From positions 73,594,001 to 73,658,000 of the forward strand of contig NC_088798.1 of the NCBI RefSeq assembly GCF_011386835.1: a DNA stretch of 64,000 nt. The letters are read 5' to 3'. The translations under genes were made by a program, and so were the position numbers. The notes under the pieces were generated by a model. It had not been told where the DNA came from and did not search any database. It saw only the letters and a program-made list of their open reading frames with translations. How positions within the stretch are numbered: position 1 is the stretch's first letter; each line of letters opens with the position of its first letter. Origin of the DNA: Chrysemys picta bellii. Its lineage: Eukaryota. This document shows positions 1 to 64,000 of the stretch, piece by piece.

Positions 1-10125: not shown

Positions 10126-13002
10126 TGCCACCCCTCGGGGCACACGGAGCTGCCTGCAGATGCCACAGGGCGGCCACTCCCCCAGCACCGCAGCTGGGGC
10201 TGGGCGAAGTGGCCCGAGCCGCCCAGGGACTGCGGCAGGGCGGCCAGAAGCAGCAGCGGGGCCAAAGAGGGCGGTGCGCTGCTGTGCGGGCTCGCGTCCC
10301 ACTCTCCGGGGCTCTGCTCTCTCTGGGGCTACCCTGCCCTGGCTCCTCAGCCCCCTGCCAGGGTGGTCCCCCAGCTCTGCCCTCCCGGGTCCCGGCCGGT
10401 CCTGGAGGCGGGAGCCCTGGCTGGAGGGACCCTGGGCTGAGGCGCGGCCTGGGAGCCCCACTGCTTATCCCGACCCTGCCAGTGCTGAACCGGCTGGAGG
10501 CGAGGGGGGAGTGGGCGGAGTCAGCACTGGTGGGGGGGAGCCCAGGGCTAGGGTGGCAGGGGGGTGCGGGTGGGGTGGGGGTGAGAGCCCAGGGGTGGGG
10601 TGGGGTGGCAGCCAAATTTTTTTTTGCTTGGGGTGGCAAAAAACCTAGAGCCAGCCCTGATTACAAAGCTTATAATCTACTGAGTGTGATCATCCTATTT
10701 GTATAAATATACCACTCTTGTATCTGAAACAAAAATATGAAATATAACTCTGAGAGCCTATTGTAATTATGCAAAGTGTGGCCCATTAATGGTGGTTTGG
10801 AATCTTGATGACTCCCATTAACCAGGACAATTGACTGCAGATGGCTCTGTTTTACCTGTAAGTCTTCCTGTACACATGTGTGCTGGCAAGTGGGTAATGA
10901 AATCTTACAGTGACGTGATCATGTCACCTGAACTGGAATCCATCTTTAGACTGGTGCTTTTCCATTGGGGGGGGGCAGAGGGACAAAGGATTCCCACCTT
11001 ATGCAAAAGGTATATAAGTGAGTGGAACAGAGAAAATGGAGCAGCCATCATGAGGAATCCCCTAGCTACAACCTGAGCTGGAACAAGGGCTGTAGCAGGG
11101 GAAAGGATTGTGCCCAGATTAGGAAGGCATCCAGTCTGTGAAAGAAACATATTGAAACATCTTGAGGGTGAGATCTTATCTGTATTCAGTTTTTTACTGT
11201 ATTAGACATAGACATGCGTGTTTTATATTATTTTGCTTGGTAATTCACTTTGTTCCATCTGTTACTACTTGGAACCACTTAAATACTACTTTCTGTATTT
11301 AATAAAATCACTTTTTACTTATTAATTAACCCAGAGTATGTATTAATACCTGGGAGGGCTAAACAGCTGTGCATATCTCTCTATCAGTGTTATAGAGGGT
11401 GAACAATTTATGAGTTTACCCTGTGTAAGCTTTATACAGGATAAAACGGATTTATTTGGGTTTAGACCCCATTGGGAGTTGGGCATTTGAGTGTTAAAGA
11501 CAAGAACACTTCTGTAAGCTGCTTTCAGTTAAGTCTGCAGCTTTGGGGCAAGTAATTCAGACCCTGGGTCTGTGTTGGAGCAGACAGGGTGCTGGGGTCC
11601 CGAGCTGGCAGGGAAAGCAGGGGCAGAAGTAGTCTTGGCACATCAGTTGGCAGTTCCCAAGGGGATTTCTGTAATCCAACCCGTCGCAGGGGTTATACAC
11701 ATTCACTATGTTAGTATAGTTAAAGTGGTACAACTTGTGTGGGGACAAGGCCTTAGTGTTAGCTATAATAAAGAATGTAGATTCTGCTCTCAGGTACACT
11801 GACTTACTTCTCATTTTACACCCAAGTAATGAAAGCAGAATTTGGCCCAATGGACTCGCTTTAAAAGTCAAGCAATTATTTTTCCAACTCTCAGTGCACG
11901 GGTTATTTCATTGACTATTATGCCTTTCTTTTCGTGTACTGCCTCCAAGGCCTCTGCTGTCTACAGAGACAGGCAGCCATTAGTGTTTAGGTGCCTAACT
12001 CCCATAGAAATTGATGAAGCTAGGCATCTGGTACCGTAGAGGATCTGGGCTGGCACATACAGCTCAGGGCAGTGTGTCCTAGAGGGGGACAGGGACACAC
12101 CCGGGGGGTGGAGGGCTCTCTCGTGGGACTTTACTTTGTACTTCCTTGTTATTGATTAACCTAAAATAAAAGCAGTCCAGACTGAAAGTGGATGGCTGCT
12201 CTCTGCATGTGGAAGAATGGAATCCAGCTGCACTGACTCCAAAAGCCCCCTGTTCCTCTGCTGCTTACAGTGCCCCTGGGAGGGAAGAGTTTGCAGCTGA
12301 AATGGAGCTAGCAGTGTCACTGATAATGCACGAGAAGGATAGACTTCTGCTCTCTCTCCCAAAGCTGCTGTGGCTCTTAGAGGGTAAATAGCAGTGAGAC
12401 TTGAGTGGCTGGGCCTGAGATGCCTAGGGAGCAGATCCGTGGAGTGGGAAGGTGCCAGTTTTACATAGTCCCTTTTTCCCATAGCCCCATTGTACATGAA
12501 GGTCACATGCCAAACCTAGCATTAATAATAAATGAGTGCTGGATTAAGGTTATTTGCCTCTTACTGCTGCCATAGAAAACGGGTTGTAATAACATCACTA
12601 GTGACTGCTTTAACTGGATTGACAGGCTCCAGTGTCTGAGTTGCTGCAGCATTCTCTGCTAAAAGCCTCACAATCATTGGGATACATTTCAGCAACATAA
12701 GAATGGCAGTACTGGGTCAGACAGCCCAATAGCCTGTCTTCCGACCAGGGCCGGCTCTAGGTTTTTTGCTGCCCCAAACAAAAAAAAAATGTTGGCTGCC
12801 CCCTTCTCCCCCCCGCACCCTCCTGCCGCCCCAGCCCTGGATCACTGGTAACTCGCTCCCAGGGCGGGTCATTCAGTAGGAATTTTGGATGTGCACAGAA
12901 CACAGACAGGATTGGTTCCCATATGGTTACAGAACTGCAATAAAGTGGAACAATTTTCAGCTTGTGTGACTGAAGGCTATCTGGATGCATATTATAAGAC
13001 TG

Positions 13003-13824
13003 GTTTCAGAGTAGCAGCCGTGTTAGTCTGTATCCGCAAAAAGAAGAACAGGAGTACTTGTGGCACCTTAGAGACTAACAAATTTATTAGAGCATAAGCT
13101 TTCGTGGACTACAGCCCACTTCTTCGGATGCATATAGAATGGAACATATATTGAGGAGATATATATACACACATACAGAGAGCATAAACAGGTGGGAGTT
13201 GTCTTACCAACTCTGAGAGGCCAATTAATTAAGAGAAAAAAAACTTTTGAAGTGATAATCAAGATAGCCCAGTACAGACAGTTTGATAAGAAGTGTGAGC
13301 ATACTTACAAGGGGAGATAGAATCAATGTTTGTAATGGCTCAGCCATTCCCAGTCCTTATTCAAACCGGAGTTGATTGTGTCTAGTTTGCATATCAATTC
13401 TAGCTCAGCAGTCTCTCGTTGGAGTCTGTTTTTGAAGTTTTTCTGTTGTAATATAGTTTTTTTGCTTCAGGACCAGACTCCAAAGAGAAACTGCTGAGCT
13501 CCAGTTCATTTGCAAATTTGACACCATCAGATCAGGATTAAACAAAGACTGTGAATGGCTATCCAACTACAGAAACAGTTTCTCCTCCCTTGGTGTTCAC
13601 ACCTCAACTGCTAGCAGAGCACCTCACCCTCCCTGATTGAACTAACCTCGTTATCTCCACACTGATATATACCTGCCTCTGGAGATTTCCATTACTTGCA
13701 TCTGAAGAAGTGAGGTTCTTACCCACGAAAGCTTATGCTCCCAGTACTTCTGTTAGTCTCAAAGGTGCCACAGGACCCTCTGTTGCTTTTTACAGATTCA
13801 GACTAACACGGCTACCCCTCTGAT
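13003..13824. mobile_element. Penelope-like retroelement fragments, two 3' ends in opposite orientation
   Basis: Minus strand about 13330-13455 encodes ILQQKNFKNRLQRETAELELICKLDTINSGLNKDWEWLSHY. Plus strand about 13475-13570 encodes RLQRETAELQFICKFDTIRSGLNKDCEWLSNY. Both outer ends carry the CAGAG...GCCGTGTTAGTCTG / GTGGCACCTT..AGACTAACA terminal motif. Confidence 0.75.
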
Positions 13825-13981
13825 AGTATTCAAAGTGTGGGCATACCATGGATTTATATAGTGACATTATGATATTTTCTGTCTTATTATCTATCACTTT
13901 CCTAATGGTTCCTGTTAGCTTTTTTGACTACCACTGCACATTAAGCAGATGTTTTCAAGAACTAGCTACAATGACTCCAAG

Positions 13982-14163
13982 ATTCATAGAATGCCAAGGT
14001 TGGAAGGGACCGAAGGAGGTCATCTAGTCTAATCCCCTTCTCAAAGCAGGATCAATCCCCAGACAGATTTTTGCCCCAGATCCCTAAATGGCCCCCTCAA
14101 GGTTTGAGCTCACAACCCTGGTTTTAGTAGGCCAATGCTCAAACCACTGAGCTATCCCTCCCC
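13982..14163 (-). mobile_element. Full-length tortoise-type tRNA-derived SINE
   Basis: The minus strand reads GGGGAGGGATAGCTCAGTGGTTTGAGCATTGGCC...GTTGTGAGCTCAAACC (A and B boxes), followed by a CR1-like tail ending TTCTATGAATC. Confidence 0.85.
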
Positions 14164-17160
14164 GTTTCTTGAGTGATGACAGCTAGTTTAGACCCCATTG
14201 TTTTGTATGTATAGTTGGGATTATTTTTTCTAGTGTGCATTACTTTGCACTTAGTAACAGTGAATTTCATCTGCCATTTTTTTACCCAGTCACTTTGTTT
14301 TGTGAGATCCCTTTGTAACTCTTCACAGTCAGTTTTGGACTCAGCTGTGTTGAGTAATTTTGTATCATTTTCAAACTTTGCCACCTCACAGTTTACCCCT
14401 GTTTCCAGATCATTTATGAATATGTTGAACAGAATTGGTCCCCGTACAAATCCTTGGGGGAACCCCACTATTTATCACTCTCCATTGTGAAAACTGACAA
14501 TTTATTCCTACCCTTTGTTCCCTGTCTTTTAACCAGTTACTGATTCATGAGACGACCTTCCCTCTTATCCTATGACTCCTTACTTTGGTGTGGGACCTTG
14601 ACAAGGCTTTCTGAAAATCCAAATACACAATATCAGCTGGATCACCTATGTCTATGTTTGTTGACCCCCTTAAATAATTCTAATAGATTGGTGAGGCATG
14701 ATTTCCCCTTACAAAAGCTGTATTGACTCTTCCCCAACATATTGTGTTCATCTATGTGTTGTATGATTCTGTTCATTATTAATCAGTAATTAATTGATAT
14801 AAATCCATATCAATAATTGAATTATTCATTCAATCAGTTTGCCTGGTACTGAAGTTAGGCTTACCGGCCTGTAATTGCCAGGATTGCCTCTGTAGCCTTT
14901 TTTAAAAATGGGTGTTATGAGTGTTAGCTATCCTTCAATCATCTGGTACAGAGGCTGATTTAAGCAATAGGCTACATACTACTTGTAATAGTTCTCCAAT
15001 TATATATTTCAATTCCTTCTTGGGACCATCTACTCCTAGTACGCCTTATTGTTTAATTTATCAATTTATTCCAAAACCTCCTCTATAGATACCTCAATCT
15101 GGGACAGTTCCTCAGATTTGTCATCTAAAAAGAATGGCTTAGGTATGGGACTCTCCCTCACATCCTCTGCAGTGAAGACCAATGCAGAGAATTCATTTAG
15201 CTTCTCTGCATAGCTATGTCTTCTTTGAGTGATCCTTTAGCACCTTAATCAGCCCCACTGATTGTTGGGCAGACTTTCTGTTTCTAATGTACTTTAAAAA
15301 TTTGCTGTTAGTTTTTGTGTCTTTTGCTAGTTGCTTGTCACATCCTTTTTGTTTTTGTTTTGTTTTTTGGCCTGCCTAATTATAGTTTCACATGTGACTC
15401 GCCAGCGTTTATGTTCCTTTCTATTTTTCTCGGTAGGGTTTGACATCCAGTTTTTAAAGGATGCCTTTTTGTCTAACTGTCTCTTTTACTCTGCTCTTTA
15501 GCCATGATGGATCTTTTTGGCCCTCTTACTGTTTATTTAGGTGGCAGGGGATATATTTAGTCTGAGCCTCTATTATGGTGTTTTTAAATAATTTCCATGC
15601 AGCTTTTAAGGCATTTCACTCTTGTGACTGTTCCTTTTAATTTCCATTTAATTAGTTTCCTCATTTTTGTGTAGTTCTCCTTTTTGAAGTTAAAAGCTAC
15701 TGTCATGGGTTTCTTTGGTATTTCCCTCCCTACAAGGATGTTAAATTTAATTACATTATAGTCTCTAATACCAAGCAGTTCTTGGACCAGATCCTGTGCT
15801 CCATGTAGGATTAAATTAAGAATTGTCTCTCCCTTTGTGGGTTCCAGGACTAGCTGCTCCAAGAAGCAGTCATTAATGGTGTCTAGAAATGTTATCTCTG
15901 CATCCCATCCTGAGGTGACATCTACCAGGTCAATATGGGGATAGTTGAAATCCCCCATTATTATTGGGTATTCTGTTTTTGTAGCCTCTCTAATCTCCCT
16001 GAGCATTTCACAGTCACTATCACCATCCTGGTCAGGTGATCGGTAGTATATCCCTACTGCTATATTCTTATTATTGAAGCTTGGAATTTCTATCCATAGA
16101 GATGCTGTGGTACAGTTTGATTCATTTAAGATTTTTACTTTATTTGACTTTATGCTTTCTTCCACATACAGTGCCATTCCCCCAGCAGCATGACTACTCT
16201 ATTTTTCCAGTAAGTTTTATGGTGTCCCATTGGTTATCATCATTCCACCAAGTTTCTGTCATGCCTACTATATCAATATCCTCATTTAATACCAGGCACT
16301 AAAGTTCACCCAGTTTAGTATTTAGACGCCTTGCATTTGTAAACAAGCACTTATAAAATTTATCAGTATTTAGTTGTCTGCCTTCCTGTGATGTAATTGA
16401 ATGGGACTCCTTTTCATTTGACTGTTACTCTTCAGTTTCTTCCTGTACTTTATCTACTTCTATCCTCTCCTCATGACTAGGATATAGAGTATCCCCTTTA
16501 ATAAACCCTCCTGTAAGAGATGTCTCTGTCCGAAATGTGTGCTCCTTCTCACTTGTCAGCTTCCCCCCAGCCCTTAATTTAAAAACATGCCAGCAATCTG
16601 GTTCCATTTTGGTTTAGGTGGAGCCCATCCTTCCTGTCTGAGCTCCTCCTTTCACAAAAGATTCCCCAGTTCCTAATAAACCTAAATTCCTCCTCCCAAC
16701 ACCATCATCTCATCCACCTATTGAGTTCCTCTCTGCAGTTCTGCTTGTCTAACTGCCTCTAGATGTGGAACTGGAAGCATTTCAGAGAATGCTGCCGTGG
16801 AGGTCCTGGACTTTAATCTCTTACCTATCAGTCTGAATTTAGCCTCCAGGACCTCTCTCCTACCTTTCCCTATGTCACTGGTACCTACATGTACCCCAAC
16901 CACCAGCTTCTCCCCAGCACTGCAAACAAGTTTATTTTGATGTCTCAAGAGGTCCACAACCTTCGCACCTGACAGGCTTCTCCTGGTCATCTCCTGGGCA
17001 CTATGCAGTTCTCCTAGTCATCACAAACCCAACTATCTATATTTCTAATAATTGAATCCCCCACTATTATTACCTGTCTCTTCCTAATAACAGGGGTTCC
17101 CTCCCAATTGAGTGGTATCCTCAGTGTGAGAGGATACTGTAACATCATCTAGAAGGAGGA
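14164..17160 (-). mobile_element. Old, degenerate CR1 LINE with ORF1, endonuclease and RT remnants
   Basis: Broken frames give esterase-like ORF1 (VHVGTSDIG, 16718-16990), APE (YYRSP, MGDFNYP, 15584-16177) and RT (PQGFVRGPILFNIFINDL..KFENDTKL, 14139-14468), with many stops and frameshifts. Confidence 0.85.
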
Positions 17161-17169
17161 CACCATCTA

Positions 17170-18195
17170 GCATGTGGAATAAGGGAAATAAGCAGGAAGC
17201 ACTCAAAATGCTAGTAAATAAACACAACTATGACATAGTTGGCATCATAGAGACCTGGTGGGATAATACACGACTGGAATATTGGTATAGAAGGGTACAG
17301 TTTGCTCAGGAAGGATTGGCAGGGAAAAAAGGGAGGAGGTGTTGCCTTATATATTAAAATGTATACACTTGGACTGAGATTGACATGATAACAGTTTTCA
17401 AGTATGTAAAAGGTACAAGGAGGAGGAAGAAAAATTGTTTTTCTTAACCTCTGAGGATAGGACAAGATGCAATGGGCTTAAATTGTAGCAAGGGAGGTTT
17501 AGGTTGAACATTAGGAAAAACTTCCTAACTGTCAGCATGGTTAAGCACTGGAATAAATTGCCTAGGCAGATTGTGGAATCTCCATCATTGGAGATTTTTA
17601 AGACCCCTAACCCTAACCCTAAGGTTACACAAACACCTGTCAGGAATGGTCTAGATCAGGGCTGGGCAAACTTTTTGGGCCGAGGGCCACATCTGGGTGC
17701 GGAAATTGTATGCAGGGCCAGGGCAGGGGGTTGGGGTGCGGGAGGGAGTGTGGAGTGTGGGAGGGGTGCGGTGTGCAGGAAGGGGCTCAGGGCAAGGGAT
17801 TGGGGCAGAGGACGGGTGCGTGGTGTATGAGGGGGCTCAGGGAAGGGGGTTGGGATGCAGGAGGGGTGCGGGGTGCGGCAGGGGGCTCAGGGCAAGGGGT
17901 TGGGATGCAGGAGGGGTGCGGGGTGTATGAGGGGGCTCAGGGCAACACATGGAGCCCTCTGCCACTCCGCCCGGGGGCTGCAGGGACCTGGTGCCGGCCG
18001 CTTCTGAGAGCGGCGTGGGGCCCACAGTGCCACGGGGGGCAATCCCGCAGGCCGGATCCAAAGCCCTGAGGGGCCAGATCCAGCCTGCAGGCCATAATTT
18101 GCCCACCCCTGGTCTAGATAATTAGTCTTGTCATGAGTGCAGGGGACTGGACTAGATGACCTCTCGAGGTCCCTTCCAGTCCTATGATTCTATGT
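17170..18195 (+). mobile_element. Internally deleted CR1 fragment interrupted by a MITE
   Basis: The ORF2 N-terminus (NYDIVGIIETWWD) is joined near 17381 to the ORF2 C-terminus (NIRKNFLTV..VKHWNKLP). 3' tail GGTCCCTTCCAGTCCTATGATTCTATG at about 18169-18195. Confidence 0.85.
17657..18111. mobile_element. Non-autonomous hAT-type MITE with an internal G-rich minisatellite (about 48-nt units)
   Basis: TIRs CAGGGCTGGGCAAA / TTTGCCCACCCCTG. Exact 8-bp TSD GTCTAGAT at 17649-17656 and 18112-18119. Confidence 0.88.
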
Positions 18196-19326
18196 CTGGT
18201 GATCATCAATTCTTTTAAAATGAAGTATTTCCTGATCATTGATTTATTAATGCTCATTAGCATCTGTAGCCATGGGCCCTGCTCTGGGCTGTGCTCTGCT
18301 GTTACAGAGCCAAGTATTTGTGGTTTATTTTTGGTGTTATACTGAAGGGCACTCAAGTAAGGTCACGTGGTTGCTGTGAGACCCCAGGACACTCAGACAA
18401 GGGAGGTATGTGTTTCAGGGGGCTTTCCTAGGAGCAACAAACTAATGGAATGCAACTGATGCTATGATCCTTGGAGGAGCTGCTCAGGGTGTGCAGAGGG
18501 GATTTGCTAGAGCATAGTCTGTCTCTTGTTTAGATTGTAAACTCTTCCAGGCAAGACTATCTCTTTGGTACAGTTTGTACAGTGTCTAGCATGGTGGAGT
18601 GCTGATCCAGGGCTGGGGACCCAGGACACTCTAGTGAGGCAAATGAATAACAGTAAAAATAAAAAGGAGGGTGGGTCATTAATTAATGAGGTTTGGAGAC
18701 GATGAGGTTTCTCCAGAGACTTTCACATTTAAGCCATCAGTTTGAATCCAGCCCAGTTCGGTAGTGACCAGAAGTCATTGCATGGGGCCAGGGGAATGTG
18801 AAAGGGGTTGGGGGTGCCAATGGAGAGATGCCTGTTGTTACTGGCCGTCTGTTGGCTGTCACAGCAGGGGCCAAGCACTGAAATGAGCTGTGAAGTCTGA
18901 AGTCCCCTCTCAGCCCTAGAAGTTGCCCCGCAGGGCTGGTTTGAGGCACCTCCGGGGGCCAGTGTGGGAGAAGATTGCTCTGCTGTTGCCCTATTGACGG
19001 TGCTGCAGCCATACAAGCAGATGACTTCAGCTGTCCGAGTGCTGCGGGGGAGGCATTGAAGGAACCGCCCTTGTGCCCGCAACCCCAGCTCTGCCCTTGA
19101 AGCTGGGGCGCTGCTCTCCCCAGCTCTGTCCACACCTGCTGCTTGTGTTCAACTGGCGCAGACCCCTCCCCCCACCTGCAGCCTACACCTACCTCTGCTC
19201 CCCTGAGGAGCATCAGGACAGGCTAGCCAGACAGATTAAAAATGCATGGTAACTTCATCTCCCTGTCCCCCCGCCCTTCCGTGAAAAAGATGCTCACCAT
19301 CTGGAGAGTGCAGTAGAGTGTTGGCT

Positions 19327-22300
19327 ATGGACGCTGGGCAGGTGAGTGCTGCTGGGGTTAGCTGAGGGACCCAGAGTGGGGAGGTCTGGGAGAGGCGGCT
19401 CCCTCATTGCACATTGTCCTGTTTCTGTCCCTTTTGTCCAGCTTTGACACCTGATCTGTTGCTTCCAGCTCCTCTTGGGCTGGTGGTGAGCGGGAGCCAG
19501 GTGCTCTCTGGAACTGGCTGGTGCACTAGGAGCCAGGGAACTGGCTTCACCCTGTGCTTCTCCTTCAGTTCCCTAGCAGTCTGCTCCTGGAAGTGCTGGG
19601 CCTGGGGCAGAAGCCCTTACCTCTCTATGGTGTGCTTTCTTCCAGGCCAAGCAGGAGGCATATGTGCGAGCAGCAGTGGGACTCCGACGCGCAGCAGGTA
19701 TAGTGCCCTGTGCAGCCAGCAGCAGGGGGAGTCTAGGGCATGAGTGTCTACAATTCATCAGGCCCCTTTGTGTAGTCTTGTCAGGGGATTGGCTCCTGCG
19801 TGGGAGTGGGGAGTGGTCTGGGAAGCCGATGACTGGTTCAAATCCAGCCCAGCCTGGTAGGCCCAGTTAAGCACCTAACTGCCCTTGAAATCAACGGGAG
19901 AGAAGCAGGTAAATCTCTCTGTGGAGCTGGACCCAAAAGCCAAGCCCATCCGCTGCTGCTGTGAAAGGAGCTGGGGTCTGTGTCCAGCTGGCATGGCCAG
20001 GCCCCCATGGTGACAATGGCAATAAGGCAGCTAGGCACGAAGAGCAGCCACAGGGAGATGCAGAGTTAGCTGGAGCGGGACATGATGAAGGGGGCACAGG
20101 GGGAGGAAGGAGATGGGCCTGGGGAGAAGTGGGCGAGCTGGCTCTGGGGGGCACTGCAGAATGAGGACACAACATCCCTTTGCTCTCTGAGCCACTAGTG
20201 CCTAAAGTGGAGCGAGAGTGGAGGCAGCAGGGTACTCGGGAGGCTGCACCCCACCTCTCCTCAGCCTGGGGCTCGGAGTGAAGGGCTGGCCAGGCTCAGG
20301 CTCCATGGGGGAGGTGCAGGAAGCTCAGGCCAGAACTTGGAAGCAGTTTTGTCAGTTCACAGCAAAGGGGAACTGCTGACAGGAGCGTCTGGTCCCCCAG
20401 CGCAACAGGAACCCGGAGACGGTTACACCCAGCATGCTGCAGCCAGCCGGGATCTCATTTCCTTTAGCAGCCAGTGTTCAGGCCTCTCCTCTGTGCCTGA
20501 GCCAGCAGCAAAGCCAGCTCATGTTTACACCACTGCAGGAAACCAGCTGGGCAGGGCCAGCAGCAGCAGGGCTCAGTGACCTTCCTCACCCCAGCCCTTC
20601 CCTGGCTGCAGGACCAGCCCGAGGAGAGGATGAGCTGAGATTAAACCCAAAGAGCTGCGGCTCCCCAGCGGGGACCAGGAGGAGGCCGATGCTCCCTGCG
20701 AAGGGGAATTGGGAAGGGGATGGAGGTCAGCCTGGGCTCAACAGGTGAAAGACTCATGGGCACATGTGCGCCAAAGTCCCAGTGCCTGGGGAATGGCAGG
20801 TTGGGTCAGGTCACTCTGCTCTCGCTCCTGTTTCCTGGCCCATTCCCATCTGGTGTGTGGCTTCATGTCCCTGCTGTCTAGGCCTTCCATGTGTGCCACA
20901 GGTGATGCTGCCAGGCCCAGGAGATCCAGTCTGCAGGTATTGTGTGGGGTGGCACATCCCAGTCCTCACTGCAGCTGGTTCCAGGGGAGTGGCCCCTGTG
21001 GACCAACTGGAGAGGATCAGGCCCCAGGGAGGAGGGTCTCCCATAGTTTATTTCTTGATCACATCCCTGATCCTGTGATCGTGCCCCTGGCCCCCCGGAC
21101 TGTGTGTAAATGGCCTGACCTGTCCCTTCACTTGGCGTTTCAGGCTCGGGGAAGCAGGAGAGTTTCCGGGTCGTGAATGAAGACTCCAGCCGGCTGATTT
21201 TCGTAGATAAGGCAGACAAGGACATTCAGGTAGGATTGGGTGGTGTCCGGGGCAGGGTCCTCACCCCAAGCTGGAGTGAGGAGGGAAGGTGCGGATGCTC
21301 ATGTAATGCCTGTGTCAGGAGTATGGCTGTATGCAGGGGCAGTGTTGGGCTGGCCCCTCCAGCCAGGCACAGGACGAAGCAACAGAGGCCTCACCTCAAG
21401 CAGCAAGAGTCATCCCACAGGGCACACCTGCTGTCTTACAAATCAGCCTTTGGGACTTGAGGGAATCCTGACCCATTGGGGTGGGGGGTGGGGGCTGAGT
21501 CCCAGGACTCTCTCACGGCCTGGCTTGGTGCAGCTCTCAGCCCCTCCCACGTAGCCCTCTCACTTAGCTCCCCTCAGACAGGGTCCGTCTCACCCGCAGC
21601 CCCACAGGAGCAAAGGGCAGCAGGTTCCTGCCTGCTCAGCCCCTGCCCTGGCAGGTAGGAATTGTGCCAAGGCCCCAGCTGTGGAACTGCTTCCCGCGGT
21701 GCAGTGCAACGCTGCCAACCCCTGGAACTTGGCCGCTACAATTCCTCCTGCACCCGGCCCGGGGGGATGAAATACAGCCCAGAGGTCCCTGTGGGATGGG
21801 AGAGCTCCGGGCTTGGGGGTGCTGGGGCTGGGTGAGAGGCAGGAAGGGCTAAGCGCTAACCCAGCTGCTGTGTCTTTCCAGGAGGGCTGCTTCACGTTCG
21901 ACGGCATCTTTAGTCTGGACACAGGGCAGGTACGGTGGGTTCTGCATGTCTGTGCTGGGAAGGGGAAAGGCCTGGGGCCTGCACCCCTCTCCTTAGACTC
22001 AGGGGCAGGCAGCACCCAGAGACTGATCTAGGAGCCAGACTGAGCCCTAGACTCCCCAAGCCCTGAGAACTGATCCATGTCTCTCACCAGAGCTCGGCCG
22101 TGTCCCCTGGATTATCCTGGCCCCCCAAACACGGGCGGCAAGGAATGGCTGCTAAGGTGCTTGTCACAACCCCCCTGATCAGCCTAAGGCCTCTGAGGGA
22201 ACCTTGAGATGCAGGGATAATGTGGAGCTTGGTCCAGTGCACTTGGAAATAGCCCAAGCAGCAGGGGTTCCCCTCCCCTTGGGACTAATCCCGAGCCCAG

Positions 22301-25300
22301 TCCCTGTGGGCATTTCACCATTGCTCCTGCCCCCACAGCGATGCTCTGTCCTTGGCATTCCCACTCTTACTCAAGCTGCACAGGGGTCTCCTATCCCTCT
22401 CCCCTGCTCCCAGCAGACGCCCCCTTTGGGGTCCCAGGCCTCCTTCAGGGGCTGTGCCATTCCTGGTCTGCTTCTCCAGGGCCCGACTGACCCAGGGCTT
22501 GGGGTGCTGAAAGCGTCCCAGCCCAGCTGGTAAATGGCCTGTAGTTTTGCTTGGCTGGGCACATTTCAATGGGGTCTCTACCTCTCCCCACCAGCCCCAG
22601 CCCCAAAGCCCTCAGCAGGGGCCAGCACCAGCAGTGGGGGTGGGGAAAGGAGGCTGTGGGGCTGCCTGCACTAGGAAGGCTGGGGGTCGGGGGCCCCGAG
22701 GTCAGTGCTTGGAGCAGAGCACCCTGGCCTGTGTTCGAGATCTGCCGCAGCTCCCCTGGGGTTGCTGTGTTCTGGGTTGCTCCCCCTGGCTCTCTCTGCA
22801 GGACGAGGTGTTCTCGGAGCTGGTGAGACCCCTGCTGGCCATGGTGCCCCTTGGCTACAGCGTGTCCCTGCTGCTGTTGGAGGCCCATCAGGCCGGGACC
22901 AAGCTGCAGCCTCAGGGCACTGGGCAGCACCACAGCATCATCCAACAGGTGAGTGCAGTGGGCTGGGCAGCCCAGAGGTTATTGCTGGGTCCTGTCTCCT
23001 TCTCACCAGGCTGGTTTAACTCTTTGGATGCTCTGGGCTGGGATGACCCACTCCACCCACTGGCATGAACCTTCCAACCCTTGTAGGCTGCCTGGGGCTT
23101 GGCACTGAACTGGGCAAACAGGAATATACATATGTGTGGTGTCCCGGGTCAGAGGGCAGCCAGGGGCACCATTTAGGTAGTTTGGCAGGGCAGATCTGGG
23201 CATCAGAGCAAGGCAGGAAGAGACGTTCTCCCCCTCCCCCTCTGGCTGCCCCAGTGGTTCCCTGCTCCATGGAGGTGGTAGCAGTTCTGATGCAGAGAGA
23301 AAGCCAGTGAGAGGGGCAGAAAGTGTGGGGTATGGGGAGGAGGTTCTATCATGGGGAAGGCACCGTCCCTGCTCCCCGCTTCCCAGGCCTGGAACTGTGC
23401 TGGCTCTGCAGTGCTCTGGCCACTGCTGCCTGGAAGCCGCTCAGCACCATTGCCTTCCCATTTCCTATCGCGTGGCAGACAGATGGAAGCAGTGGCATAG
23501 CCAGCACCAGCTTCCCCCAGCAGAGCAGAGTGACTGGGTAGCTCAGCCAGCCTGTGGCTCCCACAGAGTCACAGCAGGGGAAGGTGGCAGGGGGTGCTGG
23601 AGCCAGACAGGCGCCTGCAGCTCATGCATCATCCAAGAGAGAGGGAGAGAAAATGGGTCAGCGACTGGGAGAGGCAGTGAATGCGTGTCAGTGGGACCCT
23701 GGGACATGCCTGGCCTCCCATTGCCAGACCAATGGGGGTTGTTGCTACATGAGGCACTTCTCAATCTACTAACACTCTGTCACCTCCTAGCACAATAGAC
23801 TCATAGACTTTAAGGTCAGAAGGGACCATTATGATCATCTGGTCTGACCCCCTGCATGCTGCAGGCCATAAAACCGTCCCTACCCCTTCCCTGGACTCTG
23901 CTGTTGAAGTCCCCAATCCTGTTTTTAGTGACTGCAATCGGCAGAGACCCTCCTGCTAGAGATCCCTGCCCCATGCTGCGGAGGAAGGCGAAAAACCTCC
24001 AGAGGCTCAGCCAATATGCCCTGGAGGAAAATTCCTTCCCGACCCCAAATGTGGCGATCAGTAAGACCCCGAGCATATAGGCAAGAGTCTCCAGCCCGAC
24101 CCCGTTAGCCATTATACTATTTACCCACCATTGCTTGGCTTTCCTTGACTACTATGTTTTACCATTAAACCATTCCCTCCATAAACTTATCTAACTTTAT
24201 CTTAAAACCAGACAGGTCCGTCGCCCCCACCGTTTCCCTCGGTAGGCCGTTCCAATATTTCACCCCTCTGACGGTCAGAAACCTTCGTCTAATTTCAAGT
24301 CTGAACTTCCCCACGGCCAGTTTGTATCCATTCGTTCTGGTATCCACGTTAGTACTAAGCTGGAATAATTCTTCTCCCTCCCTTGTATTAATCCCTCTAA
24401 TATATTTAAAGATAGCAATCATATCCCCTCTCAGCCTTCGCTTTGTCAGACTAAACAACCCAAGCTCCTCTAGTCTCCTTTCGTACGACAGCTTTTCCAT
24501 TCCTCTGATCATCCTAGTGGCCCTTCTCTGCACCCGTTCCAGTTTGAGTTCATCTTTTTTAAACATGGGAGACCAGAACTGCACACAGTACTCCAAATGA
24601 GGTCTCACCAGCGCCTTGTACAACGGAAGCAGGACCTCCTTATCCCTACTAGATATACCTCGCCTAATGCATCCCAAGACAGCATTGGCTTTTTTCACCG
24701 CCACGTCACATTGTCGACTCATAGTCATCCTTCGGTCTACAAGAACCCCTAGGTCCTTCTCCTCTTCCGTTACTTCTAACCAATGCGTCCCCATCTTGTA
24801 ACTAAAATTGTTATTAGTCATCCCCAAATGCATCACCTTACACTTTTCACTATTAAATTTCATCTTATTTCTGATACTCCAATTCACAAGCTCATTCAAG
24901 TCTCCCTGCAGGATATCCCTGTCCTCCTCTGAATTTACAACGCCTCCCACCTTCGTATCATCTGCAAATTTTATCAGCCCACTCCTGCAATCGGTTCCGA
25001 GGTCAGTTATAAATAGATTAAATAAAATGGGTCCCAAAACCGAACCTTGAGGCACTCCACTAGTAACCTCCCTCCAACCCGACAGTTCACCCTTTAATAC
25101 AACCCGCTGCATTCTCCCCAGTAACCAATTCCTTATCCACTTCTGGATTTTCATATCAATCCCCATGTTTTTCAGTTTAACCAATAATTCCTCATGGGGT
25201 ACAGTATCAAACGCTTTACTGAAATCCAGGTATATTAGGTCCACCGCATTTCCCTTATCTAATAAATCCGTTACATTCTCAAAGAAGGAGATCAGATTCG

Positions 25301-28300
25301 TTTGGCACGATCTGCCCTTCGTAAAACCATGTTGTAATTTATCGCAATTGCCACTACCCTCCAGGTCCTCAACTAGTTTCTCTTTCAGAATTTTCTCTAA
25401 CACCTTGCACACTACAGATGTTAGACTAACAGGCCTGTAGTTACCCGGATCACTTTTTTTCCCTTTCTTGAAAAGAGGAACCACATTAGCTATTCTCCAG
25501 TCTAACGGGACCACCCCCGAGTTTACAGATTCATTAAATATTATCGCTAACGGGCCTGCTATTTCCCGCGCCAATTCCTTCAATATTCTCGGATGTAGAT
25601 CGTCCGGTCCTCCCGACTTAGCCCCATTAAGGCGTTCAAGTTTTGTTTCCACCTCGGATACGGTAATCCCCCATCCCGAATGCCCCTCTATAGTGGTGCT
25701 AGTATCCCTAATACCTTCATTGGCCTCATTAAACACCGATGCAAAATATTCATTAAGATATTGCGCCATGCCTAGATTGTCTTTAATCTCCTCTCCGGCA
25801 ATAGACTTCAGCGGTCCCACTTCTTCTTTCTTTGCTTTCTTCCTATTTATGTGGCTGTAAAACCTCTTACTATTGCTTTTAATTCCCCTCGCTAGGTCCA
25901 ACTCTACACGGCCTTTGGCCTTTCTCACTCTATCTCTACATTCTCTGACTTCACTTAGGTACATTTCCTTGCTGATCCCTCCCCTCTTCCACTCTTTATA
26001 TGCTTTCTGTTTTTTCCTAATCGCCCCTTTGAGTCGGTCGCTCATCCAGCTCGGTCTAAATCTCTTGCTTAGTAATCTTTTTCCCTTTTTTGGAATACAG
26101 GCCTCCGACAGCTCATGCATCTTTAACTTAAAGTAATCCCAGGCTTCTTCTGCTTTTAAATCCATTAATACGTTTGCCCAGTCCACTTCCCTTACCAGTC
26201 CCCTTAGTTTGTTAAAATTGGCCTTTTTAAAATTATAAACCCTAGTCTTTGATTTAATTCTGTTACTCCTTCCATGTATTTTAAACCGAATTAGCTCATG
26301 ATCACTGGAGCCCAAATTGTCCCCTACTACCACTTCCTCAACAAGGTCCTCACTACTTGCCAGAATCAAATCTAAAATGGCCTCCCCCCTCGTCGGTTCA
26401 GTTACCACTTGATGGAGGAATTGATCAGCAAGCACTTCTAGGAACATCTGAGCCCTGTTATTGCTACTAGCGTTTGTTCCCCAATCTATATCCGGGAAGT
26501 TAAAGTCCCCCATAATTACACAGTTTCTGTTAGTAATTACTTCTCTAAACACATTAAATAGTTCCTTATCCATATCCTGGGTCGATCCCGGCGGTCTATA
26601 GCACACTCCAAGCACTATCCCCGGAGAGGCTCTAGTAGTCCTATTACCCAGTGTGAGTATTGCCCAGACAGACTCTGTGTTATCTAATCCATCCACTATT
26701 ATTTCTTTACAGTTTATTTCACTATTGACATACAAGGCCACCCCCCCACCTTTACCTTTGTTCCGGTCTTTCCTAAACAGCGCGTACCCCTCCATACCTG
26801 TGTTCCAGTCTTGACTGCCATTCCACCACGTTTCCGTTATTCCTACGATATCCGGTTTCAGTTCCTGGACCAAGAGCTCCAATTCCTCCATTTTATTACC
26901 TAGGCTTCTGGCATTGGTGTATAAACACCCTAATGTATGTCGTTTAGCCCGTCTCCCATTAGCAGCACTATATGTTGCGGGCCTCCTTGCGTCCGTCCCC
27001 CCTGTCCTTCCTATGTCCAATCTCATCTCCCCGGCTATGTCTCCTCTCCTTTTACTCACCTTTTCCATACTGGAATCTGGCGTGGAGATTGTGCATCTCC
27101 CAACCGTCTCCCCAAACTTCCTAGTTTAAAGCTCTTTTGATTAGATGAGCCAGCCTCCCTCCCAGAAGTCTATTTCCTTCCCTACTCAGGTGAAGCCCAT
27201 CCCGCGAGAACAGGTGTCTGTCCCCGAAAGCCTCCCAGTGGCCATACATCCCAAAGCCCTCCTTATAGCACCACTCCCTTAGCCAACTATTTATTCTCAC
27301 AATCCTATCAGCCCTTTGCTGCCCTTCCCTCGGAACGGGCAGAATCCCACTAAAGATAATCTGAGCCTCTATCTCCTTGAGCGTCTTCCCCAGCCTGGCA
27401 TAATCTCCCTTGATCCTCTCTAACGAGAACCTAGCCGTGTCATTCGTTCCCACATGAAGGATTATCAAGGGGTTCTTACCTGCTCCTTTTAGGATCCTTT
27501 TCAACCGCAGGTCCACATCGCGTATCTTTGCGCCCGGGAGACAGCACACCCTTCTGTTCTCCGGGTCCGCCCTGGTCACAGGCCTGTCCAATCTCCTCAG
27601 TAAAGAGTCACCAATCACATACACCTGCCGTTGCCTGGCAACAGTGCGATCTAGTAATCTAGTCTCCGATCCCTCTAGTCCTGACCTGTGCCTGTTCCTA
27701 TCATCCCTTATGCTCCCCCTTATGCCTTCCTGAATCCTCCCGGGGCCCAGAATTGGTGCTGTCTCCATCAACTCCTCCCCTCTCTCTCTTGGACTAGCTG
27801 CTCTTCTCTTCTTCCTCACCCTCCCACCTTCAGTCGCCACCTGCTGCCCCTCCACCTCGCTATCCAAACACTCGAACCTATTCCTGAGTTCTATTCCCCC
27901 CTCACTGGCCCTTCTTTTCCTTGGCCTACTTCTCACAGTCACATGCTTCCACCTCCCATGTTCTCCCCCCTCCATTCCCCTCTCACTGTCCTCTACCTCT
28001 GCCTCTACCTCCGCCACAGGACATTCTCCTTCAGCCCCCCCTTGCCTTTCCTCCATCAGCTGCTCAAACCCCCGCCTAAACTCCACCAGGGTATCTACCT
28101 GCATCTGCAGCCCCTTAATCTTTTCCTCCAGTAACACTATCAGGCGACACTTCATACACACATACCTTAGTTCCAGGTCTCCTGCTAGGACCATATACAT
28201 ACCACAGCTCCCACATGTCGCCATCTGCATTCTGTCTGCTGCTGCTGCTTGGCTCATGGCTGCTGCGGTCCCTGCCCAAAACACCTGGGGGAATGGAGTA

Positions 28301-31300
28301 CAGAACACGCCGCGCCCTCCTGCCTCCCCGCTTACCTCCCCCTGCAAACTCCCTCTCAAACTCCCCTGTTAGCCGCCCTGTTTGCTGCCGCTGGGCGGCC
28401 GCTTTTATGGGCCCCTTGATCAGCCAAGCCCCGCCCCCTACTCAGGGCTCGGCGTCCTTCCCAGCACCCAGCCCCTGCCGGCCCCTACAAACAAACACAC
28501 AAGAACACACAAGAACAACAAGGACAGATGCAAATACAGGTACCTTCTCCTCCAATGAGAACTCCCTCTCAAACTCCCCTGTTAGCCGCCCTGTTTGTTT
28601 GCTGCCGCTGCTCGCAGCTGTACCGCTGCCTGGCTGGGCGGCCGCTTTTATGGGCCCCTTGATCAGCCAAGCCCCGCCCCCTACTCAGGGCTCGGCGTCC
28701 TTCCCAGCACCTAGCCCCTGCCGGCCCCTTCTCCTCCAATGAGAACTCCCTCTCAAACTCCCCTGTTAGCCGCCCTGTTTGTTTGCTGCCGCTGCTCGCA
28801 GCTGTCAATGTCTGGCCTCCCGCCTAGCTCAGCATGTCTCGGTCCCACATAGCATCGGCTCCACATGAGGATAAGAACCTATTAAAGCTGTTAACTGGAG
28901 GAGCTGCTCCTTTAGCTCGAACTGTAGTGGCTCATGCTTCTAGCTCTGACGGGTCAAACCCTGCTAACAACCCAAGCGAGGGGATTGGTGTGGGTAATTT
29001 GGGTGTAATCAAACGGCAGCGAATAACCACAACGAAGGATCCCGAAATAGACTGACATTTACATTTTACCATTCACAAAAATCCAAGGGCTTCCAGGTCC
29101 TAAGGGACTCCTAGCCACCACTAAATTTCCCCCGCACTCCCACTGAAATCTGAGCAGCCATTGGACACAGTGTCCCGGGGGTCAATTGGCAGCCAGGGAT
29201 CCATTGGCTATGGCATCTCAGGGGTGGGGGAGACAGCCCGGGGAGGCTGCTGCTCACGTGGCAGGGGGTGGCCCTGAGCTCTCAGCTCACCCATAAGCCC
29301 AATCCCGCCCTTCCATGAACAGATGCGACAGACCCTGAAATTGAGGGGAGCTCCCCCAGCTATCTGAAAGCAGGACAGATCCCAGCTTCAGAAGAAGCCC
29401 CCAGGCCACAAATTCTAGGGAGCTGGTGAGCAAAGCACAGGCCTCTGAGCAGTTCCACCCCCTCTCCAGGTGATAGAAACCTTCTTCCAGGAGCCCAAGC
29501 TCCCAGGGGATGGCAGGGACCATCTGCAAACTGTCAGCTTTGTCCAGGTAAGATGGAGTGTGGGAGATCCATCGCTGGTGGGCTGGCGTGTGCCCCAGGC
29601 TGGTGTGTGCCTCAGGCTGGCTGCCCATCCTCCAGCCTGGGCCATTGGGGAATGATTTTATAACTCTCATTAGAGCAGTATCTCCCATTGCCCGTGGTGG
29701 GGCCCTGGGGCTGCAATCTGTGCTGCCCGCTGGCTGGACTCTCACACCCCCTGGGCACTCTTTGCCATCACCTTCCCAGCTGGGGCACCTGTGAGTCCTG
29801 CCAGTCTGCAGGGCAGCCCCCCTCCCCCAATGCCTGAGTCTGAGCCCCAAATTGGGGGATGGGCGGAGCGGGGCAAATGTACTACAGGATCATGGGATTG
29901 CTGAGTGTGGGGAAGCTGGGATGTCCCTGGGGGCTCCTGCTCTGAGCAGCAGCTGGGGTGGCTTTTCCTTCCCTCTTTTTTCCCTCTGTTACCCATATGG
30001 CTCTGCCTTCCACTGCCCACCCTCACTGCCTGTGGGTAGCTTCCCCAAGGGGGTGGATTGCCCCCTGCTCTGCCCCACCCCTGCTGCTGTCAGTGAGACC
30101 TGTGCAGAGTGGGTGGGTGGGTGTGAGAGGCTGGAGCAGAATGGAAACAGTGTACACCTCATTTAAACTCACTTGGCATGGGTGTCAATGACCCCAACAA
30201 GGCCAGGATCAGGCCCTGTGTCTCTGAACAGCCTAACAAGTAACAAAACACACTGCGTGCAGAGTCTGCTCCTGTCAGTGGGCCCCACTGGTATAAAGAG
30301 GCTGGAAATTGGCTAGGAAAACCCCCAACATGAGGGGATGCTGTGGTGCCATAGAGCTGGCAGATGGGCATCGAGGGGGTGGGGCCGGATTCCCTTTTGC
30401 TCCACCCATTCTTGGGTGCTGGGAAGTCCCATGGGCCTGAGCCAGAGTCAGCTGGGGCAGAGCCTGCTCCCAGCAGCTCCAGAGCAAACCTCCACTGCCC
30501 AGGCTGCACCAAGCTCACCCTGGCCTCAGCCCACAGGTGGAGCCTGCGGGTTTTGCTGCTGCCCTCAGTAGGTTCTGAACCCCAATCTGTGGGTGCGGGT
30601 GCCAGCCTGGTGCATAGGAACCATCCCCTGCCTGGCCCTCCTGGGTCTGAATGCCCCCTGCCGATGCTGCCTCAAGACAGGTTTGTGCCTTGAATTTAAA
30701 CATCAGAAAGAGGAAACAAAGGAAAAGAAGCAAAGGAATGGAGGGGTGCAACCTGCTGTGCCCTGGAGCCAGCACCTGAGGCTGGGCCATGCCTCCAGAT
30801 GGGGCTGTGGAGTGGTTAGCTCTTTGGGTTTGCAATAATACTGTTATCCCTGCTAAACCCTGGACAACCAGCTGCCTAACAACCTTCCCTTCAGAACAGT
30901 TGGCATGGATCCCTGGTACATCAATACCAAAGAACCATGACAAATGTTTCCATTCAGAGAGGCCCCCGGGAATGTTCCTTTATGAAAAGGAGAGTGGGCA
31001 GGCTGCTTCTGTATTAACTTCCTCCCCCATCTCCTGGAGGAAGGAACTATGACATTGATCCTGCCATCGGATCCGTGCAGGTGAACCCTGGCCCTGCCTC
31101 TGTGCAGAGTCCTAGTCCTGCAATCGGATCTGCGTGGGCAGCACAGTCCAAGGCCGGGAGCTCAGACAGACAGCTGATTAACTGCCCATCATTCCCTGCC
31201 ATAATGTAAGGGAGGGGGCTTCTGGTGTTTTCCCATGGGAAGCAATCTCATTTCCCACTCTCACAGCCAGCAGAAGGGGAGAAATCCGGGACAGGCAGGA

Positions 31301-34300
31301 TGGAACCATATTTTATCAACCAAGGCTCACAGCGAAAACATAGCAGGGTCTCCTTGATGTTAGAGCGGGGGCAGCTTTACCAAGGTTGTTCTAATGAAAG
31401 AGAAGTGTAGCCAGGACTTCTGATAACAATACAGACCCCCACCACCCTCCAAGGGCCTGATCCAAAGTTCTGTGAATTACTAAATTCAATGGGGATGTGG
31501 GTCAGGCCCCAGATGGGTCCAGCTCTTCCGCTATCCCCCTGGCCACCCCACATTATTGGGATGCCACAGGTTTTCAGTGCATCTGCTGGAGTCACATGCA
31601 GTCCCCAGCCACAGTCCCACCCAGTTATACACATACACCCCAGCAGTGCTGCCCCCGGGCCCTCAGTGGCATTGTGATACTGGGCAGGAGCCAAGCTTTC
31701 CATTGCTGACCAAACTCTAGTTCCCGTCAATTTCCTTTCACATCACTGCATGTGCCCCATGGAGAGCCAGCCCGCCGGGAATGGGGAGGCTCCCAGTTCA
31801 GCTGCTTTATAGCTCACCACGTATAGTCTGTCATAGGGTTACCATACGTCCGGATTTTCTCAGACATGTCCGGCTTTTTGGGCCTCAAATCCCCATCCGG
31901 GAGGAAATCCCAAAAAGCGGACATGTCCAGGAAAATAGGGAGGGAGGGACCAGCAGTGCTCGGCCGGGGGCCGGAGCCGCTGGGGCCGGCAGTGCTCGGC
32001 CGGAGCCGCCAGGGCCGGCGGTGTGGGGCTGGGGCTGGGGTTGCGGGGCCAGAGCTGGCGGTGTGGGACCGGGGCCCGGGCCCGGCAGTGCTCGGCCGGG
32101 GGCGGCGGTGCGCTCGGCCGGAGCCGGCGGTGTGGGGCCCGGGGCCGGCTGTGTTCGGCTGGGGGCCGGGCTGGGGCCGGCCAGGGGTGCTCAGCCCAGG
32201 GTGCTGGGCTGGGGCCAGGCCAGGGCTGCTCGGCCAGGGGCTGCTCGGCCAGGGGCGGCGGTGCGGGGCCGGGGGCCAGAGCCGGAGCCGGCGGTGTGGG
32301 GCCCGGAGCCAGCGGTGTTCGGCCCGGGGCCGGCGGTGTTCGGCCGGGGGTCGGGCTAGGGCCAGCGGTGCGGAGCTGGGGGCTGGGGTGCTCGGCCGGG
32401 GCCGGAGCCAGCGGTGCGGGGCCCGGGGCGGGCTGTGTTCGGCTGGGGGCCGGGCTGGGGCCGGCCAGGGGTGCTCAGCCAGGGGTGCTGGGCCGGGGCC
32501 GGGCCGGGGGTGCTCGGCCGGGGGCCGGCGGTGCGGGGCCGGGTGGTGCTTGGCCGGGGCTGGGGTCGGGGTCGGGGGCCGGCGGTGCAGGGCCTGAGCC
32601 AAGCCGGGCAGGAGACGCCGGGGCCAGAGCCGCGCCTCCTTGCGCCCCCCCGCCCCAGCTTGCCTGCTGCTTCAGGCTTCCCGCGAATCAAATGTTTGCG
32701 GGAAGCAGGGGAGGGGAAGGGGCAGGGAGCGAAGCGTCCAGGGGAGGGGGCGGAGTTGGGGTGGGGCCGGGGGCGGGGCTGGGACCCGTGGAGTGTCCTC
32801 TTTTTGGACACTTAAAATATGGTAACCCTAGTCAGTCAAGGGTGAGATCCCTGGTCATAGAGCCGGTCCAAGGCCTCTGCACCAGCTCACTGAGCCATGT
32901 GGCTGGCTCCCTGCATCAGGGGAACGTCACCGATCAGGACTCCGGGTTTCCTATATGGAGCTAGACCATCGCAGGCATTCCTCATTGTTAATACAGCCCC
33001 ATGGCTCAGGAGCCCTGTGTGAAACCACCCAGCCAACGGTGTGTTCTCCCAGCCCCCCCTTGGGCTCCTGCCCCCTCTCATTGGGCACTCCCTACCCAGA
33101 CAGCCCAGTGCCAGCGCTGCTCCATGCCCAGGGTGGCCCCTGCTCAGTACTAATGCTGCTTGTTACAGCTTTGTGCAGATGGAAATGCCCGGGACCTGCT
33201 CAGCCCCAGAAATCAAGCCCTGCACGTGCTGGATGTCTCCCCGCTGGGTCTGTACGTACCTGAGCCCTCATTCCTGCTCCTCCCAGGGCATTAGCAAGAG
33301 GCTTCCAGTCCCCAGCACCAAGCTGGGCAATAGAGGGGCTAAGGCCACAGTGTGGGGATGGTTTCAGTGACATCTCTGAAAGCTACACGCTGCCCTTGGC
33401 CAGAGCACGTGGAGCTTGGGCTTGGGGTGCCATGGCAGAACTGTGGGTGTGTGGTCAGGACTAGAATAGGGAATAGTGCTCAGGACTGAGCATTGGAGGT
33501 GGGAGGGCAGGACCAGGAGAGCAGGCTATGGAGCAGGCCAGGACTGGGCACCTTTGGCAGAGCAGTTAAGAGCCCAAGACTGGACAGGGATGGGGGGACT
33601 GTGGCTCAGAATTGGGATGCACTGCAGAGCTGGGGGTGGGAGCGCAGGACAGCAGGGGGTGCACTGCAAAGCTGGGGATGGGAGTGCAGGAAAGTAGGGG
33701 TGCACTGCAGAGCTGGAAGGAACCCCACCCAGCACGCAGCCACTGTCCCTTCCTCACCCAGGGACTTTGAATCCTTCTGTTTCTAAAGCACTTTATTTAC
33801 TCAGGGACAAGCCTGCAGCTGGATAGAAGCCAGTGGAGAGGGGATGGGCTGGGGGCTGGCTGGAAGAGGCCCATTCCCAGCTGCTGGCAGCAGGGGGGAC
33901 ATGCCACGACCGTGCAGCCAGGGGCAGCTGCTTGGTAGGGCCAGCATTGTGCTGCTCTGCACTCACTCCCATTGATGGTGCCACCTGGCAAAGCCCGGCT
34001 CTGGGCAGGCAGAAAGCAGCTTGGCTGGTGGCCTCTGGAGAGGGGTATGGGGAGGCCTCCCGCTCCAGTACTACTGAGGCACTAAGGCTGCAGTGGGAGG
34101 AGGCTGGGCTCCATCCCCCAGTTGCCTGGGGCTGAGGGACAAGGTGCCCCAAAGGCCACTGAGCAGCTGCTCTGCTCTGGGAATGGCGCCCAAGCCTGGG
34201 GGCATGTGAGGGGGTGCCCCCTCCTTAGCCAGGGCAAAGGATGGGAGGAAAGGCCTGGGTGATGAGCTGCAAGAGGGAAGAGCATCTCTGATGTTGGAGA

Positions 34301-37300
34301 ATGTGTTGACTCCACAAGCCTGTGGCCCCAAGCTCTGCTCATCACGTGGTCTGGTAGGACCCAGGGTGATTGCAGCCAGGGGAAGACCTGGGAACCCCCC
34401 CGACAGCCTCTCAGTCTGCACAGGGACTGCCCCACCCCTGGGCTGGGGTGAGAGCTGATCCTGTGGGCCGGGGTTGGGGGTGATGGAGCTAGTCCCTCCA
34501 GAGCATGGGCCAAAGGAGGAAGGGGACGGGAGGAGATCCAGAGGGTTTGGTTGCTCTGCCCCATGCGGGGCTTGTGCTGGTTCCCCCCCTGTGCTCTTTC
34601 ACCCAGAGCCTCTTACTCCTGGCTCTCTGTTTCTAGGATGGTGGAAGAGGCAAGTGAAATTGTGGTGTCCAACTCTACAGCTGCCTACAGCTTCTATGTG
34701 AGGGGGCTGGAGGACAGTCCAGCACTGTCCCAAGGGTGTTCGCAGCAGTCCCAGGTGGAGCGGCAAGGAGCCACGTAAGGGTCAAGGCTAGGGGAGGGCA
34801 CCCCAGGGTGTGTGTACTGGTGGGGGGAGTGGCTCTGGGACTGCTACTGCAACTGTACATCTTCTGTAAGGGACCCTACATGCTCCTTGGCCATCTCCTA
34901 TCCACTTCCCAAGCAGGCCTGGCCCTGTTTATCTGGGTGAATTCCCAGAGCACAGGTGGGTTGGCTGGCTGCCATCTTTGAGAGCTCAGAGCCAGATCCC
35001 AAGGGCTCCCCAGCCAGAGCTTGAGGGGCTGTGTGTGCAGAAGAAGGGGACTGGAAATGGGACCAAAGGGGCTTTCCCAAAGCCCAGGAAGGGGAGAAGG
35101 TAGAGAAGCTGCTGGCAAGATCTGAGCACTAGCCCTCTGGCCCCTGGGAGCTGGATTCGGCCCTGGGGCAGTAGATCCTGCACCCCCCTAGACAGAGAAG
35201 CTCCAAGGCATCTCCATCGGAAGCAGCCACAAGCCATGCAGTGTCTTCATGCTGAGCTCCCCAGATGTGTACCTAGAGGGGAAATTGTGGTAACTTGCTC
35301 AAGTGCTGTCACAGCAGCAGGACTGACTCAGCTAGGTCCTGCTGCGTCAGCAGCTGAGCCACAACCCGACACCTTGGGAGCATGCCAGGGAAGGGGCTGT
35401 TCCGCTTGTCACGGCCCATTGCCCCCTGGTTCCTGGGAAGGTGAGCAGCTGCCTCCCGTGCATGCCCTCACCCTCCTGCCTTCCCCAGGTGCGGCAGCCT
35501 GTTCACCCTCACCATGGAGCAGGAGCTGGAGGGCTGCAGGCGCCAACGCTCGGCTGTCAGGATTTTGGAGTTCCCCCGAGGGGCCGGGCCCTGTGTGGAG
35601 CCGTACGTACAGGGGGGACATGCAGCTCCAAGCTGCATCTCCAGGGCACCAGCCCATGGCTTGTCCATGGTCAATGGGATCCCGTGGAACTCACTGCTGC
35701 AGGATAATGAGACCAATAGTTCCATACATTTGAAAAGAGGCTCAGGCTGGTATATGATCAGCAGCAGCAATGGCACCCAAGGCTTGCAGTCCCCCTGCTT
35801 CACTTTTATTTATGTGCATGGCCATAGCACTCAAAAGCCCTGGCCAGGATCAGGACCTCATTGTGCCATGTGCTCTACAGAGCCTGCCTGGTCACTAGCT
35901 GGGGGCAGGAAGGGATTCCCCCATGGGACCATGGTGCCCAAACAGCCAAGAATTTCACCCACCTTTCCTCAGCAGCACCTAGCACTGGAGACAGGCGCCC
36001 AGGCTGGGTGGGACTGGGCCATGTGCTGGGCCCTTGGCCTTATACTTTGATTCCCACCTTAATTAATAATAATAATGATTATAATGGTGTGCTGTTGTCT
36101 CTGTGCCTTCCCACCTGTGGGGCTCTCATACCCAGTGTCCTGTCTCTCTGCAGTCTCTCACCCCTGCTCCAAGCTCTGGCTCCCGGTGAGCTCCCGGACA
36201 ATGCAGGATTCCTCCCCTGGATTCTCAAGCGGATGCTAGAAGGAAACAACCTCACGTTCCTGCTGCTGTGTTTGACCCTGCCAGGTACTTGCCCCACTAC
36301 TGCCCATCATACCCACTCCGCCCCAGGGCAGGGATTGGTGTCTGGGGTCCATGCACCAGTGCTGAGTCTGCCCCCTGCTGGGCAGACCCTGGAACACCCA
36401 CGTTCAGTTAGCAGAATCGCACCATCTGCCAGCCAGACTCCCCGAGGACACAGCCAGGACATGCCTGCAGCTGGAGGTACAGGCCAGTCCAGATGCAGCA
36501 GATTTACAGCGAGCACCTGGCTCTGGGTGGAGCCAGAAGGAGCCATGCTGGCCTGTTCTATGATCCTACAGCTAGAGGCCAGTCAGGAAAGGAGAGAAGG
36601 GCATGGGATTAATGCTCCCCATCCCCTTGCACTGCTCTGGACAGAGGGGCCACCGCCTAGTGCTGCACTGCGTGGGGTGGGGCTAACCCCTGGCCCTAGG
36701 GCTGCTCTGAGTGGAGGGGATTAGTGCCAGCGGCTCCAAAGGCCAATGTGTTCGTCTGACTCTGCCATGCACTGAAAGATGCCCAGGGGTTTGCCTGGGT
36801 TGCTTCCTTTCTACCTCCCTCCACAGGCCTCCCTGTGTCTCTGCACTGCCCTTCCTGCACTCATCTAACTTTGGCTTTGGGGGCCCCATCATGCAGCTCC
36901 ACCCCTGTGGGTGCGAGAGTCTTCTCCTCTGCAGCAGACTCCCTGCAGCTCTGAGTTCATCTCAGCCCTTGGTAGGACAGAAGCACTGCCCCCAGTGACT
37001 GTCCCCCTTTCACTGTAATGTAGTAGCTGCAGAGGCCATCCAGGCAGCAAGGGTGAAAGACGCTCTGCAAAGTAAAGGCAGAGAGTTTGCTTCAGGGCTT
37101 CCCGTCGATCTGCTCGCCGGGCACCTGTCTGTGCCACGGCAGCTCGTCTCTGCCTTCTCGGGTGCACCTGACATCTTATCATGCCGGGTCCTGAGTGCGG
37201 GGAACTTTTGCATTCACATGCAGCAACCACAGAGCCCCCTCCCCCAACATCTGAGAGTCCTGTCCCGTGTTGGTCCCTGGGCCCCATTTCTTGGTGATCC

Positions 37301-40300
37301 CAGATAGATTCCCCAGTCCTTGGCCTGTGATCTCTCCAATCTTTTTCCCGGAAGTTGGCCATGGTCTGACATTCCCACTGGGAGGGCAGGAAGATTCCCT
37401 GCTGCTCAGAGCATGGTGCCAGCTTGTTAGCTGGGAGCCAGTGTCGGAAAGACTCCACAGAGTTCGCACCTGCTATTGCCTCCAGTCCCTGCATGGCCAG
37501 CCTGGGCACAGTGACTTCATGTTGGTCTGCAGGGATTGTTGCTGTAATTCAGCCCTCAGGCATGGCTAACTGGACTGATTATTCCAGCAAATTCCCCTCC
37601 CACCCATCCTCCCACTGCCCTCTTTCCTGTCTCCCTGGCCTCTGCTCCCTGTAGTCTCTAAGTGTATGACATTGACTCCTGCTCCAGCAGCCCTCATGGC
37701 TGAATACTCTCTGGTCTTGTAGATGCCTCTGGAGAAGAGATCCTGTCAGCCCTTTCGCTGGCTGAGCAGGTGAGGGGACTGGCCAAGAAGGTCTCACCAA
37801 CCCACTGGGATCCTGCTAAAGCAGCTTGGAGGCAGAGGGCAGAGATCCGAGAGCTGAGGGCCCAGCTCCTCTCCAGCAGCAGCCGCACAGTGCAGGAAAG
37901 TGTGATCAGCCAGCTGAGGAGAGTGCTGAGGGACCTGCAGGTGGGAGAAGCAGACACACTGCACATCTAGCTGTACACTGCTGGGACACTCGTGCCCGAG
38001 CTGGCTAGCCCAGAGCTGTGCGCCATTTTTCACAACACAACCAATGATTTAGATAATGGGATAGAGAGTACACTTATAAAGTTTGTGGACTATACCAAAC
38101 TGGGAGGGGTTGCAAGTGCTTTGGAGGATAGGATTAAACTTCAAAATAATCTGGACAAACTGGAGAAATGATCTGAAGTAAATAGGATGAAATTCACTAA
38201 GGACAAATGCAAAGTACTCCACTTAGGAACAATCAGCTGCACACACAAAATGGGAAATGATTGCCTAGGAAGGAGTACTGTGGAAAGGGATCTGGGGGTC
38301 ACAGTGGATCACAAGCTAAATATGAGTCAACAGTGCAACGCTGTTGCAAAAAAAGTGAACATCATTCTGGGATGTATTGGCAGGAGTGATGTAAGCAAGA
38401 CAGGAGAAGTAATTCTTCCGCTCTACTCTGCACTGATTAGACCCCAACTGGAGTATTGTGTCCAGTTCTGGGCACCACATTTCAGGAAAGATGTGGACAA
38501 ATTGGAGAAAGTCCAAAAGAGAACAACAAAAATGATTAAAGGTCCAGAAAACATGACCTATGTGGGAAGATTGAAAAAATTGGGTTTGTTTAGTCTGGAA
38601 AAGAGAAGACTGAGAGGGGCCATAACAGTTTTCCAGTACATAAAAGGTTGTTACAAGGAGGGAGAACAACTGTTCTCCTTAACTTCTGAGGATAGGGCAA
38701 GAAGCAATGGTCTTAAAATAAAGAAGCAAGGGAGGTTTAGGATGGACATTAGGAAAAACATCCTAACTGTCAGGGTGGTTAAGCACTGGAATAAACTGCC
38801 TAGGGAGGCTGTGGAATCTCTGTCATTGGAGGTTTTAAAGAGCAGGTTAAACACCAGTGCTTCAGCAGGGGCATCAGTTCGCAATGCATTCTGGGATGGA
38901 GGAACATCACCCATCCAGACAGCAACATAATAATGTTCTCATCTACCTTCTGGGAAGACAGCCTTGTGCCAGGCCAGGGGTGTGGGACTCTGGGCTGTCT
39001 AGGTTACTAGGTTCTAGGGGTGGATACAGCGTAGGTAGATGCACCATTCTGCAGGTAGCACAGTGTATGCCTAGTTATGTGTGTGTGCCACATGGCTGTA
39101 TGCATGCACAGTGCTGGATGCAGATGGGTTGGCATGGGTTACGTGGCTGTAACACTCTGGGCCTAAGTCTGAACAGAAATAAAGTTCTTGTCTTGTAAAC
39201 CTGAGTGTAAGCGTCCCCAGGTGTCCCTTGCATCTCCTCAGGGCAGAAGGAGTTAGCCAGAGACTGGGGAGAGTTTGTCTCCTGGAAGGGGTTAGGATCT
39301 CCAATGCTCCAGGGCTGTGCAGTCAGCAGATGCCGGAGGTGCTGTGGATGATGGGCTTACCTAGGACTTGGCTTGCTGCCCCCCATGGACAGCATGGTCC
39401 CTGTGGTGGTGACACACAGCACAATGAGGTCTCCCGGGCCTGTTTTCCAGGTGCTGAAGAACCAGAGCTGGGAGAAAAAGAAAGAGATGTCGGAGGCATT
39501 TGAAGGAAGTGGGAGCTGTCATCTTGAAGCCAAGGTGAATCCGGGATTCCAGCTGCTCATCACTGCCCTCCAGATGCAGAGCAGTGGCACAGGGACGTGA
39601 CACAGGACAAGGAACATCCTCTCCCCCTAGCAGCAGAGTCGTAGGAGCAGGCATAAGTGATACAGATAAAGTCAGAACCCATCCCCAAGCCAAGCAGAGA
39701 GCTAGCTTGTACAGTAACCATGCAGCTCCCTGCTGGGCCAGCTCCGGGTCTCCTCCCAGCACTTTATGCACCATCTTCAGAATCTGGGCCACACAGTCAG
39801 GGAAAGCCCACACTCAGCACTGTGTCAGAGGTTGGACAGCTGGGGCCCTGCACAGCTGGCCAGCTGCTGGCTGGGATGAGCTTGAGATGGCTGTGCTTCA
39901 TCGCTGCGGGGGACTGAGGATGGGGGCTGGGAAGCAGAGTCTGTGTGGGAGGGGCTGCAAGTGAGGGGGAATGCTCTGTCAGAGGTCCCCAGTGTTACAG
40001 CGGATCCTGGCCCCATTTAGCTTTAACAGGGCCCTGTCTGATGTGTCCCACACTACAGGGTCGAATCCCATTGTGGCTGGGCAGGGACGATCAGCTTACA
40101 AACCAGGCGCTGACAGATATGCTGAGAAGCCAAGAGTTCCTGGACAGAGGCAACTCTAAGCCAGATGGAGACGTCCCAGGTGTGGGAGCAATTTCAGGAC
40201 TGGGTCTGTCCTTGCCTAACCTGGGGGTGCATTGGCAGCTAACATGATCTGAGGGCTCAGATAACTTGTTAAATACCCAGAGAATGACCCCTCCTTGGGG

Positions 40301-43300
40301 TCAGCCTCACCCCACACCAGCTGAGAGGGCACCAGCGAGGCTGGGTGCAGTCCAGCTTGCTGTTAAGGGGACCTACAGTGGAGAAACTTCTGGGTCTGGA
40401 CCTCCTTAGGGGCGGAAGGGGGGCTGGGAGAGGGGCTTGTGTGGCTGTGTTGGGGGTTCTGCTTCTTTTTCCCCAGCATCCCCTCCCCTGCAGATCCTCC
40501 TCCCTCTTTTCCTGCAGGGTTTGTTCCCCTCTGTAATGACAAAGGAGGCGAAGCTGCCACAAGTAGCCCCGGGTGGTTTGGCCAAATCCCCCCGAGCATG
40601 GGAGCAGTGACAGGGGAGAAGCCTTTGCAAAGTGGAGCCAGCAGAACACAGGAACCAACCTGCACTGCTAGTGTGACCGGCGCGGTGAGTGCGATGCACT
40701 GGGGCTAGAAGATAGGCCCACGGACACCACAAGGCAGCCTGGAGTAGAAGGTCTCCCTGTCTGCACAGATTTGATTTCCCTAGACGTGACTTACGTCATG
40801 GTGACAGGGCTGGCTGCAGCTCCCTCTTGAGCCTTCCCCTCTCCTGGGGTGGGATCCTGTAATTCTCCTACTCTCAGGATAGGCCCTGGGCTACAACAGC
40901 CAACAGGTAACAACTGCAGGTCCAACTGGGTTCAGGCACCTGCAGTTCTTCCCTCCAGGAGGCTGTGGCCAGGGGCACACGGGAATCAGACAGCCTGCTT
41001 AAAACCAAACATTATTGATTTTAACAGCAGGAACAAAGTGTTAGAGAAAAAGGATTTTAAAACGACAGGCAGCCTACACATGTCTCTCACTGAAAGCCCT
41101 CCCATCCCAATGATCACTGAGCAAGCTGAACTCCTGTGTGGGTCCTGGGTGTCAGTCTGGCCCCCTAAACAGCTCCCCTACGCCCATCCCCTCTCTTGAG
41201 AGCAGGGAGGGAGGGGGCTTTTCAAACATGCCACAGTCCTTTAGATCTTCTGGCTCCAACACCTTTTCCCATCCTGTCATTGTCTCTTCACAGCCCACAA
41301 GTGTTTGTGGAGAAATGGTTTATCTGGAGCCATTCTTCTTCCTGACTGATGTCAGCCCCACTACTATTCTCTATTATAGACTGGATTTCATCCAGCAGGA
41401 ACTCAAAGTGCTTCACAAACAATACATATACCATTGCTGCAATGCAGCCACCTCTGGGGTGGAATGTGGCAGGTATCTATCTGCACACAGCAATGCTACA
41501 CAACAATTTAGACACAAGGGGTTCAATTTTCCTCTCACTTACCCTAGTGTTAGACTTTTGATTTCCATGGTGTTACTTTTGACTTACCCCATTCTATATG
41601 AGAGGAGACTCAGGCCCTGCAAAGCGAAAAGGACCAACGTAGCCAAAGGAACTATCAGGAGATTTCGGGGAGGTGGCGTTTAATCACCCAAGCAAGATCA
41701 GGCCCCAACAGAAGGACTCCCACCACAGAGTTCATGCATCATCCAAAAGCCCCAATACTGTGTAGTTCTAATGAGCTGGAGCCTGTCCAGGCTGCAGGCA
41801 TAGCCAGCCTGGCTTCCTGCTCAGCCCTCAGCCAGACTGCCAGGAGCCCCAGCTGGGCACAGAATTGCGGGCTGTTCTCTGTCTGACTTGGAAGGGAACC
41901 GACCCCCCTGCTGTTCTGCCTGGATTGACCTTTCCAAGAGATCTGCTCTCACTACGTTTCACATAGTCCAGCCTCTGCTGCCACGAGGGCTCTCAGTGCA
42001 CTGCATCTCCTGCCCAGCCGGCACTACCATACTGGGCTGGGACACTGTGATCTTCCAGCTGGGCCCAGCTCTCACTGTATCCTACAGCCACTCCAGCTGG
42101 GAGAAGCTACACGCAGAGCCAGTGCTCTTACCCCTGCTGGGAGAGGCAGGGATTGCAGTAACTCTGAGAGCCTTTCCCCCCAGGTCCCTACAGCACCTCC
42201 TGCTCAGAGAAATTGGGCTGCAGCCCTCCTACAGGCAGTGAGTTCACACCATTTCATGCAGGCAGGGAGCTGAGCTCTCCCCCACAGATGGCGCATTATT
42301 GTACTGGGGGGAGCCCCAGAGCAGTGTGGCTCCCCACAGGGCGGCTGAGAGCTGGAGGGGAATGGAGAAGCCTTGGGAAATCTCTGCTCCATGACCGGAG
42401 AACAGAGGGGACCGACTGGGCAGTCAAGGAGGGAATGGGGTCGGGGGTGAAACCTGGTGAGTCAGAACTTGTTCCTCAGCCCTGCGCCCAGCTGAGCTTC
42501 CTGCCTCAGCCCAGGCTGGTAATGGTGCGAGCTCCTGGGGGCTGTGCCTTGAAGAGGTATAAAGGGCTTAGAGTGTCCTGCCTGTGCTGCATCCATCCCA
42601 CATCATGTCTGCCCTGTGCTATGCACGGTCCACCCCATGCTGCACATGTGCAGGAGGTGAAGAGGACCATAGCAGTCCCGTACACTATACTGCAGCCCTC
42701 TGCCCTCACTCAGCCACCCTGCACCCCCCTGTCCTCAATTCAGGAAACCTCCGGGGTGTTTCACTGGGGAGGACATGCAGGCTTGTCCCCACTCCTCTTT
42801 CTTCCCTGTTTTGTCTCTCCCTGGTGTTAGGACAAGGTCCCTCTGGCACAACACTCGGTGCAACCCCCCAGTGCTCCCAAGCATGCAAATGCCAATGCAG
42901 AGGGATCCCAAGCTGCCTGCCTGGCTCCCTCTCTGCACCCCAGCGCTGCAGCTGTGAATGGCCTGCGTAAGAGAGTCACTTCCTGGGTGCCTTCTCGTGT
43001 CTGCTCTCTGCCAGGTGGGGAGCTGGGCCTCTCAGCAGCACCCGGCTCTGGAGCTGCAGTTTGCCATGGCCAAGGCCAGGAGGCAGTGTCTGCGGGAGCA
43101 GCACCAGCGGCTCATCCAGCAGGAACTGCTGAAGCTGGAGGAGGAGCTAGCAGGCAACCAGGAGGTGAGTGGGGAATAGGGTTACCATATTTCCACAATC
43201 AAAAAAGAGGACACTGGGGGGGGGGGGGGGGGGGGGAGGGAGTCCCACTCTAGCCCCGCCCCTGCCCTGCCCCATCCACTCCCTCCCACTTCCCACCCCC

Positions 43301-46300
43301 TGACTGCCCCCCTCAGAACCCCCAACTCCCCTCCGCTCCTTGTCCCCTGACTGCCCCCTCCTGGGACCCCTGCCACTAACTGCCCCCTAAGACTCCACCC
43401 CCTATCTAAGCCTCCCTGCTTCTTGTCCCCTGACTGCCCCCACCTGAGAACCCCCCACCCTCACTATCCCCATAGGACCCTACGTGTCCCCTGACTGCCC
43501 TGACCCTTATCCACACCCCCACCCCATATTCACACCCCCGCCCCCAGACAGACCCCCTGGACTCCCATGCCCTATCCAACTGCTCCCCACCCCCTGACAG
43601 GACCCCCAGAACTCCCGACCCATCCAACCCCCTCTGCTCCCTGCCTGCCTCGACCCCTCTCCACACCCCTGCCCTATCCAACTGCTCCCCACCCCCTGAC
43701 AGCCCCCCCAGAGCCTCCGACCCATCCAACCCTCCCCCCCCCCGACCAGGGCTGGCTTTAGTAAGAGCCCAGGAATCGGGCTGCGCTCTGGCCGGGGTCG
43801 CGGGGTTTGGGCTGGGCCGGAGGTGCTCGGCCGGAGCCGGAGCTGCTGGGGCCAGGGCCGGAGCTGCTCGGCCGGCACCACTCGGCCGGAACTGGGGCTG
43901 CCACCCTGGGGCCCGAGCCGAGCCAGAGCCGCAGCCGTTCGGCTGGGGCCGGACTGGGCTGCGCCACGCCTCGCCTCCCCGGAGCCCTCCTCCCCGCATC
44001 CCCCTCCCCAGCTTACCTGCTGCTGCCCGTCTGTTCCTGCTTGTTTTCAGACTTCCCGTGAACATCTGATTCGCGGGAAGCAGGGGAGGGGGAGGAGCAG
44101 GGGGGCGGAGCGTTCAGGGGAGGGGAAAGACAGCTGCGGGACCGGGCGGCGTGCTAAGGCTGCAGGGGACGGTGGGAGCCGGGAAGGGGCTTTGGCTGCC
44201 CAGGGGCGCTTGGCCGCCACTTTTCAATCTATAAATAGCCGACCAGGGGGAAATCCCGGACATTTTTAGATTTTTAGAAATCCCCCCCGGATGGCTATTT
44301 ATAGACCGAAAAGCCGGACATATCCGGGGAAATCCAGAGGTATGGTAGCCCTAGTGGGGAATAGACCCTCACCTGGTACCCGGGGCTAAGAGCAGAACAC
44401 AGGGTGATGAGGCAATAAGGGGGCCCAAAAGCAATGGTCCCGGATGGCAAGCTGGGGGCAGGTGTCCATGGCAAGGCCTAGAGCTGCAGTCAGCCAAGGC
44501 CAGGATGCAGGGCCGGAGCAGAGTGAGGAAAATGGGCACTTTGCAGTGACATCGGAAGCCACGCTCCAAGGCTGCAGGCACAGGGAGGCTCTGCTCACTG
44601 GGGGCTGCTCACCACAGAAAGGTGAGGCAGCTGAGGACAGGGATCCCTAGGGTAGGGTAATGCTGCCCCAGTCTGCAGTATCTTATATGGGTTCTCCCAC
44701 TGCACATCAAGCCCTATCTGAGAGGCTGTGGTTGCAGTGACCTCAGAGATGGTTCCAGCCCTTGCTCATGCCCCCAGCTCTAGCGGTATCTTTGGGGGCA
44801 ACCTCCTGCCAGCTCTGAGACAAGGAAACTGCGAGACAAAACCCACAGGCTCCTCGCCCCTGAGGCAGGAAGAAGGCACCTGGGGGACGGCTGGGCCTAT
44901 GGCACTGGGAGCCAATTGGGGCTTTAGGCATGTGGGTAACAAGCAGATGGGATGAGTCACTGGGGAGGGCAGACTGGGCAAAGGGGACCTTGCGGTGCTT
45001 CTGGGAAGGATGGAATTCGGGCAAGAGGGAACTGCCCTTGAGGTTTGGACCATCCCGTCTTGTCCCAACAGGCAGCTGAAAGGCCATGCTAGTCCGGGTG
45101 AGCCACTGAGCTGGTTTACAACTGCCCAGACCCTCCCCGTCCCGCTCTCTCAGGCCCAGTTCAAACTGGATGGCAACGGTGACTCTTGGGGCACAGGGCA
45201 GTGCCCTCCATTCCTGAGCGGGCAGGACGGGACTCAGGAAGATACCAGAGCAGGGAAGGCACCTTCCCCATGGCTGCTCTGTGAGGAGAGGTCCAGTCCC
45301 AGGTGTTATGCATGCCAAGATGGATGGCCAGGCAGCAGGACAGCCCCTTCTTAGCTCTCCGTGTGAGCCCAGCTAGCAAAGCCAGCTCTGACTGAGCCTG
45401 ATGGTTTGGGCAGGGCCCCCATCCCTTCTGCTGGGACAAGGGTGACTCCCCACAGCCTGCCTGAAAGCTCTCGCTCCCAGCTCCCTCCTGCCCAGCGGGA
45501 CGTGTGGTGCTGGCCCAAGGAGAAGGCGGTGCTGGCCCTGCAGCTGGAAGCACTGCAGAAGGAATGGGCCGAGGCAGAGAAGGACCTGGAGGCACTGTAC
45601 CAGCAGCACAGACTGGAAGCGGAGGCTCAGAAACAACATGTGCTACAGGTCACCAGGGGCTAAGCTGCCGTTCTCCATGCGTCCGGTAATAAGGGGGTTG
45701 GGGAGGGATCAAGGCATGGCCCAGAACAGCCCAGTGGAAGCCAGTCACCCCCCCTGGCTGTTTGAGGCTCCATGGACAATGAGTTGGTTGACCTGTTTCC
45801 CAATGGACAGACATTCCCATCACAGAATCAGTTGGCACCAGCTGCCCCTTTGTTGGCAGGCTCAGCAGAGCACACCAAGGGCTGAGGGGTGATGGAGCTC
45901 CACTGCATAGCCCCTCATGGTCAGGGTTGAGGTAAGGGGATGGGAGCAATGGGGGGCTGCTGGCCCCTTTCCCCTACAGCACTGCGTTCCCTCTTTGCAG
46001 GGCGATCTCGCCTGGCCCTGGGATGTACCTTGACAGCCTCTTGCAGCCCGCTGAGGAAGCTGATAAGCTAGATAGGTGCCTGCGGGCCTTCCCCACAGGA
46101 GGCTCAGGAGCCAGCGTTTGTGCTCCAAGGAGCTGTCATTGCTAATAAATTCCCCGGCTTACAGTTCTGTGAGAGCGAGATGGGCAGGAAGAGAGAAGCT
46201 GCAGTGCCAGAGCAGGATAAGGTGGCTGGCAGTGCTGCCAGGCAGGGGGAACAGAGGGTGCTTCCTGTGACACTTGCTCGTCTGAAGAAGAGTGGCATCT

Positions 46301-46838
46301 TCCCCCTCTTAGTGCTACTCCCTACAGCACAAAAGCGACAGGGAAGGACACAGGCAAAGCCTCCCCCAGTCACTGAGCCTGCCCTGAGGAGCAGGAGAAA
46401 CTCTCTGCCCTGCCCAGTTGGGTTAGTCCCCTGTCCTGGCTGAGCCATTGTGACACCCACCCACTGGCCAAGCTGGGCTACTGAATGCTACTCTGAATTG
46501 GAACAGGAAGAAGTTTGCAACCCCAGATCCCACCCCCAGCCCCACATAAGCCACAGCTCTGGCCTGGCACAGCTCACTTGTTGACCTTTACTGGTTTCTG
46601 GTTGAGAGGAAGGGCTGAGGCACTGCATGGTAAAAGGACCCACTGGTCTCTGCAGGTGTTTCGGGCCTATCGGGGTCTCTCAGAGGAGCAGACGCATGCG
46701 CTGGATCGACGGTCCCGGAAGCTGCTGCAGGAGGCCCTCCAGGACGCCATCTCCCTGTCTGCTCAGAACCAGCAGCTCCGGGCACACAGCCAGCTGGGCT
46801 GCACTGATCGCGCCACGCAGACAGACCCGCACTCCTGA
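19327..46838 (+). CDS. 17-exon gene encoding a 660-aa protein: degenerate kinesin-motor-like domain (about aa 8-317) plus coiled coils (candidate pseudokinesin)
   Basis: Hand-assembled exons: 19327-19341, 19646-19697, 21144-21229, 21882-21929, 22802-22948, 29470-29547, 33169-33251, 34637-34774, 35489-35602, 36154-36284, 37723-37940, 39451-39534, 40059-40179, 40518-40684, 43015-43164, 45481-45648 (alternative acceptor 45496), 46656-46838. All introns are GT-AG, all phases match, and the total is 1983 nt with no internal stop. Motifs in kinesin order: VRAAVGLR, CFTFDGIFSLDTGQDEVFSELVRPLL..V.LGY, TVSFVQ...RDLLSP, VEEASEIVV, SLFTLTMEQ, LPWILKRMLEGNNLTFLLLCL, EEILSALSLAEQVRGL. The first three exons and exons 13-14 are the least certain. 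Confidence 0.82.
24165..27068 (-). CDS. CR1 ORF2: apurinic endonuclease plus reverse transcriptase, 967 aa
   Basis: APE motifs YTNARSL, GITETW, YRPP, GDFNFP, SDH. RT motifs PGNYRPVSL, DFSKAFD, PQGSVLGP, FADD. Confidence 0.96.
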   Translation of the reverse strand: MEKVSKRRGDIAGEMRLDIGRTGGTDARRPATYSAANGRRAKRHTLGCLYTNARSLGNKMEELELLVQELKPDIVGITETWWNGSQDWNTGMEGYALFRKDRNKGKGGGVALYVNSEINCKEIIVDGLDNTESVWAILTLGNRTTRASPGIVLGVCYRPPGSTQDMDKELFNVFREVITNRNCVIMGDFNFPDIDWGTNASSNNRAQMFLEVLADQFLHQVVTEPTRGEAILDLILASSEDLVEEVVVGDNLGSSDHELIRFKIHGRSNRIKSKTRVYNFKKANFNKLRGLVREVDWANVLMDLKAEEAWDYFKLKMHELSEACIPKKGKRLLSKRFRPSWMSDRLKGAIRKKQKAYKEWKRGGISKEMYLSEVRECRDRVRKAKGRVELDLARGIKSNSKRFYSHINRKKAKKEEVGPLKSIAGEEIKDNLGMAQYLNEYFASVFNEANEGIRDTSTTIEGHSGWGITVSEVETKLERLNGAKSGGPDDLHPRILKELAREIAGPLAIIFNESVNSGVVPLDWRIANVVPLFKKGKKSDPGNYRPVSLTSVVCKVLEKILKEKLVEDLEGSGNCDKLQHGFTKGRSCQTNLISFFENVTDLLDKGNAVDLIYLDFSKAFDTVPHEELLVKLKNMGIDMKIQKWIRNWLLGRMQRVVLKGELSGWREVTSGVPQGSVLGPILFNLFITDLGTDCRSGLIKFADDTKVGGVVNSEEDRDILQGDLNELVNWSIRNKMKFNSEKCKVMHLGMTNNNFSYKMGTHWLEVTEEEKDLGVLVDRRMTMSRQCDVAVKKANAVLGCIRRGISSRDKEVLLPLYKALVRPHLEYCVQFWSPMFKKDELKLERVQRRATRMIRGMEKLSYERRLEELGLFSLTKRRLRGDMIAIFKYIRGINTREGEELFQLSTNVDTRTNGYKLAVGKFRLEIRRRFLTVRGVKYWNGLPRETVGATDLSGFKIKLDKFMEGMV
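27121..28257 (-). CDS. CR1 ORF1: zinc-finger-like CxxC/CxxC, coiled coil and SGNH esterase domain, 378 aa
   Basis: First ATG at 28257 (the ORF track extends 34 codons further upstream from a non-ATG start). CGSC...CMKC, then SGNH blocks IGDS, PGA, GTND and DGLH, all present. Confidence 0.92.
   Translation of the reverse strand: MSQAAAADRMQMATCGSCGMYMVLAGDLELRYVCMKCRLIVLLEEKIKGLQMQVDTLVEFRRGFEQLMEERQGGAEGECPVAEVEAEVEDSERGMEGGEHGRWKHVTVRSRPRKRRASEGGIELRNRFECLDSEVEGQQVATEGGRVRKKRRAASPRERGEELMETAPILGPGRIQEGIRGSIRDDRNRHRSGLEGSETRLLDRTVARQRQVYVIGDSLLRRLDRPVTRADPENRRVCCLPGAKIRDVDLRLKRILKGAGKNPLIILHVGTNDTARFSLERIKGDYARLGKTLKEIEAQIIFSGILPVPREGQQRADRIVRINSWLREWCYKEGFGMYGHWEAFGDRHLFSRDGLHLSREGNRLLGGRLAHLIKRALN
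28330..28805 (-). repeat. Tandem monomers in the CR1 5' UTR (unit starts on the plus strand at about 28347, 28560, 28744)
   Basis: Three copies of AACTCCCTCTCAAACTCCCCTGTTAGCCGCCCTGTTTG. The two complete units each carry GGGGCGGGG followed about 25 nt later by ATAAAAG on the element's sense strand. Confidence 0.85.
31834..32830. mobile_element. Non-autonomous hAT-type element (TAGGGTTACC TIR) filled with GC-rich degenerate minisatellite
   Basis: TIRs TAGGGTTACCATA / TATGGTAACCCTA. TSD GTCTGTCA / GTCAGTCA (1 mismatch). Confidence 0.85.
38040..38850 (+). mobile_element. 5'-truncated CR1 fragment (ORF2 C-terminal part)
   Basis: ORF 38187-38930 contains KCKVLHLG, ERDLGV.VD.KL.MSQQC, LEYCVQFWAP and FSLEKRRLRG. 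Confidence 0.9.
43177..44353. mobile_element. Non-autonomous hAT-type element inserted 12 nt after the exon 15 donor of the kinesin-like gene
   Basis: TIRs TAGGGTTACCATA / TATGGTAGCCCTA. Exact 8-bp TSD GTGGGGAA at 43169-43176 and 44354-44361. Confidence 0.9.
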
Positions 46839-48744
46839 GCAGTGAGCTGGGCCGTGCCAGAGCGCTCTGCCCCCACCCCTGGGGGAGTGAACACTAGAGG
46901 TTGGGGGGAGGAGGGCAATGCCTGCCAATCATTCCAGGGAAGAGGTGCAATTTGGGTAACCCCTGGGCCAGCCTTTCTTACAGTGCCAGGCAGGTGTTCT
47001 GGTGTTTTAGCAGGTCTCTGAGCAGCTGGGGAGCTCCTTACCTGCACCTGCTGAATTGGGGAGCTGTCTGTGTGCAATGGCAGACTGGCCCTGGGAAGTT
47101 ATGGGGGACTGAGCAGGCAATGTGAGCACATGGCTAGCTCAATACAGCACCTTCCCCTCCCCCCCACTCCCAACAGGGCTGGGAGAGAGCAGAGCTTCAG
47201 CAAACGGAGGTTTATAAAGCTACAACTCCCATCAGCTTCTGGGCCCTCAGTGGGAAGTGCGCTGTGACCCTGGTCCCAGCTCCTTTCCACAGCAATGGGA
47301 CAAAGTGTAACAGGGGCTTGGAGCCCACTGTAGAACTTGGCAGCTGCTCTCAACTGCTAGGGATAAGATACAGCTGAGGTCCAGCTTCACATGCCCAGAA
47401 ATCACTCACAGCAGTGGAAACAGCTGCACAAGTCAGCAAGGAACCTGGCCCTGGCTCCAGTCCAAGGGCTGTCAGGAGCTGTTAACACACACACTGCAGT
47501 GTTCAGAGTCCAGCCACAGGCCTGTTCCTCCGGACCTGAGGAATGTCTCCCTGCAGCAGGTGCCAGAGGCTGAGGCCAATATGCCCCCACGGGACCTGGC
47601 ATTAGGCATCTGAGGGAGGGGCTGACATGCAGGACTATTAAGCCCCCAGTTCCTGCAGCCTTTCATCAGAGCAGGGGCCCCAGCACTGCCACATACCCAG
47701 CCACCCCAGGAAGTGTCCCAATCAGGAGTTAAGGGACTAGCTGAAGGCTCCCAAAGTAGACCATTTAGGCCACCACGCTCTACCCCCCCCCCCCCCCGCC
47801 CCCATGTGTGAGAACTAGCCCCCTTACCCTCGCTGATCCTGACGCACGTGCAGCCCACCTGGCCTAGGCCTTGAGAGCAGCCATCCATCCTGTTCATTTA
47901 AGATGCTGCAAAAGGTGCACCCACTCCACTGGAACAGGCCTAGCCTGAGCATTCACCACATTTCCTGCTGGCCTGGGCCAAGCCCCTGGCAGGAGCCCCC
48001 GTTACAGCCTAGAGAAAGCTGCTGTCTACACGGCAGCCTAAGTGGGTTGACACCTCGGCGACCCCAGGGCTCTGCCCCAGTCAGGTCCCAGCCACACTAT
48101 AGCTTTTAACTGCAGTGTAAATGAATCCCCCAGCTCATCCCAGGGGAATGGGCAACCTGATCACAGCCTTTACAGACAGCAGCTTAAGCTCAGCCCCTTT
48201 CCTCAGCAGGACTTACTGCACCTTCCCTACACATCCTGGCAGCCTGCACCTATGGTGCCAACAGCAAGTGGGGCCTTCTCCCCAGAAAGGTTTGGGAGGT
48301 GACAGTCTTTTACCCATGGGGCAGGGTGCCTAACAAACATATGGGTGGCTTGTTTTTCTTGCTGGTTTACTCCCCCTTCGGATTCAGCCAACAAGTAGGA
48401 AGAGGCACACAGTTCACTGTGCGTACTGCAGGGGACCCCAGTAAGAGCATGAGCAGGCAGATACAGCATTTGGGAGCAGTTCCATGGGTAGTCACAGTAA
48501 ATGCATCCAGACAGGGCTCTGACAAGCTGTCCAGAACAAGGGTTCTCTCTGCACCCCTGGGGAAAGGCTGAACAAAGCCCCAGGTGCCTCTTTCCAAGGG
48601 GCTGGGGCTGTCAGCAATGTGGGGAACTGTGCTCCCATGGGGCTGGCAAGCACTGCTGAAATACTATGGGAAATGAACTGCATGAGACAACTGGACCAGG
48701 AACCCAGCACAGGTTTCTCATTCCCTCAGGCTGCTGCCAGCTGA

Positions 48745-48770
48745 AATAAACCAATGAGACTCTCAATAAA
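48745..48770 (+). terminator. Candidate tandem polyadenylation signals for the kinesin-like gene
   Basis: Two AATAAA hexamers (48745-48750 and 48765-48770) about 1.9 kb after the stop codon. Confidence 0.4.
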
Positions 48771-49553
48771 CAGTGTATTCAAAGGTTCCAATAGGATGCT
48801 GCGCTCCACTGAGGAAGGGCCCTTCGCTCCAATCCAGAGACACACTCACATTAAAATGAGGTCAGACTAGGGGCTGGGCATTGGCCTGTTTGGTCCGACC
48901 AGTCTCCCTGCCAGCAAGAGGATAGGAATGAGACAGTCACAAGGGCTGGGAAAATGCAGGTTTTAATACTACAGCCAGCGCCAGGGTAGGCGTTGCTGTT
49001 GGCGCACTGGGGGTGACAGGAACTGAACCTTGTCAAACCTAAGTTGGTACAAATCCAGATACAAACCCAACATTTATACAGGCTAAACAGTCACTATGCT
49101 CTCAAAAACACACACTGCTGCAGGCGTCAGCTGACAAGCAGGGCAACAGCCCCATGCAGCTGCACTGCTCCCATGAGGACTCCAGGTCAAGTGGCAATCA
49201 GAGGCCTGTAGCAGGAATGGCTGCCCCCTGCCCTGCCCCAGCCTGGCACTGGCACAGTGGGAAATGGACAACTCAATTCATGAGATGAGGCATAGCTTCC
49301 CTGAGGTAGGGAGTTTGGGCTGCCCAGCACAGGATCTGCCCAACAGCATGCTGGGAAGCACAACACTCCAGGGCAGACTGAGCTGGAGCTGGCAGGGGTG
49401 TGGAATGTAGTCAGACCCCTGTCTCAGGAAGCAGCAGATGCATGTGGTGGCTTCTGCATGTTGAAGGGCAGGTGCACTGGAGAGGAAAGCATGGGCAGCG
49501 GAAAGGTGTAGGGGGAAAACCCAAAGCTCCAGCCCTGCCTCTCAGAGTGCACT

Positions 49554-49559
49554 TTTATT
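49554..49559 (-). terminator. Candidate polyadenylation signal of SLC35A4
   Basis: TTTATT on the plus strand (AATAAA on the minus strand), about 2.1 kb after the SLC35A4 stop codon. Confidence 0.4.
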
Positions 49560-51653
49560 GCATTTCTAGGCTAGGGAGGAAGCATTAGCCCCTGTTCAGA
49601 CACCCTACTCTGGAGACAGCTGAACCCCTTGCCCAGTACACGCAGACCCCTGCTGAGGTTTGGTACCGGGAATGGCAGAGCAAAAAGCTCTCCCCTGCCA
49701 AGCTGACTGCTTGGGCTCCTGCACTGGCTGGCTGGCACAAAGCAGGGAGCTGCCTTCCTCCCACCCCGTCAGTCATTTGTAAACGGTTTAGTCATTTATG
49801 GAGAAACCAAGGACTTGGCAAGGACAATTTTCAAGAGGGCAGATCACCACCACCAGGCTGACAACTGGCCTGCCTGAGCAGACCCCAAAAACAGACTGGA
49901 ACCAGGAACGTCCAGAGGATTCAGGGGGCCTGGGGCAAAGCAATTTCAGGGGCCCCTTACATTAAAAAAAGTTGCAATACTGTAGACTACTATATTCTCC
50001 TGGGGGCCCCTGTGGGGCCTGGGGCAAATTGCCCCACTTGCCGCCCCCCCACCCCCGGTGGCCCTGACTGGACCATGGAGACTGAACAGAGATGGGGTCC
50101 CTCAAGGTGGGCCACTGGCACATGTGGGGGAAGCTGGGACTGCCAGGCCTGCAACTGTTCTGTGGCTAAACAGAGGGATCAGTCTGCAGGGTTGCCAAAC
50201 CAGACCCTGCCCGAGCACGGCAATCATCCCCGTCTTCAATTCTGGGCATCTTAATGATTCCAACCATTTTATTTTCCTCTTTCCCAATCAACAGGGAACT
50301 CCTCTGGCCTTCAAGCCACCACCCCAGCTCCTGCCGTGCATCATAGCTGACAGCTCAGCTAACACTCAACAGTAGCTGCTTTCATGCTGAAGATACAGAT
50401 CTATGCTTCAATCCAAAGGGCAAGAGAAGTTAGCTGTGGGCATTAGGTACCTGGCAAACAGGCAGATGCTAGCAACAGATTCACCTGATGGGTTCCAGCT
50501 GGGGCCTAGGTGACCAGGGCTAAGCTCTGCAAAGGTATTTAGGCACCTAGCTCCCAGGGGAATCAATGGGAGTTAGGTGCCTTTGAGGATCTGGGCCCAG
50601 GAGTCTACTACACGTTAAGAGCCAGATTTTGAGAAACGGGTGTGCCAGTGTGTGTGCGCAAGGCATCTTAGTGATAACCATGCACACACAGGCCCCCAGC
50701 TGAACAGCAGTTCGTCATGTCACTGGAACTTTCCAGGGAGATGGTTACACGTATCGTTTCCACTGACAGAAGAGTCAACAGCTCTTTGATGCTTTGTTAC
50801 AGAGATGAGAGCAGCAGGTAGGAAGGGGTCTGGGAAATACACTCGCCATACGTTGCTTGAGAACAAGGCTCTGCCTTGGAATCAATGTGCAGCTCACTGC
50901 ACAGGATGTGCACAAAACTGGGACTATCCCCCTTCCAAAAGGCACTTTGAATCTGTAACAGCTGGATCAGGGCTCAGAGTGTTGTGGAGGCACCAGGCAC
51001 AGCCAGAGAGAGGAAGCAGCTCACATCACACAAGTGGTCCCTGAATGAGATGGAAATGGTGCTGATCAGCTGTAACGAGAGTCCCTCAGAGCCCTCCAAG
51101 AAAGGGCCTGAGGACGGGAGCTCAGGCAAAAAGGGAAAATGGGGGATGGTCACAGAGGACACCATTAAACTGCTGTTACGTCACTGGCTTAGTCTTCACC
51201 AGGAAGCCCTCTCACCCTTCCCCCAAAAGGGATACATTGTCTGCAGGATCAGGCCCACCAATAGGGGCTGCTGAGTCAGCGCCTTGCGGGGCTGAGTCCC
51301 TGTATGCGGAATACAGAGCCCATGCAATATATCCCCTCCCACTTCTTCGTGCTGCACAATAGTGCAATTCCTTACAGTGCACGTGCTAGCTACAGGCAAG
51401 GTCTGCTTGTGATAGCCAGTAGCTTTCAGCTGCAGTCCTACTGCCTCACACATGCTTGTCCCTAACCTCAGGTGATGGGTTCTGAAGGGAAACTGCCTTC
51501 TAAGAGGGCAGCCAGGCCAGACTAATGCATTTGTTACATAAAAATGAGGAAAAAAAAAAAGCAACAAGCAGTTACCACCCCGACATAATAGCCCAGAACA
51601 TGCCAGCTATAGCCTCAAAACCAGATGTCTCCCACAGAGCTGCAAGGTGGAGT

Positions 51654-52631
51654 CTATTTGACTCCATAATACAAGTGAACTGCCAAGCCGATCAGCAAGA
51701 CAGCGAGGAAGAAAAAGGCAGTGAGCTGCAGGCTGAAGAGCAGTATGGATAGAAGGGCATTAACAAGCATAGAGCAGGAGATAACAAAGAGCCTGGTGAT
51801 GTTACTGCTGTGCTTCATGACCACAGACATTATCAAGCCATTCAGGGCCTGGCTGACCACGATTACCAGCACCCAGAAAGAAAAGCCATCCAGGAATCCA
51901 GCCCCATTGCTGCTCAAGAGATGGACAATCAAGTTCAGCAGGACTCCAAAGTAGTAAAGAAACAGGTTCTGGAGGGTAAGTGGCAGATCTTGGGTTTTCA
52001 GGATGACTTCAGTATAGACAGCAGACAGGCCTGATATCAGGCAGTACACGGAGATGAGCAGCAAGCCAATCAGGGTGACGTGTAGCTGCATCTCAGAGGA
52101 GCTGGAGGAGTGCTGCAGGTCCTGGAGGCCTCCATAGGTGTAGCTCGCCCCAGCAGCTGTTAGCAGGAAGAGGGCCAGCCACTTGTGCAGAGAGAGTCTT
52201 TGGTGCAGGAACATGCTGTACAGGAGAGCAGTACTGCCAATCTTCAGGTTACTCAGGACCTGGTAGGTGCTAGGATCCATGAACAGCTGCATGTGAACCA
52301 CCAGGTTATTGTTGGCAGCATAGAGTAGCGCAGATAGGGCAAAGGGGGCAGCATGGCGCCATGACAGGGAGACTCCCAGCTGCCTCCGGTCCCAGATCAG
52401 CAGGGAAATGAAGGAGATCACCAGCTTGGTCAGTTCAGTAAGAACCACAACTGATGAGGCGCTGAATGGGATCTTTCCATCCACTTTACAAAGAGTCAGA
52501 AGGGGTGCATGAGAGCCATAGATAGCAACAGACATGACTAGCATCAGTGCCCACAGCACTCTCTTGAGCCCCCTGGTGGGAGCGCTGAGCAGTGAACCAG
52601 CAGCACTACCATTCGCAATAATTATTCCCAT
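51654..52631 (-). CDS. SLC35A4: Probable nucleotide-sugar transporter SLC35A4, 325 aa, intronless main ORF
   Basis: Multi-pass hydrophobic protein with SLC35A motifs (YGSHAPLL.LCKVDG.IPF, PFALSALLYAANNNL, YQVLSNLKI, SGLSAVYTE, QNLFLY, NGLIMS.VMKHSSNITRLF). It lies head-to-head with APBB3, as in mammals. Confidence 0.95.
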   Translation of the reverse strand: MGIIIANGSAAGSLLSAPTRGLKRVLWALMLVMSVAIYGSHAPLLTLCKVDGKIPFSASSVVVLTELTKLVISFISLLIWDRRQLGVSLSWRHAAPFALSALLYAANNNLVVHMQLFMDPSTYQVLSNLKIGSTALLYSMFLHQRLSLHKWLALFLLTAAGASYTYGGLQDLQHSSSSSEMQLHVTLIGLLLISVYCLISGLSAVYTEVILKTQDLPLTLQNLFLYYFGVLLNLIVHLLSSNGAGFLDGFSFWVLVIVVSQALNGLIMSVVMKHSSNITRLFVISCSMLVNALLSILLFSLQLTAFFFLAVLLIGLAVHLYYGVK

Positions 52632-53295
52632 GAGGCAGTAGATTCCAGCAAAGGGTAAAGGATAGCACCTGGTCCTTTCACGGTCAGAGCCTCAGTAGAG
52701 GCAAGAACATTCCAGGATGTAGATGTGTTTCTAAAAATCAAGTCACTGCCTTGGAGAGAGAGACACAACAAATGCCATATATTTAAAGACAGTCTAATTA
52801 GGAAGACACTGAACTATTCATTATGTGCTCAATGCAAGAAGAGGAACATGTTTGCTCTTTATCAGGGGAAAAAAAAAATTGAGGTCTCCCTAGAAATCAG
52901 ACAAAGCACATTTCCTGGGCAAGGCAATCGATATGTGAAGGGATGTAATAATAGCATATGAGATGATCTGACACAGCCGCCCTTCCAGTCTACTGGGGGG
53001 AAAATGCAGGGTAAGAAATTACAGTGAGAAAGGCAGTTGTCAACATTCAGATTTTGAAGCTCGCAAGCACTGGACAGCGGAAAGCAGCGGTTGCTACCTT
53101 CAGGGTATTCTGATTAATAATATTTTGTAATCAGACCTGCTGATGTTTCACACTGATCTGGTATTACACATGTTTTACAATGGGCCAGAATGACATATGT
53201 AGCTACAGTCCTGGGAGCCCCTTAAGATCATGTCAAAGATGTCTAACAAGAGAAGAGCTGTTTCTGGAGTGCATTGTTGTCCAAAGGATTCTCCT

Positions 53296-55652
53296 CTAGT
53301 CTGGTCCTTTCCTCAGCGAGCTGACATAGTCTCGGATTGTCTTTTCAACATTGGGAACTGCATAGGCCTGAGCTGCATATATTCCAGTGCAGGTCCCAAA
53401 CACAAATCCTAGGACTGCAGAAGATCGGAGTTTGGCTACAATGTAACCTGCCAGAAACCCCTTGAGAAATGGAGATGCCAGCAAAGAACCATCCTGCAGA
53501 GAAAAAGGAGAGAAGGGGATGAAATAGTCTCTTGGACAAAAGTGTACCCTAATGCATAAAACTTAGATGGAACATGTCATCTTCTTCCACTGATTACACA
53601 AACCTGGCAACAGTGGTCTAGGGAAATGTTATCACCACAGAAGAAATAAATATAACCTCAGTATTTTGCCAAGAAAGCAAGTGAAACCAAGCATTCAACT
53701 CGGTTGGAGATACAACTTGGAGATACAACTAGTGTGCACTCCAAGTGGAGCAGAATACATTCATTCTACTGGAAGATCACAGAACAGCACAACTTCTTGG
53801 GAGATTAATCTAGGGCTAAAGTGTTAAAGAACTTCAGCTTTACCTGGCCCACTCCAGCCTGCACCTCGTCTTCCACTCGCTGCTGTAAGTTTTCCAACTG
53901 AGACTTCAAAAAAGCAAGATCCTTCAGCTTTGGCCTTGAGTCCTACACAATTAAAACAAAGACTCAATGTTGCATACTGCTTGCAAACATGCAATTCAGT
54001 AACTTCATGACAAAGAGTCAAATTCCTTTTGTTCAGGGAACTACTATTCTGGCACAGCATTTAGGCCATGCTGCAGAGGGAACAGGAAGTGACTAGACCA
54101 GGGATCAGCAGCCTTTGGCACGCAGCTCGCCAGGGTAAGCCCGGCGGGCTGGGCCAGTTTTGTTTATGGGCCGCATCCGCAGGTTCAGCCGATCGTGGCT
54201 CCCACTGGCCATGGTTCGCCGCTCCAGGCCAATGGGGGCGGTGGAAAGCGGCTGCCAGCACATCCCTTGGCCCACGTCACTTCCTGCAACCCCCATTGGC
54301 CTGAAGCAGCGAACCGCGGCCAGTGGGAGCCACGATCAACCGAACTTGCAGATATGGCAGGTAAACAAAGCGGCCCAGCCCGCCGGGGGCTTACCCTGGC
54401 GAGCCCCGTGCCAAAGGTTGCCGATCCCTGGACTAGAGTGATGTAACAGACTGCACTAATGTTGATAAAGTCACATTTTAAGTAGATCTATCTCAGGGGT
54501 CGGCAACCTCTGGCACGCGGCTTGCCAGGGTAAGCACCCTGGCGGGCCAGGCCAGTTTGTTTACCTGCCGCATCGGCAGGTTCAGCCGATCGATCGCGGC
54601 TCCCACTGGCTGCAGTTCGCTGCTCCAGGCCAATGGGGGCTGTGGGAAGCTGCGGCCAGCACATCCCTCGGGAGCCGTGTGCCAGAGGTTGCCGACCCTG
54701 ATCTATCTTTTAAACTAAAGGTAGGAAGCTAAGGCTTCCCAGGCCTGTACAGAAGGGAATTAAGACTGCCTAAAAATATCCCATGGTTACTGAAGTTTAG
54801 TTCAGTCATTTCAATTCTGAAGGGGCTTAACCAATGTCAAAAGCCCATTATTTTCAACTTCAGACATTCTACAATCATATGCCTAATGAAATCTACAAAA
54901 ATGTTCAATTTCAAGCCTCCAGCTGTGTAATTTTGAGAAAAGATGGTACGGCTTGATCTGTGTCACCTACCTTCATAGGGTGTATGCACTACAGGTCAGG
55001 CCACCGGTAAAACCAGAAATCCCTGCAATCGTGTCACTCTGCGGAAAGCGCATTACAAAATGCAGCGCCAGAAAGGCTCCGTGGTTGGGAGAGCCAGAGA
55101 GAGGCCGGTTAACGCCGCACCAAGGCGGTAGTGGAAAGCTAGGAAGTATCTAGCCCAACAGTGGAGTTACCCCATTTACAGGTCGCAGCAGGCTCAGGTA
55201 AACGCTTGGGAGACACAGATAAGTATTTACCGAGCATTACCTTCGCTGGTACGGCCACCGGGGCAGCGGAGCCCAGCCACCGAGCACGCTCAGCACTGGC
55301 CAGCTGCCGGAACCGTTCCTCGGCCTGATGCTCCCTCGCCGTTCGCAGCCCAGGCCGAACACGCGGCCGGAGCCGGGGGCAGGGGACGCGGCGGCTCGGG
55401 GCTCTCCAAGCCGGAGGCTTTATGGCACCGGCAGCTTTCTCCACCCCCCGGAGAACTCGGGCCCAGCGGGGGAAGAGGGGCCGGGGCCGGGCAGGCAGTG
55501 GGGCCCGGCCCGGGTCACAGCAGCGAGCCCTTGGCTCCCACCGACCCCCAGGTGGCGGGACCAGCACCACTGCCTACGAGTCGGGCCAGGCTGTGAGCCG
55601 GGCACGATACAGCCCAGCCTCCCAGCGCCTCTCTCACCTTATCATCCGCCAT
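53296..55652 (-). CDS. SLC35A4: SLC35A4 upstream-ORF microprotein, 103 aa, three exons (55638-55652, 53844-53942, 53296-53493)
   Basis: MADDK | DSRPKLKDLAFLKSQLENLQQRVEDEVQAGVGQ | DGSLLASPFLKGFLAGYIVAKLRSSAVLGFVFGTCTGIYAAQAYAVPNVEKTIRDYVSSLRKGPD*. Canonical GT-AG phase-0 introns. Length and sequence closely match the human SLC35A4 alt-ORF product as I recall it. Confidence 0.93.
54099..54430. mobile_element. hAT-type MITE in SLC35A4 intron 1
   Basis: Termini CAGGGATCAGCAGCCTTTGGCAC / GTGCCAAAGGTTGCCGATCCCTG. TSD GACTAGAC / GACTAGAG. Confidence 0.85.
54494..54700. mobile_element. Shorter MITE of the same family in SLC35A4 intron 1
   Basis: Termini CAGGGGTCGGCAACCTCTGGCAC / GTGCCAGAGGTTGCCGACCCTG. 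Exact TSD ATCTATCT at 54486-54493 and 54701-54708. Confidence 0.88.
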
Positions 55653-56060
55653 CTTCAGGCCCGGCCCTCTATTCGCACATGCGCACTCCACACAGCATCC
55701 CCAGCCCGGACGCTATATAGCCTAATCATGCATATTAAAGGCGTATTGGGCACAATGCGTCACGTGACGCTGCCAGCTCAAGGGAAAGGAACAAAGGCAA
55801 AGTAGTCGCCATCTTGAAACGGGCGGAAACGCGTCCTGTCCCAGCCGGAAACCATAGACCAGAGCCGCTACCCCGCCCCCAAGCCGCAGCGTGACGGGTG
55901 GCACGTGGGCACCAGAGGCTGCGTGGGGAGGTTCCGGCCTGCACGTCCCTCGCACCCGTTACGTCACGGGCTCCGCCTTACGTCACCGACCAGCACTCGT
56001 CACGTCACCTGCTGCCAGCATCATTCCCCTCCATGCCTGTCCCCTCCCGGGCCGTGGGCG
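55200..56060 (-). promoter_or_regulatory. CpG-island promoter of SLC35A4
   Basis: CpG-dense region around the first coding exon. YY1-type GCCATCTT at about 55648 and 55808, NRF1-like GCACATGCGCA at about 55675, palindromic E-box GCGTCACGTGACGC at 55757-55770, ETS-like CCGGAA at about 55844. Confidence 0.75.
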
Positions 56061-56469
56061 GAGCCCTGTAGAGTCCTGTGTCTCCTGCCTGCCTAATACT
56101 GTAGCTCGTTTCTTTGGGGACGGGGTTTGGTTTACCCACGTGTCGGGGGAGGGTCCGATGTGGGGTGAAGAGCACGCAGGCACTGCCATTACGGGTGGGT
56201 TTGTCATTGCATACATTATGTTTTGTTTTATTTCTAATTTCATATTTGCAAAAAAACACAGGGTTCTACACATAGGTAATCCATGTTCACATGCCCTACA
56301 TGCCCCCTTTCCTTATTCGCATGCATTTGGATACCAACCTGCACATGGAACGTGCCCTACTTGCACACACACAACCATGTGCACGCAAAACATACCTTCT
56401 TGTAGTGGATGGGTCACTACAAGCACTAAAAGAAACTGTTACTCACACCTTCTTGTTTACTGTTTGAAA

Positions 56470-56715
56470 TGAATCACCCTTATTACCACTACAAAAGTGA
56501 TTTTTCATCCTGTTGATAATAGCCCACTTTAATTGAATTCTCTCGACCCCCCACTTGGTAAGGCAACTCCCATCTTTTCATGTACTGCTATATATACCTT
56601 CCTACTGTATTTTCCACTCCATGCATCTGATGAAATGGGTTTTAGCCCACGAAAGCTTATGCACAAATAAATTTGTTAGTCTATAGAAGGTGCCACAAGT
56701 ACTCCTCGTTTTTTT
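56470..56715 (+). mobile_element. Penelope-like 3' end fragment
   Basis: Ends CACGAAAGCTTATGC..AAATAAATTTGTTAGTCT...AAGGTGCCACAAGTACTCC, the same terminal motif as at 13003-13824. Confidence 0.65.
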
Positions 56716-57219
56716 TAGGTTCTCACAGATATCCCCCGCACACATGGGCACCTCAAGTTCTCACAAATACTGCATGGGCACACCCTAACCCATCAGTATC
56801 CCACATTCACATAGCCTGTGTCCACATGAATACTTCAAATACACAGCCACTGGGCACGCACACATAGGCCATGTAAAAATTATATCACACATTCCCAGAA
56901 ATACTACATGTGTATATTGGGCTCACCATGCACACAGATACCAGATTGTTCACATGAACATGGCTACCTGCCCAGTATGCAAGGATAAACCATAGGCACA
57001 CTGACAGCTGCAGAGTGGACATAGTGATCCCATGTGCTTATGGCTACCAGCATGCTCACAGATATCCCCCAGGCAGATCTTCTAAGCACCTTACTAACAC
57101 TGACCAGTTAATTCAGTTGATATCCAATCTAATCTGGGGCCATTTTAATGCACCTCTCACTGCAATATGCCTTTGATAATCCCACCCTAAGGGTTTCCAG
57201 ACCTTCAGATAACATTAGA

Positions 57220-57370
57220 AAGGCAGTGTAATCCAATGGCTAAAGCAGGACACTGAGGGTCAGTAGTTTTGGGTTCTGTTCACAGTTTGCTTCTGACTGA
57301 CTGTGTGACCTTGTTTTGTGCCTCTCAACTTCACTTTGCCCAGCTGTAAAATGGGGATAAAGCTGTTTCC
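57220..57370 (+). mobile_element. MIR-like SINE remnant
   Basis: GGCAGTGTAATCCAATGGCTAAAGCA...TGTGTGACCTTG...CTGTAAAATGGGGATAA resembles the MIR core. Confidence 0.55.
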
Positions 57371-57454
57371 TTCTGGGAAGCCAAATTCATAAAATGTTTG
57401 AGAACCACATTGAGACCTTCAACTTTATAACGACAAGGCAACCTCATTTATCCC

Positions 57455-57720
57455 TGCTGGAATGTGGCTGGAAGTTGAAACTAGACAAATTCTGACTGAA
57501 AATAAGGTATAAAATTTTGACAGTGAGGGTAATTAACCATTGGAACAATTTACCAAGAGTCATGGGGGATTCTCCATCAGTGACAAATTTCAAATCATGA
57601 TTGGATGATTTTCTAAATTATCTGCTCTAAGAATTATTTGGGGACAGTTCTCTGGCCTGTGTTACACAGGAGGTCAGACTAGATGATCACAATGGTTTCT
57701 TCTGGCCTTGGAATCTAAGG
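57455..57720 (+). mobile_element. CR1 3' end fragment related to the full-length element's family
   Basis: GGCTGGAAGTTGAAACTAGACAAATTC...GGTCAGACTAGATGATCACAATGG...GGCCTTGGAATCTA parallels the 3' UTR of the element at 23795. Confidence 0.7.
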
Positions 57721-58599
57721 TGAGTATGAAACACCAGACAGCTCTCTAGCTCAGGCATTTCATAAATGCTGAATAATAGTCCTCTGCCTGTCTCTAGCAC
57801 CTTCTAGCTGAGAATCTCCAAGCACTTTACCAGCACTGAGCAATTAAGCCTCCCAACAGATGTGTAAACCAAGGAAACAGAGTAGGAAGTGATTTATTGT
57901 CAGTGGCAGCACTGCTTGGAACAGAGCCCTGGTCTCCTGACTCCTTGCCCTCTGGTTTACCTACAAGCCCATGTTTCCTCTTAGTGGGGTTGGGAATGGG
58001 ATGACTCTTTAGAGTTAGCTAGACAGAGAGACCCTTCTAAGGTCAGGAGCCCTCTTCAGTGTGAAGCAGAGTTGGGGGGAGTGTGTTGAATGAGGAGGGA
58101 CTGTGTGATGGTCAAAGCCAGCCTTGAACTTTGTCCCCCAGGGCACAGAAAGGAGCTGCCTCTTTAGCTTGTGTCTGAGTGGGGCTGAGTGGAACCCTTT
58201 ATATTTCATTTAAATACCAAGTGTTCCGCTCCCAAGAACCCCAATCCCTGTACTTACCACCGTAGAGCGAGTTCTGCTCCTTGGGGGAGGTGTTTCTAGC
58301 ACGGAAAGCTAGAGACAACAGCAGTTTGCTCACAATAATCCTTCCTCCTACAGCTTTGTGTGGGAAGCTACTCCCCACCCCCTCTCCCAAATGCCCTACG
58401 GCAGAGATGGGTGGCTGAATCTGGTCTCACTGGAAAAAGAAGCTGCTCTCAACATTGTCTCCATAGACCACTCGGGTTTCCTGGCCCTGCTGGGAAAGGG
58501 GCGTCGGGTCCCATTACAGATACTAGGGTGGTGGGTGTGGGAGCCAGTGGGAACCTTAGGATCTCCTTGGACCCGGATCTCTGCTGAACAGAGCTGGCC

Positions 58600-59260
58600 A
58601 GCTGCTCCCTTCCCGGAAGGCGGAGCCAGGGCTCCGCTGAGGGCCGAACAGCGCCCCAGCCCCTCCTGCCAGGCCTCTGCCTCCCCACTGCAGTGGCCCT
58701 GGATGGAAACTGCGCGGAGTGGCCGCCTTTGGCCAGCTCCCTGGCCACAGACGCGGCCTGTCCCTGCACTTAAGCCCCCTCGGCCCGCACCCCATATTCC
58801 CCCTCGCCTGGCCTCCGGCACGCCACGGACCCACTGCCCCTCCCCTCTACCCCTCCCCGTGCACCTCCCCTCCAGCCCCCTCCCCCGGCCCCGCCTCCCC
58901 TGCCCAGCCCCTCCCCGCGCTCCAGCCCGCCGCTGGTCCTGCAGCCGCCGCTCGCCGCGTCCTGTCCCTTCCCCGGGCGCCCGGCTCGCCGAGGCCATGC
59001 TGGGCAAGGACTACATGCTGGCCATCATCCTGGTCAACTGCGACGGTGAGAGCCGGGGGGCCGTGCCCGGGTAGGGCGGGGGCCGGCCGGGCAAGGGGCC
59101 GTGCCCGGGGAAGGGAGGGGGCCGTGGCCGGGCAGAGAGAGAGCCGTGCCCCTGCGCTATGCCGAGGAGGGGCAGAGCGCCAGCCCGTCACCCTGGGCCG
59201 GGCGCTGGGGGCGTGGGTCCCTGGCTCGCTGCAGACCTGTTGCTGGTCACCGGGCTGACA
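58600..59260 (+). promoter_or_regulatory. CpG island around APBB3 exon 1
   Basis: High GC and CpG density surrounding the start codon. Confidence 0.65.
58997..59045 (+). CDS. APBB3: APBB3 (Fe65L2) first coding exon; the rest of the gene was not found in the window
   Basis: ATG in GCCATG context encodes MLGKDYMLAIILVNCD, then G|GTGAG (phase-1 donor). This is identical to the human APBB3 N-terminus as I recall it. No WW-domain exon was recognised before 64000. Confidence 0.88.
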
Positions 59261-62200
59261 CCTGCTGGGGTGACGGTCTGCAAAGGGCTCTCTGCACGGA
59301 GGAGCGAGCGGCCCATGGGTCCCCGGCTGCTTCTTGCCGTCCTGTGTTCTTCCCCCCATGCAGGGGCGCCTCTGCCTCCTCCCGGGTCCTTCCCGCAGGC
59401 TGGCTGGGTCAGTCCGGGCCATGCCTCGGGCAGCTCTCCATGGTGCTGAACGCGGACATGGGCTTGGCTTGGCCTCTCATTTGCCGCTACAACAATCTCT
59501 TGCTCGTTAGTTGGGAGGGCTGCGCTGACGACTGGGAAACCTGGGCCCAACCTCAGATCCGCAGCTCTGCCAGCACCAGGAACAGCAGCCCGGATAATCC
59601 CTTCCCCTCATTTTACTCAACTTTTCTGATGCGGAACGTGTGTGGAGTAAAAAGCAAATCTGGGAGGGCTGAGTGGCTCCGGGGAGGGGAAAGCCAAGCT
59701 GCAGCTGTTCACTGCAAATGGAACAGGTTCCAAATCACCCCGGGGGGGGGGAACTGGCTGGGGGAGGATGGGAGTCAGGTGAAGGTCCTTTATCTCAGTC
59801 CATCCCCAGGTACCATCCCACCTGCTGGCTGATTGGCTGGCATGAAATAAGCTGAGTGTCTCAGTTCAAGTGCCCACATCACACCTGTTTTCCTTGTTGA
59901 AAGTGGAAGCAGAGAGGCCACTGGGCCCCAGACACTGGAGCCTCTTCTTCCTATGTGTGCCACTGCCCGTGCTGTCGACAAGCAGAGGCCAATGGCCCCT
60001 GGCATGGCATCCTGGCACCTTTCTCCACCACCAGGTTCCTGGTGAAGTCAGGAATGCCCTGTAGCTTTTATCCTCACTTTGTTTCTTTGGGAAGTGCACA
60101 GAGTCTGAGTGAGGCAAGGCATGAGAGCTCATGCTCCTTGCAGAGGAATCTCTCTGATGATTATGGGCACATCCACACCCCAGTTTACCTGCATCCCACC
60201 AGGGCTACTGGGCTGCCCTGAGCAAATCCAGGGCCCTTGCATATGCACTTGCTCTTTTGAAAAACAAGACCCACTTGTCCTGAGGCCCCTACTCTGGGAT
60301 TTCCTGCAGCTGGGCAGCTTTGGCCATGCAGCGATGCTGTTACCACCTATTATTGGTAACAGCCTTGCTGAATCAGGAAAGTGCCTCTCTAAAAGGTTAG
60401 CATTGCTAAAGAATTCCAAATGACCCTAAGTTGTTACCCCCTGGTGGCCATCTGGTGGCCTTCGTGAAATGAGTTTGGTGGGTTCCATTTCCCAGCTAGC
60501 AGGTGTCCAAATCACCAAAACCATTGCCAGTCTCAGCCCTGTAGACCCCGCTCCTTTGCACTTGAGAGTCATGGCTGAGGCACGTTGGGCTGAGAAGGGG
60601 TGGGGGCAGTGCTCAGGTTGTGTCAGAATGCTCCAGAACACCATTCTGGGAGATTGAACAGTGTTATAGTACTTCTGCCAGTCCCAGGCCGCCTGCTCCT
60701 TTCTCTCACTGGCTGCAGAGTGTCCTCTGAGAGGCAGGTGCTGGACCCTGGTGGTGGGCTCTTGGAGAGGTGTCAGTGTAGAAAGAGTTGGAGACACTGC
60801 AGCCAGGACCAGGCAGGGGAGCGTGGGGGCCCAGAGCTACCAGGAGCCTAGGGCGGAGCTAGAGCTGGGCAATGTGGGGAGCTGGGCAGTGGGATTGCCT
60901 GGGCAGCAGAGCCCCCCACAGGGAGCTGGGCACAGGTAGGGGGGAGGTGGGCACAGGATGGGCTCCACAGGAAGTCATCCCCTGCTCCCCTGGGCATCCT
61001 CCAGCTCTCTCACTGCCCTTATCTTCCTCCCAGCTCCCTCCACTTCCCCTCTGCTACCTGCTTGGCACTTATTTTCTAGGACTCCAGCACTGGGTGGAGG
61101 TGGGGGAAAACTGGCACTGCCACTGCCTGGACTGCACCTGATCTGTGGCTACAGAGATGAATCACCCTCCAGGGAGTGTCAGGGCATCTCTTGCCAGCCT
61201 GACAGCCACACCAAATGTGTGATGCTGTATAAGCAAATTTGGTTTGTATTAAAGATAATTTGTTGCTAAAGCAACCACTCCCACATAATTTCCCAAAGCA
61301 TCCTGCCCAGCTGCTCCCTTTGCCCCACCAGAGATCAGGAAGATTTCAGTTGCTTCTTCCCAATATGCAGCCATTTAACACCTGAAGGAAAGTTATCTTC
61401 ATCTCTCCCAGCCTCACATGCATCCTGGCCCCTGAGAACTGAGCAGTGGAGGGGAGAAGCTGGAGTTGGGGGAGGCTGTGCGGAGCTGTAGTCCGTTCTG
61501 ACCAGATTAATCTCCATGCTGAAAGCCTGTCGTCCTTTGATTAAATTCCCAGAGTTGGCATGGGTTTGATAGCGGTTTAGTGTCTTTGGGATCAATGTTA
61601 TTATCCTGCCATGTAATTCTGGGCTGGGATTTCTGTCGCAGAGTCATTGGCTGGAGGGTAGAATCAATGACAAGTATGGTGTATACCCACCAACACAGAA
61701 AGACCAGGGTCCCCTAATACAGAAAAGGGGGCAGCATCAGGGCATGGTAAATGTGCTAGTGCCATTGATGGAGAGCGTCTCCCAGGGCCTGATCCTGTGG
61801 GATGCTGAGTGCTCCCAACTCACCTTGAAGTCCCAATGAGAGGTGAAAGCATGCCACGTCCCCAGAATTGGGCCCCAACTGCAGAAGGTGAAGGCCTGTG
61901 CAGGGATGAAGATCCACAGTGCAGCTCAGCTGGCTAGGCTGCAGGGTGCCTCCTCTCCACTCAGTCTCAGGAGTCGGTGTGTCGGCACTCATTCCCAGTT
62001 CTGCCAGAGCCTGGTGCTGCGTGGGAGGCAGGAGGCTTGGGGCAGTTGGGAGGGGCTGTCTGAGATTAGGCTCCGGGCACAGTCTCTCTATGCATTGAAT
62101 GAAAGACAGGAAAAGGCTTGTATTCAAAATATGTCTCTTGCGGAGCCAGTGTCAAGATTCCTGTCACGGGGGCCTCTACTCACAGGGGGCACCTCCTCTT

Positions 62201-64000
62201 GGGTGGTCTAGGCATTAGCTCTTCCAGCCTGAGGCCCTCTTCTTGTGGTTCCTCAGCCTGCCGTCTCACACTCTCACACTGTGGCCCTTCTCTTGTTCCT
62301 CGGGAGCTGCTGCGCCCCATCTTCGGGGCCTAGCCGTTTGACCAAGTAACAGTGCTCCTCCCCTTCCAGAGTACTGTCAACATCTTCCACGCTGTCCCAA
62401 GCTGTGCTTAACCCCACTGCCCTCTGTGACTAGAGCAAATGGTTCTGGACAGTCTTCAAGTTCACAGCCTAGATTGTGCCACTCGCTCAGGGGAACTCAG
62501 GCCCGCTCCCTACACTGGGACCCTACTAGAGACTCTATCTCCAGCAGCAGAGCTCTGTACTAGCACAAACCTTCCTGCCTCTCCCCTGGAGTGCTTCCTA
62601 CCTTGCCTATCCCAGCCTCGCGTTCTCCACCCTTCTAACCAAACCCCAATCTCCTGGGTTGCTAGACAACACAAACCCTTCCTCTTGGGTCCAAATCCCT
62701 TTCTCCCCCTTGTCTCAGGGAGAGTGACTGCCAGTGACTCCCTGCAGCCTCCTTTCTGCTCCCAGCTCCCTGGCTTTCTAGAAGCCCCGTCTCTTCCTGC
62801 ACCGGTGAGCTTCCCTCAGTTGGGGCTTTCCCGTCAGCCTAAATGGCCCCTACTTTGCAGCCCCTCTGGCCCACGTTATCCGCTTCTGGGAAAGCATGAG
62901 GCTCACCCCATCCCCTCCAGGCCAGCTGCCTCTGGGCACTGGGGTGCAGAACACGGATCCCCAGTCTGTCAGAAGTGAGGCCAGCTCCCTGGGGGTGGGC
63001 ACCAAGCAGTGTGCACCCTCTGCAAACAACCCAACCAATGAGATCTCTGGGAGAACGTGGCTGAGAGTCCAGGGTGGGGAGGAACCTTGAAGTGATGCTG
63101 TGGCCCAGGAAGCTGGTCTGACCACAGCTGCCTGGGGTCAGGACAGCAGCTGGCCCTTTAGAGGGGGGCTTCTCTGCTGCATAAAGGGGTGTGGGTTGTG
63201 TCATTCCTGCTCGTTGGTAGTTGGCAAAGCCGCCCATCCAGCGGGCTTGTTTCGTAAACTGCTGTTCCCACTTAGGAACCTGCCTTCTTGCTGAGATCCG
63301 CAGCAGGATGCTGACGTTGCAGTGGTGGCAGCTTTCCCCAGGTGTGTGTGTGTGTGGGGGGGGCTGGCGAGTCCCGCACTGCTGAACCTTTGGGACGGCC
63401 CCACCCCTCAGCAAGGAGAGGGAGGCTCCCCGTTGCCTGGTATTTTAGACAAGCTGAGGGGCAAGGACACAAACTCGTTCGCCCTTCCCTTCTGCAGGGC
63501 ACCTGGCGGGTCATTGCGCCTGACCTCCTGGGAGTAGGTCATCCAGGGAGCCAATTCGAGTGCTAGGCTAGGAGAGGCATGTGCAGTTGAGGGGGGCAAA
63601 GCCCAACGGGGTGTGGCTGTGCGGGAATGAAAAGGAAAATTTAGGCTGAGTCTCAGGGACCAATTTCCTGACAGTGCAGCAGGAGGGGCGGGGGTGGAGG
63701 GGCTGGGAGCCCCATTGCTTGAGCAATTAGGATCAGACGGGATGTAACCATGCCTGGGGAATGCACCCTTGGGATAGCTGCCGTGGCCCTAGTGGGGAAC
63801 CTGCTCCTGTTCGGAGGATTAGGTTTCAGGTCAACAGGCCTTAATTTCAACTCCACACCAACAGTTTCCTCCCCCAGCTCCTCTTAGCACTTGCTCGGCC
63901 AGGTACTGCAGATCTGGGGCCTGACCTAATGCTCACTGACATCAGGGGAGCCGTGACTACAAAGGGCCATTAGTGCTTTTGCCTTTCCCTCCAGCCCCCT

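What the first reader, a model, noticed from the sequence alone, without database searches (positions are those of the whole stretch)
19327..37940. Hidden multi-exon pseudokinesin: kinesin motor fold with every catalytic motif erased but the reading frame intact
Seen: eleven small GT-AG exons splice in phase into a domain that follows the kinesin motor order. Established: active kinesins need RxRP, the P-loop GQTGSGKT, switch I NxxSSRSH, switch II DLAGSE and the L12/alpha5 motif PYRxSKLT. Here, aligned from the flanking GY and FT anchors: RVRP becomes GLRR; GQTGSGKT becomes EAHQAGTK (22880-22903, invariant Lys lost); SSRSH becomes GATCG (exon 8/9 junction); DLAGSE becomes EFPRGA (35568-35585); L11/alpha4 is shortened; PYRDSKLT becomes PDNAGFLP. 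Structural positions survive (FTFDGIF, RDLLSP, LFTLTMEQ, LEGNNLT, EEILSAL). Inference: an ATPase-dead motor-like domain that is still under selection, perhaps a non-catalytic heterodimer partner or scaffold. This would be analogous to Vik1/Cik1, Smy1 or kinesin-11, but more degenerate than kinesin-11. I do not recognise it as a named gene and cannot check whether it has already been described.
Basis: partly seen in the sequence, partly recalled or inferred. Interest (0 to 1): 0.92.

Follow-up and report, generated by a model that had tools for sequence, protein, structure and literature searches.

The report
Conserved vertebrate dead-kinesin gene (E230025N22Rik orthologue)
This is a real, expressed turtle gene, conserved from sharks to mammals and never studied, whose protein keeps the shape of a kinesin motor but has lost every part needed to burn ATP, so it probably acts as a scaffold, not a motor.

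Summary
Eleven GT-AG exons (19327-37940, + strand) join in phase. Six more exons continue to a stop at 46838, giving a 660-aa protein. Spliced RNA contigs from four runs show four of the junctions exactly. The projected model is identical to an independent annotation in another turtle.

The gene is not hidden. It is painted-turtle LOC101953166, the orthologue of mouse E230025N22Rik and rat LOC502155, with relatives in birds, lizards, crocodilians, amphibians and a shark. I found no paper that characterises it.

The N-terminal domain matches Pfam Kinesin (44 bits, cut-off 29.3). Its predicted structure matches kinesin motors (Foldseek E 7e-21). The P-loop, switch I, switch II and PYRDSKLT motifs are gone, and about 20 residues of L11/alpha4 are missing, in every lineage.

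Selection is weak but real. dN/dS is 0.40 for the whole gene, 0.57 for the head and 0.29 for the tail. There are no indels in 1983 coding bases, where 11-15 are expected at the intron rate.

The conserved C-terminal coiled coil is predicted to form a parallel homodimer.

Most likely it is a dimeric non-motor scaffold with two dead heads. Its function and partners are unknown.

The parts
19327..19341 (+). Exon 1 (ATG, MDAGQ), donor GTGAGT
   Evidence: The same N-terminus appears in Pelusios, Pangshura, Gavialis, Lacerta, Hyla and Rhinatrema proteins. The exon is conserved in three turtle loci.
19646..19697 (+). Exon 2. It carries VGLRR at the position of the kinesin RxRP motif.
20720..20744 (+). 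Alternative first exon used by the RefSeq model (MEVSLGST), joined to exon 3
21144..21229 (+). Exon 3 (N-terminal beta strands of the head)
21882..21929 (+). Exon 4 (EGCFTFDGIFSLDTGQ, the conserved FxFD anchor)
22802..22948 (+). Exon 5. The P-loop remnant EAHQAGTK lies at 22880-22903, where Thr replaces the invariant Lys.
29470..29547 (+). Exon 6 (alpha2/beta4 region)
   Evidence: best splice scores of 26 candidates. (RefSeq protein maps here). (RNA loose end before exon 7 equals its 3' end).
33169..33251 (+). Exon 7 (ARDLLSP anchor), donor GTACGT
   Evidence: Junction 33251>34637 is present in three runs.
34637..34774 (+). Exon 8. Its end, together with the start of exon 9, gives GATCG at the position of switch I SSRSH.
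35489..35602 (+). Exon 9 (LFTLTMEQ). The switch II remnant EFPRGA lies at 35568-35585.
36154..36284 (+). Exon 10: shortened alpha4, PDNAGFLP (36194-36217) in place of PYRDSKLT, and LEGNNLT
37723..37940 (+). Exon 11: alpha6 (EEILSAL), the conserved neck KKVSPTHWDP (37785-37814), and the start of the neck coiled coil
39451..39534 (+). Exon 12 (neck coiled coil continues)
   Evidence: The RNA loose end after 37943 matches its start.
40059..40179 (+). Exon 13 (poorly conserved linker)
40518..40684 (+). Exon 14 (linker)
43015..43164 (+). Exon 15 (start of the conserved C-terminal coiled coil)
45481..45648 (+). Exon 16 (C-terminal coiled coil)
46656..46838 (+). Exon 17 (C-terminal coiled coil and stop codon)

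Best explanation
Shown: the locus is a transcribed, spliced, 17-exon protein-coding gene. It is painted-turtle LOC101953166, the orthologue of mouse E230025N22Rik, and it is conserved across jawed vertebrates.

Shown: its first ~330 residues are a diverged kinesin motor fold. In the turtle this domain has lost the P-loop lysine, switch I, switch II and the L12/alpha5 motif. In all lineages it also lacks about 20 residues of L11/alpha4, and its microtubule-facing segment carries a net negative charge.

Shown: after the head come a strongly conserved neck (K.VSPT.WDP), a short coiled coil, a variable linker and a conserved ~130-residue C-terminal coiled coil.

Inferred: the head cannot hydrolyse ATP and does not bind microtubules in the canonical way. 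The protein forms a parallel dimer through its coiled coils. It works as a non-motor scaffold or adaptor in which the two dead heads are kept as folded binding modules.
For: Gene and transcript:
- Four junctions appear in RNA contigs from three studies, including a 2.4-kb spliced contig.
- Projecting the model onto Pangshura tecta gives exactly its annotated 660-aa protein.

Kinesin origin:
- PF00225 scores 44.2 bits for the turtle, 94.5 for the shark and 88.5 for a caecilian.
- The family profile against PDB sequences returned only kinesin motor domains among the 60 listed hits, best E 2.9e-24.
- The AF2 model has pLDDT 77 and pTM 0.78. It matches kinesin motors at Foldseek E 7e-21 to 1e-17 with TM 0.62-0.76.

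Loss of motifs:
- See the alignment and motif table.
- The switch II-to-alpha5 segment is 31-47 residues with net charge -1 to -7 in the family. In KIF3B/C it is 66 residues with net charge +2.

Selection:
- All 17 exons have equal length and conserved GT-AG sites in three other turtles.
- There are 0 gap events in 1983 bp, against 11-15 expected from intron rates.
- Exon divergence is 5.1-5.5% and intron divergence 7.4-10%.
- dN/dS is 0.40 (0.29-0.55) overall, 0.57 (0.38-0.94) for the head and 0.29 (0.19-0.43) for the C-terminal half.

Dimer:
- The C-terminal domain modelled as two copies scored ipSAE 0.47, against 0.01 for the best of 3 controls.
- That mark was reached by 21 of 30 solved one-chain pairs and 0 of 23 solved single chains.
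- On eukaryotes it was reached by 17 of 29 pairs, but only 1 of 7 with no older solved relative.
- The runs agree in at least 80% of contacts, and partner pLDDT is at least 72.
- The contacts are in register (566-566, 562-562), meaning a parallel coiled coil.
Against: - No biochemical measurement exists. Loss of ATPase activity and of microtubule binding is inferred from sequence only.
- Constraint on the head is weak. Its dN/dS confidence interval nearly reaches 1. Mammals have deleted the P-loop region and score below the Pfam cut-off. Hares were reported with dN/dS above 1 for this gene (PMC6065068). The head could therefore be partly vestigial.
- Coiled-coil homodimers are easy for structure predictors to propose, and the test is poorly calibrated for eukaryotic proteins without solved relatives.
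- No binding partner, tissue or phenotype is known.
Confidence: 0.6

Rival explanations
1. Vestigial head. The function lies in the neck and the C-terminal coiled coil. The kinesin-fold domain is a slowly eroding remnant, kept in frame only because it sits upstream of the functional part.
For: - dN/dS is 0.57 in the head and 0.29 in the C-terminal half.
- Turtle-mammal identity is 30-39% in the head and 44-51% in the C-terminal domain.
- Mammals have deleted the P-loop stretch and parts of the switch I region. Some rodent models start after the first ~60 head residues.
- Pfam score falls steadily from shark (94.5 bits) to mammals (20.5 bits or less).
Against: - The head has stayed in frame, without indels, in four turtle lineages.
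- Its hydrophobic core positions are near-invariant from amphibians to mammals.
- It still folds confidently as a kinesin core in AF2.
- A useless 330-residue domain would be expected to be lost by exon skipping or a new start codon over 450 million years.
Confidence: 0.2
2. Non-catalytic partner or regulator of an active kinesin. It would pair with a catalytic kinesin through its neck coiled coil, or dock its dead head on a motor or a microtubule, as Vik1 and Cik1 do with Kar3.
For: - The neck-linker-like segment and the following helix are among the most conserved parts. W312, D313, K305, P309 and R322 are invariant or nearly so.
- The overall layout is that of an N-terminal-motor kinesin.
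- There is precedent in Kar3-Vik1/Cik1 (PMC4338441 and PMC3384419, listed).
Against: - No candidate partner was identified or tested.
- The only interaction test supports self-association of the C-terminal coiled coil.
- The microtubule-facing segment is truncated and acidic in all lineages.
Confidence: 0.15
3. Decaying pseudogene of a kinesin whose open frame is a matter of chance.
For: All catalytic motifs are lost. No exon matches PF00225 on its own.
Against: - Orthologues with open frames run from shark to mammals.
- There are no indels in 1983 bp, against 11-15 expected per comparison.
- dN/dS is significantly below 1.
- Splice sites are conserved.
- Spliced RNA is present.
Confidence: 0.01
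4. Still an active ATPase or motor that uses non-canonical residues.
For: The fold is retained. The shark and caecilian proteins keep G-x4-G-K and D-L-x-G-E.
Against: - In the turtle the P-loop Lys position is Thr, and the switch I serines and arginine are absent.
- The switch II Asp and Gly positions are Glu and Arg.
- Even the shark and caecilian lack the P-loop Ser/Thr and all of switch I.
- L11/alpha4 is truncated everywhere.
Confidence: 0.02

Closest known systems
Mouse E230025N22Rik / rat LOC502155 and the many vertebrate 'uncharacterized protein LOC...' entries
   Same: Orthologues. Similarity runs the full length, with the same head-neck-linker-coiled-coil layout and the same C-terminal motif (...LQVF.AYRGL..EQ...LE.RYRKLL...LQDAI.LS..NQ.L).
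   Different: Mammalian heads are more eroded. The P-loop stretch is deleted and the Pfam Kinesin score is below the cut-off. None has a described function in the papers I could search.
Vik1 and Cik1 of budding yeast (non-catalytic motor homology domains paired with Kar3)
   Same: A kinesin-fold domain without a working nucleotide site, attached to a coiled coil and retained by selection (PMC4338441 and PMC3384419, listed; details from my own knowledge).
   Different: Their motor-like domain is C-terminal and they heterodimerise with a kinesin-14. They bind microtubules. Here the head is N-terminal and is followed by a neck-linker-like segment. The sequence is still recognisably a kinesin by Pfam. 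The microtubule-facing segment is truncated and acidic. No partner is known.
Kinesin-11 (KIF26A/KIF26B, C. elegans VAB-8)
   Same: Animal kinesin-superfamily members regarded as ATPase-deficient, with non-motor signalling or scaffold roles (from my own knowledge, not tested here).
   Different: Those are much larger proteins that keep microtubule binding. This family is 450-730 aa and lacks L11 and half of alpha4. No KIF26 relationship appeared in any search here.
Costal2 / KIF7 (kinesin-4 relatives acting as scaffolds in Hedgehog signalling)
   Same: A diverged N-terminal kinesin head plus long coiled coils used as a scaffold. KIF4 is the best PDB sequence hit of the family profile. Costa and KIF7 clusters appear as weak language-model neighbours of the C-terminal domain (scores 0.83 and 0.82, leads only).
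   Different: KIF7 keeps its nucleotide-binding motifs and binds microtubule tips (my own knowledge). Membership of kinesin-4 is not established. The shark head hits KIF1A best, and the caecilian head hits kinesin-8 and OSM-3 best.

Membership tests
Kinesin superfamily (Pfam PF00225 motor domain) | Significant profile match to the kinesin motor domain | tested here: met
   The window's protein scores 44.2 bits, E 1.6e-11, against a cut-off of 29.3. The family profile against PDB sequences returns only kinesin motor domains among the 60 listed hits, best E 2.9e-24.
Kinesin superfamily (Pfam PF00225 motor domain) | Kinesin motor fold | tested here: met
   The AF2 model has pLDDT 77 and pTM 0.78. 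Foldseek matches KIF13B, KIF15, kinesin-1, Eg5, CENP-E and others at E 7e-21 to 1e-17, TM 0.62-0.76.
Kinesin superfamily (Pfam PF00225 motor domain) | P-loop GxxxxGK[ST] | tested here: not met
   EAHQAGTK in the turtle. GTYVSGKN in the shark and GSQGSGKD in a caecilian keep G-x4-G-K but not the Ser/Thr. The stretch is deleted in mammals.
Kinesin superfamily (Pfam PF00225 motor domain) | Switch I NxxSSRSH | tested here: not met
   GATCG in the turtle. No SSRSH is present in any family member aligned, shark included.
Kinesin superfamily (Pfam PF00225 motor domain) | Switch II DxxGxE | tested here: not met
   EFPRGA in the turtle. DLTGE is retained in the shark and one caecilian only.
Kinesin superfamily (Pfam PF00225 motor domain) | Microtubule-binding L11-alpha4-L12-alpha5 element with PYRxSKLT | tested here: not met
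   The segment is 31-47 residues with net charge -1 to -7. In KIF3B/C it is 66 residues with net charge +2. PYRDSKLT is replaced by PDNAGFLP.
Kinesin superfamily (Pfam PF00225 motor domain) | ATPase and microtubule-based motility | not testable with these tools
   Needs recombinant protein.
E230025N22Rik orthologue group | Full-length similarity including the conserved C-terminal coiled-coil domain | tested here: met
   Turtle against mammal gives 44-51% identity over the C-terminal ~140 residues and 30-39% over the head. The chain turtle > mole > more than 200 mammalian proteins comes.
E230025N22Rik orthologue group | Conserved gene neighbourhood (between CD14 and SLC35A4) | tested here: inconclusive
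   The window has a CD14/TLR2-like LRR gene upstream and an SLC35A4-like transporter downstream. Gopherus also has the LRR gene beside it. The mouse arrangement is from my memory only.
Vik1/Cik1-type motor homology domain proteins | C-terminal motor-like domain after a coiled coil, heterodimer with a catalytic kinesin-14 | tested here: not met
   The head is N-terminal and is followed by the neck and coiled coil. Heterodimerisation was not tested.
A specific kinesin family of origin (kinesin-1 to -14) | Consistent best match or clade with one family | tested here: inconclusive
   The best PDB sequence hit differs by query: KIF4 for the profile, KIF1A for the shark, kinesin-8 and OSM-3 for the caecilian. 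Automatic names range over KIF3A, KIF17, KIF4A, klp-20 and CENP-E.

The most novel reading that the evidence does not exclude
Vertebrates, mouse included, may carry an unrecognised extra member of the kinesin superfamily. It would be an at least 450-million-year-old pseudokinesin whose dead heads still dock on a motor or on the microtubule lattice, acting as a brake, anchor or regulator of an active kinesin. That would make it a vertebrate counterpart of yeast Vik1/Cik1, missed by kinesin catalogues because the mammalian copies fall below profile detection.
Probability: 0.2. Interest if true: 0.85.

Novelty: new member of a known kind. Interest (0 to 1): 0.65.

Why it matters
From my own knowledge, kinesin inventories of vertebrates list about 45 KIF genes and are treated as complete.

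This gene is a further kinesin-derived lineage, present from sharks to mammals. It has been catalytically dead since before those groups split, and yet it is still kept in frame.

In mammals its kinesin origin is invisible to Pfam, with scores below the cut-off. The reptile, amphibian and shark orthologues are what reveal the nature of the orphan mouse gene E230025N22Rik.

It offers a natural case of a motor fold put to non-motor use in animals. It is also a tractable target, with knock-outs possible in mouse or Xenopus, for asking what a dead kinesin head is good for.

Tried and rejected
- Exon-by-exon detection failed. A six-frame PF00225 scan of the whole genome gave no hit inside the window. 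A small HMM built from three of this genome's own kinesins found no significant single exon. The homology shows only in the spliced product.
- The family of origin could not be settled. PDB sequence rankings disagree between queries. Searching this genome with the shark head hit only the three single-exon kinesin genes. I did not build a superfamily tree, because I could not retrieve a balanced set of kinesin sequences.
- The C-terminal domain has no significant PDB sequence relative (best E 0.2) and no Pfam family. Language-model neighbours (costa, KIF7) score under 0.9 and are leads only.
- Genomic loci for the Pelodiscus and Chelonoidis orthologues were not on record, so dN/dS rests on four turtles.
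- Maximum-likelihood pairwise dN/dS timed out. The values given are NG86 with a bootstrap.
- Earlier notes of this scan held nothing for this place.
- Whether humans keep an intact copy was not determined. No ape protein appeared among the 120 listed of 215 hits, which proves nothing.
- Teleost orthologues were not seen. The word-based search cannot show absence.
- The pseudogene reading and the active-motor reading were considered and rejected (see the rival explanations).

Full report
**1. The observation**

I rebuilt the gene from the raw sequence.
- An ATG at 19327 opens a 15-base exon with a GTGAGT donor.
- Ten further exons follow on the + strand. Each is bounded by AG and GT, and their phases chain without a stop into 370 residues.
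- Exon 6 (29470-29547) was chosen from 26 phase-compatible candidates in a 10-kb intron. It had the best acceptor and donor scores.
- No exon alone is recognisable as kinesin. A six-frame Pfam scan of the whole genome found 127 kinesin exon matches elsewhere but none in this window. A small HMM found nothing significant exon by exon.
- The spliced product aligns collinearly with this genome's KIF3C over 323 residues (22% identity, E 3.6e-10).

**2. It is an annotated gene**

- A search of 1.8 billion representative proteins with exon 11 alone found 31 relatives, several with the match at residue ~300 of 550-730 aa proteins.
- One of the family members, XP_023962892.2 (Chrysemys picta bellii LOC101953166, 'uncharacterized protein', 646 aa), maps to the window at 100% identity.
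- Exact mapping adds six exons: 39451-39534, 40059-40179, 40518-40684, 43015-43164, 45481-45648 and 46656-46838.
- RefSeq uses another first exon at 20720-20744.
- The MDAGQ start is shared by Pelusios, Gavialis, Lacerta, Hyla and Rhinatrema proteins.
- Projecting the 17 exons onto the Pangshura tecta genome reproduces its annotated 660-aa protein exactly.

**3. It is transcribed and spliced as modelled**

- Contigs from four runs in three studies carry junctions 33251>34637, 34774>35489, 35602>36154 and 36284>37723.
- Their loose ends equal the end of exon 6 and the start of exon 12.
- One 2.4-kb contig spans exons 8-11 and continues downstream.
- The runs are only guessed to be RNA, but spliced contigs can only come from RNA.

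**4. Distribution**

- Relatives are annotated in turtles, crocodilians, lizards, birds (chicken LOC107054473), frogs, axolotl, caecilians and a catshark. More than 200 mammalian proteins also match, including rat LOC502155 and 'Riken cDNA E230025N22 gene'.
- Most entries are named 'uncharacterized protein'. The automatic names disagree with one another: KIF3A, KIF17, KIF4A, klp-20, CENP-E, plectin.
- Full-text searches found the mouse symbol only in gene lists. One study noted dN/dS above 1 in hares (PMC6065068).
- 'Pseudokinesin' and related terms retrieved nothing about this gene.

**5. Kinesin origin and what has been lost**

Pfam Kinesin scores by lineage (cut-off 29.3):

| Lineage | Bits |
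|---|---|
| Shark | 94.5 |
| Caecilian | 88.5 |
| Frog | 65 |
| Axolotl | 61 |
| Turtles | 42-44 |
| Lizard | 27 |
| Owl | 19.5 |
| Mammals | at most 20.5 |

- A profile of 41 family heads matched 139 PDB sequences at E up to 0.001. All 60 listed are kinesin motor domains, with KIF4 best at 2.9e-24.
- An AlphaFold2 model of residues 1-350 (pLDDT 77, pTM 0.78) matches kinesin motor structures at Foldseek E 7e-21 to 1e-17, TM 0.62-0.76. It also matches N-terminal-motor kinesins in Swiss-Prot models.

Motifs, from alignment with KIF3B/C:

| Canonical motif | Turtle sequence |
|---|---|
| RCRP | GLRR |
| GQTGTGKT | EAHQAGTK |
| SSRSH | GATCG |
| DLAGSE | EFPRGA |
| PYRDSKLT | PDNAGFLP |

- The stretch from switch II to alpha5 is 45 residues in the turtle instead of 66.
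- The same ~20-residue deletion and the loss of switch I are present in every member, shark included.
- That segment carries net charge -1 to -7 in the family, against +2 in KIF3B/C.
- The shark and caecilians still keep G-x4-G-K (without the Ser/Thr) and, for the shark and one caecilian, D-L-T-G-E. Mammals have deleted the P-loop stretch.
- The protein was therefore already catalytically crippled in the common ancestor of jawed vertebrates and has eroded further since.

**6. Selection**

- I fetched the orthologous loci of Pangshura, Gopherus and Eretmochelys.
- All 17 exons are present in order, each with identical length, conserved AG/GT sites, no internal stop and the same stop position.
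- Introns differ by 7.4-10% with 5.8-7.6 gap events per kb. Exons differ by 5.1-5.5% with no gap event, where 11-15 would be expected per comparison.

dN/dS by NG86 over two phylogenetically independent pairs:

| Region | dN/dS | Bootstrap 95% interval |
|---|---|---|
| Whole gene | 0.40 | 0.29-0.55 |
| Head (codons 1-330) | 0.57 | 0.38-0.94 |
| C-terminal half | 0.29 | 0.19-0.43 |

This is weak but real purifying selection. It is stronger on the tail than on the head.

**7. Architecture and likely mode of action**

- The most conserved positions from amphibians to mammals are core hydrophobic positions of the head and the neck segment K.V.P..WDP with the following helix.
- Turtle-mammal identity is 44-51% in the C-terminal ~140 residues and 30-39% in the head.
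- The C-terminal domain has no Pfam or PDB sequence relative.
- Folded as two copies it scored ipSAE 0.47, against 0.01 for the best of three controls. That mark was reached by 21 of 30 solved one-chain pairs and 0 of 23 solved single chains. On eukaryotes it was reached by 17 of 29, but only 1 of 7 without older solved relatives. The runs agree in at least 80% of contacts and pLDDT is at least 72. The contacts are in register, which indicates a parallel coiled coil. This supports dimerisation but does not show it.
- I therefore read the protein as a parallel dimer with two N-terminal dead heads. The heads cannot hydrolyse ATP and are unlikely to bind microtubules canonically, so it would serve as a scaffold or adaptor.
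- The steps from 'motifs lost' to 'no ATPase' and 'no microtubule binding' are inference.
- The rivals are a vestigial head, or a Vik1-like partner of an active kinesin.

**8. Comparison and novelty**

- The protein works like the known non-catalytic kinesin-fold proteins (Vik1/Cik1, and in looser ways KIF26 and Costal2/KIF7). It is not a member of any of those families.
- Its parent kinesin family is unresolved.
- The gene is known to databases, and in some species it is auto-labelled 'Kinesin motor domain-containing protein'.
- I found no description of it as a conserved dead kinesin, nor of the kinesin origin of mouse E230025N22Rik.
- I rate it a new member of a known kind. Interest is moderate to high for motor-protein biology.

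Noticed in passing
window 24165-28359 (- strand), inside intron 5: A CR1-like LINE with two long uninterrupted ORFs. One is 967 aa with endonuclease and reverse-transcriptase features, the other 412 aa. It looks like a young, possibly intact element.
   Followed up: no
window 38187-38930 (+ strand), inside intron 11: A 247-aa ORF resembling the C-terminal part of the same CR1 reverse transcriptase. It is a truncated LINE copy in sense orientation within the gene.
   Followed up: no
window 22948 > 34637: One low-depth RNA contig (run X3, depth 4 against 12-15 for the main form) joins exon 5 directly to exon 8. It skips exons 6 and 7 (161 bases), which breaks the frame. This is a minor and probably unproductive isoform.
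   Followed up: partly
window 34844-35125, 35485-35697, 36809-37093: Run X1 also holds unspliced intronic contigs, one of which runs through the exon 9 donor. They are either pre-mRNA or intron retention, or DNA carry-over in that library.
   Followed up: no
window 6052-7506 (+ strand): A single-exon 484-aa leucine-rich-repeat protein with a C-terminal transmembrane helix and a very short tail. Its best PDB sequence hits are the TLR2 ectodomain (1e-56) and CD14 (5.5e-26). It is probably the membrane-anchored CD14 of sauropsids. Gopherus has the same neighbour.
   Followed up: partly
window 51654-52631 (- strand): A single-exon 325-aa nucleotide-sugar transporter (PF04142, E 9.7e-39). It resembles SLC35A4 and converges on the 3' end of the dead-kinesin gene.
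   Followed up: partly
window 32116-32533 (intron 6) and 8000-10700: A 99-bp GC-rich tandem repeat (4.4 copies, 66% matches) sits in a 68% GC block of intron 6. A separate 62% GC, CpG-island-like block lies between the LRR gene and the dead-kinesin gene.
   Followed up: no
orthologue records (P0047, P0055, P0121, P0214 and others): Automatic names in public records are inconsistent or wrong for this family: KIF3A, KIF17, KIF4A, klp-20, CENP-E, plectin, PTB domain-containing engulfment adapter, CCDC88B-like. One Mauremys model (1057 aa) fuses the neighbouring LRR gene to it.
   Followed up: no
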